This document shows positions 1 through 64,000 of a stretch of DNA of 64,000 nucleotides, piece by piece. The number at the start of each line of letters is the position of its first letter. Within the stretch, counting starts at the first letter, position 1. This DNA comes from an uncultured Spirochaetota bacterium (GTDB lineage: Bacteria; Spirochaetota; Brevinematia; Brevinematales; JAOACQ01), in contig CAVYGN010000002.1 of assembly GCA_963768055.1 (NCBI GenBank), positions 1,600,001-1,664,000 of the forward strand, in the 5' to 3' direction. The notes beneath the pieces were generated by a model. That model saw nothing but the letters and a program-made list of their open reading frames with translations. It did no database searches and was not told the DNA's origin. Position numbers and translations under genes: made by a program.

Positions 1-2166
1 GATTTTGAGACTAGGCATCGTTACGCCACACTGACGGCTATCCTTATAGACGTCAAAGCCACCCTTATTGATGAAATTGTGGATTTGCATGACAGGATTA
101 TGGGGAATCTTTTTAACAAGGCAAAGAACAAACATGCTGAAAAATTTCAGAAATCAGGTAAGGCCATTAATGAGAAAATAAGGTTATACTATCAAATTGG
201 CCAGGCATTGCTTGATGCAAAGATAAATGGCACTAATCCCTTCGAAGCGGTTGAGGCAATTATTCCATGGAATGATTTTACACAGAGTATTAACGAGGCC
301 CAGAAACTCATGCAGGCAGAAAACTTTGACTATCTATATCTTATTGGTAGTGGATACACACATATCAGGAAGTATGCCCCGGCACTACTGGACATCCTGC
401 AGCTGAAAGCCGCGCCTTCGTCCCGGGAATTATTAGATGCGATAGAAATCCTGAGGAATATGAACTCAAATAATATCCGGTCTGTTCCGGAAAACGCTCC
501 TGTCGGATTTGTAAGGAAACGCTGGGAGAAACTGGTACTTACCAATGATGTAATTGACCGCCGGTTTTATGAGTTATGCATCCTGGCTGAATTGAAAAAT
601 GCTTTGCGGTCAGGCGATATCTGGATAAAAGGGGCGCGTCAATATAAGGATTTTGAAGAATACCTTCTACCTGTCAATCAATTCACAGAATTGCTGGATA
701 GGAAAGAACTGCCAATAGCCGTTGTTACAGACTTTGATGATTACATTAAGGAACGATTTTCATTGCTGGAAGAAATACTGCAAACCGTGGACAGTCTGGC
801 AAGCCAGAATCAATTACAGGATGTCTCGATCACAAAATCAGGTCTTAAAATATCTCCTCTGGCAGATGACGTACCCGATGAAGCCAAAGCCTTAACAAGC
901 CGATTGTATTCCTTTCTGCCTCACCTGAAGATTACTGATCTTCTTCTCGAAGTGGATAATTGGACCGGATTTACCAGTAAATTTACCAACATGAAAACAG
1001 GAGAGGCTGCTAATGATCGCGCCCTTCTTCTGACCGCGATCCTTTCTGATGCCATTAATCTTGGATTAAGAAAAATGGCCGAATCCTGCGAGGGTATTAC
1101 GTATGCCAAGCTATCATGGCTGCAGGCATGGTTTATAAGGGACGATACTTATTCTGCAGCATTGGCCGCTCTTGTTAATGCTCAAATTGGACAGCCTCTT
1201 GCGTCATATTGGGGCGACGGCACTGCTTCCTCATCTGACGGCCAGTATTTCAGGTCAGGCTCACATGGTAAAGCGTCAGGCCGTTTTAATGCAAAACATG
1301 GTGATGAACCCGGAATCATGTTCTACACCCATGTCTCGGATATATATGTTCCATTTTATGTTCAGCCTTTACATCCTACAATGAGTGAATCGCCCTTTGT
1401 AATTGACGGCCTTCTTTACCATGAATCCGAGCTCCGGATTAAAGAACATTTTACCGATACGAGAGGTTTCAGCGACCATGTGTTTGCGTTAATGCACCTT
1501 CTTGGATTCAATTTCGAACCACGTATCCGAGATCTTGCCGATAAAAAGCTCTATATCCCTGGAAACCAGAAGGCTTATCCAATATTATCTCCATTGATAG
1601 GCGGCAGCATTGACAAAAAACTGATCCGGGATAATTGGAATGAAATACTTCGTCTTGCAACATCAATCAAACAGGGAACTGTTACAGCCTCTTTGATGTT
1701 AAGAAAGTTGAGCGGTTATCCTCGGCAGAACAAACTCTCGTTAGCCTTGCGTGAATTTGGCCGTATAGATCGTACACTATTTACCTTGAACTGGTTAAAA
1801 GATTTAGAAATGCGAAAGCGAGGTCAGATTGAGTTAAATAAAGGAGAATCTGAACACTATCTTGATCGGGCTGTTTTCTTTAATCGGCTTGGAGAGATCA
1901 GAGACCGGAGTTTTGAGAACCAGCGTTTCAGGGCAAGCGGCCTGACTACTGTCGTGGCGGCTATCATACTTTGGAACACTGTTTATCTAAACCGGGTATT
2001 AACCGAATTAAGAGATAAAGACGAAATAATAGATAATGACTTGCTTCAGCATGTTTCACCTTTAGGCTGGGAACATATCAATCTTACTGGGGATTATAGT
2101 TGGCGGCAAAATAAACAGGTTGAGAAAGGCAAATTTAGACGGCTGAATTACTTTGAAAATCCTTAA
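1..2166 (+). CDS. tnpA: Tn3-family transposase (5'-truncated by window edge)
   Basis: Frame is open from base 1; Tn3 DDE motifs SSDGQ, FTDTRG, NKGE and C-terminal SPLGWEHINLTGDY. Confidence 0.96.
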   Translation, partial: DFETRHRYATLTAILIDVKATLIDEIVDLHDRIMGNLFNKAKNKHAEKFQKSGKAINEKIRLYYQIGQALLDAKINGTNPFEAVEAIIPWNDFTQSINEAQKLMQAENFDYLYLIGSGYTHIRKYAPALLDILQLKAAPSSRELLDAIEILRNMNSNNIRSVPENAPVGFVRKRWEKLVLTNDVIDRRFYELCILAELKNALRSGDIWIKGARQYKDFEEYLLPVNQFTELLDRKELPIAVVTDFDDYIKERFSLLEEILQTVDSLASQNQLQDVSITKSGLKISPLADDVPDEAKALTSRLYSFLPHLKITDLLLEVDNWTGFTSKFTNMKTGEAANDRALLLTAILSDAINLGLRKMAESCEGITYAKLSWLQAWFIRDDTYSAALAALVNAQIGQPLASYWGDGTASSSDGQYFRSGSHGKASGRFNAKHGDEPGIMFYTHVSDIYVPFYVQPLHPTMSESPFVIDGLLYHESELRIKEHFTDTRGFSDHVFALMHLLGFNFEPRIRDLADKKLYIPGNQKAYPILSPLIGGSIDKKLIRDNWNEILRLATSIKQGTVTASLMLRKLSGYPRQNKLSLALREFGRIDRTLFTLNWLKDLEMRKRGQIELNKGESEHYLDRAVFFNRLGEIRDRSFENQRFRASGLTTVVAAIILWNTVYLNRVLTELRDKDEIIDNDLLQHVSPLGWEHINLTGDYSWRQNKQVEKGKFRRLNYFENP

Positions 2167-2199
2167 CGTGGTTAAATTTCCGTTTCGTGAGCCGACCCC
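2162..2199 (-). mobile_element. 38-bp Tn3-family terminal inverted repeat (transposon right end)
   Basis: Reverse complement GGGGTCGGCTCACGAAACGGAAATTTAACCACGTTAAG fits the Tn21-type GGGG...TAAG pattern and overlaps the tnpA stop codon. Confidence 0.93.
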
Positions 2200-2247
2200 T
2201 ATATAAGTAAAATTAATGCTTCGGTAATGTTTAAAAGAGGTAGTTTT

Positions 2248-2550
2248 ATGGTATTGAGGCTGTTAAAACTCACTTTTTTTTCCCTGGGGATAGCTGCCGC
2301 TGTTTTTTTAATATTGAGATTGTTTTTTAATATCGCCGTTTCAGGTGAAATAGCTCTCTTGATCTTTATTCTTCAATTGCTGGTAATGATATTGCTGACA
2401 TCGAAGAAAATGGCTACGGTCATGGCCGACAGGACGATAAAGTGCCCCCACTGCGGCTCAGATGTCGAGGCGGCTTTTATCAACGGTTCCCTCGCAATGA
2501 GTTTCGAATGCCCTGCATGCGGTAAGATAATCGGCGGCGACAGCGTCTAA
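2248..2550 (+). CDS. small membrane protein with C-terminal zinc ribbon
   Basis: Two hydrophobic helices, then CPHC...CPAC; GAGG RBS before ATG at 2248. Confidence 0.7.
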   Translation: MVLRLLKLTFFSLGIAAAVFLILRLFFNIAVSGEIALLIFILQLLVMILLTSKKMATVMADRTIKCPHCGSDVEAAFINGSLAMSFECPACGKIIGGDSV

Positions 2551-2591
2551 ATATAAACACAACATTATCGGGTTATTTTTAAAAAAAAGAG

Positions 2592-2643
2592 TTGACTAAT
2601 CGATTTTTTTTATGTTATAATAGTTGATTGATCAACTATTATA
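2592..2643 (+). promoter_or_regulatory. sigma70 promoter with overlapping palindromic operator (likely MarR site)
   Basis: TTGACT(2592)-18 bp-TATAAT(2616) with TG extension; perfect inverted repeat TATAATAGTTGAT-tg-ATCAACTATTATA at 2616-2643. Confidence 0.8.
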
Positions 2644-2657
2644 CGGAAGGATCAATA

Positions 2658-3083
2658 ATGGAATTTATTTCAAGGTTCTTCTGGCAGATCAATAAGAATA
2701 GTCAGGTTTTTATTGCCTGCAGGTTAAAAAGGTTTAAGATAGGAAACGGCCAGCTTCCATTACTTATGCTTCTTTTCAATTATAAGGAATGCTTAAACCA
2801 GGAAGAGATTTCGCAATTATTAAATATCGACAAAGGGGCTACCGCGAGAGCGGTCGGTAAACTCCTGAAAGAAGGATTTATAAATAGAAGCCCGGACGCT
2901 AAAGACAACAGGATGCAAAGGATCAGTTTATCTGAAAAAGCGCGTAGGATGAAAGATGACTTTTTTAATATCGCGGATGAATGGCAAAATATTTTATTAA
3001 AAGGCGTTTCCAGAAAGGATAAGGAATATTTTTTGGAAATTCTAAAAAAAATAAAAAAAAATTCACAAAATTTTAGAGATTAA
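2658..3083 (+). CDS. MarR-family transcriptional regulator
   Basis: Winged-helix motifs IDKGATARAVGKL...GFINR..D..DNR; start refined to ATG 2658 after GGAAGG. Confidence 0.92.
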   Translation: MEFISRFFWQINKNSQVFIACRLKRFKIGNGQLPLLMLLFNYKECLNQEEISQLLNIDKGATARAVGKLLKEGFINRSPDAKDNRMQRISLSEKARRMKDDFFNIADEWQNILLKGVSRKDKEYFLEILKKIKKNSQNFRD

Positions 3084-3084
3084 T

Positions 3085-4422
3085 ATGAAAATATTGCTGG
3101 TATATACTAACCGTTACCGGTATATCCCGCCGCCGCCGGTAGGACTGGCTTATCTTGTAAATCCGTTAAAGGCCCGGGGGCATGATGTGCATGTGCTGGA
3201 TTTAATGTTTTCAAAAAATCCTCATCAGGATATTGAAATCTCCCTTCATAAATTCAATCCGGATTTCGCCGGTTTTTCGATAAGAAACCTCGATAATCAA
3301 TACATGCTGGATCTAAAGAGCCCCCTTCCCGATATTAAAGAGTATGTCGCCGAAGTAAAAAGTAAAGGGGTTACAACTATACTGGGAGGCACTGCGTTTA
3401 CAACCATGCCGGTGGAGATGCTTGAATATATGGGCGCTGATTACGGAATAGCCGGGCAGGGGGAAGAAAGCCTTCAGGTACTGATCGAGGCGATAGAAAA
3501 AAAGAAGGATTTAACCGGCATATCCGGCCTGGTTTATAGATCCGGAAGCGCAGTATATGTGAATCCTCCGGTAATAAAAGGTTACAACGGCAATATTTGC
3601 GCCGATTGGAGCTCCTTCAACACAAAACCTTACAAGAAAAACGCGCTTCTGACTCCCGCGGGCGTTGTTGTTGTGAAAACAGGCTGTCCTTACGAATGCT
3701 CTTATTGCGATGTAAGGAGCACTATGGGCGGAGTTCCTGTTTTCAGGGAAACCGTTAAAATTCTTGATGAAATCAAGTCGATAAAAAAAACACAAAAGAT
3801 ACGTAATTTCTTCCTGGTAGATCCTTGCTTCAATTCGCCACTGGACAAGGCAAAAGAATTTTTAAACGAAATGATCGCTGCCGATCCGGGTATTCGTTTT
3901 ATATCGCGCTGCAATCCCGTACATAATTCTTTTGACAATGAATTTTTCACCCTTTATAAAAAAGCCGGAGGATATTCTATTAATTCGGCCATCGACTCTT
4001 TTTCGGATGCAATGCTTAAAAACTATCGAAAGCCTTTCTTATTTGAAGATATAGCCCTTTTCAGCAGATTGGCGAAAAAGAACGGAATCCGCTTTATATC
4101 GGAAATGCTTTTCGGGGGGCCCGGGGAAACCGTTGAAACAATTAAAGATTCTATGGCTTTACTGCCTTATGTCGAATATTCCATGTTCTTATATTCTATC
4201 GGGGTAAGGATCAGCCCGCGCACTGCGGTGTTCGCATCAGCAGTAAAAGAAGGCTTTATAAGGGATTCTTCGGAACTCCTTTTTGCAAAATTTTATGTTT
4301 CAAAGTATATCGATGTCGGATGGGCTAAAAAATTTATCGGCGAATCGGTTAAAAAATATTCCTACCGTTACCGTAGAATGGCGCCGGTAATATTGCGGAA
4401 TGTGCTGGATGCGATTCTATAA
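3085..4422 (+). CDS. cobalamin-binding radical SAM protein
   Basis: N-terminal PPVGLAYL B12-binding-type domain; CPYECSYC motif; FGGPGET. Confidence 0.9.
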   Translation: MKILLVYTNRYRYIPPPPVGLAYLVNPLKARGHDVHVLDLMFSKNPHQDIEISLHKFNPDFAGFSIRNLDNQYMLDLKSPLPDIKEYVAEVKSKGVTTILGGTAFTTMPVEMLEYMGADYGIAGQGEESLQVLIEAIEKKKDLTGISGLVYRSGSAVYVNPPVIKGYNGNICADWSSFNTKPYKKNALLTPAGVVVVKTGCPYECSYCDVRSTMGGVPVFRETVKILDEIKSIKKTQKIRNFFLVDPCFNSPLDKAKEFLNEMIAADPGIRFISRCNPVHNSFDNEFFTLYKKAGGYSINSAIDSFSDAMLKNYRKPFLFEDIALFSRLAKKNGIRFISEMLFGGPGETVETIKDSMALLPYVEYSMFLYSIGVRISPRTAVFASAVKEGFIRDSSELLFAKFYVSKYIDVGWAKKFIGESVKKYSYRYRRMAPVILRNVLDAIL

Positions 4423-4457
4423 TGTTGTAATCGCAGATATACAATCAATAGACATAT

Positions 4458-5405
4458 TTATTTATTAGGAAAGTATTTCAAATTTATCTTAGCCGATATT
4501 TCCTCTGTAACCGGGGTAGGGACATTTTCTTCCTTTCCCATGCTTATTATCGACATGCCGAAAATATTTCCCTCGTTTTTGCCGCCCGATTCAAGGTCGC
4601 GCTGGTAGGATGTTTTTGCGTCCGGGGTGAACAAACGAGCCTTCTCGATAGTTTCTTCGATAATTCCATCCGGCAGGGCCTTTCCAGGGCCCTTCTTAAC
4701 GGAAATGGCTGCGATCTCTTCCAGGATATTCCTGACAAGAATCAGGGTTTCAGGATCGGCATAAACTTCCCCGATCGGCTTGCCTGAAAACGCCGTCACC
4801 ATGCCGTAAGAGGCGACAAAGAGGTATTTACCCCAGATCGCCGGATACGGATCGTCGTACCACCGGCAATCGATCCCCGCCCTTGTGAATAATTCAACCG
4901 TTTCTTTTTGTTCGAAGGAGCGGCCTCGCTCATTGCCTATGTAAATCCTTCCCGCGGACCCGCTCTGAGCGACAATGCCCGGCCGTTCTATATGAGTGCC
5001 GACATAGGCGCAGCCCGGGAGCAGAATTCCTTCGTTATAGAACCGGCGTATCCTCCGGACTATATCAACGCCGTTCAAGAGAGGGATTAAACCAGTCTCT
5101 TTTCCGGAAACGATTGCGATATCCCTCACGGCTGCCTCTAAATCATATTCTTTGACGCATAATAAAACAATGTCGGGACGGGGGAGTTTCTTAATATCAT
5201 CGCCGGCGGAGAAAGGCCGGCATACCGATACGGTATTTCCAGTCTTAAGCAGGAGACCGTTTTTCATGATTTGATCAAGATGTTCGCCCCGTGCTGCAAA
5301 AGAAACCTTTATTTCGGCTGATTTTTCGTAAAAAGAGGCGAGCCTTCCGCCAAAGTAGCCTCCCACCCCTCCGACGCCATAAATCATTATGTTCCGTATC
5401 ATCAA
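4458..5405 (-). CDS. panE: 2-dehydropantoate 2-reductase family protein
   Basis: GVGGVGGYFG Rossmann motif, LCVK, LLNG, WGKY, TSYQRD. Confidence 0.88.
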   Translation of the reverse strand: MMIRNIMIYGVGGVGGYFGGRLASFYEKSAEIKVSFAARGEHLDQIMKNGLLLKTGNTVSVCRPFSAGDDIKKLPRPDIVLLCVKEYDLEAAVRDIAIVSGKETGLIPLLNGVDIVRRIRRFYNEGILLPGCAYVGTHIERPGIVAQSGSAGRIYIGNERGRSFEQKETVELFTRAGIDCRWYDDPYPAIWGKYLFVASYGMVTAFSGKPIGEVYADPETLILVRNILEEIAAISVKKGPGKALPDGIIEETIEKARLFTPDAKTSYQRDLESGGKNEGNIFGMSIISMGKEENVPTPVTEEISAKINLKYFPNK

Positions 5406-5438
5406 AACCCTCTAGTTAATATATAGTAAATATAATAC

Positions 5439-5467
5439 AGTATAATTAAAGTCGGAGGTCTTGTCAA
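5439..5467 (-). promoter_or_regulatory. sigma70 promoter for panE
   Basis: Minus strand TTGACA(5467-5462)-17 bp-TATACT(5444-5439). Confidence 0.65.
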
Positions 5468-5497
5468 TAGATTGTCTTCATCGAAGCTATTTTTCAT

Positions 5498-5526
5498 TTG
5501 ACAATCAATTAATCAAGTCTTATAAT
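5498..5526 (+). promoter_or_regulatory. consensus sigma70 promoter for the CPBP/radical SAM operon
   Basis: TTGACA(5498)-17 bp-TATAAT(5521), exact consensus. Confidence 0.8.
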
Positions 5527-5570
5527 CGTTCTAATTATTTAGCGCAAAATGGTAAAAGGGGCAAAGATTT

Positions 5571-6326
5571 ATGAAAGAAAAAACAATTTTATTTGCTTTC
5601 AGGCCGTCTAAAGAATTGCTGATCATACTATTGATTTTTGTCGCAGGGGTGTTTTTTAATTTTATCGCCGATTATTCAGGAAGAGGCACTTTTCTGTTTT
5701 ATTTATTTTACCAGGTAATATTTGTCATTGGAATATGCATTTTCATTCCTCTTTATTATACCGTTTTTTATAGGAAAGAAAAATTGGAGACGATCGGTAT
5801 TTCTTCTAAAAAATGGCTGCAAGCTGTATTGATCGGGCTCCTTATTGCCGGAATAACAGCCGGGGGAAGCCTGATTCATAAAACTATTATACTCCCGCCG
5901 ACTGATAAACTGGTATATCTGGTACTATGTTTAATAATGTCGACCTTATTTGAAGAAGTGTTTTTCCGCGGATTTCTGCAAACCAAATTCGAGAATTATT
6001 TCGGCATGGTACCTGCCATCATCATAGCCGGCATATGTTTCGGCCTGTATCATATGGGTTATTCCGATATGCGGAATATAAATGACCTGCTGATTTTATC
6101 AACGGTAGGGATAGTATTTTCAATTTCATTTCGAATAACAAAAAATATTATTACTTCTTACATAGTCAATCTGCCAAATGCAGTTATAACATTTCTGGTT
6201 CGAAAAACCTATTTTAATATGGATGCCGCCGTTATTTCATTAATAGTAACTATCGTAGCAATAACGTTGATATATTACTTCGGCAGGAGTTCTAAAACGG
6301 CCGGCGATATCGCCGGTCAAAAATAA
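5571..6326 (+). CDS. CPBP (CAAX/Abi) family intramembrane metalloprotease
   Basis: EEVFFRG and FGLYH motifs; multiple TM helices. Confidence 0.88.
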   Translation: MKEKTILFAFRPSKELLIILLIFVAGVFFNFIADYSGRGTFLFYLFYQVIFVIGICIFIPLYYTVFYRKEKLETIGISSKKWLQAVLIGLLIAGITAGGSLIHKTIILPPTDKLVYLVLCLIMSTLFEEVFFRGFLQTKFENYFGMVPAIIIAGICFGLYHMGYSDMRNINDLLILSTVGIVFSISFRITKNIITSYIVNLPNAVITFLVRKTYFNMDAAVISLIVTIVAITLIYYFGRSSKTAGDIAGQK

Positions 6327-6338
6327 AAGGATCTAATT

Positions 6339-7400
6339 ATGAATTTTCCAACCAGCGTGTCTTTTACTATTACCAACGCCTGCAACTTGCGCTGTAAAAT
6401 GTGCGGGCAATGGAACGAGAGGGGTTATATTCAAAATCATAAAGATCAATTACAGCATGAAATTAAGCTCTCCGTCTGGAAGAAATTGATTGATGAAATG
6501 GCTGAAAATGAGGTCTTTTCTGTCCTTCTGCGCGGCGGCGAGCCGTTTATGCATCCTGATATTATCGAATTGCTGGAATATATTCATTTTAAGGGTTTAT
6601 TTACTTCGATAGATACGAATGGAACTTATCTGGAAAAATACCTGAAAGATATAGTCAGAATAGGCAAAATTCATCTTACTATTTCTGTTGACGGTCCTGA
6701 AGAAATACATGATTATGTAAGGGGTATTAAGGGGAGCTTTCATAAAGCCAGGGAAAATATTCTGGCTTTAAACGAACTGGAAAAAGAAAGTCCGAATAAG
6801 ATCGGCAAATCTATCAACTTTACTATAAGCCCTCATTCCTATAAAGGACTTGGCGCAATGCCGGAAATTGCAAGAAGCTTGGGAATTAACAGCATTTCAA
6901 TTGTCCCATATTACTACGTCACCGACCGGATGGGGAAAGAATATGAGAAAATCCTGAAAGATAATTTTAACATTCGGGCTTATTCATGGAACGGTTTTTA
7001 CAATGCGGATTCCGGGATCGATTTTGAAATCTTTAAAAATGAATTTCATAAATTTATGGATAACTTAAAAGGTATATTTAATTTTCCTTATATGGGTTCC
7101 GGCAGGGAGGGGTTCTCTTTAGAGGATTATCGAGTTTGGTTTCATGATGCAACTACACCGGCGGGAACTTTTAAATGCATGAATGTCGAAAGATTTATCG
7201 ATATTCAGCCCGACGGCAACGTAAATTTTTGTACTGATTTTCCGGATGCGGCATTAGGTAATGTTTTGAAAAATTCCATACATGAAATATGGAATGGTGA
7301 AAAGGCTGAAAAATTCCGGGAATACCGCCGGAAAAAGATGCTTCCCGTCTGCTTCCGGTGCGGGGCCAAATATATGTCTGAGGTAGCGGATAAATTATAA
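6339..7400 (+). CDS. radical SAM protein with SPASM/twitch domain
   Basis: CNLRCKMC, GGEP, C-terminal C...DGNVNFC...GNV...CFRC. Confidence 0.9.
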   Translation: MNFPTSVSFTITNACNLRCKMCGQWNERGYIQNHKDQLQHEIKLSVWKKLIDEMAENEVFSVLLRGGEPFMHPDIIELLEYIHFKGLFTSIDTNGTYLEKYLKDIVRIGKIHLTISVDGPEEIHDYVRGIKGSFHKARENILALNELEKESPNKIGKSINFTISPHSYKGLGAMPEIARSLGINSISIVPYYYVTDRMGKEYEKILKDNFNIRAYSWNGFYNADSGIDFEIFKNEFHKFMDNLKGIFNFPYMGSGREGFSLEDYRVWFHDATTPAGTFKCMNVERFIDIQPDGNVNFCTDFPDAALGNVLKNSIHEIWNGEKAEKFREYRRKKMLPVCFRCGAKYMSEVADKL

Positions 7401-7445
7401 GTCAATATTTGGCGTTATGTTTATTAACAGGGGCCTTTTAAAATC

Positions 7446-7937
7446 ATGAAAGAATTTTTAGTTTCAGGAATATTGTTTTTAGCCGCACAGTTGTTTTTCA
7501 TAAACTCCGCCTGCTGTGAACTGCGTGAAGTGACATTCTTCAATCCTCCCGACGCATACGGCACAATAAGTCTGCAGGAGCTGTACGGAAAAGGCGGCGC
7601 TCTCCTGGTGGTAAAAACATACTATTACAGGGCGAAGAACCCCAGGATTCTGGATAGAATCGTTCTTTCGGACGCTTCCGCCAAGGTCCTGCGGACATTT
7701 GACTGCGATTTTTTCGGCATCATCCATAATCCCAGGTACATGTGCCTGGACGGGGATTGTAATATAATAATCGAAAAAGAAAAGCCGGTATTCGTAAAAC
7801 TCTTCCCTGCCGCAGAACCGGCGGTTACAACCAACATATACAGCGCCGGGTACCTGGTCAAGTCCGTGAAGACTATATTCGAATGCAGCAACGTCCTCAA
7901 GGGGACAGATTTGACCAATTGCAGATATGTCTGGTAG
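7446..7937 (+). CDS. hypothetical exported protein
   Basis: 163-aa ORF with signal-peptide-like N-terminus, co-oriented with neighbours. Confidence 0.6.
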   Translation: MKEFLVSGILFLAAQLFFINSACCELREVTFFNPPDAYGTISLQELYGKGGALLVVKTYYYRAKNPRILDRIVLSDASAKVLRTFDCDFFGIIHNPRYMCLDGDCNIIIEKEKPVFVKLFPAAEPAVTTNIYSAGYLVKSVKTIFECSNVLKGTDLTNCRYVW

Positions 7938-7964
7938 GGATAAAACTGAAACAGGGGCAAAATT

Positions 7965-9422
7965 ATGATCAGGTTATTTTTTTCAAAAAGGTATTCCATC
8001 ATTCCCGTAATTATTTTTTCATCTATATGTTATTTCCTTTCTACAGGCCTTCAAGGCGATTTCTGGTTTTTACTATGGATAGCTCCGGTCCCGATTCTTC
8101 TTTACAGTTATTATAACTCCGGAATATCGACCTTTCTTATCGCGGCGGCGATATTCTTAATTTCAAAAATAAACCTGTTAGCATACTGGATTAAAGTTTT
8201 AACGCCTTCACTGGCTTTTTCGCTGATTTTGATTTTATCCGTTTTATCTGCATGTATATTTTTATTGAATAAAATTATATCATCGAAATTAAAAGAACCC
8301 TTTGCTATTTTTGTTTTTCCGCTTTTATATACGTCAGTTGAATTCCTTGAAAGTTTAATTCTTCCCGATATCAGTTTATACAGCCTCGCTTATACTCAGG
8401 CGGATAATACATTAATAATTCAAATCGCCGCTTTGACAGGGATGTACGGAGTTACCTTTTTTATTTCATTATTCGCGTCCTGTTTTGCATACCTGATTTT
8501 AATAAAGGCCAATAATAGCCGGTTTTACTCATTTATCGCCGGACCCTTGATATTATTATTAGTTCCGGTTTATGGAATTGTCAGGATGAATCCAATATCA
8601 AATAACAATGATATACATTTTAAAGCGGCATGCATTAGAGTCGATTCACTAAGTCATGGAGAAAATATATTCAATTCGAAAAATGGAAATCTTGTTTTTA
8701 AGGAATATTCAAACCTTATCGATCAAAATATAAAAGAAAGGATCGACTGTATTCTGCTTCCTGAAAAAATGATAGAACTTCATCAGGAGGAAAAATCGAA
8801 TTATTATCCGGAATTTTCAGCGATCGCATCCGATAAAAACGCTATAATCACAGCGGGATTTAAAATAAAGAACAAGGACCGTTATGAAAATATTGCTGCC
8901 GTTTTTTTCCCCAATGGAAAGACTATTATGGAATATCAAAAAAAATACCTCGTCCCCGGCTGGGAAAGTAAATTCGACAGCGGGGATAAATTATTAATAT
9001 TCAAATATAAAGAGTTGAATATCGGCGCCGCAATTTGCAAAGATATGGATTTTCCGGGCTGGATCAGGAAATATTCTTCGATTGACATCATGCTGGCGCC
9101 TTCCTGGGATTTTCAGGAAGATAACTGGATGCATTCCCGCCCTGCGATTTTCAGAGGGGTTGAAAACGGTTTTACAATGATAAGATCGGCAAGGGAAGGG
9201 GATCTGACAATTTCAGGCCCTTACGGCAATATTATTAAACAGGCCGTCTACGATAAAAAAGACGGGGAAGATATTTTAATGGCCGATATTTATTCGGTAA
9301 AATTGGATACCTTATACTCAAAATTCGGCGACTGGTTCTGCTGGCTGAGCATGATAATCCTGGCTTTCTTTGCTTTCTTTTCGATATTTAAAGTAAATTT
9401 AGGATTGAAAAAACGGATTTGA
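7965..9422 (+). CDS. membrane-anchored carbon-nitrogen hydrolase (apolipoprotein N-acyltransferase-like)
   Basis: N-terminal TM bundle (LAYTQ, IQIAALTGMYG) and nitrilase triad LLPE / YQK / AICKD. Confidence 0.8.
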   Translation: MIRLFFSKRYSIIPVIIFSSICYFLSTGLQGDFWFLLWIAPVPILLYSYYNSGISTFLIAAAIFLISKINLLAYWIKVLTPSLAFSLILILSVLSACIFLLNKIISSKLKEPFAIFVFPLLYTSVEFLESLILPDISLYSLAYTQADNTLIIQIAALTGMYGVTFFISLFASCFAYLILIKANNSRFYSFIAGPLILLLVPVYGIVRMNPISNNNDIHFKAACIRVDSLSHGENIFNSKNGNLVFKEYSNLIDQNIKERIDCILLPEKMIELHQEEKSNYYPEFSAIASDKNAIITAGFKIKNKDRYENIAAVFFPNGKTIMEYQKKYLVPGWESKFDSGDKLLIFKYKELNIGAAICKDMDFPGWIRKYSSIDIMLAPSWDFQEDNWMHSRPAIFRGVENGFTMIRSAREGDLTISGPYGNIIKQAVYDKKDGEDILMADIYSVKLDTLYSKFGDWFCWLSMIILAFFAFFSIFKVNLGLKKRI

Positions 9423-9558
9423 ACCGCGGATTAAGCCCTGGAGAGGTAAGCAGATCCCCCATTTATGATGGGTGGCACAGATTATTATCTGGAATATCTG
9501 TGAAATCGTGGTTTTATTTTATGGTTCAGGAGCTTTTGTAATAAAGGTAGGAGGAATC

Positions 9559-10731
9559 ATGATTTATATAGTATTATCGATTGTTTTGATAACCTGCCAG
9601 GTCATCATCCTGGTTTTCCCGTTCATCTATAGGATGCCGATAGAAATGAATGCAGCGGCCCTGATCTCTCTCGGAATTTTGGGACTGCACTGGCTTTTAT
9701 ATCATGATAAAACAGGTATCCATGTCTTCGGGATTATCCTTATGTTTTTTGTTATTTTCATCGGATTTATGTCGCTGGTCAGCACTTATACAGTTCTCAT
9801 AGGGGCCGACAGCGCACGGAATAGAAAACCGGTTGTTTTTGGAGCAGGCGGCGATAAATCGATCGCAATAGTCTATCATCCCGGCGGTTCCGGATTTCAG
9901 AAAAGGATCAATACACTCATTGCCGATAAGCTCGCCCTTAAAGGGTTCAGGGTTACTCTTTATACAGCCAGCCCCAGTCTGAAGATCGACCCGAAAGAGG
10001 TATCGGCCATAATCCTCTCGTCGCCTGTCTACGGCGGCAAACCCCGTCCCCCTTTTGTCGATTTTATAAATAATGCCGGCCTGAAAGGCGTTAAGTGTTA
10101 TGTTATCCTTAGCGGCTGGTTTACAGATATTAACCCTGAAATGAAGGAAACCATGACAGGCAGGATGAAACAGCTTATAGAATCCAGGGGCGGCATATTT
10201 ATCGGCTACCGGAAATTCAGCGCCTTCGTCTCGGATCTGGATAAAGAATCTCTCACTCTGACAGAAAGCCTGGCGGAAAAAATTATAGAAGCTGTTGAAA
10301 ATTATTTTCGTGGCAGGAGTGAAGGTGATCTTGACAGATGCAGTGCAATGCCCGGAGGCACGCTGGGTCAATTAAGAAAAATATTTCGTAAGAACGGGTT
10401 TGATCTAAACGCGGGTTTTCTTATAAGGGAAGATTTCTGTCTGGAAGAGAAGATTGAAATGTCTCTTATAAAATTTGAGAGAAAAATTACCGGGATAAAA
10501 CCGGTTAGATTAGATAAAAATTGCGATCTTTGCGGTGTATGTGCAAGGATCTGCCTGCGAGGCAATATCCGGATAGAAGACAAAAGAATAACATGGAACC
10601 GGGACTGCGAAATGTGCTACGGATGTTTTCAATGGTGCCCCAGGGAAGCGATACATCTTAGAAGCGGCATGGATAAAAAAGCCGGATATCATCATCCTGA
10701 AATTATCCTGAATGATGTTATTTTAAGGTAA
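9559..10731 (+). CDS. membrane protein with flavodoxin-like domain and C-terminal 2x[4Fe-4S] ferredoxin (EFR1-like)
   Basis: Three TM helices, LSSPVYGG, CDLCGVCARIC and CEMCYGCFQWCP; GGAGG before ATG 9559. Confidence 0.7.
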   Translation: MIYIVLSIVLITCQVIILVFPFIYRMPIEMNAAALISLGILGLHWLLYHDKTGIHVFGIILMFFVIFIGFMSLVSTYTVLIGADSARNRKPVVFGAGGDKSIAIVYHPGGSGFQKRINTLIADKLALKGFRVTLYTASPSLKIDPKEVSAIILSSPVYGGKPRPPFVDFINNAGLKGVKCYVILSGWFTDINPEMKETMTGRMKQLIESRGGIFIGYRKFSAFVSDLDKESLTLTESLAEKIIEAVENYFRGRSEGDLDRCSAMPGGTLGQLRKIFRKNGFDLNAGFLIREDFCLEEKIEMSLIKFERKITGIKPVRLDKNCDLCGVCARICLRGNIRIEDKRITWNRDCEMCYGCFQWCPREAIHLRSGMDKKAGYHHPEIILNDVILR

Positions 10732-10769
10732 GCATGAGTATTTTAACAATATTTGGATAGACGACCTTT

Positions 10770-13112
10770 TCACCACTTCATCCAGACTCCCACTTCGGGA
10801 TAGATGCCTATCAAATTGGTATTTTCAACCATAGTACTATAGTTGTTTATATATGTAACATAAGTTACCGGCCTGTAATTATAGACATTGTTTACCTGGA
10901 GGTAAACGCCTGATGGAAGGCCGAACAGCATACCGGTGTATTCAAGCTTAAGGTTGAGGGAATTTACGTCGGGAAGCCGGGCGGAATTGTAGGTGTCCCA
11001 CACCGGAGTATATATAGTATAATTGCCGCTGTTATTTGTCTGGACCGACGCAAGCGGTGTGTACTGGCTGCCTGACTGCCACAGGAATTCCGATGTAAAA
11101 GACCAGTTCTTGCTTAACTGCCATATAACAACCAGGTCCAGCTTGTAAAGGAGGGAGCCCGGGTCGAACCACTCGTCCACAGGAGGGCTGCCATACTGGC
11201 CATATATGTTCAATTCGGGGCCTATAATCAGGGATCCCTGGTCAAGATTAAGAGTGTCGGGGTCAAGGCCGGAAGTGCGGTATCCCCTCACAAAATAGCT
11301 GCTTAAACTCAGCCATCCGTATAACGGGAAATCGTCGCTTTTCTTCGTCAGAAGGAGATCGATCCCATAAATCTGGCGCTGTTCCCCGGCGGTCTGTAAA
11401 AGGTATTCGATATTGGATTCTCGGGAAATGTAATTTTCATATTGTTTAAAATAACCCTCCAGGCTTATATTAAAAACACTGCTGAAATCGAGCCCTGTCC
11501 CCAGGACGTAATGCCAGCAGCCCGGTATGCTAAGGCCGGCGTTAGTGTCAAGGACGGCCAGGTCGAAAGAATCGGAAGGAAATTCCGAAAGATAGCCCAC
11601 GCTTATATAAACCCTGTCCCGGGGTGTAAACCTGTAACCTACCGTAAGGCGCGGATCGAGAGAGTATTTTTTTATATAATCCACGTAATTGAACCTTAAT
11701 CCGTCCTCGATATAAATACTTTTATCGAAGAGATCTGATCGGTTTTCAATAAAGGCCGAATAAATCCCGAACGTCCCCTGGTAGGAATTGTTGTCGAAAA
11801 CAAGCCATTCCCATCCGGTAATCCGATCGTCTGCAAAGCCTCCGATATAGTTTGTATAAAATAGTCCGGGATAATAAATTATCTCCAAGCCGATATCGAA
11901 AGATACGTCTCCGGGCGGGGCGTAGCCGGCGAGCCCCTTGTATCTAAGGTTATACGCAGAGTCCTTCATAAATGTAATACTGTCGGGATTTGTTATTTCT
12001 AAATCATCATAGTTCCACATGGTGCCGAAAGACTGATCAATAGACCATTCCCCTGAAAAAGAGTGTTTCCAGTCAAGGTTAATCACGCTGTTAATATAAT
12101 CCATGATCCCCAGATCATTTACATTATTAGCCGGAACAGCATTTGGTCCGCTATTGGAAAGCCAAAAATTCGTATAGTGCATGGATTCCTCTGAGAAAAG
12201 CCAGACAAGGGAAACCGTATCGGCGCCGTCTTTATACTGGATCTTTCCCTGCGAGTCCAGGTAATACGGGGCATGAAAATTCGAACTTCCCTGGACAAAA
12301 TAAGGCAGGACGAGGTCGTACTGCGTCCTCCTGATCCCCCCGGCGAAATTCCATTTCTGATCTTCCGAAGCTCCCGAAAGAGTAATATATGTGTTGATAA
12401 GCCCCAAGTCAACTTTGCCATGAAACCCCGGTTCCCCCTCGATCGTGTTGACCTGAAGGAGACTCGACATAGCCTGCCCGTGCTCCGCGGGCAGGACTCC
12501 CTTGTAGAGGTCTATGCTGTCGACGATGTCGTCGATAAACACGGAGTCGCCGATAAAGTGATGGTAAGGGTATTGTATCAATGCGTCGTCAAGCAGAGCC
12601 GCGTTTTCATTGCCAGTGCCTCCCCTGACGGAGAGTTTTGTATTATCCTGAAGGTTTCCTATTTGAAGGTCCCCGATACCGAGATCTTCAACCCCCGGCA
12701 TCAGGGTTAACGAGTGCAGCGGGTCGCCTGTGACAGACTCCGGGGCTTTTCCGCGAAGGTCTTTAGGCATGATGTTCTTAGACTCGGTATCCTTCAGCTT
12801 TTCTCCTGTAATGTCAATTTCCGAAAGATAAAGTGAACTTTGGGGGATCAAGTAGAAATATATATTGATATCTGATTTTAGTGTTATCTCTTTCGACTCC
12901 CGGTAATACCCCGCAGCCATCGCCGACATGGTGTAACTTCCTGCCGGAGCGTCGATAATATAAGAACCGTTATCTTCAGTCCGGGCTGTTATTAATGTAT
13001 TTGTTCCCGATTTGAGAACAACCGCAACGGAAGGGATTCCTGCAAGCGTATCGGACCTGAAAACCCTCCCCCTTATCTGGAAACCGAACATCATTGCAGG
13101 CAGAATCAGCAT
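10770..13112 (-). CDS. TonB-dependent receptor-like outer membrane protein
   Basis: N-terminal carboxypeptidase-regulatory-like domain, plug motif MPGV...LSVRGG..NEN, C-terminal aromatic barrel signature GVWMKW; true start may be ATA at 13133. Confidence 0.82.
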   Translation of the reverse strand: MLILPAMMFGFQIRGRVFRSDTLAGIPSVAVVLKSGTNTLITARTEDNGSYIIDAPAGSYTMSAMAAGYYRESKEITLKSDINIYFYLIPQSSLYLSEIDITGEKLKDTESKNIMPKDLRGKAPESVTGDPLHSLTLMPGVEDLGIGDLQIGNLQDNTKLSVRGGTGNENAALLDDALIQYPYHHFIGDSVFIDDIVDSIDLYKGVLPAEHGQAMSSLLQVNTIEGEPGFHGKVDLGLINTYITLSGASEDQKWNFAGGIRRTQYDLVLPYFVQGSSNFHAPYYLDSQGKIQYKDGADTVSLVWLFSEESMHYTNFWLSNSGPNAVPANNVNDLGIMDYINSVINLDWKHSFSGEWSIDQSFGTMWNYDDLEITNPDSITFMKDSAYNLRYKGLAGYAPPGDVSFDIGLEIIYYPGLFYTNYIGGFADDRITGWEWLVFDNNSYQGTFGIYSAFIENRSDLFDKSIYIEDGLRFNYVDYIKKYSLDPRLTVGYRFTPRDRVYISVGYLSEFPSDSFDLAVLDTNAGLSIPGCWHYVLGTGLDFSSVFNISLEGYFKQYENYISRESNIEYLLQTAGEQRQIYGIDLLLTKKSDDFPLYGWLSLSSYFVRGYRTSGLDPDTLNLDQGSLIIGPELNIYGQYGSPPVDEWFDPGSLLYKLDLVVIWQLSKNWSFTSEFLWQSGSQYTPLASVQTNNSGNYTIYTPVWDTYNSARLPDVNSLNLKLEYTGMLFGLPSGVYLQVNNVYNYRPVTYVTYINNYSTMVENTNLIGIYPEVGVWMKW

Positions 13113-13280
13113 CGGTATTAAAAATATACGTATCTGTTATTCCTTCAATATAATTAATATATAATTGTCGGAATAAAAACTATTTAGATTCAGGGATTTT
13201 ACAGGCCCTTTTCGCCGGCAGTTGCAACTTCTTCCAGCACATACCGGGTATCGTTGTAGCCGCTTACCTTGAGGTTTAGT

Positions 13281-15449
13281 CTATTTCCCGGATTCTTCCA
13301 TCAGGTTTCCTTTCAGGTCGAACTGTACTACCGCACCCGCTGAATATTTTTTGCCGCCTATCTCCGTGTCATCAGACAGGGTGCCTTTTTTAAGAGATCC
13401 GTTTTCGTAGAATGTCAGCGAGGTCCATTTCTGGAAGGTAATTCCCTTCAGCTTGGTATCATCCCGAAGAGACCCGCTCAGGAGTTTTCCGGAGGGATAG
13501 AAACTGGCGTAGCTGTTTTTTTTGAAAACAATGTCCTGGCCTTCGCCCTTTAAATAACAGTCGCTTGAAAGCATACCATTGGAAACAATGCCGTTTTCAT
13601 AAAGGGCAATATCCGAACCCTGCCTGAATTCCGTATCCTGAAGCGTTAGAGCCCGTGAAAGGGTGGCGCTTTTGACTTTGCCCGATTTATAAAATGCCAC
13701 CCTCCCGTTGATTTCAAGATCACCTATAGTAGTTTCATGAGATAAAATCACGTTTTCAACAGCCCCTGTGTCATAAAATGAAATTCCCGGCAAATATACG
13801 TTCGATAACGATTGGTTTGTGCCGAGATCGTTGGTGATAATTTTAATTAAAGGTTTTAAACTTATCCCTTCAAGGGCCTCGGTTTCATCCGCGAGCGCGC
13901 CGTTAGATATTACGCCGTTGGAATATAAGGAAATAACCGTACCGCCTTTAAATACAAGAGAGGAAAATCCCTTCATGAGTTCCTGGTCGCCGGATAATGT
14001 TCCGGAGAGTACCCTTCCATTGGGGTAGAACAGAATTTCGGAATTAGACTGGTATGCGATATTTTGTATTGCTGCATTCTCGACCGTTCTTACCTCCGAT
14101 AAACCTCCGTCCTGGTAGAAACGTGCAAAAGTTCCTGTTTTATAAACGAATCCCCTGATCGAGGCATCCGCTCCGAGCGTTCCGGAAAGCGCGCTGCCGT
14201 CGGGATAAAAGGCCGTTTCAAAACCGCCCAGGAAAGTCCTTTTTCCTATCGTTATATTAGTGTCCGTCGTGCCCAGTTTAACATGCAAAACGCCGTAAAA
14301 TTCAATCCTGGTTTCAGCCTTGAAAGGATAGGGGCCTATGACCGTCCTATCGGCTATCGTGCCTGAAACCACTGCGCCTTTATTGTCGAATGATATCTTT
14401 TCGCCGTCCTTCCAGTTTATTCCTCCTATGTTTGTCTTATCGGAAAGGGTCGCGGACATCACGGATCCGTTCTCGAAAAAGGAGATATCAGAGTAACCTT
14501 TGCAGGGAAGCCCTTTAATCACGGTATTGTCGTAAAGCGTGCCGGAGGAAACGCTTCCGTTTTTGAAGAAACCAAGAGAGTAACCCCCCTTGTATTTTAT
14601 ACCGTCGATTTTAGCGTCGTCGGCCAGGTCTAATTTTTCAGGCAGAATCATCTGACCCGATTTGGAGAGATTGAGCCTGGTGCTTCCAGGAAGTTTCATA
14701 TGCCTCATTTTTATAGAGTAAGATATAATGCCGCTTTTCGGCCTTCCGCTTCCGTAAAGGGTGATTTCACTGCCTCCCTTGAACGGTATGCCTCCGATAA
14801 GCATGTCTTTCGGCAGGTCGACTGTTTGGGGAAGGGATGGAAAGCCGTTTTCCGAGAAGAATATCTCGGCACCGCTGCCGACCGGGATGCCGCCGATAAC
14901 AGCATCGCCCGACAAAATCAGTCCCATAATCCCGCCGGATTCATAGAAATAGATTTCCGTTTCAGCCGGAAGCTTTATCCCCTGCATGAGAGTTTCCTCT
15001 GCCAATGTTCCGTAAGAGGCTTTACCGGAGTCATAAAAGTAAATATCGCTGCCCCCTTTGAACAGTATCCCCTGTAACTTTGTATCCTCGACCAGCTCCA
15101 TTTTTGAAGGCATAAGGACCCTGCCGCCGGCATCGAATAACAGAGACAGGCCCGCGGGAAAGAGAATGCCCTGGATCCTTGTATCGGAGTCGAGTTTAAC
15201 AGCGGCGATCTTTTCATTTTTTAAATAAATTTCCGCATAGGCATGAAATTTTATGCCCTGAATTTCGGATTCGTCGATAAGTTTTATATATATGAGTTTT
15301 TTATTCGCATCGATCGCGACTTCCGTGCCCTCTTTAAGGAAGAAACCATGATAAGTGCGGTCATTCGTGAGAGTTATTGTTTTTCCCTCAAAGGGATAAA
15401 TACAAGTGAAGAATGATAAAAACATTGCCGATAATATTATTTTTTTCAT
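13281..15449 (-). CDS. exported protein built of ~30-aa beta repeats (MORN-variant-like)
   Basis: Signal peptide, then about 20 repeats of FYxxGxxxSGTLxxDTxIxGxxFKxGxxIx. Confidence 0.75.
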   Translation of the reverse strand: MKKIILSAMFLSFFTCIYPFEGKTITLTNDRTYHGFFLKEGTEVAIDANKKLIYIKLIDESEIQGIKFHAYAEIYLKNEKIAAVKLDSDTRIQGILFPAGLSLLFDAGGRVLMPSKMELVEDTKLQGILFKGGSDIYFYDSGKASYGTLAEETLMQGIKLPAETEIYFYESGGIMGLILSGDAVIGGIPVGSGAEIFFSENGFPSLPQTVDLPKDMLIGGIPFKGGSEITLYGSGRPKSGIISYSIKMRHMKLPGSTRLNLSKSGQMILPEKLDLADDAKIDGIKYKGGYSLGFFKNGSVSSGTLYDNTVIKGLPCKGYSDISFFENGSVMSATLSDKTNIGGINWKDGEKISFDNKGAVVSGTIADRTVIGPYPFKAETRIEFYGVLHVKLGTTDTNITIGKRTFLGGFETAFYPDGSALSGTLGADASIRGFVYKTGTFARFYQDGGLSEVRTVENAAIQNIAYQSNSEILFYPNGRVLSGTLSGDQELMKGFSSLVFKGGTVISLYSNGVISNGALADETEALEGISLKPLIKIITNDLGTNQSLSNVYLPGISFYDTGAVENVILSHETTIGDLEINGRVAFYKSGKVKSATLSRALTLQDTEFRQGSDIALYENGIVSNGMLSSDCYLKGEGQDIVFKKNSYASFYPSGKLLSGSLRDDTKLKGITFQKWTSLTFYENGSLKKGTLSDDTEIGGKKYSAGAVVQFDLKGNLMEESGK

Positions 15450-15465
15450 AAAACCACCCCTGAGC

Positions 15466-16794
15466 CTACTTTATATTGCCGGAACTGTCGAACTTGACCT
15501 CTGTCAATGCCTCGACTTTCCTGCCGTTAATCTCAGTGTTTTTCAGGGGCTTAGCCGAGAGAAGGACACCGTTTGTGTCCAGTTTTATATATGTGCCGGC
15601 TTCCAGGCTGAATTTATAAAAATTGCGGCTTTCCCCGATAGTTCCGCCGCTGACCTGTCCGGTTTCGAAGAATGAAACGCTTGTATTTTTCTGGAATTTA
15701 ATGCCGCCGTAAGATGTATCGTCAGCCGGTTTTACCGATTTTAATTTTCCGGATTCGTAAAGAGAAACAAGGGTACCGGTAGTAATCTGTATGCCGGACA
15801 GGGATGTGTTCTCTCCCGATATCCCCGTATAGAGCTTTCCCGAAGGATAAAGAGAAGCCTTCGACCCTGCTTTCAGCAGGATTCCGCCTGCACTGGCGTC
15901 CTGGGCCATAATACCGGAAGAAAGCTCACCGGTCTCGTAGAAGTCGAGTTCCGTCCCCTCCTTGAAAACAAAAGGCGGGAAACCGGCATCATTTTTAAGA
16001 ATAGCGCTTTCTAGAGCGCCGGAATCGTAAAATTTAAGTAATGTGCCATCTTTGAAATTCATATTTTTAATTACCTTATCTTCGCCAAGGGTTCCCTTTC
16101 CTACGGTTTCGAACGGACCGAAAGAGACCTCGGTTCCGCCCTTGAAAACCATGCCCTGTATTTTCGTGTTTTCAAGTAAATCTATGCTTTCAGGCATGAT
16201 GAGTGCTCCTGTTTTGTCGAAATATAAGAGGGTTCCGGATTTAAAAAGGATGCCCTGGACCCTGGCGTCCGATCCCAGGCGGGCTGTATCCAGGCTTCCC
16301 CCGGAGCTGAATCCCAGTTCCGTACCCGCCGGAAAATCCATGTTCCTAATCCTGGCGTTCGAACAGAGAGTCGCCGACACAAGGGTTCCCGATTCGACGA
16401 AGTTGACCGGAGTGGAGGCTTTGCAGGGGATGGAATCTATCAGCGTATCCGATCCCGGTATTACAAAATCCAGCTTGCCGTTTTCATAGAAATAGGGTGT
16501 TGAGAAGGCCTTGAACTTCCTGCCCTGGATAACCGAATCTTCGGCAAGAACGCAGGACCTCAGGTTCCCCGACTCATAAAAGGAAATTTCATAACCCTTG
16601 CGGCAGGCAAAGCCATGAACCCTGACGTTTTCATTTAAAACCCCCGACTTCAGGCTTCCCGAGGGATACTTGTAAATCCATCCGCTCCTGATGGGCAGAC
16701 CCTGGATCTTTCCCGTAACTCCGAAATATTTCCACCCGGCATGCAGGGCCATCGGATAAATAAATAATAATGCGGTTATGATCCAGATTTTCAT
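15466..16794 (-). CDS. exported protein built of ~30-aa beta repeats (paralog of neighbour)
   Basis: Same repeat, e.g. FYESGNLRSCVLAEDSVIQGRKFKAFSTPY; ATG 16794 overlaps the aroC stop (ATGA). Confidence 0.75.
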   Translation of the reverse strand: MKIWIITALLFIYPMALHAGWKYFGVTGKIQGLPIRSGWIYKYPSGSLKSGVLNENVRVHGFACRKGYEISFYESGNLRSCVLAEDSVIQGRKFKAFSTPYFYENGKLDFVIPGSDTLIDSIPCKASTPVNFVESGTLVSATLCSNARIRNMDFPAGTELGFSSGGSLDTARLGSDARVQGILFKSGTLLYFDKTGALIMPESIDLLENTKIQGMVFKGGTEVSFGPFETVGKGTLGEDKVIKNMNFKDGTLLKFYDSGALESAILKNDAGFPPFVFKEGTELDFYETGELSSGIMAQDASAGGILLKAGSKASLYPSGKLYTGISGENTSLSGIQITTGTLVSLYESGKLKSVKPADDTSYGGIKFQKNTSVSFFETGQVSGGTIGESRNFYKFSLEAGTYIKLDTNGVLLSAKPLKNTEINGRKVEALTEVKFDSSGNIK

Positions 16795-17945
16795 AATTCC
16801 TCCCATCGGAACATAGACAGGGCCGGATCGTTTTTAAAGTTCCGTTTTATGAGTTCCAGATTGTCCCCTCCGTATCGTGAAATTATTGCATTGGCTATAT
16901 CGACGGCGACGACATTTTCGATGACAACCCCGCAAGCTGCAATGGCCGTAACATCGGACCTTTCCGTCGCCGCATTTTCCGCTTCTTTTGTGCCGATGTT
17001 GACCGACATTAGCGGAGCCATAAGAGTAGGAATGGGCTTCATAACCGACCTGAAGACGATCGGCGAGCCGTTGGTCATTCCTCCTTCGAATCCACCCGCA
17101 TGATTGGTCTTTCTGTAATACTTTTTCAGGCTGTCGTTATAATATATCTCATCATGAGCGAATTTTCCAGGTGTCGAAGCATAATTAAATCCGATGCCGA
17201 ATTCGATGCCTTTGACGGCCTGGACCCCGAGAACGGTACAGGCTATCCTGGAATCCAGCTTTTCGCCGAAAGTCTGAAAACTTCCCAGGAAGGGAGGTAC
17301 GGGGCTTATGATCGTTTCAATCACGCCTCCCACCGTATCCCCGGCGGTTTTAGCGCTGTCTATAAGTTCTTTTATCTTTTCCAGGGTACAGGTGTCGCAG
17401 GCACTCCTGATCTGTGAATCGGCGGCCCTCTTTTTTATTTCACCTATAGAAAGCCCTGAGGTATCGACTTCAATACCTCCCCAATTGACCACATGTGAAA
17501 AGATATCTATACCGAATTCATTTAGAAAAATCCGGGCTATGCTTCCGGCGGCAACCCTTGCAGCTGTCTCACGGGCGCTGGACCGTTCAAGGACCCTCCG
17601 TATATCGTCAGTCATACCGAATTTGTAAGCCCCTGTAAGATCGGCATGTCCCGGGCGGGGCCTTTGAACGCTTTCCGTTTTTTTGTTTTTCCAATTTTCA
17701 TAATCTTTGTTCCAGATAAGGATATTGATCGGAGCACCGTTTGTAATGCCGCCAATTACTCCGGATAATATATCCGCCCGGTCGCTTTCGATTTTCATTC
17801 TCGACCCGCGCCCGTATCCCCCCTGCCTGGCTGACAATTGCCTGTCGATAAAATCAACATTGATCTTCAGATTTGATGGAATCCCCTTGATGATCACAGA
17901 CAAGCCTCTACCATGCGATTCGCCCGAGGTGATATATTCAATCAT
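16791..17945 (-). CDS. aroC: chorismate synthase
   Basis: TSGESHG, PRPGHADL, ERSSARET, NHAGGFEGGMTNG, MKPIPTL, ERSD. Confidence 0.97.
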   Translation of the reverse strand: MIEYITSGESHGRGLSVIIKGIPSNLKINVDFIDRQLSARQGGYGRGSRMKIESDRADILSGVIGGITNGAPINILIWNKDYENWKNKKTESVQRPRPGHADLTGAYKFGMTDDIRRVLERSSARETAARVAAGSIARIFLNEFGIDIFSHVVNWGGIEVDTSGLSIGEIKKRAADSQIRSACDTCTLEKIKELIDSAKTAGDTVGGVIETIISPVPPFLGSFQTFGEKLDSRIACTVLGVQAVKGIEFGIGFNYASTPGKFAHDEIYYNDSLKKYYRKTNHAGGFEGGMTNGSPIVFRSVMKPIPTLMAPLMSVNIGTKEAENAATERSDVTAIAACGVVIENVVAVDIANAIISRYGGDNLELIKRNFKNDPALSMFRWEEL

Positions 17946-18010
17946 ACAACTACCCTTATTATTGATTTTCAATAGAGATAATTCTATTCTAATTGGAAAA
18001 AATCAAAATA

Positions 18011-19570
18011 TCAATCAATCCTGAAATGAGCGCCGATGCTTTCCCTATTGGCGCGGGCATGCCTGGCGACCAGGAGGGCGGTCTGGACTGCATTTCTCAG
18101 TTCTATAATGGTCCTGCAGACCTTTGTATCGCGGTAAAAGTCCTCGACGTCGACATTCAGATTATTAAGATCGATTATAGCACGTCTCAATCTTTTCGAT
18201 CCTCTGACGGCACCTACATAATTCCACATTATATTTTTAAGAAGGTTCCAATCCTGGTTGATAAGGGCAGGGTCCGCTTTATCCGAAACCCCTGTATCTA
18301 TCCAGTCGAGGATCTTTGAAGACCCCGGATCGGTCAGATAATCTTTCTTATTTTTGCCGATATAGGCGGCGGTCCTCTTCCCGAAAATAACGCCTTCGAG
18401 TAATGATGTGCTGGCAAGCCTGTTCGCGCCATGAAGCCCCGTGCAGGCCACTTCTCCGACTGCAAAAAGACGTTCTATATTCGTCCTGCCGTTCATATCG
18501 GTGAGTATGCCTCCGCAGGAGTAATGAAAAGCGGGAACTATCGGTACAGGCGCAAGGGTCAAATCGAAGCCGTATTCAATGCAGGTACTGTAGATATGGG
18601 GGAACCTCGTTTTTATCTTTTCAGGCCCCATCCCGGTAATATCCAGATAAACGAATTTTTCTCCCGATTCGAGCATCTCGTTAAGTATTGCCCTTGTAAC
18701 GATGTCCCTCGGGGCGAGCTCTTTCAGAGGATGGTAGTCTTCCATGAATGCCCGGCCGTTTTTATCTATGATTACAGCCCCTTCTCCCCTCACGGATTCG
18801 GATATTAGAAAATTATGTGCCTTGGGATGATAGAGAGTCGTGGGGTGAAACTGGGTGTATTCCATATTAATAAGCCTGGCCCCGGCCCGATTGGCCATGG
18901 CGTAGCCGTCCCCCGTAGCCTGGACCGGATTTGTCGTATGAAGGTATATCTGCCCCAATCCCCCTGTGGCGAGGATTACGATCCTTGAAAGAATCTTTAT
19001 CACTTTATTAATTTTATTGTCAACCGCGTAAACGCCCATGGATGTAATGGGCTGGTATTTGCGGTATTTGTCTGTGGAATGGTGGTCAAGCGTAATTATG
19101 TCAATCACGGTATGATCGGTGAGAAATGTTATGTTTTCGCAGTTCTCCAGGGTTTTGAGCGCTTTTTTCTCTATGCTTCTGCCGGTAGAATCGAAGGTAT
19201 GAAGGATCCTGCGGGTCGAATGCGCCCCCTCCTCGGTCAGATCGAAACGGCCCTTTCCATCCTTCGAGAATTCAACGCCGAAGTTCCTGATAAGGACTTC
19301 CTCGACCGCGCTTTCGGATTCCAGGGCCACCACACGGACCGCTTCCGGATTCGATATGCCGCCGCCTGCACTCATTATATCCTCGTATAAAAGCCCGGAA
19401 GAATCTTTTTTCCCCTTGTAAACTATACCGCCCTGGGCATGAAAGGTATTGCTCTCTTCGAGGCTTTCCGCCTTGTTGATAAGGCAAACTGAAAAGCCGT
19501 CCTTTGAGAGATAATAAGCGCTTACACAGCCGGCGATTCCGCTGCCGACGACAACTGCGTCGAATTCCAT
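18011..19570 (-). CDS. nadB: L-aspartate oxidase
   Basis: GSGIAG, AQGGI, EGAHSTRRILH, QFHPT, SESVRGEG, LHGANRLASTSLLEG. Confidence 0.95.
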   Translation of the reverse strand: MEFDAVVVGSGIAGCVSAYYLSKDGFSVCLINKAESLEESNTFHAQGGIVYKGKKDSSGLLYEDIMSAGGGISNPEAVRVVALESESAVEEVLIRNFGVEFSKDGKGRFDLTEEGAHSTRRILHTFDSTGRSIEKKALKTLENCENITFLTDHTVIDIITLDHHSTDKYRKYQPITSMGVYAVDNKINKVIKILSRIVILATGGLGQIYLHTTNPVQATGDGYAMANRAGARLINMEYTQFHPTTLYHPKAHNFLISESVRGEGAVIIDKNGRAFMEDYHPLKELAPRDIVTRAILNEMLESGEKFVYLDITGMGPEKIKTRFPHIYSTCIEYGFDLTLAPVPIVPAFHYSCGGILTDMNGRTNIERLFAVGEVACTGLHGANRLASTSLLEGVIFGKRTAAYIGKNKKDYLTDPGSSKILDWIDTGVSDKADPALINQDWNLLKNIMWNYVGAVRGSKRLRRAIIDLNNLNVDVEDFYRDTKVCRTIIELRNAVQTALLVARHARANRESIGAHFRID

Positions 19571-19585
19571 CGGTACCTCCTGTAA

Positions 19586-20353
19586 CTACAGGCTGGAAAG
19601 GATAAGCGGTTCGCCGTCTGTAACGGCTATGGAATGTTCCCAATGGGCCGCATATTTATGGTCGGCTGTAACTACTGTCCATCCGTCTTTCTCAATTCTG
19701 ATCTCATGGCTTCCCAGGGTTATCATAGGCTCAATTGCAAGGACCATTCCCTTTTTAAGTCTCGGCCCTTTGCGCTTCGGATCGTAATAATTAACAATAG
19801 GCGGTTCTTCATGCAGCGCTTTACCGACTCCATGGCCGCAGTAATCCCGGATAATGCCGTAACCCCTTGGATTGAGATAAAAGTAAATCGCTTTTCCTAT
19901 ATCGTTCAAGTAATTGCCCTCCCTGGCGGCGTCGATACCCAGCATCAGTGCGGTCCTCGTGTCCTCGACGAGTTTTCTATGATCGGGTTTAATGCTTCCT
20001 ACGGCATATGTGTATGCCGCGTCCCCGTAATAACCCGAAAGTATTGTTCCGACGTCGATGCTGACAATATCCCCGTCTTTGAGAATGTAATCGCCTGGTA
20101 TTCCATGGATGACCTGATCGTTGACAGAAATGCAGGTCGCCGCCGGGTATTTCGGAATACGGGGCGAGGGAGTGTAGCCCTTAAAAGAGGCAGTCGCGCC
20201 CTTCGACAGGATAAAATCCTCGGAAATCCGGTCGAGTTCCCTGGTACTGATGCCGGCTTTTACACTCTTTTTTAAAAGGTTAAAAAGCTCGGCGATAATG
20301 CGGTTGCTTTTCCTTATGTATTCAATTTCGAAACTGTTTTTTAATTGGATCAT
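19586..20353 (-). CDS. map: type I methionine aminopeptidase
   Basis: CISVND.VIHGIP, DVG...GD, GHGVG..LHEEP, AIEPM, AHWEHS; start refined to ATG 20353. Confidence 0.96.
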   Translation of the reverse strand: MIQLKNSFEIEYIRKSNRIIAELFNLLKKSVKAGISTRELDRISEDFILSKGATASFKGYTPSPRIPKYPAATCISVNDQVIHGIPGDYILKDGDIVSIDVGTILSGYYGDAAYTYAVGSIKPDHRKLVEDTRTALMLGIDAAREGNYLNDIGKAIYFYLNPRGYGIIRDYCGHGVGKALHEEPPIVNYYDPKRKGPRLKKGMVLAIEPMITLGSHEIRIEKDGWTVVTADHKYAAHWEHSIAVTDGEPLILSSL

Positions 20354-20357
20354 TTTT

Positions 20358-20828
20358 TTATTTGGCCGAGGCTTCTTTGACTTTAAGTTCCGACATTTTT
20401 TTCTTTTCGTCATCGAAAATAGCGTCGAAGTTTATAGCTGGCCCGGAGGTATAAGCGTCTTCTATGATCTTGTCGACGTCCTTTTTTTGCCCCGCAGTTA
20501 TGATTATATTGCCTTTAACAACAACACCGGGCTCCATGGAAAGCTGGGGCGTTATAATATTTCCCAGAACCCTTCCCGTAGAAAGAAGCCTGACTTCCTC
20601 AAGCGCTTCTATATCGCCAAGGACTATGCCGGCTATCGTGACTTTTTTAGCGCGAATGACCTCCGTTTTGACCTTGCCGGTCTCGCCGACGTACAGATGT
20701 TCCTCGGACCTTATCTCCCCCTCGAATTTTCCGTCAACCTGGAAAGACCCATGTACGAAAAATTTCCCCTGAAAAACTGAACCTTCCCCTATCATAGTAT
20801 TGAGAGGCCCTTCGATTTTTGGCGGCAT
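20358..20828 (-). CDS. bactofilin (polymer-forming cytoskeletal protein)
   Basis: TMIGEGSVFQG..VDGKFEG..VGETGKV beta-helix repeats; GGAGG RBS. Confidence 0.9.
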   Translation of the reverse strand: MPPKIEGPLNTMIGEGSVFQGKFFVHGSFQVDGKFEGEIRSEEHLYVGETGKVKTEVIRAKKVTIAGIVLGDIEALEEVRLLSTGRVLGNIITPQLSMEPGVVVKGNIIITAGQKKDVDKIIEDAYTSGPAINFDAIFDDEKKKMSELKVKEASAK

Positions 20829-20939
20829 AAAAACCTCCTTATCAATAATACGTCCGGACCGATGCCGGAACATAAGTAATAGAAACAATTATAACATAAA
20901 AAATAATTTCATGGTTAATTTATTGAACTATTTCCGGGT

Positions 20940-21785
20940 TTATCCCGAAACTTCGGGGAATATCCCGAATCCGGGAAAGTATTTTTCAGCCCTGTCAATG
21001 CCAATGCCGTAACTGCCGACATCGCCGTTCGTTTCGTCGCCATGAAAATCGCTTCCCGCGGTAAGAATCAGCTTTTCGGAAAAGGCTTCCTCGATTTTGC
21101 GGGATAGCCTGCCTGTGATTTTGGGATGAGAGAATTCGATCCCCGATAAACCGGCTGAAATCATTTTATGTATGTATTCCCAATTCCCCTGAGATCTCAA
21201 AAAAAAGGGATGAGCTATAACTGCAAGGCCGCTATTCTCCCTTATAGACCGGATGACGTCAAAGGTATTTATTTCCCTCCTGGGGATGTAGCAGAGACCG
21301 TCCCTCCCGAGATATTTCTCGAAGGCTTCGTTAGTATTGGCGGTATATCCAAGCCTTGCCATTTCCCTGGCGATATGCATCCTTCCTATCGGGGCGGGAC
21401 TTTTTTTTAACAAATCGTCTATGGGAATATCTATTCCGCATTTTTTCAGGCATTCCCCAATCCGGAATGCCCGCTTTACCCTCGATTTTCTAAATTCGGT
21501 CAATATGCCGCTCATTCCATTATAGGATGCTCCCGGAAAATATCCAAGCATATGAATTTCCCCCAGGCTTTCCAGATAAGTTGAGAATTCACAGCCGGCA
21601 ATAAAAAGCACCGGCAGTTTCCTCTCCCTGATAATTCGTATAGTATCTGCGATCCCGTCGAAAGAGTCATGATCGGTGAGGGAAAACCCGCCGAGTTTTT
21701 TTTCAATAACGAGGTCTATTATTTTCTCCGGGCCGAACAACCCGTCGGAACGGTTCGAATGAATATGCAGATCGACTGTTTTCAA
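20940..21785 (-). CDS. PHP-domain phosphoesterase
   Basis: DLHIHS..SDG, LTDHD, AHP, GSDFHG. Confidence 0.92.
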   Translation of the reverse strand: MKTVDLHIHSNRSDGLFGPEKIIDLVIEKKLGGFSLTDHDSFDGIADTIRIIRERKLPVLFIAGCEFSTYLESLGEIHMLGYFPGASYNGMSGILTEFRKSRVKRAFRIGECLKKCGIDIPIDDLLKKSPAPIGRMHIAREMARLGYTANTNEAFEKYLGRDGLCYIPRREINTFDVIRSIRENSGLAVIAHPFFLRSQGNWEYIHKMISAGLSGIEFSHPKITGRLSRKIEEAFSEKLILTAGSDFHGDETNGDVGSYGIGIDRAEKYFPGFGIFPEVSG

Positions 21786-21851
21786 GAAAGACTCCTTTTA
21801 CTTATTTTACGGATTTAATTAGAATTAATCAAGAAAGGAGAGGTGTGATAT

Positions 21852-21888
21852 AAAAAAACCGCCGTTCCCCTGACGAGGAGCGGCGGGG
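21852..21888 (-). terminator. intrinsic terminator downstream of the ankyrin gene
   Basis: Minus strand CCGCCGCTCCTC-GTCA-GGGGAACGGCGG followed by T7. Confidence 0.8.
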
Positions 21889-21942
21889 AAATGCTTTCCA
21901 GAAAGTATAAAAGGTCCAGGCTTATTTGATAATAATTGAACC

Positions 21943-22554
21943 TTACTTAGCACTCGAATCTTTTAAAAGCTTGATGATATCATCGTTTCTTGCCAATGTC
22001 AAAGCTGTTTTGCCGTCATGATTAACCAATCCTGTATCGGCTTTCGCGTCGAGAAGCACTTTAACCACCTCTGTTTTACTATTTTCGACCGCGTACATCA
22101 AAGCTGACCAGCCTGTATGGGACACTGCATTAACCTTTGCCTTTTCGGCTATTAATGTTTTTAATGTGTCCATCTGTCCGGTTTCGGCTGCCGCCATCAA
22201 ACAGGTCGTCAAATCGGGCGGGATTTGCGCGTTGATGTCGGCTTTTGCAGCAATCAATGCTTTTACTATATCCGTGTGCCCGTTCCAGGAAGCCGCAAAC
22301 AAAGGTGTCCAACCGTTGTTATTAGTGGCATTTACATCGGCCTTCAATGCGATCAATGCATTTACAGAATCTGTTTTACCTCTGAAGGCCGCTGCCGTTA
22401 GAGCTGTCCAGCCGCTATTATCCGCTGCGTTTAAATCGCCCTGATAACCTTTAATAAATGCGGCATCACCGTTTTTTGCCGCATCCAGCAGGGACTCTTC
22501 TGCAAACATGAAGGCCGGGATTGTCAAAAGGATACAAATCAACCAGTTTTTCAT
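21943..22554 (-). CDS. exported ankyrin-repeat protein
   Basis: Signal peptide; repeats GWTAL..AA..G...V..LI..KADVN. Confidence 0.92.
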   Translation of the reverse strand: MKNWLICILLTIPAFMFAEESLLDAAKNGDAAFIKGYQGDLNAADNSGWTALTAAAFRGKTDSVNALIALKADVNATNNNGWTPLFAASWNGHTDIVKALIAAKADINAQIPPDLTTCLMAAAETGQMDTLKTLIAEKAKVNAVSHTGWSALMYAVENSKTEVVKVLLDAKADTGLVNHDGKTALTLARNDDIIKLLKDSSAK

Positions 22555-22577
22555 ATCGATTTTCCTCCTAAAAAATA

Positions 22578-23357
22578 TTATTCTATCTCCTGGACCATAA
22601 TCCTGCATCTTCCGTACAACGCTTTCTGGGCCTCTTCGAGCTGTTCGGTGAACACCCCACCGGGAGCATAACCCACGGGAATAACCGCCTTAGCGCCGGT
22701 CCATTCCGCCAGTGTAACAAGTCCGGAAATATCGGCCGGCTTAAGGTAAATGCTGGCGATCAGAATGTCGCAATGAATGTTCTTCATTTCGGGTATCAAT
22801 TGGGAAGCTCCGGTATAATAGATCCTGACGCCGTCGATAGTGATGATATACCCAAGCCAGTTATAGGCTTTCATACGGTCGACAACGGCGATATGCTGTA
22901 AAATTATATCGTAAGCGGGGACCGTTTCAATAAAAAGACCGCCGATTCTCCCGGATTCGCCGGGTAAAAAGCCGTAGGCTTTATAACCGGGATGGACATT
23001 AGTAAGATAAAGCGCTTCCTGGCTGGGCATAACGATAAGCGTCGATCCGTTTGTAAGGATGTCGATCTGGGACTTTACATCAAGCGTTCCTAAATGGCTT
23101 ATGTCATGGCTTATGAATATTATTCCGGCAGTATAAAAATCGTCTTTGCCCAGCCTCTTTACATACTCTCTGGGGCTCGGGTCGAAATAAGCCTTAAGAC
23201 CGCCAAGATCCATACTGAAGGTATAAAGGCCATGCCACTTAAACCCGCTGATAATAGAAGATATCTTCTTATCATCGGGCGCTCCTGAACAGCCGCAAAA
23301 AAAAGATAACAATATGAGCGCGGCGGCGGCTTTGGGAAAGTTGAGAAGTGTTTTCAT
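22578..23357 (-). CDS. metallo-beta-lactamase-fold protein, probable lipoprotein
   Basis: Lipobox-like FFCGC; degenerate ISHDISH, VPAY, GYIITIDGVRIYYTG. Confidence 0.65.
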   Translation of the reverse strand: MKTLLNFPKAAAALILLSFFCGCSGAPDDKKISSIISGFKWHGLYTFSMDLGGLKAYFDPSPREYVKRLGKDDFYTAGIIFISHDISHLGTLDVKSQIDILTNGSTLIVMPSQEALYLTNVHPGYKAYGFLPGESGRIGGLFIETVPAYDIILQHIAVVDRMKAYNWLGYIITIDGVRIYYTGASQLIPEMKNIHCDILIASIYLKPADISGLVTLAEWTGAKAVIPVGYAPGGVFTEQLEEAQKALYGRCRIMVQEIE

Positions 23358-23653
23358 AGTAACCTCCTTTTATAAAGTCAATATAAATTTCTTTTTTTAT
23401 CGAACTGTAAATTATTTTTACTTGTCTCCTCACATTCTAACATTAAACAATCCTTTATTTGTAAACATTTTTTTAGGAAATCATTTACATTTTCCTTTTT
23501 TTTATCAAAGATTTCCGGTAATGCTGAAAAATTAACTTTTGACGGATGGTAAAAGCGCAGGGTCAAAAGCGCCGGATCAAAAGTTGAAAGTTCCCATCCG
23601 GTGTTATAAAATAATTGTTTGGCGGCTGAATGCTATGCAATGAGGAGAGGTCG

Positions 23654-26104
23654 ATGGAAGGGTCGTACGATTTTTTAAAGATAGAAAAAAAATGGCGGGA
23701 TTACTGGGATAAGCACAAAACATTTAAAGTCAAAGAAGACCCCGGATTTACCGATGAAAAGCGCATTTACGTTCTCGATATGTTCCCTTATCCGTCCGGG
23801 TCGGGCCTCCATGTCGGTCACCCTGAAGGCTACACGGCTACCGATATCTATACGCGATATAAAAAACTGCAGGGTTTCAATGTGCTTCATCCGATGGGTT
23901 TCGATTCTTTCGGACTGCCGGCTGAAAATTACGCCATCCAGACCGGGACGCACCCCTCTGAAACCACTTATTCCAACATTGACCGTTTCAGGGAACAGAT
24001 AAAATCGCTCGGGTTTTGTTACGATTGGGATCGCGAAGTCAGGACCAGCGACCCGGAATATTACAGGTGGACGCAATGGATATTCATCCAGCTGTTTAAA
24101 AAAGGACTTGCTTACGAAGCTGAAATGCCCATAAACTGGTGCCCGAATTGCGGTACCGGCCTTGCAAATGAAGAAGTAAAAGACGGGCGTTGCGACAGGT
24201 GCGGAACCCTGATCGAAAGGAGAAGGATCAGGCAATGGGTACTCAAAATAACGGCGTATGCCGAAAGGCTCCTGGACGACCTCGACATTCTCGATTGGCC
24301 TGAACCGATAAAACTGCAGCAGGAGAACTGGATCGGGAAAAGCGAGGGCGCCGAAGTAGATTTTGCCATATACGGGGGCGAAGGTAAGACCGAAGGTAAG
24401 ACCGAAGGTCTTATCCGGATTTTCACCACCAGGCCTGATACTCTTTTCGGAGCGACATACATGGTCCTGGCACCCGAGCATCCGCTCGTGGAGAAAATAA
24501 CCCTTCCGGACATGGCCGACGAAGTAGAAAAATATATTGAAAAAACAGTTTCTAAATCCGAACTTCAGCGTACTGAATTAAACAGGGAAAAGACCGGGGT
24601 ATTTACCGGGGCATACGCAATCAACCCCGTCAATAATGCAAGAATACCGATATGGATTGCGGATTATGTCCTGTGGGGATACGGTACCGGGGCTATCATG
24701 GCTGTACCCGCCCATGACGAACGCGATTTCGAGTTTGCGAAAAAAAACAGCCTTCCCGTTATCCAGGTCGTCAGCCGGGACGGTAGCCTTTACGAAATCG
24801 AGGAAGCGGAAACTCTCGATGGAATAGCGGTAAATTCCGGAGAATGGAGCGGCCTGAAAACGGCAGAATTCAAGAAAGCTATAACGGCATGGCTTGAAAA
24901 GAAAAAGCTGGGCCAGCTTAAAATAAACTATAAACTGAGGGACTGGATCTTTTCGCGCCAGCGGTACTGGGGCGAGCCTATACCCGTAGTGCATTGCGAA
25001 AAGTGCGGAATCGTTCCCCTCGATGAAAAGGACCTGCCGCTGATACTTCCCGATGTAAAATCATACAAACCCACAGGCACGGGGGAGTCTCCGCTCGCTT
25101 CGATCGAGGAATGGGTAAATACAAAATGCCCTAAATGCGGCGGCAAAGCACGGCGGGAAACTAACACCATGCCTCAATGGGCGGGAAGCTGCTGGTATTA
25201 TATAAGATTTACTGACCCTCATAATGGTAAAGAATTTGCGGGAAGCGATAAAATAAAATACTGGCTTCCGGTCGACCTTTATGTGGGCGGAGCGGAGCAT
25301 GCGGTGCTTCATCTGCTTTACGCGAGGTTCTGGCATAAATTTCTTTACGATATAGGGGCGGTTAATTCAGCCGAACCTTTCTCGGCACTGAGAAACCAGG
25401 GAATGATACTGGGCGAGAATAACGAGAAAATGTCAAAGTCCCGGGGCAATGTTGTTAATCCTGACGACGTGGTGGCCGAATACGGGGCCGATACGCTCAG
25501 GATTTACGAGATGTTTTTAGGGCCCCTTGCAGCCGACAAGCCCTGGAACACCCAGAGCATAATCGGCATCAAGCGGTTCCTGGATAAGGTGTGGAGGCTT
25601 TTCGACAGATGCTCTGCCGACGAGGCGGCCATACCTGAAGAACTCTTGAGGCTGAGGCATAAAACCGTAAAGACAGTGACTGAAAAAATTGAAACCCTTG
25701 AATTCAATACGGCGATAAGCCAGCTGATGATTTTTACCAATGCGCTTCAAAAGGAAGAATCCCTGAGCAGGGATATACTGCGCGATATTGCCGTTATCCT
25801 TCATCCCTTCGCGCCTTTCATAACTGAGGAACTCTGGGAAATCCTCGGTGAAAAACCCTCGATAATTTCGGCCGGCTGGCCTGAATACGATCCTTCAATG
25901 ATTGCCGAAGATACGATAAATATTCCGATCCAGGAGAACGGGAAACTCCGCGATACCATCATCATGCCTAAAGATGTAAGCAAAGAAAAAATGGAAGAAT
26001 TGGCCAGGCAAAGCAGGAAGGTCATTGCGGCCCTTGAGGGTAAGGAAATAATAAAAATAATTACCATACCTGGCAAGGTAGTAAATATCGTCACAAGGGT
26101 GTGA
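23654..26104 (+). CDS. leuS: leucine--tRNA ligase
   Basis: [27 protein letters not shown] editing motif, KMSKS; start refined to ATG 23654. Confidence 0.98.
24379..24409 (+). repeat. 12-bp tandem repeat inside leuS
   Basis: CGAAGGTAAGAC x2.6, encoding [10 protein letters not shown]. Confidence 0.85.
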
Positions 26105-26219
26105 ATTACCGGCTTTTAACCCCTGCTTTTGAAAAATTTGACAACCGGCGGTCCGAAATGTTATGATGTTGAATAAATGAAAATTTTGTTTTGAATAAAA
26201 AATTATCGGGAGAGTCGCT

Positions 26220-27143
26220 ATGAAAGATAATGACAATTCCGTCCAGCTTTCCACCCTTCTGAAAGGCAGCACGCCGCAGTATGTAATGTCCGAAGTCAAA
26301 AGGATATTCCAGTTCTCTTATCCCGCCAGTCTTTTTTCCAGAGTGCTCGGCAATTTCAAAAACGTTGTCAGCCTTTTCGATGGGAAATTCCAGGGGTACC
26401 AGGGGTGCAATACAGAGTACCACAACCTGGGTCATTCGCTTGACGCTTTGCTGGCGTCAATGAGGCTTATAGACGGCTACAACCTTTCCGAAGGTAAGTT
26501 GAATGAAAAACTGGCCGTCGATCTTCTGCTGGCAGCACTTTTTCATGATACCGGATATATACAGGAGGATTGGGACAAAAACGGCACAGGGGCGAAATAT
26601 ACGAAGAGCCATGTCGATAGAAGCATAGAATTCATCAGGAATAACAGCGGCAAGCTAATGATGGATAAGGATGAAGTGGATGTTATAGCCCATATCATTT
26701 CATGTACGGGCCTCCAGATGCGCTGGGTCGACATATCTTTCAGCAGCAAGCAGGAGGAAATAGCTGGCGCAATCCTTGGCGCTTCCGACCTTCTGGGACA
26801 GATGGCCGATAGGCTTTACCTTGAAAAGCTGCTCTTCCTTTATAATGAATTCAAGGAAGCCGGTATTCAGGGATATGAAACCGAATTCGATATCATAAGG
26901 AAAACCGCTGCCTTTTACGCAGTCACGGCGGAAAGGCTGAAAAAAGACCTCCTGAGCGTGCATGAGCTCGCAAGGGTCCACTTCAGGGAAAGGATCGGCA
27001 TCGACAGGAACCTTTACATCGAAGCGATCGAGAAGCACATGGATTACCTGAAAAAGATAATAGACGACGGTTCTTCGAATTTCAGGTCAAAGCTGAAGAG
27101 GAGAAGCTCTTATACTTCAGCCGTTGAGGCGCCGGTACATTAA
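26220..27143 (+). CDS. HD-domain metal-dependent phosphohydrolase
   Basis: YHNLGH, ALFHDTGY, ASDLLGQ. Confidence 0.85.
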   Translation: MKDNDNSVQLSTLLKGSTPQYVMSEVKRIFQFSYPASLFSRVLGNFKNVVSLFDGKFQGYQGCNTEYHNLGHSLDALLASMRLIDGYNLSEGKLNEKLAVDLLLAALFHDTGYIQEDWDKNGTGAKYTKSHVDRSIEFIRNNSGKLMMDKDEVDVIAHIISCTGLQMRWVDISFSSKQEEIAGAILGASDLLGQMADRLYLEKLLFLYNEFKEAGIQGYETEFDIIRKTAAFYAVTAERLKKDLLSVHELARVHFRERIGIDRNLYIEAIEKHMDYLKKIIDDGSSNFRSKLKRRSSYTSAVEAPVH

Positions 27144-27315
27144 GGGGCCTGGCTGCAGGGTTGCAAAGGTAAAAGTTATAAATACCCCCGTTTCTGTTGC
27201 TTTTTACACACTATTTCTGTAAAATATAACGGCATAATCTGTTAACAAATCATTCCACTCTAAAAATGTCCAAAAAGACTTTATCAGGGTTTAATGACTT
27301 TTTCGGAGGAAACAT

Positions 27316-28131
27316 ATCTGGCTCTTACTTGTTCCTTTAGGTGTCCTGGTCGGGGCGATCGGCACGATCATAGGCGCCGGCGGGGGTTTTATATTGGTCC
27401 CCGTTCTGATCCTGCTTTACCCTGACAAAAGCCCTGAAAGCATTACAAGCATATCCCTTACAGTGGTGTTTTTTAACGCTTTATCAGGCTCCTTCGCTTA
27501 CGCGAGGGATAAACGGATAGACTATAAATCAGGACTTATGTTCTCAGCGGCAGCGGTACCCGGTTCAATATTGGGTGCATTGAGCTCAAGTTTTATTCCA
27601 ATCAGGGTCTTCGACGGTACTTTGGGTGTATTGATGATAGCAGTATCTTTATTTTTAATAATAAAACCTGAAAACGGCAAGAATGTCCTGCACAGGCATA
27701 TTTCAGGGCATTTTTTCCGTGAAATAACCGACGCCCGGGGAAATAACTACAAGTTTTCATACAATCCCATGAGGGGGATTATCATAAGCGTATTTACAGG
27801 GTATTTTTCAAGCCTTCTAGGGATCGGAGGGGGAATAATACATGTACCGGCCATGGTAAATCTGCTTAATTTTCCCGTACATATCGCAACTGCAACATCG
27901 CATTTCATACTGGGAATTATGTCCTTTTCGGGCTCCCTTGTTCACCTGATAGTGGGAAATCTGAAGGGGAGCGCCCTGTTAATCATCGCTTTATCGGCAG
28001 GGGTCGTTATAGGCGCCCAGGCCGGAGCCGCGTTATCAGGGCGCTTTCACGGGTCCTGGATAATAAGGGTGCTGGCTATTGCGCTTGCCCTCGTAGGAAT
28101 CAGGATCTTTATTATGGCTTTCTGGAGGTAA
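27316..28131 (+). CDS. TauE/SafE (TSUP) family transporter
   Basis: IGAGGGFILVP and LGIGGGIIHVP repeats; homology runs upstream of the TTG at 27394 to an ATC at 27316, so the start is uncertain. Confidence 0.85.
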   Translation: MWLLLVPLGVLVGAIGTIIGAGGGFILVPVLILLYPDKSPESITSISLTVVFFNALSGSFAYARDKRIDYKSGLMFSAAAVPGSILGALSSSFIPIRVFDGTLGVLMIAVSLFLIIKPENGKNVLHRHISGHFFREITDARGNNYKFSYNPMRGIIISVFTGYFSSLLGIGGGIIHVPAMVNLLNFPVHIATATSHFILGIMSFSGSLVHLIVGNLKGSALLIIALSAGVVIGAQAGAALSGRFHGSWIIRVLAIALALVGIRIFIMAFWR

Positions 28132-28136
28132 CATTT

Positions 28137-29048
28137 ATGTACAAAGTCTATCTTTACGGCATGGTAACGCCAAGTACCGTTTACAGGCTGCGCGAGGATT
28201 TTACATTTCCAAGGCAGAACACATACGCCGAAATAAAAACTTCGTACCCGTCCATAGGCGGAGAAGCGGCGAATTCGGCAATAATGCTTTCCAAGCTGGG
28301 TGTCAGGACCAGGCTTGACGGAAACTATCTGAGTAAAAAACATGCGCCTTTAGTCAGGAATATGTTCAGGCGTTTAGGAGTCGATGTTTCGCGCCTCAAG
28401 GCAAAAGAAAACTCGGGGACTGAGGAGTTCGTGATCACCGACCGGGATTCAAGGACGGTTTTCGGCAACTACGCCTCTTTCCATGAAGGGGAAAAACAAT
28501 GGAACGATCCCAGGGAAGAAGATATACGGCGCGCCGATTACGTTTCTATCGATCCTTATTTCCGGCGTGAATCGGTCGAAGCCGCAAGGTTATCGATTAA
28601 ATCAGGCAGGCCTTATGTTTCAAACGACTGCATTTACGACGATTATATAACAAAAAATGCAGCTGCCATGATCGTCGGGCATGAACTTATGGACCGAGAC
28701 TATAAGGGTTTAGACCTGGAAACTGTTTTCGTAAAATACCTCGAAAATTGCAGAGGACTCTCCATATTTACCTTCGGGAGCGACGAGTTATGGTTCGCGC
28801 GGCCCGGCGATAAGATAAATAAATTCAAGCCCTTCAAGATAAAACCGGTCGATACGGCAGGCGCCGGAGACACCTTCAGGGCAGGGATAATTTACGGTCT
28901 GTTAAAATCATGGGAAGACGCCAGGACCATAGAATTCGCCTCGGCTGTGGCGGCCTGTGTCTGCCTTTCGATACCCCATTCCCTTAACGCGCCAGGACTA
29001 AACGGAGTCCTTGAATTTTTATCGCAGCAAGGTTCTAATTACTCTTAA
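28137..29048 (+). CDS. PfkB-family carbohydrate kinase
   Basis: GGEAANSA and VDTAGAGDTFRAG signatures. Confidence 0.9.
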   Translation: MYKVYLYGMVTPSTVYRLREDFTFPRQNTYAEIKTSYPSIGGEAANSAIMLSKLGVRTRLDGNYLSKKHAPLVRNMFRRLGVDVSRLKAKENSGTEEFVITDRDSRTVFGNYASFHEGEKQWNDPREEDIRRADYVSIDPYFRRESVEAARLSIKSGRPYVSNDCIYDDYITKNAAAMIVGHELMDRDYKGLDLETVFVKYLENCRGLSIFTFGSDELWFARPGDKINKFKPFKIKPVDTAGAGDTFRAGIIYGLLKSWEDARTIEFASAVAACVCLSIPHSLNAPGLNGVLEFLSQQGSNYS

Positions 29049-30183
29049 AATCCCCTATAAGGGTTCTGATGAAAGGTACCCTCAGGCTTATGGCGCTTTC
29101 GGGGCAGATTTCCTGGCAGCAGTAGCATCGGATGCACCTTTGATACTTGTATGATGGCGGCCTGTCTTTTTTAGCGTCATGCCAGTCGACGGCTTTAGGG
29201 CTGACGGGGCAGATCTTAACGCAGGTTCCGCACCTTGTGCACTTGTCCGGGATTATATAAGGCCTCGGGACAAGAAGGTTTTTCGCGAATTTTACCATGC
29301 CCCCGGAAAAAACAAATGGCCTGACAGGGTTTCTATTAATATCGAAAGACTTGTCCGTAAATTCCGATAACGCGTCTCCGGCAAATTCTATGTCAGTACA
29401 GGAGCCCAGGCCCGCCTCCATTCCGGCTTTAACCGTCGGAACTATAGAAGGCTCGAGGCCTATCATCATGCAGACCGAAGCATCCAGGGCGACCGGATCG
29501 GATGAAAAAATCAGTACATTCATCTTTTTTAGATTACCGCCCCTTGGGCCGTTTCCCTCCATCGCCATTATGCCGTCCATGATAAAGAGCCTGGGTTTCT
29601 TGAACATATTAAGATCAACCAGCATTCTGGCGAAAGCTTCGGGCTCGGGTGTTTTGACGTGATACTCGGTCTTGCGTAATCCGGGAATATAGCCGAACTG
29701 GTTTTTAATGCATCCGGTCATTTTCTGAAAGCCGTGGGTCTTTAGTTTTGGAAGGCTTATTACAGCGTCGCAGTCAAGAACCCCTTCAGCTATATGAAGT
29801 TTTTTATTCTGCACCGCTTTATCAAAAACAACGTCCCTGCCGTTCTTGAAATCGGCCAGGGGAATGTCCAATCCGGCGGCCTCAGCGGCTATTCCTGAGA
29901 TTCTGGCGACTGCTTCAGGAGTCTGAAAAGCAGGAGAATCTCCGTAAGACAATTCCGCACCCGCTTCTATAAAAAATTCGGCAACTGCCTTGAAAACAGC
30001 GGGGTGGGTTGTCACACACTTTTCAGGGGGCTCCGGCGCTAAAAAGTTCGGTTTAAGAAGGACCTTCTCCCCCTTTTTTATAAAGTTCGAGGAACCGCCC
30101 AGGAGTTCCATCCCGCGCCGGACAGCCGCGTTAACTTCATCATATTTGTAACTCTCACAACGGACAAGAACGACTTTCGGCAT
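29035..30183 (-). CDS. DUF362-domain protein with 2x[4Fe-4S] ferredoxin
   Basis: VLLKPN, TTHP, LPKLKTH, MEGNGP, CTRCGTC..CP, CIRCYCCQEICP; start refined to ATG 30183 (the longer ORF overlaps the tRNA). Confidence 0.88.
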   Translation of the reverse strand: MPKVVLVRCESYKYDEVNAAVRRGMELLGGSSNFIKKGEKVLLKPNFLAPEPPEKCVTTHPAVFKAVAEFFIEAGAELSYGDSPAFQTPEAVARISGIAAEAAGLDIPLADFKNGRDVVFDKAVQNKKLHIAEGVLDCDAVISLPKLKTHGFQKMTGCIKNQFGYIPGLRKTEYHVKTPEPEAFARMLVDLNMFKKPRLFIMDGIMAMEGNGPRGGNLKKMNVLIFSSDPVALDASVCMMIGLEPSIVPTVKAGMEAGLGSCTDIEFAGDALSEFTDKSFDINRNPVRPFVFSGGMVKFAKNLLVPRPYIIPDKCTRCGTCVKICPVSPKAVDWHDAKKDRPPSYKYQRCIRCYCCQEICPESAISLRVPFIRTLIGDFKSN

Positions 30184-30317
30184 ATTCGGCTCCTTAGTTT
30201 TTATGATAAAGGGAGGTGATGAAATTTTCCAGTTTCCCTTCGAAATGACAATCCTTGTACAATATTTGATAGTTCGGGGGGCATGGATTATAATACTGGA
30301 ACGCATATTTTGTGTGT

Positions 30318-30405
30318 GGAGAGATGCCTGAGCGGTCGAAAGGGGCACCCTGCTAAGGTGTTGTACCCCATAAGGGTACCGCGGGTTCGAATCCCGCTCT
30401 CTCCG
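30318..30405 (+). tRNA. tRNA-Ser (anticodon GCT)
   Basis: Acceptor stem GGAGAGA/TCTCTCC plus discriminator G; anticodon arm GCACC-CTGCTAA-GGTGT; long variable arm; GGTTCGAATCC; CCA not encoded. Confidence 0.96.
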
Positions 30406-30551
30406 ATAGTTACCCTATCTCATTGCTGTAACTTCATACGGTGCAATGCATTTCGAGTTACCCATTCGACTCCCTCGACTGATACCATTTTGCCACCATT
30501 TTGATACGACCCGCTTCTGGAATAGCTGATTTTATTGGTTTGGAGGGCTAT

Positions 30552-31633
30552 ATGGGCCTTGTCAGAAGGGAAAATGGCGTTTATTATGTTCGCCTGCAGC
30601 AAAATAAAAAGTCAGTTATTTTCAGCCTAAAAACCAGAAGTACACTACTTGCTAAAGAATTATATTCAGTTTATCTTAAAAGCAGACTGGAAAATCGCTT
30701 ACAACCCATATTAATTGAGAACACTCCAGGCTCAAATATTTCAAAATTTGAAAAGCAAAAAGTAATACAGCCTAATAATGAGTCGATTCATAAAATATGG
30801 AAAGATTATTACCGTATCGCTGAACTTGTACCTCTTTCTCATGTTCAACTGAATATAAAATCACTTGTTAAGAAGCATCTGGATTTATATCAATTCAAAA
30901 CTTTCGCCAGCTTCAACCAGCTTAATTTGAACAAACTTTTCACATACTATAAAAGTAAATATCAGGATAATTCAATTAAAAAGTTTATGAATGAAATTAG
31001 ATGCTTTTTAAATTATGCCATTAAACTTGGTAAATATTCTATTGATGAATACAGGAAAATTACCTGGATAAAAGTAATTACAAGGGCAAAAACAACCATC
31101 TTCACTTTGGAAGATCTGAATTTGATTAAAGAAGCCATCAATGATGAGGATTTCAGAGTATATTTTAATACCTTAATTAGTTTATGTGCAAGGCCCGAAG
31201 AAATTTGCGGGGATACTGACAAAAAATATTGCGGAATAAAAGTCAGTGATTTTAATTTTAATAATAATACCTGCCATTATTATATGAATAAAAAAAAAAG
31301 TATAAGACTGTCCAGTTTTCAAAGGAATATTCTCAATATATCAAAGGAATAATAAAATCAAAAGGGTTGACCCCTGATAATAATATTGTCAGTTTCCATA
31401 AAAGAGACCACTACTCAAAGAAATTTTCGAGAATGAAAAGGAGACTATCCTTGAATCCTGTATATGATCTATATACAGTGAGGCACACAGTCGGTACTTT
31501 ACTTTATCAAGAGACAAAAGATATTGACTATGTAGCTCGCCAGCTCGGCGATACTATAGAAATTGTTATGAAGCACTATGTGAATAATACTATTGAAAAT
31601 TTTAAACAATATAGTGAGTCATTAAAAATATGA
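30552..31633 (+). pseudogene. tyrosine integrase split by a -1 frameshift in an A10 run
   Basis: ORFs 30552-31352 and 31367-31633 join at A10 (31290-31299) to give ...YMNKKKKYKTVQFSKEY...; motifs CARPEE, YTVRH, LGD, KHY. Confidence 0.8.
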
Positions 31634-31642
31634 CCTATAATT

Positions 31643-31672
31643 AAAAAGGCGCCCCGATTTGGAGCGCCTTAA
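31643..31672. terminator. hairpin between convergent integrases (probable terminator)
   Basis: AAGGCGC...GCGCCTT stem preceded by an A-tract. Confidence 0.6.
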
Positions 31673-31683
31673 CGTAATAATTA

Positions 31684-32751
31684 TTAGCTGAACAACTTAT
31701 GTCCGGATAAATCATCATTATTAATGGAACTATTAATATAGTATTTCATTGCTATTTCCGGATTGTTTCCTAGAAGCAAGGAGGTTTTTTTGGTATCATG
31801 AGTGATATCATAAAAGTTTGTGGCTGAAGTATGTCTGAAAGTGTAAAGGGTATATTCACTGTTTAGTTTTAGTTCTCTTTTAAGCTTTGAAAAAAGTTTG
31901 GAATAATACTCCCTATTTAGAAAATGACCTTTGAACAGATAATCTTTTAATTCATGATCCAGGATAATTTTTTCCAGATTCAGTTCATTCCAGGCAGCTT
32001 TACTGATTGGAATTTTTTTGTTTTTCTTTGTTTTGTTTTGGTAAATATGTATGCTTCTATTTTGAAAATCAATATCATTAATTTTGATATCAATTATTTC
32101 ACTAGGCCTGGAAAAAGTGTAATACAGAAGCTTTAAGTACAATGCAAAGTCGTAATCTTTTTTCTCGTTTTCAATGACAAAAAAAATTTTCTTTAAATCC
32201 TCACTAGAAATAATTATATCTCTTACTTTTGTTTTGATCCTGGGAAACCTTATTTTGTCGTAATCTACTCTCATATAATCACTCCTCCTTATTGAGTCAT
32301 TAAGAAATGCTTTGGTTTCACTAATGAATTTTTTTACGCTATCGTTTTGATAATTTTCATTTAGAAAATTATGGTAACGGTTAATTCCATCCTGGTCAAA
32401 ATCACTATAATCTTTAATACCACATTTCAATAATAGCTCAAGATTTTTCTTTTTAATGTTGATAGTTGTTTTTGTGATATTATCATTTTTACATGTTTCG
32501 ATATAATTTTTGTAATCTGCGGAAAATATCTTATTATTTCTTTTCTGGGATGAATTACAAGATATAACATCGATAACAGGTAAATCAACCATTTTACTTT
32601 TCCATTTTGTTAATACTACATCTTTCACAATCTCTCTATAGATTGATTCTGCTACTTGAATGTCATCAGTCTTGAGAGACATTACGTGCACTTTTTTGTT
32701 ACACTGAATCTTCACTATAAATTTTCCATTTTTTGCTTTAATTAATCCCAT
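31684..32751 (-). CDS. tyrosine integrase/recombinase (paralog of 30552-31633)
   Basis: FSRPSEI, NKTK, YTFRH, LLGN, MKYY; N-terminus MGLIKAKNG vs MGLVRRENG. Confidence 0.88.
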   Translation of the reverse strand: MGLIKAKNGKFIVKIQCNKKVHVMSLKTDDIQVAESIYREIVKDVVLTKWKSKMVDLPVIDVISCNSSQKRNNKIFSADYKNYIETCKNDNITKTTINIKKKNLELLLKCGIKDYSDFDQDGINRYHNFLNENYQNDSVKKFISETKAFLNDSIRRSDYMRVDYDKIRFPRIKTKVRDIIISSEDLKKIFFVIENEKKDYDFALYLKLLYYTFSRPSEIIDIKINDIDFQNRSIHIYQNKTKKNKKIPISKAAWNELNLEKIILDHELKDYLFKGHFLNREYYSKLFSKLKRELKLNSEYTLYTFRHTSATNFYDITHDTKKTSLLLGNNPEIAMKYYINSSINNDDLSGHKLFS

Positions 32752-33031
32752 GATAATATTATCCTTAAATTAATGTAACCAACTGAATAAAAGATATTTC
32801 ACATTTAATATGAAATTAATAAATATTTGATTTTAACTCGATAATCATAAACAGGTTCGAAATTTGTTTCTTATAAAATAATAGCAAAAATAATTATCTT
32901 TTTACGATAACTTGTCCGGTGGTCCGGCCGGAACAAGAAAAAATAATCATTTTTTACAAAAATTCTCTATTAAGAGTGAAATATCCATCTTTAACCAGTG
33001 TTATTTAAGAGCATATATTACCTCCAAAATG

Positions 33032-33820
33032 CTAATAATTTTCAGGCCAAAAACATTTTTTTATAGGTACTGAAATGTTTTTATGAGATTTCTTGTCCAT
33101 AAATGTTAATAAATTCTCTGAGAAATCAATTTTCTGAATATTATAAAATTTTTCTTCAAAAACTATATATTGAGATCTATTGAAACTATCGTTAATAGAA
33201 ATAGGCTTTAATTTAAGTGCTTGAGGAATCGTATCTTTCCCGTCAGCAAAATACGAATCAATCATTTGAGATATTTTTATTTTATCTCCGTCTTTCGATA
33301 TTTCATTAAAAACTTCAATCTTCTTATCTTTTGGGAGTTTTGCCAACTTGATCACATCCTCGTCATTTATTTCCACCTTTTCCGACATTATTTTTTCTTT
33401 TGTAATTGGATCTATTAATCCAATATCATTAATCGCTTTCATAAATTTGTTGGATGCACGAACGGCATCAGGGCTCATTTTTTCTTTTTTACCAATTATT
33501 TCAGCAGTCGTCAACTTCTGGTATTTTTTACCAAAAGTTAAATCTTTTCTTTCCCCTTGTTTTTTTTCATCTTAGATTGATTTTCCATCTTTATCCCATA
33601 CGGTTAGAGGATCACGTATACCTTCTGCTAGAATATTTTCTTCTAACTGGAATAATTCGTCTTTGGACAAAGGAGCTATAAGATTCTTAAACTCGTCATC
33701 AAGTATGATCCCTTCTGTGTTTTTTGGGTTTTTATAAATCATAGCAGAAAGATCTGTGTGTTCTTCCGGTTCCCCGACAATTTCAATATCATCTAAAGTC
33801 TTAAATTTTTCTTCTCCCAT
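33032..33820 (-). pseudogene. ParB-like protein with in-frame stop and probable internal deletion
   Basis: DEFKNLIAPLS..E...LEENILAEGIRDPL.VW, then TAA (33574-33572); the same frame continues KQGERKDL..TAEIIG; the expected DGH.R segment is missing. Confidence 0.65.
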
Positions 33821-33822
33821 AT

Positions 33823-35037
33823 TCAACCTCTTATTTCCTCATATTCTGCTTCAGCAAACATAAAATTTATATATTTACGGACATCAATAAAAATGTTAAA
33901 AATACTCTGCATTATGGAGGGCCAATTTCTTTTATCAGTATTAACACTTTTATCATAGTTTGATTTTGCGATTTCAAACTGTTCCAAAAGGTATTCTTTT
34001 GAATAATTGGCGATATCCGGGACTCCATCTTTATCTGATAATGTGATGATTTTAGTTTCATTATTAAGAGTTATAGATGCTAAATATCCCCTTATAATAT
34101 AACCTCTTGAGGGAGAAATACCTGTATCATTACAGATATCTCTGTTTTCCCGTATTAAATATTCATCTTTCCTTACAACCGGTAAAGGAGCCTTGTTTTC
34201 TTTATTTGTTATATCTTGAACTATTTGGGCTGTTTTAAGCGATTCATTAATATTATTCGACTCTGATTTAGGAGAACTCTTACTGATAAACATCATCGCA
34301 AGCAATCCGGATTGTAACATGATATATATAAACTGCCACATTCCAAACAACATATCATCCACGCTAGATTCACCAAATCTTTTAAGAGAAGGCTTAAGCA
34401 CATCCTCTTTTACATTAATGTCATGGGTTTTTAATTTATTATAATCCAAAGTATATTTTTCACGGTCTGCTATTAATAATGTAATTTTATTTTCTGCCTC
34501 AGTTTTTTTAAAATCATAGTATGTTACACTTTTTGCGGCGTCATCTTTTATTTGCTTGTTAGTTGAGTATAATGAAAGCCATTGGTAAGTTTTTAAATAA
34601 GAGCTATAATTGCTTATATCTAACATATAGGATGATATTTGCTGATTATCTTGATTTATTGAAAGATTGATGTTTGAAATATTTTTAGAAAGAACCAAAT
34701 TATCTTCAATAACCTTTTTTTCTTGGCGTTCCGTATTTGCTGTATGAAAAATAATCGATGATCGCATTCCAATGTAAGCAAGGCCAAGATAAAGACATGC
34801 AAATATTATAACGGGTACAATATGGAATGAATTTGTTTTTATCAAATAAAAATGTTTAGTCATATTGTCGGCAAAGAGCCATATAAGAAATGCGAACAAT
34901 GACCCCAGGAATAAGAAAATAGGGATAAGATACCAGTCGCTGCCGCCAATAGTAATAAGACAGAACATGAATAAAATTGCCTCAATAACGATAACAAACC
35001 TGATAAGCCATTTGATTAATATGTTGTTTTCAAGCAT
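33823..35037 (-). CDS. hypothetical membrane protein with coiled coil
   Basis: Three N-terminal TM helices, heptad-rich middle, fourth TM helix. Confidence 0.7.
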   Translation of the reverse strand: MLENNILIKWLIRFVIVIEAILFMFCLITIGGSDWYLIPIFLFLGSLFAFLIWLFADNMTKHFYLIKTNSFHIVPVIIFACLYLGLAYIGMRSSIIFHTANTERQEKKVIEDNLVLSKNISNINLSINQDNQQISSYMLDISNYSSYLKTYQWLSLYSTNKQIKDDAAKSVTYYDFKKTEAENKITLLIADREKYTLDYNKLKTHDINVKEDVLKPSLKRFGESSVDDMLFGMWQFIYIMLQSGLLAMMFISKSSPKSESNNINESLKTAQIVQDITNKENKAPLPVVRKDEYLIRENRDICNDTGISPSRGYIIRGYLASITLNNETKIITLSDKDGVPDIANYSKEYLLEQFEIAKSNYDKSVNTDKRNWPSIMQSIFNIFIDVRKYINFMFAEAEYEEIRG

Positions 35038-35499
35038 CCAGATCCTCCGTTAACGGAATAAATATCTCTAAATTCATTAAAATAATCCTCCATCGATCTA
35101 TTTTATCATACTTTAGAGAAGGTCTGCTGATCTGTCAATAGGTTTTTAAAGCAAAAATGAAAAATATTTTTCAAATTCATGTTTTTATGTAGAGGACTGG
35201 GATTTTTAATATGGCCGGATTTCAAAAGTACATAAAACGATTGCCAAGGAATCATGCGGGGGCTTAAAAAGTTCCTGGGCCGTCTGTGAAAGAAGTTTCT
35301 TGAACCAAAAACTTACTATCAACGGCGAATTCTGCCGGAACCAGCCTAGAAACTCTCCCACCGAGTTATTATATTCCCTATAATAAACCTGCGGAGCTGT
35401 ACTGTCATAAATTAAAATAGTATTATCGATAAATTCACAGAATTTATAAATTGGTTTGAAATGCTTGGTAATTCTTTAATATATATAGAAATATATCTT

Positions 35500-35993
35500 T
35501 GAGGCATGATTGATCGTGTTTATAATTCCATACATTACAATAAGATAAAAGGATATATAGGATCTATATTATAAAACATGCCTTATTTCGTTGATAAAAA
35601 GCTTTGAGGCATGATTACAGTTCGGTCTAAACCAATAAATATAATATATCGAAGTTCCAATCAGAAATATAATACTCCCGGGATACTATGAATAAAGGCT
35701 AAATGCCTTGAGGCATGATTAATAATCAAAGGAATGTAATGGGGACAATATATTGCTAAATTAGTAAAAAATACCCTGAATTGGAACTGTTGTAAGTAGA
35801 GGCTTACAGTTTTGAGGCATGATTGCAGTAGGGGGAGTATTTAGGATTTTTGAGGCATGATTTTGATCTTTTAATGCAAAATGGCTGATTTGTAATTATA
35901 TAAAATACAATTATTTAAGCTTTGAGGCATGATTTACAAATATACCGGTACTTTTCCACATCTATATATATCCGGTTACCGTGAGGCATGATT
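35500..35993 (+). repeat. seven identical 12-bp direct repeats (iteron-like)
   Basis: TGAGGCATGATT at 35500, 35605, 35709, 35813, 35851, 35923, 35982. Confidence 0.9.
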
Positions 35994-36033
35994 GCAGTTC
36001 TTTTACAAAATTATTGAATAATTATTTTCTTTT

Positions 36034-36290
36034 TACGTAGAGTTTTTACGAAGGATTTATACGTAAGAAGAATTTACGAAGAGTTTTACGAAATAAATAT
36101 AAGAAAAGAGTTTGAACGCAAAAACCTTAAAGAAAAATATTGTAAAAGAGAAAACCATAAAAACTGACCTTGATATTTACGAAAAGTATTTACGAGAGGG
36201 TTTGTACGAAAGAGGTTATACGAAGGAAGTTTACGAGAGGGATTTTACGTAAGGGGTATACGTTCAGGACTTACGAACAAGGGATGTACG
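36034..36290 (+). repeat. degenerate ~13-bp periodic repeat with invariant TACG core
   Basis: 14 TACG cores in two blocks, spaced 12-15 bp within each block. Confidence 0.8.
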
Positions 36291-37233
36291 AGCAGGCTTC
36301 ATATGATGAAGGATTATACAAAAAAGAAGGTTATACCAAAACAAAAAATTTCCGTCAATTCATTGCGGATAAAATCCCATATGCAATCGATCAATCCCAT
36401 CGGTCCAGATCATATCGGATCTGATCAGATCAATCCGTCAGGATGGATCAATCTGTTCGTCCGGAATCGGCACAATGATGGAGCGTTCCGATCTTCCGGT
36501 GAATCCTGTCAGTCCGGCAAAATTAAACAATCAGATCGCCCAGGGGAATACAATCACCCGATAGAATGATTAATTCCACTTTTGGGGAAAACAAATCAAT
36601 CAATCTGATCGGGTAAGTTTATAACAGGGGGATAGATCGATAAAGAAGGTAAGGCCGGGTGAATAGTGGAAGAACCGGGCCGATCCCAACCAGGAATAGC
36701 AGGGAATGAGGGTTCCCTACGGCCCATTTTTACCTTCCCCCGGTTAGAGATTCTGAAAAGATAAAATGATTTCACCTGAAAGGAAATATACGAAGTGGAT
36801 ATCTACTCAAGGTTATGAAGAACTGAGACAAAGTATGCCATTGAATCGAGGTATACATTCTCTACCCAGTAAACATTATATATCACGGGGGATTTCAAGG
36901 GATAACGATATGCGTAATAAACATCCTTAGGATAACATGCCTATAAAGGAAGGTTATATACCGTTATTGAATAAAGGAAAAATTAGACATCATTTGTAGC
37001 AACATCATGATAAAAACAATAAACAAAAAGGATAATAATAATTTTAATAATATAAATATCTCCCATATATGATAAAAAAGAACTGTTACTTATAATAATA
37101 CCATTATGATTGATAAGGAGGATATTGTGATACTATTTAAACAAAAGTGCCGTCCGGCAGGTTTAGTGACCCAGGGTCGGCGTTTTTAGTGACCCGCCCC
37201 CCTGTCTACCTTCAGTATAGCCTTTTCAGATTT

Positions 37234-37995
37234 TCAGGTCAAAGATTTTAACTTATTTTTCTTGATGAAATTATTCAACCTGAAACTTTTACCATCAATA
37301 ACTATTTTAACCGAACCGTCTATCAAGCGGTCCATAATCGCACTTCCAATTAAGGGATTAGAAAAAACCGCAGACCATTCAGATATATCTCGGTTGCTCG
37401 TAATAATGGTCGAGGCTTTGGTATACCGTCCATTAATAACTTCATATAGATCATCCTGCTGCTGCTGATTTAAATCCTGAAGCCCAAAGTCATCAAGAAT
37501 GAGAAGTTCGATTTTGAAGATGTTTTTCAGCTTTAAATTATAACTTCCATTGCCTCTTGCGGCGTTCAAGGAGCGCAGGAGCAAAACAGTGTTCTTAAAC
37601 ACTACCTCATGGCCTCTCCGGATAGCCTCATGTCCGATCGATTGAGCCAGGTGCGACTTTCCGACCCCGGAATGGCCTAAAAAAAAGATGTTTTCTTTGT
37701 TTTTAAGGAAATAACAGGTTGCCAGTTCCTTTATAACAGCTTCATTAATCTGAGGATTAAAACTAAAGTTGAAACTTTCCAGTGTTTTGTCATATTCAAG
37801 ACCGCTCTTTTTTAACCTGATTTTCATAGCTCGCTGTTCCCTTCTTTCTGATTCTTCAAGCAGTAGACCGAGCAGGAAATCAGTATATGATGTCTTTTCA
37901 TTCTGGGCCTTCTGGATATGATAATCAAGATTTTCCAATACCCCCGAGAGTTTCAAATGTTTAAGCCGGGGTATTAATTGTGCCCTGTCGTCCAT
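37234..37995 (-). CDS. istB: IS21 helper ATPase
   Basis: GHSGVGKSHLA, LLILDDFG, TIITSN, AIMDRL. Confidence 0.95.
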   Translation of the reverse strand: MDDRAQLIPRLKHLKLSGVLENLDYHIQKAQNEKTSYTDFLLGLLLEESERREQRAMKIRLKKSGLEYDKTLESFNFSFNPQINEAVIKELATCYFLKNKENIFFLGHSGVGKSHLAQSIGHEAIRRGHEVVFKNTVLLLRSLNAARGNGSYNLKLKNIFKIELLILDDFGLQDLNQQQQDDLYEVINGRYTKASTIITSNRDISEWSAVFSNPLIGSAIMDRLIDGSVKIVIDGKSFRLNNFIKKNKLKSLT

Positions 37996-38010
37996 AATAT
38001 TTTCCTCCTC

Positions 38011-39561
38011 CTATAATTTGAAGTAACTGCTATCCCTGGCATACTTGAACGGTAGGTAAGTTTTAGGTGGATGATTCTCGTCATAAGGCTCTTTCAGATC
38101 AAGCTCTTTAACCAGGATGCTCTTTACACTTGTATAGTTCGGAGTATCATAGAAAATTGCCCTCCTGCAGGCCGCTTCTAAGCGCTCTTTCGGATATTTC
38201 TTAGAAAGGAACAAAATACCTCTCGCAGAACGGAACCCGTCTATCTGTCTATTTGAAAGTATCCTTTCAACAACTTCCAGTGTCGTTTTTCCTATGTTTC
38301 CAGCCCAGGTAAGCAGGGATTGTGATGTTTCTGCCATATATTCTTCTTTGTAGGGCGGCGCGTGAAGGGGATTATGTGTATATTTCCATTTTATTCCGGA
38401 TTTCTCATGAAGCGCTATCAATTCGTACCCGGAATATACTTTTACAGACTTTGAATCTGCGCAGACCATTACTTCCTGGCCGATATACTTGTAAGGGACG
38501 CTATAGTATGAGCTGTCGTACTGAATCAGCCATTCGGGCCTTACAACGCAGGTTTTCCAGTTTATCATATCCCAATCTGTTAAAGGGAGCTTTGAGAGGG
38601 TCTTTGATTCTTCAATAAACATTTCGCAGGGGGATCTTCCTACACCATGAATAATTCTGATATCTGCCGTGTCTTCATCCCATTTTTTAAGCGACTCTTC
38701 AAGATCAATTGATATGGGTATTTTGTGGCCTTTCTGTTCCTGTTTCTCGATGAAATACGGCCAGAAGTTTCTTTTAATATATTTGATATCATTCTCTACG
38801 CCGCCCTTGTGTTCCGGTTTCCCGGGAAGACATGGACTGATCATGAAATCGTAATACTTGGCCATTTCAAGAAAACTTCGATTAAAGATAGGGTCATAAA
38901 ATGCGGCTTTTACAACGGCCGATTTCAGGTTGTCCGGCACGATCTTCTTCGGTATTCCTCCAAAGTGATGAAAAGAATGTATGATGCATAGAAAAAATGT
39001 CTCTTTTTTCTGGTTATAGACCACCTCGCGATATGCCTTACGGCTCTTTCTAAGCCTGCCGGAGAATACCCAGGCTTTTCTGTTCCTGCATTCCAGCGGA
39101 TCATAGACTATGCCGAGATATCCGAAATCCACTTCCATAACCCCGTCTTCAAGGGGTCTGATCATCACGCTTGGTTTCAAAGCAGGAAATTTTCTCTGTA
39201 TATACCGCCGGACGGTTGTTTCGGATATATTTGCACAATCAGAAAATTCACTGATCAGCTTGTGAATAACCACATAACTTTTTTCATCTTCCCTGTATTT
39301 TTTTAGTTTCTCAATATGATTATCCAGGATGTGAGGTTTTCCTTTGATATTTTCCGGCTCATTATATGCCAGGTCCATTTCTTTTTCTGTGGGCACGTCT
39401 GATGACGATGAAAGCCATCCCTTTTTATCGCCTATATCCTTTATTTTTCTTATGACTTCCCGGTGTGTCCCGGTTTCTTTGTGGATATTTCTGATAGATT
39501 CGCCTTTCTTTAGCCGGGTCAATATTTCGATGAGTTGTGCCATGGTTTTTACCCTCGCCAT
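38011..39561 (-). CDS. istA: IS21 transposase
   Basis: EVDFG, FGGIP..IVPDNLKSAV, KGGVE, YSVP. Confidence 0.95.
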   Translation of the reverse strand: MARVKTMAQLIEILTRLKKGESIRNIHKETGTHREVIRKIKDIGDKKGWLSSSSDVPTEKEMDLAYNEPENIKGKPHILDNHIEKLKKYREDEKSYVVIHKLISEFSDCANISETTVRRYIQRKFPALKPSVMIRPLEDGVMEVDFGYLGIVYDPLECRNRKAWVFSGRLRKSRKAYREVVYNQKKETFFLCIIHSFHHFGGIPKKIVPDNLKSAVVKAAFYDPIFNRSFLEMAKYYDFMISPCLPGKPEHKGGVENDIKYIKRNFWPYFIEKQEQKGHKIPISIDLEESLKKWDEDTADIRIIHGVGRSPCEMFIEESKTLSKLPLTDWDMINWKTCVVRPEWLIQYDSSYYSVPYKYIGQEVMVCADSKSVKVYSGYELIALHEKSGIKWKYTHNPLHAPPYKEEYMAETSQSLLTWAGNIGKTTLEVVERILSNRQIDGFRSARGILFLSKKYPKERLEAACRRAIFYDTPNYTSVKSILVKELDLKEPYDENHPPKTYLPFKYARDSSYFKL

Positions 39562-40250
39562 TCATTCCCCTCCTGTGTGATTTCAAAAATTATATCACAT
39601 CAGGTGGGTCACTAAATACGCCGGGGGGTGGGTCACTTAAAGTGCCGATAGGTGGGTCGTTATTTTTGCCGACCCTGGGTCACTTGTGGTGCCGGATTGC
39701 AAAAGATATGGATAAAAAGAATATGGATAAAAGTGAAAATTATATGGGTTATATGGATTGAGTATTTATATATCTTATATATCTCTGTTGTTTGGATGTT
39801 TTTGTTTCTTATGGCGATGCCCTCGAAAGTGCAATGAAAGGGTGAGAATCGTGCCGGCGAGCTCCGGACTCCGCTTTCGCTACGGTACGCTTCGGGCGGG
39901 CCGGGGAAATAACACGGGGTAAACCCGCCCTCGCGCACTCGCGGCCCCAGAGGCTTAAATGGAAGCAGTATGGGCCGCAATCCTACGCATGCCTATCGCA
40001 TCACGTAGAGAAAGTATTAATTTTCATATAGTTGTGGAATTTAAAGAAGGTTTAGATTCGTCTAAAAGCCCTTGCCCCAGGCCAGAATTTTTCTGGGATT
40101 CTAAGACCTGTTTTGGGGAATTGGGGTTTCTTTATTGTTTGTAAGGGCTTTCGCATTCGCTCAAACCCTTGAGTTTTAATGTACGTGGGGTAGGGGGATT
40201 AAATCACTGGCTCTGATTTATCTATATGGATTAATGGAATTATTTTCATT

Positions 40251-41021
40251 TTACTCAAGTCTGTAAATCTTACCATCATATTCAAGTTCCTTAAAAACTA
40301 TATCCTTCCCAGTTTCATTATATTCCTGTTTAAGAAATCCCTTATCCATTGGGAGCCAATCATGATCCTGTAACATCATTCCCATTAAAACTTTCTGTGG
40401 GACATATTCTAAAAAACCTTCCTTTGTTTTAATTAAAACATTTGGTTTTGCTTCCCATCGGACTTGAATAAGCCCGGATTCTGAAAGCATCTTAGAAGCA
40501 ATATTTTTGAATAAAAGCAGACTCTGGGGCGCTGTCCCGAACATTCCCCTATTATCGACTTCAAAGACCAGTACTTTATCATACTTTTCGTTTTTACAAA
40601 ACACTGAACATTTCACTATTTTATTCCTGCCCTGGATGTCCCTAATAACTGAAACTACTTCTTCAACCTTCTCCTTATGTTGTCCATAATCCTCCGGCAG
40701 GTCATTAATGACTGTCTGCCAGATTTCTTCTTTAACTAATCGTCCGGCATGACTTGCAATATGGGTATTAAATTTAATGTTATAAAAGCCATCGTTAGCA
40801 GAATCCAGTTTGAGCACTCCAACTCCGAATTCTTCCAGTTCCCGCCAAAGTTTCTGTTCAGCAGGGGTTTTAAGATTTATATACGCCTCAATTAATACCT
40901 GGGGAATTTCCACGTCTGGATTGTCATGTTTATGGGCTAACAGTTTTTCATATTGTGATATAACAAATTCTTCCCCGATTTTGGTATAATCATGAATATA
41001 TTTGAGCTTTATATTATTCAA
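40251..41021 (-). CDS. hypothetical protein
   Basis: 256-aa ORF with GGAGG before TTG start; no motif recognised. Confidence 0.65.
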   Translation of the reverse strand: MNNIKLKYIHDYTKIGEEFVISQYEKLLAHKHDNPDVEIPQVLIEAYINLKTPAEQKLWRELEEFGVGVLKLDSANDGFYNIKFNTHIASHAGRLVKEEIWQTVINDLPEDYGQHKEKVEEVVSVIRDIQGRNKIVKCSVFCKNEKYDKVLVFEVDNRGMFGTAPQSLLLFKNIASKMLSESGLIQVRWEAKPNVLIKTKEGFLEYVPQKVLMGMMLQDHDWLPMDKGFLKQEYNETGKDIVFKELEYDGKIYRLE

Positions 41022-41140
41022 TTTAATGCCTCCAATCTATGGGATAAAAGAGATTATTTTTTAATATCTATCCAATATTTTATTTCTTATTTCAATAAGA
41101 TAATTTTGTTCCTAATAATTATATCACTATCTGGGAAGGC

Positions 41141-43483
41141 TTAAAATTCAATCCTAAAACCTCCAAGAGGCATAATAGAAAAATCTTGTAATTCAGCCTG
41201 AGTTAGTTGCCCATTATTTATGGTGTAATAATATGATATGACATTGTTATAATTTAAAGCATTTAAAACTTCAACATAAAAATACATTTGAGCATATGGA
41301 CCAAAAAATCCTTTTAATAAACCACCTCCTAATGGGATTGTCAATTTTAAATCGAGCCTACAATACCACGGAGTATAAGTACTGTCATAAGCTCCGTAAT
41401 AAATTTCATACTGTGTAGAATTTGTGGCAGGAGTATAAGGTAATCCACTCATAGCTGTTAATTGGACTGTAAATTTCCATTCGTTTAGAAAATCGAAAAA
41501 TAAGGATTGGTCAGGGTTTTTATAATAAGTCATTTCAACAAGGATTGAGATTGTATGTGACCTCAAGTAATCCGGTACAAACCACTGGTCCAGTTGTTGA
41601 GAATAGGGTATATTAGGGTTATCAGGTGAACGATTCGTTATTTCCTCAAGGCCGTATACATAAGTATAAGAAATCCACCCAGAAAGCCAATCACCCTTCT
41701 TTGGCTTTTTTTGAAGGTAAATATCACCCCCGTAAACATTTCTTAGCCCATCATTATTATAATTTAATAAAGAATCTGTTTCATCAAGATCGTAATAATA
41801 CTTGTAGAAGCCTTCAATCCTTAACATATAATCATTATCCGAATAATCCACACCGGTAATAGCATGATAAACCTTCTCGCTTTGAAGATTTGGGTTGCCA
41901 ATATTACTGATCAAATAATTAAACTGGGGAAAATCATGATAAAAGCCTCCTCTTAAATACAAATCAAGTTCTTTTGTGCATTCCAGCTTAATCCCTCCCT
42001 GAGGGTCAAAGGCCGATTCTTTATTCAGGCTGAAATACTCCTCCCTGCCTCCGAGTTCTAGAATAATTGATGGAAAAATTTCCCAGTTATCCATTAGGTA
42101 AACTCCATAATAAGAGGATTGTGATGGGCCATATGAGTAATTAAAATTCTGGTAATTGGATAGGAACCAACCTTGTTGGTTATTGTAAAAATAGTTGTTA
42201 TACTGGTTGGTTTCACAATAAAATCCAGGGTTATCATAAATAATAATTCCGCCAATCTGGATTTTGTGACCCTCGATAGAATTCAAATAATAATCAGAAC
42301 TAAGCTGATACCAGGTATTGTTAAAATTAACGTTTCCAAATAAATACGGTTCTTGACTATAAGTATTGCTTCCGTTCTCAGAAGAATCACCAGCAACAAT
42401 ATCAAAAAAGTCCCCCGAATCGAAACGATGGCTATATTTCAAGCTCCCAATAAAGTTAAGTATCTGATATTGATAGCTTCCTTTAAATCCAGAAAGTACT
42501 TGAGGGTTATCATTGCCGTTCCCAAGGTCCCATTTTTCTCCTTCTAGTGAGAAATAAGCAACAATAGAAAGATTGTCGTAATGTGTAATATCCCAGCAGA
42601 ATTTTGATATACCATCCCATAGATAAGGCCATTCTTGGACCAAAGACCTCTGATTTGTCGGGAGGAAAAGTGGATAATACAGATCATAATAGGTTCTGCG
42701 CATATCAAAAGAGATAGTTAGATTTGATGTTATAGGGCCCTCCAAAAGCACTTCGGATTCTATCGGAGAAATATCGATGAAACCTTTCCATCTTTCTTTA
42801 CTCCCATTAATAGTATCAACAACTATTACACCGGAAAGACCCTGTCCAAACATGGAAGGGTAAGCAGCCGTGTAAAGATTTATGCTGTCAACAAAACTTG
42901 GATTGAACATGGATATTGTGTATATACCGCCACTCCACCTCGTTGGGTTCATGATATAAATCCCATCCATGTAAGCAATCCATTCAGTACTGTTACCACC
43001 TTGAATAAACATACTGCTGTCCATTGCACTACCCCCCGATGAAACACCCGGCATAAGCTGAAGGGTTTTAAAAGAATCATTTATAATACCCTGGGAATTG
43101 GCTTCAATTTCCTCTTTATTTACAGTATTTTCAGTATCTACCCTTCCACTATTTCTTTTTGATTCGATGTTAATCTCTCCTAAAGAATATACTGATGGTT
43201 TAAGGCATATTTCTATATTTAAATCCATGCCATTTATTTCTATAGTATTGGAGTATTTTTCATACCCGGCAAGCATTGCATAAATAGTGTATTTCCCAGT
43301 AGGTATATTTTTGAATATACAGATACCTTTTTCGTCAGTCAAGAGATTTGCATTGTTTTCAAGGATAGAAAGACTGGCGTCTTCAAGAGGGATCCTTCCG
43401 TTGTTAACTTGTACAGTCAGTTCCGCTGAAAAAGAGAGAACATAAATAAAGACTATTAATATTGTGGTCTTCAATCTTTGCAT
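41141..43483 (-). CDS. TonB-dependent receptor-like outer membrane protein
   Basis: Signal peptide, LQLMPGV...FIQGG plug, RRTYYDL, C-terminal GFRIEF; same architecture as 10770-13112. Confidence 0.85.
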   Translation of the reverse strand: MQRLKTTILIVFIYVLSFSAELTVQVNNGRIPLEDASLSILENNANLLTDEKGICIFKNIPTGKYTIYAMLAGYEKYSNTIEINGMDLNIEICLKPSVYSLGEINIESKRNSGRVDTENTVNKEEIEANSQGIINDSFKTLQLMPGVSSGGSAMDSSMFIQGGNSTEWIAYMDGIYIMNPTRWSGGIYTISMFNPSFVDSINLYTAAYPSMFGQGLSGVIVVDTINGSKERWKGFIDISPIESEVLLEGPITSNLTISFDMRRTYYDLYYPLFLPTNQRSLVQEWPYLWDGISKFCWDITHYDNLSIVAYFSLEGEKWDLGNGNDNPQVLSGFKGSYQYQILNFIGSLKYSHRFDSGDFFDIVAGDSSENGSNTYSQEPYLFGNVNFNNTWYQLSSDYYLNSIEGHKIQIGGIIIYDNPGFYCETNQYNNYFYNNQQGWFLSNYQNFNYSYGPSQSSYYGVYLMDNWEIFPSIILELGGREEYFSLNKESAFDPQGGIKLECTKELDLYLRGGFYHDFPQFNYLISNIGNPNLQSEKVYHAITGVDYSDNDYMLRIEGFYKYYYDLDETDSLLNYNNDGLRNVYGGDIYLQKKPKKGDWLSGWISYTYVYGLEEITNRSPDNPNIPYSQQLDQWFVPDYLRSHTISILVEMTYYKNPDQSLFFDFLNEWKFTVQLTAMSGLPYTPATNSTQYEIYYGAYDSTYTPWYCRLDLKLTIPLGGGLLKGFFGPYAQMYFYVEVLNALNYNNVISYYYTINNGQLTQAELQDFSIMPLGGFRIEF

Positions 43484-43608
43484 GTTGAAACTCCGAAGTG
43501 AACAATATATATTTCTATTCAGATAAAGAAGTTATTATTGACAATTAAAGGATAATTTCAAGGTTTACATCTCCGATATTGATAAATTGACAGGACAAGC
43601 GAACCAAG

Positions 43609-44220
43609 TCATAAATCAAATGTTTTTTTTGGCTTCAATTCGTATCCAAGTAAATAATCTGTTGTAACATTAAATAATTCGGCGAGTTTATAAATAATAT
43701 CGGAGGGTGGAGTTTTATCACCTACCTCATAGGATGTTATTGTAGTTCTGTTCAAATTAAGACGTTTTGCAACATCGTCTTGACTAAGATTGTAAAGTTT
43801 TCTTAAATATCTGATTCTGCTACCTGTTGAGATTTTTTTATTTTGACAAAATTCTACGCTTTTTATAGCCGATTCAATTGTGATAATTATATTATCAATG
43901 TTACCACCTTTTTCACAGTAACTTTGTATATCTAATGTATCTAGGGTTTTTAAACCAGGAGCTTCATTACCGTAACCTGTAAGTAATAAAATATAGATAT
44001 CTTTATTGAACTTTCTTATTTCGTTTACTACCCATATGCCATCATGTTCGTCTATACGGTGATCGAGAATTAATATATCATAAAATTCATTTTTAATTTT
44101 CTCTATACCTTCCAGCGAACTCATAACACCATCAATATAGTATTTATCAGATAAAAAAGCTTTTATAGTATTTATAATAGCCGGGTCATCATCAATTACA
44201 AGTATGCGTATACCGTTCAT
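43609..44220 (-). CDS. response regulator with C-terminal Xre/Cro-C1 HTH
   Basis: ILVIDDD, ILILD, LLTG, EK; RIRYLRK..LSQDDVA..L.L.RTTITSYE...FNVTTDYLLG. Confidence 0.92.
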   Translation of the reverse strand: MNGIRILVIDDDPAIINTIKAFLSDKYYIDGVMSSLEGIEKIKNEFYDILILDHRIDEHDGIWVVNEIRKFNKDIYILLLTGYGNEAPGLKTLDTLDIQSYCEKGGNIDNIIITIESAIKSVEFCQNKKISTGSRIRYLRKLYNLSQDDVAKRLNLNRTTITSYEVGDKTPPSDIIYKLAELFNVTTDYLLGYELKPKKTFDL

Positions 44221-45446
44221 ATGCTTGCCACTCCTTTTGGTATTTTTATATAAAAACTTGTATGGTTATCATATGAATCATACGAAATTACCCCATTAAA
44301 CCGCCCGCGTATAATAGTTTGTGCTATATAAAGACCAATTCCAGTGCCTTTATTTCCTTTCGAGGTGCACATATTCACAAATAATTTTTTCCTAATATCT
44401 TCTGGTATTGGATTCCCTTTATTAGTAATTGCAATTATCAATTCATTTTTATTTGCTGTGACAGTCAAATCTATTATTTTGTCATTAGAAGCTTCCATTC
44501 CGTTCGTCAGAATTGTGTTGCAAACTTGAACTAGAGAATCGATATCGCCATTTATTATATAGTTTTTGCATTCAATATTTGTTTTTAAAATAATTTCATG
44601 AACCTTCAGTTCATAGTCCATAAGTAGAAGTATACGCTCTATCAAATCATTTATATTAAAACTGTTAATCTCCTTTTCTTTTACCTCTACGGTTATTGCT
44701 TGACCTTTGACCGCATTTATCACATTAGTCATATAAATGTTGTTGTTATTTATGAGTACTTTCCAATATTCCATCTGTCTCATGAGTAAATCCATAACCT
44801 TAGGGTCAAATGAATTCTCTTTATACAATTGATTAATTTTAGAAATACACTCGTTAATTACCCGTATTCCAGCACTTGAAGTCATTAGAGGAGTTTTTAG
44901 ATTATGAGCCACCCCACCAATAATCTGACTTAAAAATATGAGACGTTCGTTTTCGATTATCTGCTTCTGCCTTTCCTCAATTGCTATTATATCCTGCATA
45001 AGAATATCTTGAGATTCTACAACACGCGAGAATTTCTTATCACTGCTCTGATTGCCATTTATTATTTCTTCCTCATTCAGCCATTTTAAGGCTTTATCAA
45101 CAGAATCAAAAATTTTAATGTCATATCTTTTGGCTACAGCAAATATATTTTGGGCAATGATACGTTGTTCAGGACTATTTACCACTGTAGCACTGCGGTA
45201 TATAATTTTTGCGTTTGGATTTTGCAATGATAGTGCGATTTTTATAGTTACATCCCGACCAAAATCCCATCCAAAATCCTGTACATCAGTTAAAACTTTA
45301 ACTTTACCATTTTGAGCACCAACTCGGCCTATTAGCTCATATAATTCTCTGTAGGCATCGTTCAGTTGGCCGAGTGACATGGTTGTTCGATATTTGAAAT
45401 ATATTATCCCATCATCCCTTAGATGGCAAAGTTTTAACTTTCCCAT
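44217..45446 (-). CDS. soluble sensor histidine kinase with SpoIIAA/STAS-like input domain
   Basis: H-box AHNLKTPL, N-box ILTNGMEA, G boxes NKG and GTGIGL; no TM helix; input domain ends IFDSVDKALKWL. Confidence 0.88.
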   Translation of the reverse strand: MGKLKLCHLRDDGIIYFKYRTTMSLGQLNDAYRELYELIGRVGAQNGKVKVLTDVQDFGWDFGRDVTIKIALSLQNPNAKIIYRSATVVNSPEQRIIAQNIFAVAKRYDIKIFDSVDKALKWLNEEEIINGNQSSDKKFSRVVESQDILMQDIIAIEERQKQIIENERLIFLSQIIGGVAHNLKTPLMTSSAGIRVINECISKINQLYKENSFDPKVMDLLMRQMEYWKVLINNNNIYMTNVINAVKGQAITVEVKEKEINSFNINDLIERILLLMDYELKVHEIILKTNIECKNYIINGDIDSLVQVCNTILTNGMEASNDKIIDLTVTANKNELIIAITNKGNPIPEDIRKKLFVNMCTSKGNKGTGIGLYIAQTIIRGRFNGVISYDSYDNHTSFYIKIPKGVASI

Positions 45447-45940
45447 TATAACTTTCCTTTTTTAACAAAACTTTCAGGGATTTTTGTTTTCAATAACTCG
45501 TATAGATCGGGGGCTTCTTTTTCTATTCTGACTGGTCGTTTAACAGAATTAAGCCATACATGTGAACTTATGGCGGTGACGACAAGTTCTGAACTTTTTG
45601 CTTTTTCTAAATCTTCGGGTTTTAGAGTATTTGCTCCTTGAATTATATCAAAATTAACTCGTCTAACCTCATACTCAAAAGAGAATCGAAGGCTCTGCAT
45701 GTCTTTTATTTGTGTAAATATAACTATGTTATCATCAAAAAAAGCAGGCTTTTTATACTGGATGGAAAGATCGGTCACGATTATGAATATTCCACGTTTT
45801 TCCATCTCTGCATACGAGAACCCGTACTGTTTAATTATACTTGATCTAGCCAGTTCCAACCATGGCAAATAACTACCGTGATAAACAATGTTCTGTGGGT
45901 CGCATTCGGGATAGCGGACATTTAAACAATAAGTAAACAT
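45446..45940 (-). CDS. hot-dog-fold acyl-CoA/ACP thioesterase (YbgC/4HBT family)
   Basis: VRYPECDPQNIVYHGSYL.W.E.AR, YKKPAFFDD. Confidence 0.9.
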   Translation of the reverse strand: MFTYCLNVRYPECDPQNIVYHGSYLPWLELARSSIIKQYGFSYAEMEKRGIFIIVTDLSIQYKKPAFFDDNIVIFTQIKDMQSLRFSFEYEVRRVNFDIIQGANTLKPEDLEKAKSSELVVTAISSHVWLNSVKRPVRIEKEAPDLYELLKTKIPESFVKKGKL

Positions 45941-46131
45941 TTTCACAACCTCACGATTTTTAAACACTTAATTATAACTTTTTTAATGAATATGTCTAAA
46001 AATTTCAACAAATTTGAAAAAATATTTTCAAATATTATTGACATTTAAAATAATGCAACATATTATATAATAATGTCTGTATTCATGGCATTTTTGCGAT
46101 AATTGTTATAATAATTTGCACAATTTAATTC

Positions 46132-46199
46132 AAAAAAGTACTTTAATACAAAAAAAGTACTTGAGTACTATTGACACTACACGATTTTATTTTTAAGAT
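46132..46199 (+). promoter_or_regulatory. promoter of the biosynthetic operon with upstream direct repeats
   Basis: AAAAAAGTACTT at 46132 and 46151, AGTACT at 46164, then TTGACA(46171)-17 bp-TAAGAT(46194); a second candidate TTGACA-17-TATTAT lies at 46038-46066. Confidence 0.6.
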
Positions 46200-46534
46200 G
46201 ATGACACTAAAAATTCTAAGCAGTTTATTTAAGAGTAAATTTATGAGAAAGTCCAGGCGATTGATTCAATTAAAGTGTTTTGATATTGAGATAATATTTA
46301 GGTTTAAAAAAATATAAGGAAAGATTTAAAAGTTTGTACAGCTAAACAAAAAGAAGTCAGGAAATATTTAATTTATTTAAACGTAAATTGAGTTTACTTG
46401 AGTTTGTTAAAAATGTAAAAAATCATTTGTATTGAAATGAGTTTGAATAATAGAATGTCAAGATCTTGGAAATGCAGATTCGATTTGACTAATTTTCCAT
46501 TATTTAAAGGTTAAAATATTTTGTGTGAGAAAAA

Positions 46535-47233
46535 ATGAAAAATAATCGTATTATTATTGGAATCATTGATAGTGGTGTCGACAGAAGGTTTATTATTGAA
46601 AATGGTGCTAAAATTAAAAAAGCGTCCGCATTTAATATAATACAAGAAAGCCGACTTGTAGAGTGTATTGAATATAGTAAAAAAGATATAAAAAAATGGC
46701 TAGCTGGAAAAATCGATCATATATCGGATGAACATGGCCATGGGACTTCTGTTCTTTCTATAATTTGGGGAATTTTACCCAATGCTGAATTCGTGGTTTC
46801 AAAGGTTCTTGACCATGAAAAAAAAGGATATTCGATATGCCTTGTAGAAGCGCTTCGTTGGATGATAGAAAAAACTGATGTCCTTATAATAAATATAAGC
46901 ATTACGACAAATGATACAAATATTAAGGATGATATGTTAAAACTTGTCAAAGAAGCAAAAAAGAAAGGTATAGTTATATATTCAGCGAAAGATAATGAAT
47001 ATAGTATACCTGCTTCTGTTGATGGTGTTGTTTCAGTAACTGATTTTTTAACAATAAATAAAGTCGGGCAATATTCTCTACTAAAATCGGACGTTGTAAT
47101 TGAAAAAAAGGAAGAATTAATTTGGTGGGAAGGCGAATGGATTCAAGATCCTATTAAACCAAGTTGGGCTTGTGCAGTAGCTGTTTCTAAAAAGTTTGAA
47201 ACTGGACATAATTTTAAAAAGAGATTTGTATGA
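46535..47233 (+). CDS. compact cytoplasmic S8 (subtilisin-like) peptidase
   Basis: IIDSG (Asp), DEHGHGT (His), IINIS, PSWAC (Ser); no signal peptide. Confidence 0.8.
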   Translation: MKNNRIIIGIIDSGVDRRFIIENGAKIKKASAFNIIQESRLVECIEYSKKDIKKWLAGKIDHISDEHGHGTSVLSIIWGILPNAEFVVSKVLDHEKKGYSICLVEALRWMIEKTDVLIINISITTNDTNIKDDMLKLVKEAKKKGIVIYSAKDNEYSIPASVDGVVSVTDFLTINKVGQYSLLKSDVVIEKKEELIWWEGEWIQDPIKPSWACAVAVSKKFETGHNFKKRFV

Positions 47234-49134
47234 AAAATAAAAATTTAAATTTACCATCTACATTCGTTTTAAAAAATTATACTTCTAAATATTATTTTGA
47301 TATTAATGCATTATTTTGGAACAGTTTATTCTCAGAAAAATATTTAACTAAAATTTTTCAAGAAATCAAACTTAGAAACAAAATAACAGATTTTGAGGAA
47401 ATTTATTTTGATTATCTTATTGTTAATATTTCAGCTATAAAAAGTATGATGTCTGATTGTTATGTCTATAAATATCTTGAAAAAAATGTCTATTTATGTT
47501 TTAAAGTATTCTATTTGATAGTAAACATATTTAACCTAATTAGTTCAGATCATAGAATTTCCTTGTCCTATGGAATATCTTACTTAAAAGATATCAGTAA
47601 TATTTCTTTAAGTATAAATAATATTTTTATAAATCAATTTTTTGATGATATACTGAATAACAGCTTTTTTGAAGATAATATTCAATATAATATAAATATT
47701 CATTGGGAAAATGAATTATATAGTTTAATTCTTTTATCTATTAAATTACGTGAAAAATTTAAAAATGTTAGAGTTATAGTGGATTTCAGTCAAGTAAATG
47801 AACAGGTAGATTTTACTCAATGGATTTCTAATAATAATATCAGACAATATATAGATAACTTTAATAATATATATCATGAAGATAATCATAAAATTATTAA
47901 TGCTAATTATCATATTGGTGACGTGTTTAAAACAAAAAATATAGGGACTAGATTATTCAATACAAAGTGTTATTGGAATAAATGTTCTTTTTGTACAATA
48001 AATTCAAGGCACAAATCTGATCATACTTTTAATTCATTAACAAAAGAAGCAAAAGAGATTGTTGATAGCTTTATTAAAAGTATTTTAAATTATAATGAAT
48101 TAATTTATATAACTTTTTCTGATGAAGCTATTGAAAGTTCAATATTATTATATTTTGCGGAGCAAATTATAAACCAAAACATTAATATAAAATGGATTGC
48201 AAGGACAAGATTTTCTAATATTTTTACTTATGAAAACTGTAAAACATTATCTCAATCTGGATTGAAAATGATTGGTTTGGGTCTAGAGTCTGTTAATCCG
48301 AGAATATTGAGTCTTATGAATAAAAGAGAAAAATTCTATGATACTCAAGAATTGAATCGTATTATTGGTAATTTCGACCAAAATAATGTAAGTGTACATA
48401 CATACTTTATTATTGGTTTCCCATCTGAAACGAAAAAAGAAACCAAGCAAACACTAAATTTCATTGATTATAATCTCAAAAAAAGAAAGTACTTTACATA
48501 TTCAGCTAATAGGTTTTATCTAATGAAAGGGTCGAAAATTTATAGTAATCCGAAGGAATTTGGAATTGAAATAATCGATAAAGGTGAAGATGTTAAAATA
48601 GGTAATATCAATTATATTGATCAAAATAAAGGTCATAAATACAGCAGAGAAGAAATATTATTTTTGTCTAAGAAAGCTTATTCGAAAATGTTTTTTAAAA
48701 AAGTTAATAACAATTATTTAATTATATTAGGATGTAATTTCTGGGATTTTATTGATAGAACAGCATTATTTTATATTCATAAATATTACAATGAATTGAA
48801 TCCTTATTTTAGAAGAAATAAAAAAAGGATAAAACTTCATGATGAAGATCTTGATTCATTTTATAAAATTATCAGCATTCCTATTTATAAATTAAATCCT
48901 TTGATATATTTTGATATTATTAATGATAGATATATTAGGATTAAAGAAATATTAAAAAATCTTTTTTATAAGTTTATTAATTCTTATAACACAAAATTAA
49001 CACTCAGACAGAATATTTATGAAATATTACAAAAATTAGATTATAAATGTTCTAATAAGCAAATTAATTTATTTAATAAAATGATAATTCAATTAATTGA
49101 TGATGCATACTTGTATAGGATTGAAAAATTGTAA
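47230..49134 (+). CDS. radical SAM protein, B12-dependent-class-like core
   Basis: CYWNKCSFC, FSDE, GLESVN.RIL.LM.K, IIGFPSET; overlaps the peptidase stop (ATGA). Confidence 0.85.
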   Translation: MKNKNLNLPSTFVLKNYTSKYYFDINALFWNSLFSEKYLTKIFQEIKLRNKITDFEEIYFDYLIVNISAIKSMMSDCYVYKYLEKNVYLCFKVFYLIVNIFNLISSDHRISLSYGISYLKDISNISLSINNIFINQFFDDILNNSFFEDNIQYNINIHWENELYSLILLSIKLREKFKNVRVIVDFSQVNEQVDFTQWISNNNIRQYIDNFNNIYHEDNHKIINANYHIGDVFKTKNIGTRLFNTKCYWNKCSFCTINSRHKSDHTFNSLTKEAKEIVDSFIKSILNYNELIYITFSDEAIESSILLYFAEQIINQNINIKWIARTRFSNIFTYENCKTLSQSGLKMIGLGLESVNPRILSLMNKREKFYDTQELNRIIGNFDQNNVSVHTYFIIGFPSETKKETKQTLNFIDYNLKKRKYFTYSANRFYLMKGSKIYSNPKEFGIEIIDKGEDVKIGNINYIDQNKGHKYSREEILFLSKKAYSKMFFKKVNNNYLIILGCNFWDFIDRTALFYIHKYYNELNPYFRRNKKRIKLHDEDLDSFYKIISIPIYKLNPLIYFDIINDRYIRIKEILKNLFYKFINSYNTKLTLRQNIYEILQKLDYKCSNKQINLFNKMIIQLIDDAYLYRIEKL

Positions 49135-49276
49135 CTTATATAATAATAAATAATAAAATTAAACGTAAAAACATATTAATTGACATTATGATTGAAAATT
49201 TTACAAACCTTATAAAGTTAAGATTTTTATTAATGAAATTCCCGGTTGGAGATAAAATAGGTAAAAAGGAGTATTT

Positions 49277-49516
49277 ATGAAGAAAAACCCTGTCAGGTTT
49301 TATGACATTCCTGAGTCATTAAAGGAAATTTATGCTCTTGGTTCTGGTAGCGGTAATAGTGGTTCTGTAGCAGGAGATTGTTGTTCTGTTACTAATACAA
49401 CTTCTACTTGTGGTTGTGTTGGCTGGATGGCAAGTGCTAATACAACTTGCCAGACTAATACTTTTTCCTCTGCATCATTCTTTAAGAAACCACCCGCAAA
49501 AAGAATAATTAAGTAA
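49277..49516 (+). CDS. putative RiPP precursor peptide (79 aa, 5 Cys, Ser/Thr/Gly-rich)
   Basis: AAGGAG RBS; charged leader, GS linker, core DCCSVTNTTSTCGCVGWMASANTTCQTNTF, basic tail; lies between radical SAM genes. Confidence 0.82.
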   Translation: MKKNPVRFYDIPESLKEIYALGSGSGNSGSVAGDCCSVTNTTSTCGCVGWMASANTTCQTNTFSSASFFKKPPAKRIIK

Positions 49517-49585
49517 TATCTTAAAACAATAATTTCAAGTTAATTATCTCCAGCTGGGAAAATTATATTAAAGAGAGAAAAGAAT

Positions 49586-50695
49586 ATGAAATATACAATA
49601 ATATTAACTCAAAAGTGCAATCTAGCATGTAAATACTGTTTTGAACATAATAAAGAGAATAATTATCTTAAAGAAAATATGATACCTTCAATCTTAGGAT
49701 TTATTAATTATTATCAAAATCAAGAATTTGTTTTAGATAAAAATATATCGATAGTTTTTAATGGCGGAGAACCACTTCTTAATTTTACAGTATTAAAAAA
49801 ATTACATATTGCTTTGGAAAAAATTGGTGTTAACGATTTTTCGATTTCTACAAATTTAACATTATTAACAGATGAAATTATTACTTATTTATATAATAAC
49901 AAGTTTATTTTACATATTAGCCTTGATGGAACTAAAGATATTCATAATAAAAACAGAATCTTCAAAGATGGAAAAGGAACATTTGATATTGTTTATAATA
50001 ATGTTGTGAAAATTAGGAAAAAATATCCTGATTGGAATAATTCATATAATATTACAATTTCTCCAGGCACTGTACATGATTTATATAATAGTTTTAGATT
50101 ATTAACAGATTTGGGTATAAGGAGAATTACAGCTGCATATTGTGCGGATTATGAAATGAATGAAAATAATATAGAAATATTCAAAAATGAAATGAGAAAA
50201 ATTAGTAAGGATTATATTGCTTTCTATGAAAATAATGAAAATATCTATTTTAAATTTTTAACCGATGGTATTTTATACACAATAAATAATAAAAAAGCAG
50301 CATGTGGAGTATGTAAGAGCGAAATTGCTATATTACCTTCAGGTGAAATATTGCCATGTGTGGTTTTTGTTGGACAAAATAATTATAGAGATTACATTTT
50401 AGGTACTTTGAATAGTTCATTGAATTATAATAAAATTAATATGCTTTTAGATAAGAAATTATTTAATTTGTCTGAATGTAATAATTGTAGTTTACTTCAA
50501 AGATGTTTTGTTGAATGTTATGCGGTAAACTTAAGAGTTATGGGGAATTTATTTGATATACCAGATTGCTATTGCCATATCAATCAGATTTGTTTACAAG
50601 AAGCTGAATATGTTATTAATGATTTATATAATAAAAAGAATAAACTATTTATTAATCAATATAATCTTAGCAAATTAAATAAAGAATCAATTTAA
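49586..50695 (+). CDS. radical SAM/SPASM peptide maturase
   Basis: CNLACKYC, FNGGEPLL, ISLDG, SPASM CG..GEILPC..CNNC.....CFVEC...CYC. Confidence 0.9.
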   Translation: MKYTIILTQKCNLACKYCFEHNKENNYLKENMIPSILGFINYYQNQEFVLDKNISIVFNGGEPLLNFTVLKKLHIALEKIGVNDFSISTNLTLLTDEIITYLYNNKFILHISLDGTKDIHNKNRIFKDGKGTFDIVYNNVVKIRKKYPDWNNSYNITISPGTVHDLYNSFRLLTDLGIRRITAAYCADYEMNENNIEIFKNEMRKISKDYIAFYENNENIYFKFLTDGILYTINNKKAACGVCKSEIAILPSGEILPCVVFVGQNNYRDYILGTLNSSLNYNKINMLLDKKLFNLSECNNCSLLQRCFVECYAVNLRVMGNLFDIPDCYCHINQICLQEAEYVINDLYNKKNKLFINQYNLSKLNKESI

Positions 50696-50714
50696 AATTA
50701 ATTGGGGAAATAAT

Positions 50715-51836
50715 ATGTATGGATTAATATTAACTGAGAGTTGTAATATGTCATGTAAATATTGTTTTGAAAAACATAAAAATTATGGTCGACAAATGAA
50801 TGATGAAATAATTATTAGTGCTGCTGATTATATTGTTAAAGACTATATAAATAAAGGTAAAGAAGATTATTTTGTAGTTAATATTACAGGTGGAGAACCT
50901 TTCCTTAAATTTGATCTTTTGAAAAAATTATTACTAGAAATAAAAGAGAAAATGAGTATTAATAAAATTAAGCAATATTCGTTTGAAATATCAACAAATG
51001 GTACAATAATAAACGAAGGTATAATAAAATTTATTATAAAAAATAATATTAGATTATTTGTTGGATTCGATGGTATTAAAAAAAGTTATAATGAAGGGCG
51101 TTTTTTTAAAGACCAACCAGGTGTTTATAATATTGTTTATAAAAATATTTTAATATTAAAAGAAAAGGTGAATAAAAATAATATTGTTTTGAATCTGGTT
51201 ATTACTCCAGAGAATGTACAATATTTAAATCAAAATATTAATTTTATGTATATTCTTGACTTACAAATGTCAATTACATTTGCTTATGAACAAGAGTGGA
51301 GTGAGAAATCTATTGTAATATTGAGAAAAGAGTTTCTAATATTTCTTAATTTTTATAAAGATATTGTTAAAACAAATCATGATTTTAGTATTGGATTAAT
51401 TGATAAAACTATAAAACAATGTTTATTTCCTCGTAATTATTATCCTGGTATATGTAGTGCTGCAGAACCCCAACTTGTTATTTTGACTGACGGCAACATT
51501 GTACCTTGTGGCAGTTTTTGTTATATACAGGATAATAATACTGATTTTATTATTGGAAATGTATTTCAAGGAATAGATGAGAATAAACGTTTAAAATTCA
51601 GAAAGTCATTAGAAAATATAGATTTTGAGGAATGTAAAGGTTGTTTATTTATAAATAAATGTACTAATTACTGTACTGCCATAAACTATCTTGTAACAAA
51701 TAATACTCAAGAAATACCAAGTTCTGTTTGTGAAATTAATAAAATATTGATTACCGGATGTGAATTATTAATTGATAATTTGACTAAAGAAAATAGTAAC
51801 TATATAAAAGAGAAATATTTAAAAGAGGTTGATTAA
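50715..51836 (+). CDS. second radical SAM/SPASM peptide maturase
   Basis: CNMSCKYC, TGGEP, STNG, SPASM CSA..GNIVPC..CKGC.....CTNYC...C. Confidence 0.9.
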   Translation: MYGLILTESCNMSCKYCFEKHKNYGRQMNDEIIISAADYIVKDYINKGKEDYFVVNITGGEPFLKFDLLKKLLLEIKEKMSINKIKQYSFEISTNGTIINEGIIKFIIKNNIRLFVGFDGIKKSYNEGRFFKDQPGVYNIVYKNILILKEKVNKNNIVLNLVITPENVQYLNQNINFMYILDLQMSITFAYEQEWSEKSIVILRKEFLIFLNFYKDIVKTNHDFSIGLIDKTIKQCLFPRNYYPGICSAAEPQLVILTDGNIVPCGSFCYIQDNNTDFIIGNVFQGIDENKRLKFRKSLENIDFEECKGCLFINKCTNYCTAINYLVTNNTQEIPSSVCEINKILITGCELLIDNLTKENSNYIKEKYLKEVD

Positions 51837-54179
<2,343 letters not shown>

Positions 54180-54257
54180 TAAAATACAATGATATCTTAA
54201 TGGTAAAATTATTTAATTTGTTGATTTGGAATAAATATTTAAGGAATTGGAGGCTAT

Positions 54258-54761
54258 ATGTTGGATTTGGCTTATTTAAATATTGGAACTTTGAAACAAT
54301 TGTATATGCAGTACATCAAAAAAAATGAAAATAAGTATTATTTGATTGACTTCTTTAGTAACTACGATATTCAAATCGATCCAAATGATTGGAATCGAAT
54401 TCAATATGTTAGTAAAGATTTTAACGGTAATATCATTGCTTATTTTGAAGCAAGAATAAATCGAGGATTTAATATTATTAATGATTTAGAAATATTAAAA
54501 TTTATTGAATATCCCAATATAATATGGATTCATGATTTTATCAGATTTCTCAAAGTGTTATTGCTTGAAAAAAACTTCAGAAAAGTGGTTTTTTATGCTA
54601 TCATAGACAACCCATCTTTTACAAAATGTGAACTATATTTATTGAAGTATAAATTGGTTAAAGAAGTTGGTGTAATGAAAAACCATTGTATTCTTAATGA
54701 TGGAAAAATTTATGATATGAAAATTTTTGAGATTGAAAGAGATAATTTAGGAAAATGGTAG
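54258..54761 (+). CDS. GNAT-family N-acyltransferase (RimJ/RimL-like)
   Basis: GNIIAY, NFRKV.F....NP, EVG.MK.H..L.DGK.YD..IFEI; GGAGG RBS. Confidence 0.8.
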   Translation: MLDLAYLNIGTLKQLYMQYIKKNENKYYLIDFFSNYDIQIDPNDWNRIQYVSKDFNGNIIAYFEARINRGFNIINDLEILKFIEYPNIIWIHDFIRFLKVLLLEKNFRKVVFYAIIDNPSFTKCELYLLKYKLVKEVGVMKNHCILNDGKIYDMKIFEIERDNLGKW

Positions 54762-54767
54762 AAAATA

Positions 54768-55541
54768 ATGATTTTTAATATTTTATTAAAACTATCAATA
54801 AGAAATCTTTTTCGTCATAAAACAAAGAATCTGCTCGTTGTCCTTATGATCATGACGGGCTGTTCCCTGTTTTTTATAGCTTCCTCGCTTGAATGGAATA
54901 TCAGGGATAACTGGAGGCATTACCTTTCAGATACGGTCTTGGGAGATTACTATATAACTTCGATAACGGGGATCGGCGACGATTACCGTTTTTTTAACAC
55001 TGTCCCGCCGCTGAAATTTATCAATAAGGAAATTATTGATTTTCTCGACAGGAATAAAATTCAATATTCATGCAGGATAAGGACCGGGGCAAAGTATTAT
55101 GATGAGAAGCTCGGGTTTCGGGATTTCAACAAATTCCTCGGTATAGATTTTTTAAAGGAGGAAAAGATCCTCTCCAATATATTGATTTATGACGGCACAT
55201 TCGAACCTGCCTCAGATAACGGCATGGATTTTTTCTGGAATCCTTCCTGGAATTATCAGCCGCCGGTCGGGACAAACCTTGTGGTATTAATTCTTGCACT
55301 TGCCGGATATCTGATTGGTGTATTCATCGGTGCTTTGTCAGGCAGTATAATTGAAAATATGCGGATATACCTGGTGTTCCAGGATTATATGAACGGACCT
55401 GTAATGTTCATTCATTCCTTTTGGGATTTTCTCTACATACTGCTGTTCATATTATTACTGACAGCGGTTTGGAGCATTCCGGTAATTAACCGGATCGTCT
55501 CGAAAGCCCCCGCGAGGGTATTCAGGGAACAATCGTATTAA
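54768..55541 (+). pseudogene. FtsX/MacB-type ABC permease, internally deleted
   Basis: Typical N-terminus LSIRNLFRHK.K and partial periplasmic domain joined directly to the last TM helices; 257 aa versus the usual ~400 or more. Confidence 0.6.
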
Positions 55542-55552
55542 TTGGAGTATTT

Positions 55553-56326
55553 ATGAAGAATTGGATTTTACTTATTACAGCGGCAGTATTAACGGCGGTC
55601 TATTCATTATCTTATTGTATCGATCCGGGCGATGTTATTTCTAAATCCGATAAGCGATTTATACCGGATATATTCACTTATAACATGACCCTCCGGACTA
55701 CTTCGGCAAACGGCAAGATTGATGTAGTGGATTATAAGGGGAAAAAGAAACACGAAAATAATATAATGATCACAATAAATCCGGTCAGTGCAAGGGGGCA
55801 GGTCAACCTGAAAAACAGGAACGTGATATGGAGTTACTTTCCTACCTCGGATACAAGTATAAAGTATAGCTACCAGGCAATAATCCTGGGGACGTCGGTA
55901 AGTTACGGCGACATCCTGGCGCTTGAGCTTTCCCGCGATTATGACGTCCGGTCGATGATCGAAACCTCGAGCCTCGAAACCAATGGCCTCGAGGATCCGG
56001 CCTCGACGAATAAGTTTTATCTGCTGACGCTTGGGCCTAAAAAAGATGTCGACGGATATGCGAAAATATTTTTGTGGATAAATACGGCGAACTTTCTGCC
56101 TGTTAAGAGGCAGTACTACGCTTTATCCGGGCTCCTGGTGAAATCCTGCGAGATACAGGGTATTTCCTTCGATGATAAAGGCGTTGTAAGCGAGTGTAAA
56201 GAACTGTTTTATGAACCCCTGAAACAAAAGCAAACCCTGGTAACCTTTTCCAATGTTATTATTATGAGTGATATTCGCGATAAGACATTCAATCCGAAAG
56301 CTATGAAATTTTTCAGCGGAGAGTGA
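55553..56326 (+). CDS. outer-membrane lipoprotein-sorting (LolA-like) protein
   Basis: Signal peptide; IWSYFP, ILGT.VSYGD, Y.LTL.PK..Y.KI.LWI...FLP.K..YY..SG.L.K. Confidence 0.78.
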   Translation: MKNWILLITAAVLTAVYSLSYCIDPGDVISKSDKRFIPDIFTYNMTLRTTSANGKIDVVDYKGKKKHENNIMITINPVSARGQVNLKNRNVIWSYFPTSDTSIKYSYQAIILGTSVSYGDILALELSRDYDVRSMIETSSLETNGLEDPASTNKFYLLTLGPKKDVDGYAKIFLWINTANFLPVKRQYYALSGLLVKSCEIQGISFDDKGVVSECKELFYEPLKQKQTLVTFSNVIIMSDIRDKTFNPKAMKFFSGE

Positions 56327-57579
56327 ATTTGATTAAAATTTCAATCTTTATCCTTCTGCTTTTTCTTCCCATGGAGCTATTTTCATTGGATATAAGCTCA
56401 GTCATAAACACCGGTTTCGATGTTCAATCGGTTAACAGCAATTCGCTGCTTTACCCGCTGAATTTGCTTCAGAGCGGGGGTTACACGAACGAGGGCTTCG
56501 ATTACTATGTCAATGCCGATGTAATAATGAAAAGCGCGATGGGCGAGATCGGGAAGGGTTATCTGGATGTCAGATTCAGTTATTATCCGAAAACATTTCT
56601 TACAAATACCCCCTGGCAGTATTTTAATATTGTTGAGGGTTATGCTGACCTGGCGACCGAGGACTTTTTGCTGCGCATAGGGAAGCATTTCATGCACTGG
56701 GGCGATGGGGTCGCTTTTAATCCCGTCGATATAGTGGATTTGAGAAAAGATCCCCTGTCATATACCGGATATGACCAGGGGAAGCCGGGGGCTGATATAA
56801 CGGTTCCCATAGGTGATTTCAGTTCTTTTTCAGCTTTAAGCGTTGTCGACAGCACATTAACTACGAACATTGACAATCTGCCTGCCATATTGCAATATTT
56901 CTTATCGATAGATATGTTCGACGGGTTTATATTCGCCGATTTTCAGAAGAATTACAAGCCCGAATATGGCGGCAACATCGATTATGTCATGTCTGTAAAA
57001 AATAATATAAATTTAAAACTATATTCCCAATTAACCTACAGAGAGGACAGCTACCGTGAGTTCGCCGCCGAAACGAATGGAGTTCCGTACCTTGAAAATA
57101 TGACCAACAATTACTACGCTGCCTGGGCTGTAGGCGGTAATCTTACCTTTTCTTTTACAGAGACGCCGTTGATCGACGGTATAATAATTTCCGCCGAATA
57201 TTATTACGATGACGAGAACTGGAGCAAAAACGCTTATCAGAATTTCCTGTCGTATATAGATGCGCAGACGAATAATAATAATGTTCCCGCATATATGAAC
57301 GCTATGCTGCAGGAGCAATACCTCAGGAATTCTAAAAGCTATTTTTTTTCAGCGCTTACTTTCCAGGGGCTGTTTGATAAAGATTTCAGCCTGACCGGTT
57401 CTGTGGTCCTTAACATTGACGATCTGAGTTTTGTAATTTATCCCTCGATGTCGTATCAGATCAACCTGGATACCAGGATATCGATAGGAGCCCAGTTTTT
57501 TTGCGGCGGCCAGGACAGCGAATTCGGCAGTATGTCGCAGCTTTTTTCCGTAAACGCCAATTTAACGGTTTCATTTTGA
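56323..57579 (+). CDS. putative outer-membrane beta-barrel protein
   Basis: EGYAD..LRIGK...WG.G..FNP.D, SEFG, C-terminal LTVSF. Confidence 0.65.
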   Translation: MNLIKISIFILLLFLPMELFSLDISSVINTGFDVQSVNSNSLLYPLNLLQSGGYTNEGFDYYVNADVIMKSAMGEIGKGYLDVRFSYYPKTFLTNTPWQYFNIVEGYADLATEDFLLRIGKHFMHWGDGVAFNPVDIVDLRKDPLSYTGYDQGKPGADITVPIGDFSSFSALSVVDSTLTTNIDNLPAILQYFLSIDMFDGFIFADFQKNYKPEYGGNIDYVMSVKNNINLKLYSQLTYREDSYREFAAETNGVPYLENMTNNYYAAWAVGGNLTFSFTETPLIDGIIISAEYYYDDENWSKNAYQNFLSYIDAQTNNNNVPAYMNAMLQEQYLRNSKSYFFSALTFQGLFDKDFSLTGSVVLNIDDLSFVIYPSMSYQINLDTRISIGAQFFCGGQDSEFGSMSQLFSVNANLTVSF

Positions 57580-57595
57580 AACAAAGGAGCATCTC

Positions 57596-58266
57596 ATGAT
57601 TAAAATCAGTGGTGTAGAAAAGACCTATTATCTTGGAAAATCTACGATCGAGGCGTTGAAGGGAATAAATGCAGCTTTTAATAAAGGCGAATTTACATCC
57701 GTGGTCGGGCCGTCGGGCAGCGGAAAATCCACGCTGCTTAACATTATAGGCTGCCTTGACAGGCCTGATCGGGGAGAGGTAGTAATAAGCGGTGAAAATA
57801 TTACCTCTTTAAAAAGCAACAGGCTTGCCGATATCAGGGCCGAAAAGATAGGCTTTATATTTCAGTCCTTTAACCTTATACCTGTCCTAATGTATATGAA
57901 AATATCGAGCTGCCTTTGAATAATATTAATAAATACAAATCGAAAAAGGAAAAGAGGGACAGGATCATAGAACTCATAGAGCATGTAGAGCTTGGCTGTT
58001 ATTTAAAGCACAGGCCTGAGGAGCTTTCAGGAAGCCAGAGGCAGCGCGTGGCTATCGCCAGGGCCCTGGTTACGAATCCTGAAATAGTCCTTGCCGACGA
58101 ACCGACGGCAAACCTCGATTCTGAAACAGGCAGGATGATAATAGAACTCATGAGAAAGATCAACAGGGACTACGGCACTACATTTATATTTTCAACCCAT
58201 GACTTGAATATAATGAAATATGCCGAAAGAGTGTTAAATCTAAAGGATGGAAGAATTTTTAACTGA
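57596..58266 (+). pseudogene. LolD/MacB-type ABC ATPase with 1-bp frameshift
   Basis: GPSGSGKST; one missing A near 57889 breaks IPVLNVYENIELP; second half has LSGSQRQR, LADEPT, STHD. Confidence 0.85.
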
Positions 58267-58309
58267 TATTTAATATGGTTTCATAACATAATTAAAAAGA
58301 GGTATTTCT

Positions 58310-58843
58310 ATGCTAGAACTAGCATACTTAAATCAAGAAAAGTTACAAGATATTTATTCAAAAAGGATTACTTCTAAATTTAATAAGTATTATTTTTTTG
58401 AAAGTTATTATGATTATATTTTACCAATTGACCAAAATGATGAAAAAAAAATACAATACGTTGGAAAAGATAATGAAGGCAATATAATCGGCTATGCAGG
58501 TGCATGGATTAATCGTACTCATAATATTATTGAAAGGATGGAAATAATAAATTTTACAGAAAAGCCAAAATTAGAAGGATCAAGGAATTTATTTGATTTT
58601 CTAGAAATTATTCTTATCAAAAAGAATTTTAGAAAAATTGTTTTTTATGTGGCTGTAGAAAATCCAGCTATTAAATTGTATGAGAAATTCATGAATTTTG
58701 GAGAAGGAATAGGGAAAAAAGTTGGTATTTTAAAAGAACATTATACTCTAAATGATGGAAAGAATCATGATGTTGCTATATTTGAAATTTACAGGGAAGG
58801 TTTTACAGAATGGTTTAGAAAAAAAATAAAAAAAGACTTTTAA
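58310..58843 (+). CDS. GNAT-family N-acyltransferase (paralog of 54258-54761)
   Basis: MLELAYLN vs MLDLAYLN; IQYV.KD..GNII.Y; ENPAIKLYEK; VG.LK.H..L.DGK. Confidence 0.82.
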   Translation: MLELAYLNQEKLQDIYSKRITSKFNKYYFFESYYDYILPIDQNDEKKIQYVGKDNEGNIIGYAGAWINRTHNIIERMEIINFTEKPKLEGSRNLFDFLEIILIKKNFRKIVFYVAVENPAIKLYEKFMNFGEGIGKKVGILKEHYTLNDGKNHDVAIFEIYREGFTEWFRKKIKKDF

Positions 58844-58911
58844 TTAAAAAGATTGAAAAATAGAGAATAAAATATTTTGGATTTTTTTAGATAAAAAAGA
58901 GGAGGATTTTT

Positions 58912-59172
58912 ATGATAAAAGAAGATTTCAAAAACATTAATGAATTAATATTTGAACTAAAGAAAATGATTTCAAGTCAAATCAAATTACAAGGAGAAGA
59001 TTTCGATGAAAATAAGGATTTTGTCTCCGACTATGGAGTAGATTCTCTTGATTTGCTTTTATTGATTTCGGAAATAGAAGATATTATGAAAGTGAGAATC
59101 GAAACAGAAGATGCTGAAAAGATGAGGACTTTTGCAGATGTAAGAAAATATGTTGAGAGTAAATATTTATAA
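58912..59172 (+). CDS. acyl carrier protein
   Basis: Acidic 86-aa protein with GVDSLD phosphopantetheine site; GAGGAGG RBS. Confidence 0.92.
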   Translation: MIKEDFKNINELIFELKKMISSQIKLQGEDFDENKDFVSDYGVDSLDLLLLISEIEDIMKVRIETEDAEKMRTFADVRKYVESKYL

Positions 59173-59236
59173 ATATATCGAATAGTATATAAAGAATGTA
59201 TTATCAAAATATAAAAAATAAAGAGTAAATAATATT

Positions 59237-60448
59237 ATGAGAGTTTATGTTGGTAGTCTGGGTATAATTGTTTCAAATGGGAAAAATATTCTTGATTTCA
59301 GCAATAATATATTTGCCGGGAAATCTGGGATTAAAAAGTTGTCCAATGATGATTACTCTGATATTCCTGTTAGGATTGGAGGTGAAATTATAAATGATTG
59401 GCTTAAAGATTCCGATCTTTCTGAAGAAAGATCTTGGACATTATTGGAAATTGCTGCAGATGAGGCTATAAAGATACAAAAAAATAAAATCTTTAAGTTA
59501 GAATCAGACAGGATAGGTGTTTTTGTTGGGACATCATATGCTGGATCAAATACTATACTAGAGAATTATAAGCATTATTTAAATAAAGAAATATACAAAG
59601 TTTCTCCGTTGACAATGATTAAAGCTATGCGATATTATGCTGCCAGTAATTTAGCCAGAAAATATAAAATCGAAGGTCCCTTACTGGCTTATGATACAGC
59701 TTGTTCTTCTTCACTTCATGCTTTAGGCAATGCTTATAAAATGATTCATTCAAATTTGTTGGATTTAGCTATAGTTGGAGGGGTAGAAACACCACTAACA
59801 CCAACAAGTATCATATGCTGGGACCGTTTACGGATTTTGGCTAATAATGAAGATAATCCGGATAAAGCCTCCTCTCCTTTTGATAAAAAAAGTCCTGGTA
59901 TTGTGTTGGGTGAAGGAGCGGGTGTTATAATCCTTCTAAGTGAGGATGTTATGAATAAAATGGATATTCCACCTTTGGCTGAAATTGCAGGATATGGCTA
60001 TTCTAATGATCCAACGCACATTACTAAATCTAATTTTAAATATATGATAAAATCTATGCAAAAAGCATTATCAGATTATCCCGGACTCAAAGATACAATT
60101 AATTATATTCAAGCTCATGGTACGGGAACTAAGATAAATGATATGGAAGAAGCAAGAGCGATAAATACATTATTTGGTAATCAATCTAATAATATTAAGG
60201 TTAATTCAATAAAATCAATGGTTGGCCATTTGCTTGGCGGCAGCGGAATAATTTCGGCAATAACTACTATTATACAGATTAAGGAAAAGAAATTACACCC
60301 TAATCTAAATCTTGAAGATCCATATAATGATTACCAAATTAACTATGTTGGGGCAAATAAGGAAAGTTGGAATATATGTGTGGGCATTGTAAATGCATTT
60401 GCATTTGGTGGAAGCTTTGCTTCGATATTGATTAAGTATGTGAACTGA
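59237..60448 (+). CDS. beta-ketoacyl-ACP synthase II-like ketosynthase (FabF-like)
   Basis: Cys-His-His triad TACSSS, AHGTGT, KSMVGH; NAFAFGG. Confidence 0.93.
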   Translation: MRVYVGSLGIIVSNGKNILDFSNNIFAGKSGIKKLSNDDYSDIPVRIGGEIINDWLKDSDLSEERSWTLLEIAADEAIKIQKNKIFKLESDRIGVFVGTSYAGSNTILENYKHYLNKEIYKVSPLTMIKAMRYYAASNLARKYKIEGPLLAYDTACSSSLHALGNAYKMIHSNLLDLAIVGGVETPLTPTSIICWDRLRILANNEDNPDKASSPFDKKSPGIVLGEGAGVIILLSEDVMNKMDIPPLAEIAGYGYSNDPTHITKSNFKYMIKSMQKALSDYPGLKDTINYIQAHGTGTKINDMEEARAINTLFGNQSNNIKVNSIKSMVGHLLGGSGIISAITTIIQIKEKKLHPNLNLEDPYNDYQINYVGANKESWNICVGIVNAFAFGGSFASILIKYVN

Positions 60449-60472
60449 ACCAAAATGAAATTAGAATAATAT

Positions 60473-62269
60473 ATGAAATTAATAGCGATAAATAAAAAAG
60501 ATTGGCCCCTGATAAAAAGAGCATTTAACTATGTTAAACCGAATAAATTCAAATTTGCATTTTCTTTTTTCCTTCTACTTGTAGGAATTAGTTTTAATTT
60601 AATTCTCCCTTACTTATGGGCAAAAATTATTGCCTGTATTTTTAATAAAGATTATAATACTTTAATATTTATTGTAATCTCTATTACTATTGTACTAATA
60701 ATACAATCTATATATGGGCTTTTACAAAATTATGTTTCAACTTCATTATATCAAGAAATAGTTTACAATGTCAAAAAAGACATGTACAAAAAAATTTTAG
60801 ATTTACCTATGAAAGCATTTGATCAACTACGTGCAGGTGATTTTATTTCAAGGTTACAAGGTGATGCAAACACAATTTCTCAGGTTATTACAGGACAATT
60901 CTTAAACTCGGTTGTTGACGTATTAAAAATAATAACATTTGGAATAGCTGTTTTCTGCATTAACCTGCCCATGGCGATAATGCTTTTAATAACTTTTCCT
61001 TTGTCATTAATTGTATTTATTAAATTTGGCAAGCTTATGCGAGAGAAAAACAAGGAAATGGCAGAAATGAATGATAATTATTTTAGCAATGTACATCAGT
61101 CAATAACTGGTATAAGGGAAATAAAGGGATTGGGAATTAAAAATCAAAATTACTTGACTTTTATATCATTATTAAAATTGATGAAAGAAAAAGTTATTAA
61201 CATAAACATCTTTGGAGGAATATCCCAGCTTATTACACAGACTTTCAACTACATTTCAGAAATTGGGGTGATAATTGTTGGAGCATATCAAATATACAAA
61301 GGTTTTTTAAAAATAGAGTTCTTCATAACTTTTACATCATATTCTATTCAATTTTCTGAATCAATAATGAATATTAGTAATTTAAATAATAATATTCAAC
61401 AAGCAATGACTTCTTTAGAAAGAATATTTGGTATTATGGATAATTTGAATTATCAGGAATATAATTATGGAAATTTGAATTTAAAAAACATTGAAGGAAA
61501 TATAAAATTTGATGGTATTACATTTGGGTATAATGAAAACTCGAATATTTTGAATAATGTTTCTTTTGAGATCCAGAAAAATAAAAAAATAGCTATTATA
61601 GGAAAAAGTGGTAGTGGAAAATCAACAATATTTAACCTTATACAAAATTTTTATAAACCTCAATTGGGAAAAATTCTAATTGATGACATAGAACTCAATA
61701 AATTAAGTGAAGATTGCTTAAGGGAACATATTTCAATAGTCAGGCAAGAACCTTTCCTTTTTAATTTATCAATTAAAGATAATTTGTTACTTGTTAATCC
61801 AACTGCTAAAGATGATGATGTAATTAACGCTTGTAAATTAGCTTTTATTCATGAATATATTTCAAATTTACCTGAAGGCTATAATACTTTAGTACAAGAT
61901 GGTGGAGCAAATTTCTCGGTAGGGCAAAAGCAAAGGATAGCTATTGCTAGAGTTTTATTGAAAAATACAAAAATAATATTATTTGATGAAGCAACTTCTT
62001 CATTAGATAATGAATCTCAATATTATATTAAAAAGGCCATTGACAATCTTTCATTAAATCATACGGTAATAATTATTGCCCATAGATTACTAACTTTTAT
62101 TGAAAGTGATGAAATAATTTTACTTGATAAAGGAATTATTGCCGGTATTGGCAATCATTCAACTTTGATTAAAAATAATGAAATCTATAATTTGTTATAT
62201 CATATGGAATTGGATACTTATAATAAAAGTCAAAATCTTTCTTTGTTAAAAGATGTCAACACTTTTTAA
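60473..62269 (+). CDS. ABC exporter, fused permease and ATPase
   Basis: Six-TM domain; GKSGSGKST, FSVGQKQR, FDEATSSLD, IAHRL; no N-terminal C39 peptidase domain. Confidence 0.93.
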   Translation: MKLIAINKKDWPLIKRAFNYVKPNKFKFAFSFFLLLVGISFNLILPYLWAKIIACIFNKDYNTLIFIVISITIVLIIQSIYGLLQNYVSTSLYQEIVYNVKKDMYKKILDLPMKAFDQLRAGDFISRLQGDANTISQVITGQFLNSVVDVLKIITFGIAVFCINLPMAIMLLITFPLSLIVFIKFGKLMREKNKEMAEMNDNYFSNVHQSITGIREIKGLGIKNQNYLTFISLLKLMKEKVININIFGGISQLITQTFNYISEIGVIIVGAYQIYKGFLKIEFFITFTSYSIQFSESIMNISNLNNNIQQAMTSLERIFGIMDNLNYQEYNYGNLNLKNIEGNIKFDGITFGYNENSNILNNVSFEIQKNKKIAIIGKSGSGKSTIFNLIQNFYKPQLGKILIDDIELNKLSEDCLREHISIVRQEPFLFNLSIKDNLLLVNPTAKDDDVINACKLAFIHEYISNLPEGYNTLVQDGGANFSVGQKQRIAIARVLLKNTKIILFDEATSSLDNESQYYIKKAIDNLSLNHTVIIIAHRLLTFIESDEIILLDKGIIAGIGNHSTLIKNNEIYNLLYHMELDTYNKSQNLSLLKDVNTF

Positions 62270-62344
62270 CCTCAAATTCAACCCTCTATTGTAAAAACAT
62301 AAATACCTTTTTATTTGGATAGACATATATACATCAGAGAGAAA

Positions 62345-62376
62345 ACATGTGAGATAATTCTCATTATCTCACATGT
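62345..62376. other. palindromic site upstream of tyrosine recombinase (probable recombination core)
   Basis: ACATGTGAGATAAT-tctc-ATTATCTCACATGT, perfect 14-bp arms. Confidence 0.7.
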
Positions 62377-62515
62377 GAGCGAAAGCCCTGTAAATACTGC
62401 ATTTCTACCCTAAATAATTTTACAAATTGATGAAAATTATTACCAAAGAAATATACTGAGAGAAACTTTTCACCTCTTTTTAATATATTTTTCTATATAT
62501 TATCAGAGGTTTATA

Positions 62516-63442
62516 ATGGAAATTAATCCCACAATGCCGACCGTTTTTAAGGGAGTTATCCGGCCAAAACATTATACCAAATTCTGTCGTTTTCTCGGGA
62601 ACAGCAGCCAGACAATCAGATCTTATATGACTTCTTTAAAGGCTTTCAAAATATTTATAAACAAAGATATATACCAGGTAACAAAAAAAGACGTCTTTGA
62701 TTATCATGTTTATCTGGAAGTTCAGACTTCGGAATTCAAATTGGCGGCCTCTACTGCTCGCCTCCGGTGGTATGCCCTTAATAAATTTTTCAAGCTGGCT
62801 ATGGCTGAAAATTGGATAAGGTATAATCCAATGGTTGAAGTTGAAAAGATTTCGTCAAATTTAAAATTGCCCTCAGCTATAAATGATATTGAACTTCCTT
62901 TAGTTGATGGCAAAAGTTTTAATCGGGAAATAATAAATAAGGCAATTGAATTATCTGAAGATCAGCGTCTCACAATAATAATAAAGCTATTATCAAGGAC
63001 CGGTGCCAGAGTTTCGGAAGTACTAGGGTTGAAGTGGGGTCATGTGATCACCTTTGGAAATGATGTGATTTATACATTTCTAGGAAAAGGTAAACGAATC
63101 CGGGATGTAAAAGACTTTGATGGGAAACAGCTATTTGAAGAAATGAAATTAGTATTCAGCCCTGAAAGAACAAATCGGGATGATTTTATCTTTATAAATG
63201 AAAAAGGAAGAGTATTCAAATACAGTGCTCTTTATATGAGAATACGCTGTCTTTTTGAAAAAAACTTTTCTACAGATCGCCCTGTTTCCCCGCACAAGTT
63301 CAGGCACTTTCTTATAACCTATCTTTTAAATGAAGTTAAACTACCCTTAAAAACTGTTCAGAAAATTGTCGGTCACAGATTCTCAATGACGACAATAAGA
63401 TATGACCACCCTCCGGAAATAAAATATAATGTAGGGGTTTAA
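62516..63442 (+). CDS. XerC/D-like tyrosine recombinase
   Basis: SAM-like N-domain; TGARVSE, GKG, PHKFRH, VGH, TTIRY (complete R-K-H-R-H-Y set). Confidence 0.92.
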   Translation: MEINPTMPTVFKGVIRPKHYTKFCRFLGNSSQTIRSYMTSLKAFKIFINKDIYQVTKKDVFDYHVYLEVQTSEFKLAASTARLRWYALNKFFKLAMAENWIRYNPMVEVEKISSNLKLPSAINDIELPLVDGKSFNREIINKAIELSEDQRLTIIIKLLSRTGARVSEVLGLKWGHVITFGNDVIYTFLGKGKRIRDVKDFDGKQLFEEMKLVFSPERTNRDDFIFINEKGRVFKYSALYMRIRCLFEKNFSTDRPVSPHKFRHFLITYLLNEVKLPLKTVQKIVGHRFSMTTIRYDHPPEIKYNVGV

Positions 63443-63522
63443 AAAAAACTGATGAATAAATCAGTTAAAATTTGCTTTAAGATCTTATTCTCTTAATGAG
63501 TACTACTACTACCTTCTTATTT

Positions 63523-63577
63523 TTGAGATCACAATTTGTGATCTCAAGTTTGAGGTGCCAATTTGGCACCTCAAACT
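63523..63577. repeat. two tandem palindromes
   Basis: TTGAGATCACAA-T-TTGTGATCTCAA and AGTTTGAGGTGCCAA-T-TTGGCACCTCAAACT. Confidence 0.85.
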
Positions 63578-63745
63578 CAATTTTTAAAAGGAGTCATTTC
63601 CAGAATCCTTGCCATATTTTCTGCAATTACTTCTATGTCTTTATCTGTTGCTTTATTTGCCATAAATTATTATCTCCTTGCCGTATCTCCGTCCCTCGGG
63701 CGATTCCAAGGTGGCTCCCGGACCTCTCCTAATATTACCAAAATT

Positions 63746-64000
63746 TTATTTGTCTTTGATGTCGAGAACATCAATTTCGGGAATTTCAATATCAATAGAA
63801 CCGAAATGATGATCCCATTTTTTAATATCGGGGTGATTTTTATCATTTGTTGAAAATACAGGTGTTGCTGATTCATCTTGTCCAGGATTAATCCTTAAAA
63901 TAGTTATAAAACTACTTTTCCCATATTTGTTACTTAGTTTGTTCCACTTATTACTTAAATACCAAGCCGATCCTGATGTACCACATTCTCCGATTCCAGT
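63746..64000 (-). CDS. 3' end of hypothetical protein (starts beyond the window)
   Basis: Open frame from 64000: TGIGECGTSGSAWYLSNKWKQL...DIKDK-stop; not in the ORF track because its start is outside. Confidence 0.6.
   Translation of the reverse strand, partial: TGIGECGTSGSAWYLSNKWNKLSNKYGKSSFITILRINPGQDESATPVFSTNDKNHPDIKKWDHHFGSIDIEIPEIDVLDIKDK

Follow-up and report, generated by a model that had tools for sequence, protein, structure and literature searches.

A spirochaete radical SAM peptide locus with its own acyl carrier protein and ketosynthase, a candidate source of an acylated, thioether-crosslinked peptide

As far as the accessible parts of the literature go, hybrids between RiPPs and fatty acids are known in general and are called rare; their rings arise by ionic chemistry, and they come mostly from actinobacteria and cyanobacteria. 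N-terminal acylation by a GNAT drawing on FAS/PKS products after leader removal has precedent (PMC13647313; PMC8842026; bioRxiv 10.1101/2023.10.25.564083, on lipoavitides), and GdvG is acyl-carrier-dependent (PMC11685415). In the selidamides a GNAT fatty-acylates the peptide, in a system that employs host fatty acids, a class II lanthionine synthetase and an arginase (PMC13647313). Closer in ring chemistry are the aphotorhaptins, radical SAM (rSAM)-crosslinked RiPPs acylated at the N-terminus by a GNAT (PMC13647313); the title of that report describes an N-acetylated daropeptide, hence an acetyl group, and no dedicated ACP or KS is apparent in its accessible part.

The window analysed here is a stretch of 64,000 nt (GCA_963768055.1, CAVYGN010000002.1, positions 1,600,001-1,664,000, forward strand). 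Its cluster resembles the lipolanthines, goadvionins and lipoavitides in joining RiPP and FAS/PKS genes with an acyltransferase, represented here by an ACP, a KS with Cys-His-His and two GNAT-fold proteins. Whereas the rings of those compounds are ionic products of a lanthipeptide synthetase and an AviCys decarboxylase, neither enzyme was matched in 22 ORFs, and the cluster differs from the lipolanthines in relying on rSAMs only, a single ACP and KS, GNATs of another subfamily and an exporter of the Lol type. The Lys-rich tail of the window peptide could be a selidamide-like acceptor; LanM or arginase had no match in the cluster ORFs.

The PapB, NxxcB and CcpM loci share with the window a SPASM enzyme adjoining a Cys-rich precursor, an S8 peptidase and an ABC exporter (in the accessible parts of PMC9389541, PMC10731318 and PMC9413430), and the NxxC motif of the window peptide is that of the NxxcB substrate family. 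The window differs in its two RRE-less enzymes, which miss the family cut-offs, in the lack of Cys-X3-Asp, and in its true ACP with KS and its GNATs. The comparison with CcpM-type loci in the initial annotation fails: the set listed for CcpM/CLI_3235 comprises TIGR04068, TIGR04069, TIGR04066 and the CLI_3235 peptide (PMC10731318, table 3), while the enzymes here reach 116.1 and 108.3 bits against the TIGR04068 maturase (cut-off 500), and TIGR04069, TIGR04066 and a CLI_3235-type peptide are absent among the NCBIfam matches at E <= 0.001. The CXXX-repeat system (TIGR04115) likewise has an RRE-less rSAM pair adjoining a Cys peptide; it was rejected at 106.7 and 127.8 bits (cut-off 350), the repeats with Cys at every fourth residue being absent and both enzymes keeping CX3CX2C. 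The literature searched held no description of a class with thioether rings and a dedicated ACP/KS donor, in agreement with the earlier statement that the combination was not recognised as a characterised class, and no relevant paper on spirochaete RiPPs. This pairing would be the new element, a GNAT-acylated rSAM RiPP being already in print; daropeptide chemistry is not of the Cys-thioether type.

Gene content and genomic setting

Positions 46535-62269 hold a single run of 16 ORFs on the + strand with intergenic gaps of -4 to 142 nt. Pfam matched Peptidase_S8 (46535), Radical_SAM (47230, 49586 and 50715), SPASM (50715), GNAT (58310), PP-binding, ketoacyl-synt, and ABC membrane and ATPase domains. 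The strands and matches bear out the initial annotation of one co-oriented run of RiPP and acyl genes; its inventory missed five ORFs between the GNATs (54768-58266). It had also reported no lanthipeptide dehydratase, YcaO, KR, DH or ER, and indeed no lanthipeptide, YcaO, KR, DH or ER family matched any of the 22 ORFs in Pfam or NCBIfam.

The cluster lies in a low-GC island with integrase remnants, bounded at its left edge by a tRNA-Ser gene (30317-30406, + strand); the copied stretch 54792-58241 has a GC content of 42%, the remainder of the cluster 25%. That it is a mobile RiPP cluster, as part of the explanation we consider best, is a proposal that we see as evenly poised. A 4HBT thioesterase gene (45446-45967, - strand) opens a divergent run with a kinase, a regulator and a TonB receptor. 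Its presence, already annotated, is supported by Pfam and NCBIfam, but it is not conserved with the related clusters; it probably does not belong to the pathway, because neither it nor the histidine kinase, regulator or TonB receptor had a match in the available DNA around any of the four related clusters tested.

Precursor peptide and radical SAM enzymes

The ORF at 49277-49516 (+ strand) encodes 79 aa, with 36% identity to an 82-aa peptide in G008, a genome of another genus. It is very likely the precursor, because it combines a conserved leader, a variable Cys core and an enclosing 17-bp stem. The peptide consists of a leader (residues 1 to about 21), a Gly/Ser linker, a core with five Cys (35, 36, 45, 47 and 58) and NxxCxxN, and a Lys-rich tail with four Lys. 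In the alignment the leader, N55/C58/N61 and tail positions are common to both peptides, while conservation of the core is low (5 Cys here, 4 in G008). The G008 peptide aside, no homologue was found in a search of 5.8 billion proteins, and there was no NCBIfam match (E <= 0.001). The inverted repeat enclosing the gene (arms at 49239-49255 and 49544-49560, + strand) is the only 17-bp stem of this kind among 1,522 small ORFs of the genome, and an enclosing stem is present at 4/4 related precursors. An RNA segment closed by this stem would hold the precursor ORF; it is probably processed or stabilised to raise output.

As in ranthipeptides and sactipeptides, the Cys precursor with its conserved leader adjoins enzymes of the SPASM type with CX3CX2C and auxiliary-cluster cysteines. 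Enzyme 1 (49586-50695, + strand; 369 aa; CX3CX2C at 11-18) has 46% identity to its G008 and 38% to its G159 counterpart, and enzyme 2 (50715-51836, + strand; 373 aa; CX3CX2C at 10-17; PF04055 and PF13186) 37% and 34%, respectively. Neither has an N-terminal RRE. The best NCBIfam match of enzyme 1 is the PapB family (NF047865; 177.6 bits, cut-off 340), with 177.4 bits for enzyme 2; membership was rejected on these scores and on the peptide, in which no Asp or Glu stands four residues past any Cys (Cys-X3-Asp/Glu, PapB type). For enzyme 1 the QhpD family ranks second (134.4 bits, cut-off 453). The two enzymes would link Cys sulphurs to nearby residues, and the conserved NxxCxxN points to a Cys-Asn beta-thioether of the NxxcB kind. 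The precursor stem segment and Cys linking by the rSAM/SPASM pair are well supported, as is a predicted small sulphur-crosslinked peptide as product; the later steps are put forward as proposals.

The third rSAM (47230-49134, + strand; 634 aa; CX4CX2C; PF04055; 58% identity to G008) is of a class-B or B12-like type; no B12-binding domain was matched in Pfam. Its model (pLDDT 86.8) is closest in fold to AprD4 (Z 14.9) and MgmA (Z 14.1), and aligns from residue 1 to AprD4, MgmA and TsrM (Z 13-15, rmsd about 5). DSSP on the model assigns three strands and three helices to the C-terminal domain (about 544-631), which is possibly leader-binding. An RRE identity of this domain found no support in Pfam or PDB, and PF05402 (RRE/PqqD) had no match in the cluster. 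The enzyme could carry out another radical modification, such as methylation, of the peptide or of an ACP-bound chain.

The run begins with a short S8 peptidase (46535-47233, + strand; 232 aa; PF00082, E value 9.9e-10; 67% identity to G008), whose best NCBIfam match is QhpE (58.8 bits, cut-off 165). The Asp12 and His69 motifs are present, and the alignment offers Ser210, in an atypical PSWAC context, as the candidate serine. No signal peptide is apparent by eye, and the protein is likely a cytoplasmic leader peptidase, which would cut near L21/G22. A quinohaemoprotein amine dehydrogenase maturation locus was rejected on the QhpD and QhpE scores, with no subunit matches; QhpC is the crosslinked subunit of that enzyme.

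After the rSAM pair comes a 780-aa Tiki/ChaN/EreA-like hydrolase (51837-54179, + strand; Atlas 0.94) with a PDZ end, the latter a weak Pfam match. Its GExH, LFLE, RD and HG motifs are kept in three orthologues. The "exported hydrolase" of the initial annotation stands as to its Tiki/ChaN-like core; it is probably exported, judging only by visual inspection, which shows a hydrophobic stretch at the N-terminus.

Acyl transfer and export genes

GNAT1 (54258-54761, + strand; 167 aa; 68% identity to G008) has no Pfam match but is 43-44% identical to GNAT2 (58310-58843, + strand; 177 aa; PF00583), which has the SpeG/RimJ-RimL fold of CoA-dependent GNATs (Foldseek E value 1.8e-10 to SpeG; VIA Z 15.7). 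GNAT2 retains Asn118 and Tyr124; in GNAT1, Cys124 replaces the Tyr of other aligned family members. The Q/R-x-x-G-x-G/A pyrophosphate loop is absent, EHQGKGFA of SpeG aligning to ekpniifs, as is the CoA P-loop in 10 aligned family members. Altered P-loops are characteristic of carrier-protein-dependent GNATs in the accessible part of PMC11685415. The loss in both GNATs fits an acyl-ACP donor but does not single out the cluster ACP, because it is family-wide, extending to loci without ACP/KS and to phage proteins. Within 2.5-35 kb of DNA each, 0/16 other GNAT-family loci have ACP/KS, and on reading of the ORF lists 12/16 have as neighbour a small peptide ORF, a C39-type exporter or both.

The ACP (58912-59172, + strand; 86 aa; DSL with attachment serine Ser45; PF00550, 40.2 bits, over the cut-off) is a true ACP, with TIGR04069 absent from its 12 NCBIfam matches. 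The FabF-like KS (59237-60448, + strand) has an intact Cys-His-His and 33% identity to the host FabF, and falls in a separate clade of five proteins (support 100/100) present in 3/391 genomes, which upholds the earlier view of a dedicated KS. All four loci of the clade have an ACP directly upstream, an rSAM and a Lol-like cassette, and 3/4, including an unrelated cluster in G007, have an rSAM/SPASM enzyme and a stem-flanked Cys peptide. No loading enzyme is present in the cluster; a host PPTase and FabD were found. The KS would extend a host-primed acyl group on the ACP, with host reductases needed, and a P-loop-less GNAT, perhaps GNAT1 via Cys124, would transfer that chain either to the N-terminus exposed by leader removal or to a tail Lys.

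The five ORFs at 54768-58266 (+ strand) form a Lol-like export cassette: a fused FtsX-like permease remnant, a LolA-like protein (PF17131), a predicted barrel protein and an ABC ATPase split in two. Sequence comparison shows it to be a damaged duplicate of the resident locus at C2:422175-427449, where the cassette is intact: over 54792-58241 the two are 96-98% identical, but here 1692 nt are deleted in frame, so that the two permeases are fused, and the reading frame shifts by 1 nt at 57888. In G008 the cassette is intact. The run ends with an MsbA-like ABC exporter that has no peptidase domain (60473-62269, + strand; 74% identity to G008). Together with the FtsX/LolA/barrel cassette it would carry the lipidated product out; in the window strain the cassette's share of this would fall to the intact resident copy.

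Related loci and competing readings

All cluster genes recur in G008 in the same order (30-86% identity) at a different site, between genes labelled from their sequences as hydE-like and aspA/hydF-like. This makes the grouping more than chance and supports the earlier reading as an rSAM RiPP locus, co-inherited with ACP, KS and GNATs; the synteny may reflect one transfer, because just two full clusters are known and both belong to one family. A minimal relative in G159 has only a GNAT, the peptide, the rSAM pair, the hydrolase, HlyD and ABC, and the S8 peptidase, class-B-like rSAM, second GNAT, ACP, KS, Lol-like cassette and Lys-rich precursor tail are extra in the full clusters. Conversely, contig G008:C57 has ACP, KS (66%), a Lol cassette and a class-B-like rSAM, without the SPASM pair, this GNAT family or a stem-flanked peptide, and ends about 140 nt upstream. 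The locus thus joins two separable modules by gene content, GNAT-peptide-rSAM pair-hydrolase and ACP-KS-Lol-like cassette. Homologous loci lacking the co-occurrence of ACP, KS and GNATs with the peptide system, which the initial annotation had named as telling against it, do in part exist (G159, the 16 GNAT loci and G008:C57), against the full synteny of G008. Acylation from the cluster ACP is plausible; since the modules occur separately, it does not follow from gene content.

On balance we favour, at about even confidence, a peptide with thioether crosslinks that receives its acyl group from the dedicated ACP; against this reading stand the lack of KR, DH, ER, a loading enzyme and a confirmed RRE in the cluster, the atypical S8 serine motif, the low conservation of the core with no PapB-type Cys-X3-Asp, and the broken export cassette. 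Possible, though doubtful, is that one operon serves two pathways: a crosslinked peptide with generic GNATs for N-acetylation, acylation from host pools or self-immunity, and a separate small lipid made by ACP, KS, class-B-like rSAM and Lol-like cassette. The modules do occur apart (G159 and G550 vs G008:C57), none of the 16 GNAT loci has ACP/KS, weak NCBIfam matches of the class-B-like rSAM include the lipid enzymes TIGR04072 and HpnJ, and its fold neighbours CysS and TokK act on pantetheinylated substrates; yet GNAT2 immediately precedes ACP-KS, both full clusters interleave the two modules, the KS clade recurs with the unrelated rSAM-peptide system of G007, and the shorter C57 rSAM lacks the C-terminal three-strand, three-helix domain of the full-cluster enzyme.

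It is improbable that the peptide, instead of being a diffusible natural product, serves the exported Tiki-like enzyme as a crosslinked subunit or cofactor, like QhpC, with any acyl chain anchoring the complex. The hydrolase follows the rSAM pair in 3/3 complete peptide loci, and QhpE and QhpD are the best and second-best matches of the S8 peptidase and enzyme 1, but these scores lie far under their cut-offs, the core is hypervariable, the stem suggests excess peptide, and the hydrolase, only 28-31% conserved among orthologues, might instead be a peptidase for maturation or immunity. That island genes came together by chance, or that the assembly is at fault, as the low-GC island with its integrase remnants and the central 3.4-kb near-copy would suggest, is largely refuted and very improbable: G008 shares the gene order, most differences between the copy and the resident cassette are silent (11 silent/2 non-silent and 13/7 codons), and one short-read contig crosses the junction at 58241 without a mismatch.

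Returning to the acylated crosslinked peptide, we tentatively propose, somewhat short of even confidence, a new RiPP class with radical Cys-thioether rings and a tailored acyl chain, which a dedicated ACP/KS would build and the class-B-like rSAM might edit while it is ACP-bound; a P-loop-less Cys-relay GNAT pair would hand the chain over, and the product would have its own LolCDE/LolA/barrel-like route. ACP, KS and Lol would be a portable lipidation cassette that one spirochaete family has added to two or more unrelated rSAM-peptide systems, each with its own kind of acyltransferase, and an RNA stem would mark the precursor genes. The enclosing stem picks out precursors missed by homology searches and would be usable for genome mining, and intact G008 and minimal G159 form a natural with/without pair for the acylation question. 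If true, a radical-crosslinked, ACP-acylated peptide would be a compact gene-encoded lipopeptide route and bring a new acyltransferase family.

Organisation and conservation of the cluster

The cluster (46535-62269) is a single run of 16 ORFs on the + strand, separated by short gaps. Based on Pfam and NCBIfam searches, the gene labels of the initial annotation stand, with two additions. The GNAT at 54258 is identifiable solely via its 43-44% identical paralogue, and five ORFs between the GNATs, encoding an FtsX-like permease, a LolA-like protein, a predicted barrel protein and a split ABC ATPase, were missing from the original list. Outside this Lol-like cassette the cluster has a GC content of 25% versus 41.5% for the genome. 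The low-GC island that holds it begins at a tRNA-Ser (30317-30406), and integrase remnants are present. The last 16 nt of this tRNA are repeated ~65 kb downstream (G000:C2 1695957, in the window's own genome), a weak indication of a possible right attachment site. An insertion element at 37148-39701, with transposase and ATPase ORFs and 51-nt imperfect inverted ends, has two other copies in the genome (99.9%). Past the window, the island genes include, as judged by eye, an 874-aa restriction-modification-like fusion and a 591-aa radical SAM-HD domain fusion (L003 5078-7702 and 10573-12348). A promoter scan gave 142 sites versus 116 +/- 11 by chance and was set aside; short-read contigs cover the cluster only patchily.

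Every cluster gene is found, in the same order and with 30-86% identity, in G008, a genome of the same family and another genus, where the cassette is intact (two FtsX genes) and the neighbourhood is different. The cluster is conserved as a unit. The adjacent, divergent run on the - strand (41141-45967) encodes a thioesterase, a SpoIIAA-like/histidine kinase, a receiver+HTH regulator and a TonB-dependent receptor (56-68% to paralogues on contig C1); for none of these four was a match found around the full G008 cluster (G008:C3), a second G008 locus (G008:C57), the minimal relative G159, or G007. Across the 401 genomes surveyed in the phylum, G000, G008 and G159 alone gave close matches to the rSAM/SPASM pair (E<1e-70), with weaker matches in 12 others, and full-length matches to the class-B rSAM occur just in G000 and G008; a homology search returned about 8 relatives of the latter that match over most of its length.

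Of the 13 loci with weaker rSAM/SPASM matches, seven (G019, two in G013, G070, G148, G002 and G015) were read and proved to be different systems. In G019 and G015, up to seven paralogous ORFs of 175-215 aa stand in an array directly upstream of an RRE-less rSAM (L049 6320-11346; L055 10038-14551); these ORFs share a basic/aromatic leader and a hydrophobic stretch, and occur singly or in pairs in G013, G070 and G148 (L050, L051, L052, L054). They possibly represent an rSAM-modified lipoprotein system. The G002 locus (G002:C23; L053 8717-11985), judged by eye, resembles a CXXX-repeat-like peptide system, with paired rSAMs and a 107-aa protein.

The cassette region of the window (54792-58241) is a 96-98% match to an intact cassette at C2:422175-427449. 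Relative to the latter, 1692 nt are deleted in frame, the barrel start differs by 132 nt, and a 1-nt frameshift lies at 57888; the differences are for the most part silent. In G001, of the same genus, the same cassette occupies the same murB/fliL-type site (labels from the sequences) without peptide genes. The right junction of the copy is bridged by one short-read contig with zero mismatch. Since AT-rich first and last codons are retained at the cassette ends, we infer that a resident-type copy most likely overwrote the cluster's original cassette. Compared with G008, the biosynthetic genes are full length.

The precursor, its enclosing stem and the radical SAM enzymes

In a homology search the 79-aa precursor was its own sole match. 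The leader (V6, Y9, LKEI, L21-G22), N55/C58/N61 and positions in the tail are retained in the G008 peptide, while the core is variable. A 17-bp inverted repeat, with arms at 49239-49255 and 49544-49560, surrounds the precursor gene, and inverted repeats of 12-20 bp, unrelated in sequence, enclose precursors in five genomes (window 49239-49560; L010 2110-2490; L021 8460-8800; L102 14230-14590; L118 16980-17250). At all five precursors of these loci (window, G008, G159, G550 and G007) the flanks form better duplexes than shuffled sequences (z -3.2 to -5.5; at most 1/200 shuffles equally low), and the stem arms are not alike between genomes. The shuffles were not surpassed by any of 12 further genes of the window (lowest z -2.1), nor by any of six precursors from other loci of family f22. 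With a threshold derived from the precursor itself (at least 17 bp with no more than two G-U pairs), it stands alone among 1,522 free-standing small ATG ORFs of this genome. The stem may serve RNA processing or stabilisation. No report of precursor-enclosing stems was found in the literature searched, chiefly main texts of freely available papers.

Both rSAM/SPASM enzymes begin at CX3CX2C, and thus are without an RRE, and retain the auxiliary cysteines. All their family scores lie below cut-off, that for the PapB family being highest. An NxxC motif is conserved in the precursors of both full clusters, and NxxcB is described in PMC9389541 as forming a Cys-Asn beta-thioether. Because the G159 and G550 peptides are without NxxC, a Cys-Asn thioether, suggested by analogy, is treated as a lead only.

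The 634-aa class-B-like rSAM has CX4CX2C across its family. Its closest folds are AprD4, MgmA, RimO/MiaB and TsrM and it has no B12 match in Pfam, so that methylation by this enzyme would not be assured. Its last 90 residues comprise three strands and three helices, an arrangement like that of RREs; Pfam and PDB give no support for one in this tail.

The GNATs and the ACP/ketosynthase module

Both GNAT1 orthologues have a Cys at a position that is Tyr in the six other sequences of alignment A10, this Tyr being the general acid of SpeG. The GNATs have the SpeG/RimJ-RimL fold and are without the CoA pyrophosphate loop; altered P-loops are called characteristic of carrier-protein-dependent GNATs in PMC11685415. 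Prediction of a GNAT1+GNAT2+ACP complex gave a median of 0.28 (mark 0.32), which counts neither for nor against. Scans for the GNAT returned one locus in genome contigs, one in metagenomes and one orphan gene in phages, with none in viral contigs or plasmids. The family is present in 14 of 301 f22 genomes (two of them marginal matches) and has phage relatives; both points count against a specific GNAT-ACP link.

The initial annotation had joined rSAMs and peptide with ACP, KS and GNAT as one set. This set is kept in G008, but neither ACP nor KS occurs at any of 16 GNAT loci outside G000/G008 (2.5-35 kb each, several ending at contig edges). An rSAM/SPASM match is present at seven of these loci, and in 12, by reading, the GNAT adjoins a small peptide ORF, an exporter whose start is of C39 type, or both, several of the genomes being close kin. 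Loci lacking ACP/KS and having such neighbours argue that the GNAT is part of the peptide module and older than ACP/KS.

The P-loop-less GNAT family marks many f22 peptide-export loci (L021, L025, L026, L102-L112, L121), and G590 has two tandem rSAM-peptide clusters with it. In G550 the first rSAM gene is truncated, apparently through an insertion element. A metagenome fragment (L012 878-2476) with a QhpE-like short S8, a pentapeptide-repeat-like ORF and a GNAT of this family (48%) is probably a further related cluster. The G305 locus (L023 10343-14150), where such a GNAT lies upstream of radical SAM, agmatinase-like and phosphotransferase-like genes (labels except the rSAM by eye), is a non-peptide context for the family.

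The KS has Cys-His-His and falls in a five-protein clade separate from host FabF (support 100/100 in a 20-row tree). All four KS-clade loci with context have an ACP directly upstream, an rSAM and an FtsX-FtsX-LolA-barrel-ATPase cassette, and three (window, G008:C3 and G007) also combine a stem-flanked Cys peptide with an rSAM/SPASM enzyme. The G007 system (G007:C2, L118 1083-19271) is otherwise unrelated: its rSAM/SPASM enzyme is longer, its peptide has 33 aa, and it includes an M50 protease, three paralogous 311-317-aa secreted-looking proteins and, after the KS, a 433-aa ORF with no match to PF03279 or PDB. The fourth, the G008:C57 cluster (L100 7082-20000 and L101), has an ABC exporter, a CHASE2 protein, a class-B-like rSAM of shorter length, an epimerase-like protein, the cassette, a 251-aa ORF with no family assignment before the ACP, the ACP and a KS (66%), with neither SPASM pair nor peptide in the DNA examined; it ends close to a tRNA-like sequence. 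A PPTase and FabD are present in the host genome, along with five other ACP-like genes. Another fatty-acid/polyketide cluster (G000:C1 about 477300-494000; some labels by eye) has four KS, two ACP, thioesterase, reductase-like, ligase-like and ammonia-lyase-like ORFs, and a LolA-like gene.

The predicted product and its relation to known systems

The product is very probably a RiPP with radical thioether rings; that the peptide is instead an enzyme subunit seems improbable. Acylation of the peptide from the cluster ACP is predicted with the balance evenly poised, because S8, class-B rSAM, second GNAT, ACP, KS, Lol-like cassette and Lys-rich tail come jointly as additions to the minimal G159 design, and because a lipid-carrier export route would suit a lipidated product. 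The peptide and ACP/KS modules are separable, and the 16 GNAT loci without ACP or KS speak for the rival reading, in which co-located genes make separate products; we consider this the less likely outcome, if a serious one.

As GNAT-acylated RiPPs, PMC13647313 lists lipolanthines, goadvionins, lipoavitides, selidamides and aphotorhaptins. Of these, aphotorhaptins are rSAM-made and, going by the title of their primary paper, acetylated. The suggested CcpM-type comparison fails, in that the cluster does not match the gene set given in PMC10731318. The earlier impression that no characterised class was recognisable agrees with the literature searched, chiefly main texts of freely available papers, where none was found for a thioether-rSAM RiPP with dedicated ACP/KS. 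The words 'acyl' and 'ketosynthase' are absent from the main text of an rSAM-RiPP compendium (PMC10288494), whose supplements could list these enzymes. FAS/PKS-RiPP hybrids are rare, according to PMC8842026 and the lipoavitide preprint (bioRxiv 10.1101/2023.10.25.564083). Among RiPP-fatty-acid hybrids the cluster is a real, rare one, and there is a fair chance that it represents a new class; the stem enclosing its precursor is usable as a precursor finder.

What the first reader, a model, noticed from the sequence alone, without database searches (positions are those of the whole stretch)
46535..62269. Hybrid radical-SAM RiPP / fatty-acyl cluster predicting an acylated, crosslinked peptide
Seen: one co-oriented run with an S8 peptidase, a B12-class-like rSAM, a 79-aa Cys-rich peptide, two rSAM/SPASM enzymes, an exported hydrolase, two GNATs, ACP, a FabF-like ketosynthase and an ABC exporter; a thioesterase is transcribed divergently. 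Known: GNATs transfer acyl chains onto RiPPs in goadvionin-type lipolanthines and in selidamides; rSAM/SPASM enzymes make sacti/ranthipeptide thioethers; clostridial Cys-rich-peptide (CcpM-type) loci pair an rSAM with S8 and ACP-like genes. Inference: no lanthipeptide dehydratase or YcaO is present, so rings would come only from rSAMs and the acyl chain from a dedicated ACP+KS. I do not recognise this combination as a characterised class. No KR/DH/ER is seen, so the acyl group may be a beta-keto unit or be finished by host FAS.
Basis: partly seen in the sequence, partly recalled or inferred. Interest (0 to 1): 0.92.

Follow-up and report, generated by a model that had tools for sequence, protein, structure and literature searches.

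The report
Radical-SAM peptide cluster with fatty-acyl genes
A spirochaete-type genomic island carries one long operon that joins enzymes for cross-linking a small ribosomal peptide with genes for making, attaching and exporting a fatty acyl chain, which probably yields a kind of lipopeptide not yet described, although no chemistry has been shown.

Summary
The gene run is real. "Exported hydrolase" is unproven.

The order rSAM/SPASM x2, 780-aa protein, GNAT-like 1, Lol-like block, GNAT-like 2, ACP, KS, ABC exporter recurs in one Brevinematales MAG (L001). There the block is intact and housekeeping genes follow the exporter. A homologue of the 634-aa rSAM lies on the same MAG contig. A third metagenomic contig probably carries both a GNAT-like protein and a 634-aa rSAM homologue.

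The GNAT-like proteins have a confident GNAT fold but belong to a family absent from Pfam (789 cluster representatives). The 634-aa rSAM resembles cobalamin-dependent rSAMs and ends in an RRE-like domain, which the two SPASM enzymes lack.

Best reading (about 0.5): a RiPP/fatty-acid hybrid in which an rSAM-cross-linked peptide is N-acylated from a dedicated ACP. GNAT-lipidated RiPPs are known, so this is a new variant of a known kind. I found no rSAM-based case in print. Acylation is inferred only.

The parts
46535..47233 (+). Short (232 aa) subtilisin-like S8 peptidase, QhpE-like. Candidate leader peptidase.
   Evidence: Pfam PF00082 38.6 bits. NCBIfam QhpE 58.8 bits, below its cut-off of 165. 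Asp12 (DSG), His69 (HGT) and Asn154 were seen. Residues 60-156 align with the corresponding region of subtilisin BPN', which takes in the His and Asn but not the candidate Ser (SWA at 210).
47230..49134 (+). 634-aa radical SAM enzyme with the architecture of cobalamin-dependent (class B) rSAMs and a C-terminal RRE-like domain. Chemistry unknown; methylation is the default guess.
   Evidence: PF04055 at residues 250-412. A CX4CX2C motif (C247, C252, C255) is invariant in 22 of 22 aligned homologues. AF2 model: pLDDT 85.3, pTM 0.89. Top Foldseek PDB hits are OxsB, MgmA, CysS, TsrM, TokK, AprD4 and MiaB/RimO, E 7e-7 to 1e-4. Residues 544-630 fold as beta-beta-beta-alpha-alpha-alpha. A 58% identical homologue lies on the L001 contig.
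49277..49516 (+). 79-aa precursor peptide. Cys at 35, 36, 45, 47 and 58 in a Thr/Asn/Ser-rich stretch. Gly/Ser-rich linker before it. Basic tail with Lys70, 71, 75 and 79.
   Evidence: ORF with an AAAGGAG site 6 nt upstream. No Pfam or NCBIfam family. Leader/core boundary not determined.
49586..50695 (+). rSAM/SPASM peptide maturase 1. Lacks an N-terminal RRE.
   Evidence: NCBIfam PapB 177.6 bits (cut-off 340) and QhpD 134 bits. CX3CX2C at residues 11-18 plus 11 further Cys. Nearest solved chain is 5wgg_A, E 2e-24, with query residue 7 aligned to chain residue 103.
50715..51836 (+). rSAM/SPASM peptide maturase 2. 31% identical to maturase 1. Also lacks an RRE.
   Evidence: PapB 177.4 bits and CXXX-repeat family 127.8 bits. 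Pfam SPASM 23.4 bits. 5wgg_A E 3.5e-23, aligned from chain residue 103. Paralogy shown.
51837..54179 (+). 780-aa protein with an N-terminal hydrophobic segment, a CarboxypepD_reg-like domain, a large unassigned middle domain and a C-terminal PDZ. Possibly a periplasmic Tiki/ChaN-type hydrolase (lead only).
   Evidence: PDZ_2 19.3 bits and CarbopepD_reg_2 17.8 bits, both below cut-off. The L001 orthologue is 30% identical, with conserved GELH, LESG, RD and YG.AHG blocks. Atlas leads PF04187 (score 0.78) and DUF5694 (0.77) are both under the 0.9 level.
54258..54761 (+). GNAT-like protein 1 (167 aa). Carries Cys where the family has a near-invariant Tyr.
   Evidence: 43% identical to GNAT-like 2 and 69% to its L001 orthologue. 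The Tyr124 column is Cys in both GNAT-1 orthologues. The two form a separate clade with support 100.
54768..55541 (+). Remnant FtsX-type permease. An in-frame chimera of the N-terminus of permease 1 and the C-terminus of permease 2; about 1.7 kb is missing relative to L001.
   Evidence: tblastn: residues 1-180 match L001 4764-5303 and residues 173-257 match L001 6967-7221. The blastn break falls at the same place. Pfam FtsX 21.6 bits, below cut-off.
55553..56326 (+). LolA_like periplasmic carrier with a signal or lipoprotein-type N-terminus.
   Evidence: PF17131 78.1 bits. 68% identical to L001. N-terminus seen.
56323..57579 (+). 418-aa probable outer-membrane barrel, with a signal peptide and a C-terminal Phe.
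   Evidence: No Pfam family. Atlas score 0.98 to unnamed clusters of 414-433 aa. The nearest named clusters are DUF1302 (0.96; carried by 41% of members) and porin O/P (0.94). Termini seen.
57596..58266 (+). LolD/DarD-like ABC ATPase. Split by a 1-nt deletion near 57889, and the signature motif reads LSGSQ.
   Evidence: Two ORFs of 107 and 116 aa. The DNA alignment to the intact L001 gene shows one missing base. The intact L001 protein scores LolD 235 bits (cut-off 307.75) and DarD 229 bits (cut-off 375).
58310..58843 (+). GNAT-like protein 2 (177 aa). Candidate N-acyltransferase.
   Evidence: Pfam Acetyltransf_1 22.6 bits (cut-off 20.7). AF2 pLDDT 94.6. At least 373 Foldseek PDB matches at E<=0.001; the top ones are SpeG N-acetyltransferases, E 7.6e-11, TM 0.69-0.72. 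Family Tyr124 and Asn118 are present.
58912..59172 (+). Dedicated acyl carrier protein with a DSL motif (Ser45).
   Evidence: PF00550 40.2 bits. NCBIfam ACP models 45-53 bits, below their cut-offs.
59237..60448 (+). FabF-like elongating ketosynthase.
   Evidence: PF00109 and PF02801. FabF TIGR03150 308 bits, below its cut-off of 493.75. Best PDB match 1j3n, E 2.2e-61, with the Cys (TACSS), His (AHGTGT) and His (GHLLG) motifs aligned.
60473..62269 (+). Half-size ABC exporter (TMD plus NBD). No C39 peptidase domain.
   Evidence: PF00664 and PF00005. MsbA 375.9 bits and HlyB 361.6 bits, both below cut-off. 74% identical to L001, where it is the last gene of the cluster.
45446..45967 (-). YbgC/FadM-type acyl-CoA thioesterase, divergent from the cluster. 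Membership uncertain.
   Evidence: TIGR00051 85.9 bits, above its cut-off of 68.7. Its stop overlaps the start of the histidine kinase gene.
43609..45446 (-). Histidine kinase (44217-45446) and response regulator with an XRE-type HTH (43609-44220). Possible regulators.
   Evidence: HATPase_c, Response_reg and HTH_3. The link to the cluster rests on position only.
62345..62376 (.). 14-bp-stem palindrome just after the exporter; terminator-like end of the operon.
62516..63442 (+). Tyrosine recombinase following the operon in the low-GC segment (context, not pathway).
   Evidence: PF00589 76 bits. GC falls after tRNA-Ser 30317-30406.

Best explanation
The run is one operon for a ribosomal peptide/fatty-acid hybrid.

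Shown:
- Gene content and tight co-orientation.
- Conservation of the gene order in a second genome.
- The GNAT fold.
- An intact KS catalytic triad and the ACP serine.
- Absence of an RRE in the two SPASM enzymes, and an RRE-like domain in the 634-aa rSAM.

Inferred:
1. The 79-aa peptide is bound through its leader by the RRE-like C-terminal domain of the 634-aa rSAM. That enzyme adds a class-B-type modification, most simply a methyl group.
2. The two RRE-less PapB/CteB-like rSAM/SPASM enzymes link the five Cys to side-chain or backbone carbons of the Thr/Asn/Ser-rich core, forming ranthipeptide- or sactipeptide-type thioethers.
3. The QhpE-like S8 protease removes the leader.
4. The FabF-like KS extends an acyl chain on the dedicated ACP. 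The host FAS supplies malonyl loading and the reductive steps.
5. GNAT-like 2 transfers the chain to an amine of the peptide, either the new N-terminus or a Lys of the basic tail. GNAT-like 1 (Tyr replaced by Cys) may be a second acyltransferase or a non-catalytic partner.
6. The MsbA/HlyB-like ABC protein moves the lipopeptide across the inner membrane. Where it is intact, the LolCDE/LolA-like block with its outer-membrane barrel carries the lipopeptide through the periplasm to or across the outer membrane.

In this window that last block is damaged, so export may stop at the ABC exporter, or the pathway may be decaying.
For: - Co-orientation, with all gaps under 150 nt.
- L001, a Brevinematales MAG, has the same order from rSAM/SPASM 1 to the ABC exporter. 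The 816-aa gene there ends at 4228 and the GNAT-1 ORF is called from 4229. Housekeeping genes follow the exporter.
- A homologue of the 634-aa rSAM (58% identity) is on a contig of the same length as L001's, 45468.
P0217 lies on the other side of the deepest split in the family tree.
- GNAT fold: pLDDT 94.6; Foldseek E 7.6e-11.
- KS triad and ACP Ser.
- The SPASM enzymes align from residue 103 of 5wgg. PapB's RRE is residues 1-86 (PMC12715619, passages).
- RRE-like topology at residues 544-630 of the 634-aa rSAM.
- The QhpD/QhpE pairing is precedented (PMC8172795, passages).
- GNATs that transfer ACP-bound or FAS-derived acyl groups to RiPPs are precedented (PMC8784127 discussion passage; bioRxiv 10.1101/2023.10.25.564083 passages).
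Against: - No chemical evidence of any step.
- Only two full or near-full loci, both apparently from one order, so the synteny may reflect shared descent rather than selection. The third locus rests on a contig-length match alone.
- The precursor gene of L001 was not seen, because the flank limit was reached.
- The two halves differ in conservation between the genomes. The RiPP half is 30-58% identical. The part from GNAT-1 to the exporter is 62-86% identical.
- The Lol-like block has a different GC3 (0.45-0.51) from the other cluster genes (0.13-0.24).
- The nearest structural neighbours of the GNAT-like protein are small-molecule polyamine acetyltransferases.
- No malonyl transferase, KR, DH or ER is in the cluster.
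- The Lol-like block is broken in this genome.
Confidence: 0.5

Rival explanations
1. Two independent neighbours. One is a ranthipeptide-type RiPP operon, from S8 to the 780-aa protein. The other is a lipid or lipo-amine pathway, in which GNAT-like enzymes N-acylate a small amine such as a polyamine or amino acid with an ACP-borne chain. That product is exported by the ABC protein and the Lol-like block.
For: - The two halves differ sharply in conservation between the two genomes: 30-58% against 62-86% identity.
- blastn finds a continuous 69% nucleotide match only from 54226 onward.
- The top structural matches of the GNAT-like protein are SpeG polyamine N-acetyltransferases.
- LolA_like proteins and DUF1302-like barrels suggest transport of hydrophobic small molecules. 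The functional link is recalled, not tested.
Against: - Same order and abutting genes in both genomes.
- A probable third contig pairs a distant GNAT-like member with a 634-aa rSAM homologue.
- No terminator-like site lies in the 78-nt gap between the two halves; the nearest site found is inside the next gene, at 54854.
Confidence: 0.25
2. The GNAT-like proteins only acetylate. They would carry out N-terminal acetylation of the peptide or self-protection. The ACP and KS would serve another purpose, such as membrane lipid remodelling for producer tolerance.
For: - N-acetylation by GNATs is known for LAPs, lasso peptides and graspetides (bioRxiv 10.1101/2023.10.25.564083, discussion passage).
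- The proteins are small (167-177 aa), with RimJ/RimL-like and SpeG-like neighbours.
Against: - GNAT-like 2, ACP and KS are adjacent (gaps of 68 and 64 nt) in the same order in both genomes.
- By eye, the usual pyrophosphate-binding glycine loop of CoA-using GNATs is not conserved in the family consensus. This is a weak inference.
Confidence: 0.1
3. In this particular genome the cluster is a decaying, horizontally acquired copy that no longer makes or exports its product. This is compatible with any of the readings above for the intact form.
For: - About 1.7 kb is deleted, fusing the two permease genes.
- A 1-nt deletion splits the ATPase, and its signature motif is altered.
- The cluster lies in a low-GC segment after tRNA-Ser, with two recombinase genes and an IS21 element.
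Against: - The other 11 genes of the run are full-length open frames with their catalytic motifs intact.
- The single-base lesion could be a sequencing error.
- The ABC exporter is intact.
Confidence: 0.3

Closest known systems
Ranthipeptides and the QhpD/QhpE system (freyrasin PapA/PapB, thermocellin CteA/CteB, QHNDH gamma-subunit maturation)
   Same: The two rSAM/SPASM enzymes score best against PapB, then QhpD, CcpM and SCIFF maturases. Their nearest solved chain is 5wgg, which I recall to be CteB. The substrate contains Cys. A QhpE-like small subtilase lies next door (PMC8172795, passages).
   Different: Scores are about half of the PapB cut-off. Both enzymes lack the N-terminal RRE. There are two paralogous maturases plus a class-B-like rSAM. 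The core has no CX3D or SCIFF pattern. GNAT, ACP, KS and Lol-like genes are attached. The organism is a diderm.
Lipoavitides (RiPP/fatty-acid hybrids; FabH-type non-modular FAS plus the GNAT LpvE)
   Same: The logic matches: a ribosomal peptide, a few stand-alone FAS-type enzymes in the cluster, and a GNAT that N-acylates the peptide after leader removal (bioRxiv 10.1101/2023.10.25.564083, abstract and passages).
   Different: Lipoavitides have an AviMeCys macrocycle and FabH (KS III) chemistry. Here the scaffold enzymes are rSAM/SPASM, the KS is FabF-type with its own ACP, and the GNAT-like proteins belong to a family without a Pfam model. Relatedness to LpvE was not tested.
Goadvionins and lipolanthines
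   Same: A GNAT transfers an ACP-bound chain made by cluster-encoded machinery to the peptide N-terminus (PMC8784127, discussion passage).
   Different: Those clusters use PKS/FAS assembly lines and avionin/lanthionine rings. No such enzymes are present here.
Selidamides (kamptornamide, phaeornamide, nostolysamides)
   Same: GNAT-catalysed fatty acylation of a Lys or Orn side chain of a RiPP. The precursor here has four Lys in its C-terminal tail (PMC13647313 introduction).
   Different: Selidamide clusters take acyl donors from primary metabolism and contain class II lanthionine synthetases. Here a dedicated ACP and KS are present, and rSAMs are the ring-forming enzymes.
LolCDE/LolA lipoprotein sorting and MacB-type RiPP exporters (darobactin DarD)
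   Same: In L001 there are two FtsX-type permeases, a LolD/DarD-like ATPase (235 and 229 bits) and a LolA_like periplasmic protein.
   Different: All scores are below the equivalog cut-offs. An unnamed outer-membrane-barrel-like protein takes the place of LolB or a TolC-type channel. The block sits inside a biosynthetic operon, and it is broken in this window.
NodF/NodE and AcpXL/FabF-XL cassettes (recalled, not checked in any call)
   Same: A dedicated ACP with a FabF-like KS and no KR/DH/ER, relying on the host FAS, feeding a specific N- or O-acyltransferase.
   Different: The acceptors there are a chito-oligosaccharide or lipid A, not a ribosomal peptide.

Membership tests
PapB-family ranthipeptide maturase (NCBIfam NF047865) | Score at or above the curated equivalog cut-off (340 bits) | tested here: not met
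   177.6 and 177.4 bits. L001 rSAM2 scores 151 bits.
rSAM/SPASM peptide maturases | CX3CX2C radical SAM motif plus a Cys-rich SPASM extension for auxiliary clusters | tested here: met
   CX3CX2C at residues 11-18 and 10-17. A further 11 and 10 Cys follow. Pfam SPASM 23.4 bits in the second enzyme. Full-length alignment to the PapB model in both.
rSAM/SPASM peptide maturases | N-terminal RiPP recognition element fused to the enzyme, as in PapB residues 1-86 | tested here: not met
   Both proteins begin at the radical SAM motif. Matches start at model or chain positions 81-103 of RRE-bearing relatives (PMC12715619, passages).
Ranthipeptides (product class) | Thioether from Cys sulfur to a non-alpha carbon | not testable with these tools
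   Needs MS/NMR of the modified peptide.
GNAT superfamily | GNAT fold | tested here: met
   AF2 pLDDT 94.6. Foldseek gives at least 373 PDB matches at E<=0.001, the top ones N-acetyltransferases. Only 2 of 88 family members reach Pfam Acetyltransf_1 at E<=0.01.
RiPP-lipidating GNATs (GdvG, LpvE, KspN/PhaN/NpuN) | Sequence membership of one of those clades | not tested
   No sequence of these enzymes was available from a tool.
RiPP-lipidating GNATs | Transfer of a medium or long acyl chain to a peptide amine | not testable with these tools
   Needs an enzyme assay.
Cobalamin-dependent (class B) radical SAM enzymes | Recognisable B12-binding domain (Pfam PF02310) N-terminal to the rSAM core | tested here: not met
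   Only PF04055 was found, even at E<=5. More distant homologues do carry PF02310.
Cobalamin-dependent (class B) radical SAM enzymes | Overall fold closest to solved cobalamin-dependent rSAMs | tested here: inconclusive
   The top Foldseek hits are OxsB, MgmA, CysS, TsrM and TokK. AprD4 and MiaB/RimO also appear. TM scores are only about 0.3.
FabF (beta-ketoacyl-ACP synthase II, TIGR03150) | Cys-His-His catalytic triad | tested here: met
   Aligned with 1j3n. Positions.
FabF (beta-ketoacyl-ACP synthase II, TIGR03150) | Score at or above the equivalog cut-off (493.75 bits) | tested here: not met
   308.3 bits. It is a divergent, probably specialised KS.
LolCDE/LolA lipoprotein-release system | Two intact FtsX-type permeases plus a LolD ATPase above cut-off | tested here: not met
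   Window: chimeric permease remnant and frameshifted ATPase. L001: genes intact, but LolD scores 235 bits against a cut-off of 307.75.
Tiki/ChaN/TraB-type hydrolases (for the 780-aa protein) | Paired GxxH motifs with conserved Glu and Arg (motif recalled from memory) | tested here: inconclusive
   GELH, LESG, RD and YG.AHG blocks are conserved between the two orthologues. Atlas leads PF04187 and DUF5694 score under 0.8. No HMM match.

The most novel reading that the evidence does not exclude
The intact form of this system makes a 'ribosomal lipoprotein mimic'. A small rSAM-cross-linked peptide would be N-acylated in the cytoplasm by members of a large, uncurated GNAT-like family, using a dedicated ACP/KS-made chain. 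An MsbA-like ABC protein would then flip it. A private LolCDE/LolA-like machine with its own outer-membrane barrel would extract it and deliver it to the outer membrane or the cell surface. This would be a route to surface-anchored lipopeptides independent of Lgt/Lsp/Lnt. The GNAT-like family (789 cluster representatives) would then mark a widespread, unrecognised class of lipidated rSAM RiPPs.
Probability: 0.2. Interest if true: 0.85.

Novelty: new variant of a known kind. Interest (0 to 1): 0.62.

Why it matters
Ribosomal lipopeptides are sought as engineerable alternatives to non-ribosomal drugs such as daptomycin and polymyxin. According to the papers read here, all characterised GNAT-lipidated RiPPs sit on lanthionine/avionin-type, AviMeCys or lasso scaffolds.

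An rSAM thioether scaffold combined with a dedicated ACP/FabF pair would add:
- a new scaffold/lipid combination;
- a new GNAT-like enzyme family for site-specific peptide acylation;
- in the intact relative, an unusual link between RiPP biosynthesis and Lol-type envelope sorting in a diderm bacterium.

It also gives a concrete test case for trans-acting leader recognition, with the RRE on one rSAM serving two RRE-less SPASM enzymes.

Tried and rejected
- **Word-index search, GNAT-like 2.** It found only 3 proteins among 94 candidates. This suggested an orphan. The exhaustive HMMER search overturned that: 789 representatives at E<=1e-3, 441 at 1e-10 and 22 at 1e-30.
- **PDB sequence searches with the GNAT profiles.** Nothing significant: best E 0.076 for A1 and 0.0066 for A3. 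Fold comparison was needed.
- **Longer family members.** Ten were scanned for fused domains. None was informative. Seven had no family, one had a weak PRTase match and one a weak Acetyltransf_4 match.
- **Genome scan.** Of 60 pattern matches, 1 confirmed locus.
- **Profile search with A3.** It returned only 10 proteins. Of the 7 that are not the window, L001 or P0003, 1 shares a contig length with a 634-aa rSAM homologue and 6 do not.
- **Plasmid collection.** No match for GNAT-like 2. The 634-aa rSAM gave only 6 partial rSAM-core matches.
- **Island boundaries.** No att-like direct repeat linking tRNA-Ser to the recombinase end of the low-GC segment was found.
- **780-aa protein.** No hydrolase family by HMM.
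The queue was full each time and the tool was then declared unavailable. Nothing was folded.
- **Literature.** Searches found no paper describing an rSAM/SPASM RiPP with GNAT, ACP and KS. Subscription journals and bioRxiv supplements were not searchable, and MIBiG/antiSMASH could not be run.
- **Considered and rejected.** The Lol-like block is not a foreign insertion between duplicated GNAT genes. L001 has the block, intact, in the same place.

Full report
**What is in the sequence**

From 46535 to 62269 there are fifteen co-oriented open frames. Two of them are the halves of one split gene. No gap between them exceeds 150 nt. Profile searches give the following, in order:
- a short S8 subtilase whose best NCBIfam match is QhpE (58.8 bits, below cut-off);
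- a 634-aa radical SAM protein;
- a 79-aa ORF with a strong ribosome-binding site and five Cys;
- two paralogous rSAM/SPASM enzymes, 31% identical to each other, whose best matches are PapB (about 177 bits against a cut-off of 340), QhpD, CcpM and SCIFF maturases;
- a 780-aa protein with a hydrophobic N-terminus and a C-terminal PDZ;
- a 167-aa protein with no Pfam match;
- a 257-aa FtsX fragment;
- a LolA_like protein;
- a 418-aa protein with a signal peptide and a C-terminal Phe;
- an ABC ATPase split into two ORFs;
- a 177-aa protein that just passes Pfam Acetyltransf_1;
- an ACP;
- a FabF-like ketosynthase with its Cys-His-His triad aligned to solved FabF;
- an MsbA/HlyB-like ABC exporter without a peptidase domain.

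A YbgC/FadM thioesterase is transcribed divergently. It is coupled to a histidine kinase and a response regulator. No lanthipeptide, YcaO, KR, DH or ER domain was found between 41 and 64 kb. The 'hydrolase' label is unproven, and the four-gene transport block at 54768-58266 was missed.

**Genomic setting**

A tRNA-Ser lies at 30317-30406. GC drops after it. The following 33 kb hold two tyrosine recombinases, an IS21 element and the cluster. No att repeat was found.

Host core genes have a GC3 of 0.53-0.56. Most cluster genes have 0.13-0.24, but the Lol-like block has 0.45-0.51. I cannot explain this mosaic.

**Related loci**

The word-index search found only two relatives of the 177-aa protein. 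A genome scan with their alignment returned one locus, L001, from a Brevinematales MAG. L001 carries, in the same order:
- a partial rSAM/SPASM 1 (42% identity);
- rSAM/SPASM 2 (37%);
- the large PDZ protein (30%);
- GNAT-like 1 (69%);
- two intact FtsX permeases;
- the LolA_like protein (68%);
- the 416-aa protein (65%);
- an intact ATPase (85%);
- GNAT-like 2 (76%);
- ACP (62%);
- KS (71%);
- the ABC exporter (74%);
- then housekeeping genes.

The exporter is therefore the 3' end of the unit, and the transport block is an original part of it. A 58% identical homologue of the 634-aa rSAM lies on a contig of the same length as L001's, so the upstream part is probably conserved as well. The precursor there was not seen.

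Relative to L001, the window has lost about 1.7 kb, which fuses the two permease genes in frame. It also has a one-base deletion in the ATPase and an altered signature motif. The transport block is decayed in this genome, unless the single-base lesion is a sequencing error.

**The GNAT-like proteins**

The exhaustive HMMER search found 789 cluster representatives at E<=1e-3 (441 at 1e-10, 22 at 1e-30). Only 2 of 88 aligned members reach Pfam Acetyltransf_1. PDB sequence searches are marginal.

The AlphaFold model of the 177-aa protein is confident (pLDDT 94.6) and is a GNAT fold. At least 373 PDB matches fall at E<=0.001. The best are SpeG N-acetyltransferases at E 7.6e-11 and TM about 0.7. 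The family keeps a near-invariant Asn118 and Tyr124. I recall these positions as the CoA-contacting Asn and the general-acid Tyr of GNATs.

Both GNAT-1 orthologues carry Cys at the Tyr position. They form their own clade, separated from the GNAT-2 clade by metagenomic sequences (quick tree). The duplication therefore predates these two genomes.

A profile search returned ten proteins. This is probably a third, more distant co-occurrence. It rests on that coincidence alone. The other six non-Brevinematales hits showed no such match.

**The 634-aa rSAM**

Twenty-two homologues share an invariant CX4CX2C motif. No B12-binding Pfam domain is detected. The model (pLDDT 85.3) is closest to the cobalamin-dependent rSAMs OxsB, MgmA, CysS, TsrM and TokK. 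It also matches AprD4 and MiaB/RimO, with low TM scores. 'Class-B-like' therefore holds for architecture only.

Its last ~90 residues (544-630) fold as three strands and three helices. I recognise this topology as that of PqqD-type RiPP recognition elements.

The two SPASM enzymes start directly at the radical SAM motif and align from residue 103 of 5wgg. PapB has an RRE at residues 1-86 (PMC12715619, passages). I infer that leader recognition is supplied in trans, by the 634-aa enzyme.

**Other parts**

The 780-aa protein and its orthologue share GELH, LESG, RD and YG.AHG blocks. Two weak atlas leads point to ChaN-type families. This fits a recalled Tiki/ChaN/TraB motif pattern, but it is only a lead.

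The 418-aa protein resembles unnamed 414-433-aa clusters from several diderm phyla (score 0.98). The nearest named family is DUF1302 (0.96). This is consistent with an outer-membrane barrel.

**Mechanism**

The best reading is a RiPP/fatty-acid hybrid. The steps would be leader-guided rSAM modification and thioether formation, leader removal by the QhpE-like protease, chain extension on the dedicated ACP by the FabF-like KS with host FAS help, and N-acylation by the GNAT-like enzyme(s). Export would then go through the ABC protein and, where intact, the Lol-like machine. Every chemical step is inferred.

The main rival is two adjacent but independent systems. It draws on three things: the different conservation of the two halves, the compositional mosaic, and the polyamine-acetyltransferase neighbours of the GNAT fold.

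**Comparison and novelty**

GNAT-lipidated RiPPs are established. They include selidamides, lipolanthines, goadvionins, lipoavitides and aphotorhaptins (PMC13647313, introduction read) and lipolasso peptides (bioRxiv 10.1101/2024.12.31.630886, abstract listing only). Lipoavitides already combine stand-alone FAS enzymes with a GNAT (bioRxiv 10.1101/2023.10.25.564083, passages).

Five full-text searches found no description of an rSAM/SPASM scaffold with GNAT, ACP and KS, nor of a Lol-like block inside a RiPP cluster.

I rate this a new variant of a known kind. Interest is moderate to high, pending context statistics and mass spectrometry.

Noticed in passing
window 54768-58266: The Lol/MacB-like block has a host-like GC3 (0.45-0.51), while every flanking cluster gene has 0.13-0.24. 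The same block carries both lesions: the permease fusion and the ATPase frameshift. In L001 the whole cluster is compositionally uniform. This may be a mosaic or gene conversion; it is unexplained.
   Followed up: partly
window 47230-49134 and 21 homologues (alignment A4): The 634-aa rSAM family has an invariant CX4CX2C motif instead of the canonical CX3CX2C. Two tandem paralogues occur in a Candidatus Margulisbacteria MAG.
   Followed up: partly
window 54258-54761 and L001 4229-4759: Both GNAT-like 1 orthologues replace the family's near-invariant Tyr with Cys. This suggests a non-catalytic partner or a different mechanism.
   Followed up: partly
window 2628-9422: A second radical SAM neighbourhood lies next to a Tn3-family transposase (79-2166). 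It holds a MarR regulator, a B12-binding rSAM (best match the ladder-lipid type TIGR04072, 230 bits, below the cut-off of 360), a CPBP-protease-like protein, an rSAM/SPASM protein and an Lnt-like N-acyltransferase (116 bits, below the cut-off of 132.9).
   Followed up: partly
window 35494-36000: Six copies of an 18-nt core (consensus ending TTGAGGCATGATT), mostly spaced about 104 nt apart, in a non-coding stretch of the low-GC segment. They are iteron-like; function unknown.
   Followed up: no
window 37148-39701: An IS21-family element (IstA-like 38011-39561, IstB 37234-37995) flanked by 51-nt imperfect inverted repeats.
   Followed up: no
window 30317-32751: tRNA-Ser is followed by a fall in GC and a tyrosine recombinase (31684-32751, minus strand), which suggests an integrated element. 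No matching att repeat was found within the window.
   Followed up: partly
window 62345-62376: A perfect 14-bp-stem palindrome lies between the ABC exporter and the second recombinase gene. It could be a terminator or a recombinase site.
   Followed up: no

Follow-up and report, generated by a model that had tools for sequence, protein, structure and literature searches.

The precursor gene and its gene cluster

The window, which is the whole stretch of 64,000 nucleotides analysed in this work, carries on its forward strand a peptide gene cluster of the RiPP type. Its first gene encodes a subtilisin-like protease, and a small cysteine-rich open reading frame is located between a B12-type radical-SAM gene and two radical-SAM/SPASM maturase genes. 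The features are the following, with positions numbered from the first letter of the window:

46535..47233, forward strand: S8 (subtilisin-like) protease, first gene of the cluster (family matches)
47230..49134, forward strand: B12-type radical-SAM gene (family matches)
49233..49236, forward strand: possible 4-bp outer extension of the helix, partner 49563-49566 across a 2x2 internal loop
49239..49255, forward strand: left (5') arm, 5' of the ribosome-binding site of the precursor, partner of 49544-49560
49266..49271, forward strand: Shine-Dalgarno-like AAGGAG of the precursor, within the loop, 5 nt before the ATG at 49277
49277..49516, forward strand: precursor open reading frame, 79 amino acids, Cys-rich (open reading frame list and alignment with seven related loci)
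49544..49560, forward strand: right (3') arm, in the spacer between precursor and maturase
49586..50695, forward strand: first radical-SAM/SPASM maturase, PapB-like (Radical_SAM, Fer4_12; rSAM_PapB 177.6 bits)
50715..51836, forward strand: second radical-SAM/SPASM maturase (family matches; PapB model 177.4 bits)
51837..54179, forward strand: 780 amino acid protein with a C-terminal PDZ-like match (relatives in the loci L059 and L027)
54258..54761, forward strand: 167 amino acid protein with no family match (relatives directly 5' of the precursor in five related loci)

The 79 amino acid protein belongs to no Pfam or NCBIfam family, and a word search for homologues of the precursor returned itself as the sole match. 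Its leader carries the N-P-V-K-x-Y...K-E-I motif and is joined through a Gly/Ser linker to a core rich in Cys and Thr, after which comes a basic tail. A small Cys/Gly-rich open reading frame with a common leader motif and a C-G-x-x-G-x-F-like core is present in every related locus assessed, which supports the reading of the window open reading frame as a precursor. For both maturases the best model is NF047865 (PapB-family ranthipeptide maturase); they score 177.6 and 177.4 bits where the cut-off is 340, and are thus related to PapB without qualifying as members of its family. The conserved M1 and C11/C15/C18 motif of the first maturase supports its start at 49586.

The cluster forms an island of 23-26% GC within DNA of approximately 40-49% GC. 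Near the island are found two tyrosine recombinase genes, at 31684-32751 on the reverse and 62516-63442 on the forward strand, and an IS21-type pair at 37234-39561. A scan for σ70-like promoters (at least 9/12) detected none on the forward strand between the stop codon of the B12-type radical-SAM gene and the left arm; the scan performed overall at chance level, with 57 promoter-like matches against 57 expected in shuffles of this AT-rich DNA. No common promoter was seen 5' of the left arms across the related loci, and the search for conventional terminators in 46000-52000 gave 0 terminator-like sites.

A helix around the precursor cistron

The helix described here encloses the ribosome-binding site and the open reading frame of the precursor. 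Its left arm TTCCCGGTTGGAGATAA (49239-49255) and its right arm TTATCTCCAGCTGGGAA (49544-49560) were returned by a repeat finder as an inverted repeat of 17 nt, 88% complementary, with a spacing of 288 nt. The original prediction, made from the letters of the window, held that all 17 positions of these inverted repeats pair on the sense RNA, and this was confirmed: on the forward-strand RNA 17/17 positions pair, 15 of them as Watson-Crick and two as G.U pairs. The further claim that both mismatches are G-U on the sense RNA was also borne out, as they are G:T and T:G in the DNA, giving G.U on the forward-strand RNA and C.A or A.C on the reverse-strand RNA. Each arm contains eight G/C in 17 positions, against the 23-26% GC of the surrounding island.

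The left arm begins 105 nt after the stop codon of the upstream B12-type radical-SAM gene and ends 10 nt before the AAGGAG and 21 nt before the precursor ATG (49277). The right arm begins 27 nt past the precursor stop codon (49514-49516) and 25 nt separate its end from the next ATG (49586).

Folding of 49200-49600, a check that had been proposed with the original prediction, recovers the helix on the forward strand in both the minimum-energy and the centroid fold (-99.1 kcal/mol, z -3.87, 0/100 shuffles as good). The reverse strand folds more poorly (-79.5 kcal/mol, z -2.08, 3/100 shuffles as good). When folded with 40-nt flanks, the 17 pairs have a mean ensemble pair probability of 0.96. The stem is prolonged outward in the minimum-energy fold of the forward strand; the outer 4-bp extension is weak and could be due to chance.

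The helix was ranked among all uninterrupted helices of at least 12 bp with a loop of 30-600 nt on both strands of the 64 kb, of which there are 344 on the forward and 253 on the reverse strand. The helix bracketing the precursor is the strongest at -27.2 kcal/mol, followed by two others at -25.2 and -22.0 kcal/mol. Dinucleotide shuffles of the AT-rich region 46000-54200 did not reach it (0/200; mean best -16.1, best -22.7 kcal/mol). A strand-specific scan of the 3.69-Mb genome (approximately 45% GC) for helices of at least 15 bp and loops of 100-600 nt gave 434, among which this one is 38th by energy; many of the stronger ones are repeat families or GC-rich. As the helix is not unique genome-wide, the case for it is built on its place and its conservation and not on energy alone.

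Exact matches to the arm motif in the genome are limited to the two arms, with no other paired copy, and allowing two mismatches adds eight scattered single sites compared to two for a reversed control pattern. The sole extra match of 49100-49700 in its own genome is a weak one of 73 nt at the start of the second maturase. A dispersed repeat or MITE was considered and rejected, since there are neither further paired copies of the arms nor a full second copy of 49100-49700. A search of 48800-50000 against Rfam returned nothing with E of 1 or lower.

Conservation of the pairing and turnover of the sequence

Comparison of the DNA of 49100-49700 with 60 relatives gave just short AT-rich matches with E of 1e-4 or weaker. 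Related loci were retrieved by alignment of the maturase, yielding 36 loci on metagenome contigs and 10 in species genomes, and relatives of the first maturase show identities of 51%, 46% and 34-40%. In the phylum sample a maturase match at E<=1e-45 was found in 10/401 genomes, the window's own genome included, and the close family is present among these matches only in G008 (the L059 locus) and G161 (the L071 locus); in the sample of the family of G161, 1/401 genomes matched. Viral contigs gave radical-SAM-core matches only, with at most 41% identity, and no close relative of the maturase.

The close family is composed of nine loci, and the eight distinct assessable ones are the window, L059, L060, L023, L025, L026, L071 and L027. 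L070 is the same locus as L059, and L028 the same as L027 (0 differences in 400 nt between the latter two), and each pair was counted once, while L024, whose sequence ends 166 nt 5' of the maturase, was left out. L059 is labelled as a Brevinematales MAG and L060 as a Treponema MAG. The closer protein relatives from other collections, P0003 (51%) and P0006-P0018, stand outside the locus comparison. The distant maturase loci (L029-L058, L061-L068, L072-L078, L082 and L083) show no helix around a precursor-like open reading frame; many of them are GC-rich, where an energy threshold has little meaning, and they are therefore no test of the absence of a helix.

For each of the eight assessable loci, the 150 nt preceding the small open reading frame were paired with the spacer that follows it; the strongest pairing was every time an uninterrupted helix, with the following lengths:

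Window: 17 bp
L059: 12 bp
L060: 17 bp
L023: 19 bp
L025: 19 bp
L026: 14 bp
L071: 19 bp
L027: 17 bp

If single mismatches are bridged, the helix of L025 reaches about 25 bp. Loop sizes in the family range over 204-290 nt; from the end of the left arm to the start codon there are 12-37 nt, and from the precursor stop codon to the right arm 6-42 nt. Shuffled sequences reach the observed helix in 0/200 cases in each of seven loci (L027 was outside this test). Positional controls, in which an equal arrangement was moved to other parts of the locus, match it nowhere in six loci and in 1/73 placements in L071. Over the whole stored locus no long-range helix is stronger than this one in L027, L023, L026 and L025. 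All eight loci give ensemble pair probabilities of 0.96-0.98.

The original prediction had made itself dependent on conservation of the arms in homologues, and it came through this comparison in that the pairing is kept in 8/8 loci while the letters differ. Arm sequences are unrelated between loci, apart from those of L060 and L023, which can be aligned, and those of L027 and L071, which have a core in common. When arms were swapped between loci, 0/56 combinations reached the weakest matched pair; the mean energy is -22.1 kcal/mol for matched and -6.6 kcal/mol for swapped arms, and the strongest swap (-11.8 kcal/mol) is that between the related L060 and L023. The alignable arms of these two loci differ by three G-C to A-U double changes. 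L027 carries CTC in its left and GAG in its right arm beside the core common to L071, which has neither of the two. The arms are not in register under MAFFT, and pair counts and swap controls were used instead of column-wise covariation.

The genes next to the helix vary. Upstream is found the B12-type radical-SAM gene in the window and L059, a protein of approximately 170 amino acids (kin of that encoded at 54258-54761) in L023, L025, L026, L071 and L027, and unrelated housekeeping genes, with no cluster gene, in L060. In seven loci the maturase follows downstream; in L027 this place is taken by a 514 amino acid protein, whose ATG lies under the right arm. Since the neighbouring genes differ among loci, the helix travels with the precursor.

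Sense-strand RNA or DNA

The helix cores of the eight loci, which were sought with sense-strand G.U permitted, comprise 128 Watson-Crick and six G.U pairs, all of the latter on the sense strand and none antisense-only. Five non-Watson-Crick pairs are internal, two in the window and three in L025, and all are sense G.U; this bias rests on five events in two loci and corresponds to about 1 in 32 at best if transitions hit either strand equally. The sense duplex is stronger than the antisense duplex in the window (-29.4 vs -20.3 kcal/mol) and in L025 (-30.0 vs -18.7 kcal/mol), somewhat stronger in L027 and equal in three loci, while the antisense duplex is slightly better in L059 (-25.3 vs -23.8 kcal/mol) and L026 (-20.2 vs -19.6 kcal/mol). 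Five of the eight helices are perfect in the DNA and are therefore without strand information.

Such perfect inverted repeats could also belong to an element acting as DNA. The arms would then be paired operators, or the sites at which a cassette is inverted or mobilised by recombination, as in an inverton or between terminal inverted repeats. The low-GC island of the window lies near the two tyrosine recombinase genes and the IS21-type pair, the nearest integrase-family genes being approximately 17 kb upstream and 13 kb downstream of the helix, and the genome does contain families of short elements with terminal repeats of 21-24 bp. However, the unrelated arm sequences of the different loci argue against a site for a common recombinase or regulator, recombinase families are absent from the stored flanks of the seven related loci (0/28 open reading frames of at least 120 amino acids), the genome holds no other paired copy of the arms, and internal mismatches are tolerated on the sense RNA only. 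Among sequencing runs, none of RNA contained the stretch, and the single DNA run, available as contigs, matched it with two short pieces and no joint, which is no evidence for or against an inversion. We regard a DNA-level element as very unlikely. The concerted changes in the arms could also come from template-switch correction of DNA quasi-palindromes.

Position, conserved pairing with unrelated arms, the swap and shuffle controls and the G.U bias together give good support to a selected structure of the sense strand. We are thus highly confident that a sense-strand RNA helix is under selection, which would close the precursor cistron, from ribosome-binding site to stop codon, in a 288-nt loop of a polycistronic transcript. 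The original prediction had likewise placed selection on RNA structure, and the eight helices kept in eight loci, the concerted arm changes and the five internal G.U pairs, all on the sense strand, speak in its favour. It is most probable that the arms form a genuine RNA stem, by which the message of the precursor acquires a fate of its own.

Possible functions of the helix

Any proposal on function has to start from what the analysis yields, namely a helix in a defined position, conserved while its sequence turns over and biased to one strand, in a genome that has an RNase III gene. The stop codon of the upstream open reading frame lies 0-22 nt from the left arm, or inside it, in about five to six of the eight loci, which would place the left arm inside the operon transcript, as is probably the case also in the window; with the left arm internal to the operon, a single double-strand cut would create both new ends.

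The action that we favour, in agreement with the original prediction, is an excision of the RNase III type. In the sense mRNA the arms would pair to form a helix of about two turns around the precursor cistron, and this near-perfect duplex would be a substrate for a double-strand RNase such as RNase III. Cut with a stagger, the stem would release a precursor-only mRNA of approximately 300 nt, whose 5' and 3' ends would remain paired as a panhandle; according to this proposal paired ends would be shielded from end-dependent nucleases, whereas the enzyme messages upstream and downstream would be left with exposed ends. The outcome would be more template for the peptide than for the enzymes from one promoter. 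Co-transcription, cleavage, stabilisation and the effect on stoichiometry are what we infer from the structure and its setting.

In its length the duplex is that of an RNase III stem, with 17 uninterrupted pairs in the window (and four more possible) and 12-19 in the family. The genome encodes an RNase III (104 bits, above the cut-off, in an open frame of 261 amino acids), which is necessary and not sufficient for cleavage. RNase III sites mapped in B. subtilis fall in duplexes that form within one molecule, 10-36 bp long and with cuts at most 505 nt apart (Taggart et al., PMC11780869), and since helix length and span of our loci are within this range the specific mechanism is plausible. Against excision is the helix of L059, which has just 12 uninterrupted pairs and is short for RNase III. 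Furthermore, in L023, L025 and L027 the upstream stop codon is located in or past the left arm, so that a cut in the stem would strip the upstream message of its stop codon. We hold RNase III-type excision with stabilisation of a precursor-only panhandle mRNA as a tentative proposal, whose chances may be somewhat under even.

The uridines at the right arm allow a different reading, the main rival of excision, in which the helix would be a long-range leaky terminator or a 3'-end shield; helix and U-rich run would stop some of the polymerases after the precursor gene or block 3' exonucleases, and no endonuclease would be needed. It would be similar to hairpins that follow other peptide-precursor genes, with the difference that its 5' arm precedes the cistron. 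Five of the eight right arms have at least five T in the 8 nt after the last G-C pair against 0.19 in controls (binomial P 0.008), a rule that was picked after seeing the data and that the window helix fails, its tail after the last G-C pair being AAAATTATATTA. With the standard rule, counting from 0-2 nt past the helix end, 3/8 pass against 0.20 of the controls (P 0.19), and it is only this rule that the window helix passes. Terminators of the A-tract/U-tract type have A-rich left and U-rich right flanks. The outer helix is built in this way in L060, L023, L025 and L071; a U-rich right arm is, however, an automatic consequence of an A-rich left arm. The absence of an ordinary terminator from 46000-52000 speaks for this reading, and in a radical-SAM peptide operon of B. 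subtilis a terminator hairpin in the epeX-epeE spacer goes together with a very stable epeX mRNA (bioRxiv 10.64898/2026.04.02.716078). The loops, 288 nt long for the window helix and 204-290 nt across the family, are far from the short loops of intrinsic terminators (3-8 nt), and the terminator search of 46000-52000 gave 0 terminator-like sites. Moreover, a local hairpin would suffice for termination, and this model leaves the distant 5' arm unexplained in 8/8 loci. We judge it rather unlikely that the helix acts as a terminator or 3'-end shield.

The geometry could also be that of a translational device. The helix might hinder the downstream ribosome-binding site while leaving that of the precursor free in the loop, it might bring the upstream stop codon beside the downstream start codon and allow coupling or shunting, or it might bring the precursor stop codon near its own start codon for ribosome re-use. 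The downstream start codon follows the end of the right arm by 11-26 nt in seven loci, the right arm ends 0-4 nt before a Shine-Dalgarno-like motif in L023, L060, L071 and L025 and overlaps the start codon in L027, and the closeness of the upstream stop codon to the left arm (in it or within 22 nt in about five to six loci) would suit coupling. Control of translation by 5'-3' UTR pairing is known for icaR (PMC3868564). In the window neither occlusion nor coupling is obvious, with the upstream stop codon 105 nt away and 12 nt between the helix and the downstream Shine-Dalgarno-like GAGAG; in L060 a cluster gene is missing upstream, and ribosomes ending the upstream open reading frame inside the left arm would melt the helix. 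Taken jointly, these translational roles seem to us distinctly improbable.

A more specific idea of this kind is a closed translation loop, in which the precursor stop codon would be held next to its own ribosome-binding site and ribosomes would restart on the same open reading frame, with a shunt between upstream and downstream enzyme genes at the base of the stem. Eukaryotic mRNA circularisation is a counterpart of such a loop. The geometry given above, with upstream stop codons 0-22 nt from the left arm in about 5-6/8 loci and downstream start codons 11-26 nt after the right arm in 7/8, would fit such a loop. We consider a closed loop very unlikely.

Significance and comparison with known systems

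Producers of modified peptides need the precursor in large excess over the enzyme. Excess precursor from one operon is known to be reached by separate promoters or by local hairpins that follow the precursor gene, and for nisA and sboA there is a hairpin or leaky terminator in this position. A helix of both flanks, kept in each relative examined despite full turnover of its letters, would be a portable and compact device taking one gene out of the common fate of its operon. A bracketing helix could mark precursor genes that are missed by family searches, as is the case in the window, and when such clusters are moved to production hosts the helix would best be retained.

In rrn operons the processing stems are formed by leader and trailer pairing across the unit, and one double-strand cut sets both ends. 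The stems cut by RNase III flank 16S and 23S rRNA in the rrn precursor (PMC6582327). The rrn stems enclose stable RNA of 1.5-2.9 kb, while the window helix encloses a translated open reading frame of 240 nt with its ribosome-binding site. The Rhodobacter puf operon, which encodes small polypeptides needed in abundance together with proteins needed less, is an example of segmental mRNA stability in which flanking structure protects the segment of the small genes. In puf a separate local hairpin is present at each end, whereas in the window one helix is formed from both ends. The hbs mRNA of B. subtilis has a 14-bp pairing of its 5' and 3' UTRs; it differs in being monocistronic, and what its pairing affects is the cleavage of the leader by RNase Y, with no cistron excised from an operon (Braun, Durand and Condon 2017, PMC5737220). 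The epeX-epeE spacer is alike in purpose and in its 3' place, since precursor and enzyme mRNA are uncoupled and the precursor mRNA is unusually stable (bioRxiv 10.64898/2026.04.02.716078); hairpins of the epeX type are local, while in the window the 5' strand lies before the cistron and the whole gene is the loop.

The long-range RNase III substrates of B. subtilis are likewise duplexes within a single mRNA, of 10-36 bp and up to 505 nt compared to 12-19 bp and 204-290 nt in our loci; their positions come from end sequencing, and the study reports none that encloses an entire peptide-cluster cistron, while the present helices, from an organism related to spirochaete-type MAGs, are predicted substrates (PMC11780869). 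The open-access full texts searched gave no description of a cistron-enclosing helix around a peptide-precursor gene. A helix to which both sides of a precursor cistron contribute and which is kept throughout a family of clusters thus appears, within these texts, to be new, whereas long-range RNase III duplexes, rRNA stems, UTR pairing and local hairpins are already known. What defines the present helices among all of these is that exactly one small cistron is enclosed.

Origin and surroundings of the peptide cluster

The GC content of the island holding the peptide cluster (window 46000-55000) is 23-26%, against about 40-49% in the neighbouring DNA. Sequence searches of relatives did not find the cluster in four genomes of the same genus, and its acquisition was therefore probably horizontal. 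The surrounding low-GC stretch carries tyrosine-recombinase genes and an IS21-type pair. Upstream, the cluster is adjoined by a divergently transcribed pair of genes, for a response regulator and a histidine-kinase-like protein, which are candidate regulators of the cluster.

Mobility genes and candidate regulators in the window
31684-32751, tyrosine-recombinase gene
37234-39561, IS21-type transposase/helper pair
43609-45446, - strand, response regulator with XRE-type HTH and histidine-kinase-like protein
62516-63442, tyrosine-recombinase gene

A companion protein of about 170 amino acids

Of the eight loci compared, six encode a protein of about 170 aa, for which no Pfam match was found, beside the precursor; in five loci its gene is located immediately 5' of the precursor. 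The protein probably serves this peptide family as a dedicated partner.

Genes for the companion protein in the window and in related loci
Window, 54258-54761
L023, 3212-3736
L025, 121-687
L026, 3149-3658
L071, 2925-3437, - strand
L027, 1685-2190, split by a frameshift

Gene starts

As entered in the database, the first maturase, a PapB-like radical-SAM/SPASM protein (P0002, 338 aa), starts 31 codons late with respect to window position 49586, and the CX3CX2C radical-SAM motif would therefore be lost; alignment of relatives supports 49586 as the predicted start. In the segment 671-700 of L025, a strong GGAGG-N8-ATG is shifted by one base from the reading frame of the precursor, and the in-frame ATG of the precursor at 671 is without a Shine-Dalgarno motif. 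This offset may reflect either an indel error in the metagenome contig or an unusual start.

Other inverted repeats and helices

The sole match of the positional control, in which the geometry of the helix bracketing the precursor was tried elsewhere in each of seven loci, was a 22-bp helix with G.U pairs within the maturase coding region of L071 (1888-1909 / 2178-2199, reverse-complement coordinates). At -24.4 kcal/mol it is stronger than the helix that encloses the precursor in L071. The top two long-range inverted repeats of the genome to which the window belongs are a 43-bp repeat with a loop of 305 nt (C1:116593-116983) and a 27-bp repeat with a loop of 249 nt (C2:134352-134654). A genome-wide helix scan also detected two families of short elements, with terminal inverted repeats of 21-24 bp separated by 110-190 nt.

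Examples of the short elements
Family 1, C1:924646-924841, C1:1307852-1308079, C2:274113-274332, C1:1013111-1013333
Family 2, C1:146179-146417, C1:402785-403004, C2:463518-463675

Both families look like miniature transposable elements.

Follow-up and report, generated by a model that had tools for sequence, protein, structure and literature searches.

A candidate precursor peptide family beside paired SPASM radical-SAM enzymes in Spirochaetota

What does a small open reading frame wedged between two radical-SAM genes encode, and what might become of its product? The frame occupies most of the 451-nt spacer separating the two genes, lies at 49277–49516 in a 64,000-nt stretch of DNA from an uncultured Spirochaetota bacterium (here called the window; assembly GCA_963768055.1, contig CAVYGN010000002.1, positions 1,600,001–1,664,000), and encodes a 79-aa peptide. 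All features described below are on the forward strand, with positions counted from the first letter of the window. We propose that the frame is the precursor gene of a new and very rare family of RiPPs, known from three members, each from a Spirochaetota genome, and we put the probability of the whole explanation developed here at about 0.6.

The precursor gene and its relatives

The peptide divides into a leader (residues 1–21, 49277–49339), a flexible Gly/Ser(Thr) linker (residues 22–33, 49340–49375), a core (residues 34–67, 49376–49477) in which 17 of 34 residues are Ser, Thr or Asn, and a cationic tail, FFKKPPAKRIIK (residues 68–79, with the stop codon 49478–49516). These limits come from the translation, with the leader placed by alignment of the peptides and the linker and tail by comparison with the two relatives, G008 and G159, described below. 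The core holds five Cys (C35, C36, C45, C47 and C58) and the single Trp (W50), and Phe occurs four times in the peptide. N-T motifs recur as TNTTSTC (39–45), ANTTC (54–58) and TNTF (60–63), and the tail lysines are K70, K71, K75 and K79. The first-pass annotation, made from the DNA letters, had listed the leader, linker, five Cys, W50, NT motifs and tail, and all of these are present on translation.

Of 5000 shuffled versions of the spacer, 77 contained a frame of at least 79 codons, as did 50 of 5000 random sequences at flank composition. A Shine-Dalgarno-like AAGGAG, read from the sequence at 49266–49271, stands 5 nt ahead of the ATG, and the GC content of the frame by codon position is 0.34/0.55/0.24, versus 0.19–0.23 for the flanks. 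The ribosome-binding site and the codon-position pattern fit a coding gene, and are suggestive. The decisive evidence is conservation: because a homologous small ORF occupies the same position in two further clusters and its leader is conserved, 49277–49516 is, judged by comparative sequence evidence, a real gene.

The homologues, both in Spirochaetota, are an 82-aa peptide in G008, which belongs to another genus of the same taxonomic family as the window genome, and a 70-aa Cys-rich peptide in G159, a genome from a different family. The proposal of a precursor peptide has therefore survived the check put forward with it, conservation beside homologous radical-SAM genes. Alignment of the window and G008 leaders scored 54, compared with −15 ± 9 for shuffled sequences, a level reached by 0 of 2000 shuffles. 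Similarity over core plus tail was weak (reached by 111 of 2000 shuffles), and that over the tail only was reached by 29 of 2000. An N-terminal K-x-x-V-[KR]-x-Y is common to all three peptides, and LKEI[YH]xLG to the leaders of window and G008. A Gly-rich spacer precedes the first Cys in every case (GTGSGSGTGTGTGG in G008, GGGG in G159).

At moderate gap costs, window C36, C45, C47 and C58 align with G008 C39, C52, C55 and C61. These two peptides each contain an N-x-x-C (N55-x-x-C58 in the window, N58-x-x-C61 in G008) that is absent from the G159 peptide, and reading of the sequences finds C-x3-TNT-x-S-x-C-x-C in both window and G159. Across the three cores, Cys is the only residue class retained as a scaffold; neither relative of the window peptide has a Trp, and no Lys position is common to all three. 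A conserved leader followed by a variable core on a Cys scaffold is, at the level of these alignments, the classic RiPP pattern, and the division into leader, linker and core first proposed for the window peptide agrees with the conserved and variable regions across its relatives. The tail had been proposed as a third part of the design; it stands for the window and for G008 (where it reads FMFQPLVKKTK), but not as a family-wide part, since G159 has no such tail. Curated precursor models in NCBIfam and Pfam, including that of the SCIFF peptide, matched none of the three peptides, bar a single match at chance level (E 0.05).

Searches of a word index, whether by the peptide or by a two-peptide profile, returned only the window and G008 copies, as did an exhaustive two-sequence profile search of 1.84 billion protein representatives. 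Because the exhaustive search missed the G159 peptide, more divergent members may exist. A scan of genome contigs returned the G008 contig only; a metagenome scan returned 14 loci, all distant (21–42% identity) and none with a related peptide; and hmmsearch over six-frame ORFs of 46 loci gave no match at E ≤ 1 beyond the copies in window and G008. The G159 pair of SPASM enzymes came from a search with a SPASM-enzyme profile among 401 genomes of the phylum. In that sample, an enzyme resembling the A or B enzyme of the window (E ≤ 1e-40) occurred in 12 genomes, and the tandem pair only in G000 (the window genome), G008 and G159. The small ORF was found in 3 of 3 clusters carrying the A–B pair. 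No similar peptide was found at loci L005–L010, which hold single PapB-like enzymes of other relatives.

In G008, all 15 other cluster genes are shared with the window in the same order. The G008 cluster sits as an insertion with hydE/hydG on one side and hydF on the other, which sets its limits at the S8 protease gene at one end and the ABC exporter gene at the opposite end. The G159 order is GNAT, 70-aa peptide, SPASM A, SPASM B, a 533-aa protein, HlyD and ABC exporter. The module conserved in all three clusters thus comprises GNAT, precursor, enzymes A and B, a ChaN/Tiki-like protein and an ABC exporter. Window and G008 add an S8 protease, a 634-aa radical-SAM enzyme, a second GNAT, an acyl carrier protein (ACP) and ketosynthase (KS), and a Lol-like module; in addition, their ChaN/Tiki-like protein carries a PDZ domain and their peptide the cationic tail. 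Among the three clusters the tail co-occurs with the PDZ domain, S8 protease, third radical-SAM enzyme, ACP/KS and Lol-like module; two of the three are close kin, so arguments from co-occurrence rest on about two independent cases.

An inverted repeat brackets the precursor ORF. Its 5' arm (49239–49255) ends 22 nt before the ATG, so that the ribosome-binding site stays unpaired, and its 3' arm (49544–49560) lies 28 nt past the stop and 26 nt ahead of the next gene. The arms pair over 17 nt with 88% complementarity in the window, over 15 nt with 93% in G008 and over 19 nt with 100% in G159. The repeat sequences are unrelated among the three clusters, yet each brackets the precursor ORF, with the 5' arm ending 22–26 nt before the start, the ribosome-binding site unpaired, and the 3' arm 7–28 nt past the stop and close ahead of the following gene. 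Duplexes between the flanks reached −31.2 kcal/mol in the window, −25.7 in G008 and −29.4 in G159, values attained by 0, 8 and 1 of 1000 shuffles, respectively; flanks of the 13 other ORFs of the window cluster gave −7 to −17.8 kcal/mol. The stem closes the minimum free energy fold of 49225–49575 (z = −4.64). No Rfam family was found in 48900–49900, and no intrinsic terminator in 45900–50000. RNase III, the enzyme by which rRNAs are excised, is encoded in all three genomes. The stem, joining 5'UTR to 3'UTR around the precursor message, probably lets that message be excised from the operon or stabilised, which poses the question of whether it sets the ratio of precursor to enzymes.

The paired SPASM enzymes and their probable chemistry

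Directly downstream of the precursor, in all three clusters, come SPASM radical-SAM enzymes A and then B. In the window these are proteins of 369 aa (49586–50695) and 373 aa (50715–51836), assigned by NCBIfam, alignment, structure match and tree, and for B also by Pfam. The six SPASM enzymes divide into two groups of orthologues (support 100/99), and the group A enzyme always adjoins the precursor. In four of four aligned sequences, CX3CX2C (C11/C15/C18) is invariant, and so is the 7-Cys SPASM motif (C240, C258, C298, C301, C307, C311 and C330). The earlier reading of two neighbouring SPASM enzymes is upheld in that both carry the full 7-Cys motif, with thioether formers their nearest relatives. 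Among NCBIfam models they match PapB best (E 4e-52), with QhpD, CcpM and SCIFF maturases behind it; for enzyme A, QhpD ranks second. Of solved structures CteB comes nearest (E 1e-41), and the match covers its chain from residue 102 onward; because the match begins only there, we regard A and B as lacking an RRE domain.

Every one of these family matches falls below its curated cut-off (PapB 177.6 and 177.4 versus 340; QhpD 134 versus 453; SCIFF 113 versus 425), and we therefore use thioether chemistry as the nearest analogy and claim no membership. On that analogy thioether rings are the best-supported chemistry of A and B, and on balance we favour them. Known ranthipeptide acceptors are Asn, Thr and Asp, and NxxC gives a Cys–Asn beta-thioether, according to the available text of PMC8326336. 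By the same comparison N55-x-x-C58 would be the best single ring candidate in the window core.

A real precursor could instead meet other chemistry at A and B: cross-links of the aromatic-to-carbon cyclophane type or of the ether type, epimerisation, or oxidation of Cys or Ser of the kind carried out by anaerobic sulfatase maturases (anSME). The subthreshold scores leave room for this, cyclophane formers, DynA and anSME also match A and B (E 1e-15 to 1e-27), and the window peptide contains W50 and four Phe, which had earlier been offered as possible cyclophane sites. The cyclophane alternative is weakened, however, by the lack of conservation of W50, Trp being missing from the other two peptides, and by the scores of cyclophane families, which are far lower than that of PapB (E ~1e-21 to 1e-15 versus 1e-52). 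More generally, the best matches of A and B are consistently thioether formers (PapB, QhpD, CcpM, SCIFF and CteB), and Cys alone is kept as a scaffold across the cores. We consider other chemistry unlikely and retain thioether formation as the working assignment.

Upstream of the precursor is the third radical-SAM gene (47230–49134). It encodes a 634-aa enzyme with private N- and C-terminal domains and an unusual CX4CX2C motif (C247, C252, C255). Pfam and NCBIfam match it only to radical-SAM cores of the B12/methylthiotransferase clade (PhpK, HpnJ and MiaB); no B12-binding Pfam domain matched, and sequence searches found no PDB relative. Its structure model was poor (pLDDT 55), with Foldseek matches mixing B12 enzymes and MiaB at TM ~0.2, and neither cobalamin binding nor a leader-binding domain was visible in it. 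In the sample of 401 phylum genomes, the full-length enzyme occurred only in the window genome and G008, and its N-terminal 240 residues, used as a query, matched only themselves.

Leader removal, acylation and export

A short S8 (subtilisin-like) protease is encoded at 46535–47233. Its nearest family is QhpE (58.8 bits versus a cut-off of 165), its D12/H69/S210 triad is conserved with G008, and its sequence makes it a candidate leader peptidase.

Downstream of enzyme B, 51837–54179 encodes a 780-aa protein which, according to Pfam, sequence comparison and the Protein Atlas, begins with a hydrophobic stretch and ends in a PDZ domain of the DegP/RseP type; it also has a CarboxypepD_reg-like domain and, at its centre, a ChaN/Tiki-like domain. 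Querying the Protein Atlas with the whole protein gave nothing usable, and the central domain alone fell among ChaN/Tiki-superfamily clusters (0.94), a resemblance that we treat as a lead. The 533-aa protein of G159 shares this central domain (36% identity over 207 aa, E 7e-28) and has no PDZ domain. The cationic tail and the PDZ domain occur together in window and G008, and both are absent in G159. Because they co-occur, and because PDZ domains bind C-termini, the tail may be a handle for the PDZ domain; this too is a lead, drawn from about two independent cases.

Two paralogous GNATs, 43% identical, are encoded in the window: a 167-aa protein (54258–54761), assigned by its paralogy to the other and by a structure model, and a 177-aa protein (58310–58843), assigned by Pfam and a structure model. 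The Pfam match, to Acetyltransf_1, scored 22.6 bits versus a cut-off of 20.7, and 4 of 5 members of this GNAT family have no Pfam match at E 0.001. By Foldseek, the GNAT model (pLDDT 64) resembled SpeG-type GNATs (E 4e-10, TM 0.59–0.67), so that support for the GNAT assignment is modest. A GNAT of this same private family accompanies the precursor in all three clusters, and in G159 adjoins it. The family is present in 5 of the 401 phylum genomes; no Cys-rich small ORF was found near its weaker loci (G305, G205 and a second G159 locus).

The second GNAT gene adjoins that of an ACP with a DSL serine (58912–59172; Pfam, NCBIfam, motif), which is followed by that of a FabF-type KS with Cys-His-His motifs (59237–60448; Pfam, NCBIfam, motifs). 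This GNAT2–ACP–KS run is contiguous in the window and conserved in G008. ACP and KS are the only acyl-chain genes of the cluster, which has no AT, KR, DH or ER, and because G159 has neither ACP nor KS, fatty acylation is not a family-wide trait. GNATs that move ACP-bound or fatty acyl groups onto RiPPs are known (see the available text of PMC8784127, PMC13647313 and bioRxiv 10.1101/2023.10.25.564083), and the extra genes of window and G008 probably point to a lipidated product. Since no Lys position recurs in all three peptides, the new N-terminus is the more likely acceptor for the shared GNAT, and the second GNAT could act on tail Lys.

Genes for a Lol-like export module lie between the two GNAT genes. 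Its permease ORF (54768–55541) is a fused remnant of two FtsX-type permeases, in which the N-terminus of permease 1 is joined to the C-terminus of permease 2: of 257 residues, 1 to ~170 correspond to G008 permease 1 (67% identity) and 173–257 to the end of permease 2 (71%). This is followed by a LolA-like periplasmic carrier (55553–56326; PF17131, E 9e-22), and by a 418-aa protein (56323–57579) whose sequence reads as having a signal-peptide-like N-terminus and a C-terminal Phe, and which is a probable outer-membrane barrel. A LolD/MacB-type ABC ATPase follows in two ORFs (57596–58266), intact in G008 and frameshifted near 57890 in the window. Together, the LolA-like, FtsX, LolD-type and 418-aa proteins would fit the transport of a lipidated molecule in a diderm cell.

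Beyond the KS gene is an MsbA/HlyB-type ABC exporter (60473–62269; NCBIfam, Pfam). It aligns to positions 164–708 of the 710-position NHLM ABC1 model, and Pfam finds in it only ABC_membrane and ABC_tran. We rejected a double-glycine/C39 route, as the exporter has no C39 peptidase domain. A tyrosine recombinase (62516–63442; NCBIfam) lies at the edge of the low-GC island.

How far do these genes bear on the peptide? In a reading that we think doubtful, lipidating it is not the task of GNATs, ACP and KS at all: the GNATs could instead acetylate it, or confer immunity on the producer, while ACP, KS and the Lol-like module make and export a separate lipid whose genes just happen to lie in the same island. 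G159 does carry its GNAT without ACP/KS or a Lol module, an N-acetylated radical-SAM RiPP is cited in the available text of PMC13647313, and the export module of the window (54.77–58.27 kb) stands at 40–45% GC versus 23–27% for the biosynthetic genes on either side, which hints at a separate origin. Against this, the GNAT2–ACP–KS contiguity is conserved in G008, and in both genomes GNAT1 and the export genes lie in among the RiPP genes, in one and the same order. Moreover, the hydrogenase maturation genes bound the G008 island, and therefore all these genes arrived there as one unit. Lipidation of the peptide in window and G008 is the reading that we keep.

Another concern is the state of the cluster in the window genome itself. 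The Lol-like module is damaged there, so far as can be judged from sequence; export by that route may be lost, and the pathway may be decaying. Taken to its end, this would make the cluster a decaying, horizontally acquired island in which the precursor ORF is intact but has no product. Such a reading draws on the deletion-fused permease genes, the frameshifted ATPase, the adjacent integrase and the GC content of the island (~24%, versus ~44% in the remaining window). It is improbable, in our view: all cluster genes beyond the Lol-like module, namely precursor, S8 protease, three radical-SAM enzymes, Tiki/PDZ protein, both GNATs, ACP, KS and MsbA-type exporter, are full-length relative to G008, the stem bracketing the precursor is intact, and the ATPase frameshift could be a sequencing error.

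The proposed pathway and known systems

As we picture a working pathway, the leader (K-x-x-V-K/R-x-Y ... LKEIYALG) would present the peptide, by way of the Gly/Ser linker, to the RRE-less enzymes A and B. Each enzyme would abstract hydrogen from a residue of the Ser/Thr/Asn type and let it bond to a Cys thiolate at an auxiliary Fe-S cluster, and the outcome would be several non-alpha thioether rings of the ranthipeptide type. The 634-aa radical-SAM enzyme may add a further modification. The S8 protease, the Tiki-like protein or both would then cut the leader off within or after the Gly-rich linker, and a GNAT would acylate a free amine, most likely that of the new N-terminus, with the second GNAT possibly acting on tail Lys. 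In window and G008 the cluster ACP would carry the acyl group and the cluster KS would extend it. The PDZ domain may take hold of the peptide by its cationic C-terminus, and the ABC exporter, LolA-like carrier and outer-membrane protein would move the lipidated product across the envelope.

Taken in full, this would be the first lipidated radical-SAM RiPP class (of ranthipeptide type), combining an RRE-less SPASM pair, ACP/KS-fed GNAT acylation at the N-terminus and perhaps at Lys, handling of the tail by a periplasmic PDZ/Tiki-like protein, LolA-like export across the envelope of a diderm cell and a stem-excised or stem-stabilised mRNA. We offer that full combination tentatively, as a claim more apt to fail somewhere than to hold throughout. 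If true, a radical-SAM thioether scaffold joined to a cluster ACP/KS and a GNAT would be a new route to gene-encoded lipopeptides, from Spirochaetota. It also poses the questions of how two SPASM enzymes recognise a leader without an RRE, and of what a PDZ/Tiki-like protein does in a RiPP pathway. Should the proposed chemistry fail, a well-delimited new precursor family (n = 3) remains. Literature searches on lipidated radical-SAM RiPPs, on SPASM with acetyltransferase and ketoacyl terms, and on bracketing repeats around RiPP precursors found no description of the system.

The precursor system is outside every curated family tested, by the sequence models used, and appears to work most like a ranthipeptide pathway with a goadvionin-like acylation module and a QHNDH-like logic. 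The likeness to ranthipeptides (freyrasin/PapB, SCIFF/CteB, NxxcA/NxxcB) lies in a Cys-rich core beside SPASM enzymes with the full 7-Cys motif, with PapB the best family match, CteB the nearest structure, and Asn/Thr-rich acceptor candidates including, in window and G008, NxxC. The present system differs in scoring below all curated cut-offs and in a precursor without NCBIfam or Pfam match. It differs also in its conserved pair of distinct maturases (A and B) without an RRE domain, and in its GNATs, its Tiki-like protein and, in two clusters, its ACP/KS and Lol-like export.

RiPP lipopeptides acylated by GNATs (goadvionins, lipolanthines, lipoavitides and selidamides) likewise combine a GNAT-fold enzyme with an ACP and a ketosynthase in the cluster. 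The goadvionin GNAT draws its acyl chain from an ACP, and in selidamides the acyl group sits on Lys or Orn side chains, as far as the available text of PMC8784127 and PMC13647313 goes. From what those sources give, these lipopeptides are lanthionine- or avionin-based, whereas here the cross-linking enzymes are of the radical-SAM/SPASM kind. Pfam and NCBIfam found no lanthionine- or avionin-forming enzyme domain among the cluster ORFs. A further difference is the two paralogues of a private GNAT family, whose acylating role is predicted.

The quinohemoprotein amine dehydrogenase system (QhpC/QhpD/QhpE/QhpF) resembles the present one: a Cys peptide with a leader is served by a thioether-forming SPASM enzyme, a short subtilisin-like protease for the leader, and an ABC exporter. 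The peptide could then be a cross-linked small enzyme subunit like QhpC and not a secreted product, as the ranking of QhpD for enzyme A and of QhpE (best) for the S8 protease might suggest. This is very improbable. The QhpD and QhpE scores are far under cut-off, no dehydrogenase subunits were found among the cluster ORFs, and the core is hypervariable between relatives, unlike a structural subunit; GNAT and ACP/KS are added as well. With no partner subunits in the cluster, we rejected a QhpC-like role and hold to a modified RiPP product.

An N-acetylated daropeptide, aphotorhaptin, offers a last parallel: as cited in the available text of PMC13647313, it is a radical-SAM-cross-linked RiPP with an N-terminus modified by a GNAT after leader removal. 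Its links are ether and C–C, whereas thioethers are predicted here, and its acyl group is acetyl, compared with a probable ACP-borne acyl group here. Its precursor and enzymes are unrelated to those of the present clusters.

Apparent mobility and possible mosaic origin of the island

The biosynthetic cluster behaves as a mobile unit, as evidenced by two observations. A tyrosine recombinase (62516–63442) flanks the low-GC island that holds the cluster in the window, and in the Spirochaetota genome G008 this cluster has its insertion site among hydrogenase-maturation genes, with hydE/hydG on one side and hydF on the other (15506–17981 of locus L011; 5048–7620 of locus L047). Just upstream of the window island, within 40251–45967 on the minus strand, are genes for a YbgC/FadM-type acyl-CoA thioesterase, a histidine kinase, a response regulator with an HTH domain and a TonB-dependent receptor; these do not adjoin the G008 cluster.

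GC content within the island is uneven, at 40–45% in the Lol-like export module (54770–58270) and 23–27% in the biosynthetic genes flanking it on both sides. The GC boundaries match the first and last genes of the module, suggesting that the island is of mosaic origin. The window copy of this module is damaged at two places. At 54768–55541 the beginning of permease 1 is joined to the last part of permease 2 in a single ORF, with ∼1.7 kb missing by comparison with G008. A frameshift near 57890 divides the ABC ATPase gene (57596–58266).

An inverted repeat around the precursor ORF

The precursor ORF (49277–49516 in the window) is bracketed by an inverted repeat in all three clusters, in matching relative positions: the arms are at 49239–49255 and 49544–49560 in the window, at 12149–12163 and 12442–12456 of L011 in G008, and at 8484–8502 and 8757–8775 of L060 in a further genome, G159. 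The repeat sequences are unrelated to one another across the three clusters. Each repeat probably forms an RNA stem between the 5′UTR and 3′UTR; this stem matched no Rfam family, and no description of it was found in the literature searched.

The 634-aa radical-SAM enzyme and its distant homologues

Instead of the canonical CX3CX2C, the 634-aa radical-SAM enzyme encoded directly upstream of the precursor (47230–49134) and its four homologues carry CX4CX2C, with the consensus C-[YS]-W-N-K-C-[SN]-F-C and, in the window enzyme, the form CYWNKCSFC. Distant homologues on metagenome contigs L033 and L034 share 29–32% identity with it, N-terminal domain included. TGA is read through on both contigs, and a GGEP motif emerges only when TGA is translated as Gly, a sequence pattern that points to genetic code table 25. 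On L033 the homologue adjoins a SPASM enzyme and large ORFs, of 590 aa and 438 aa or more, that look YcaO-like on the basis of sequence alone.
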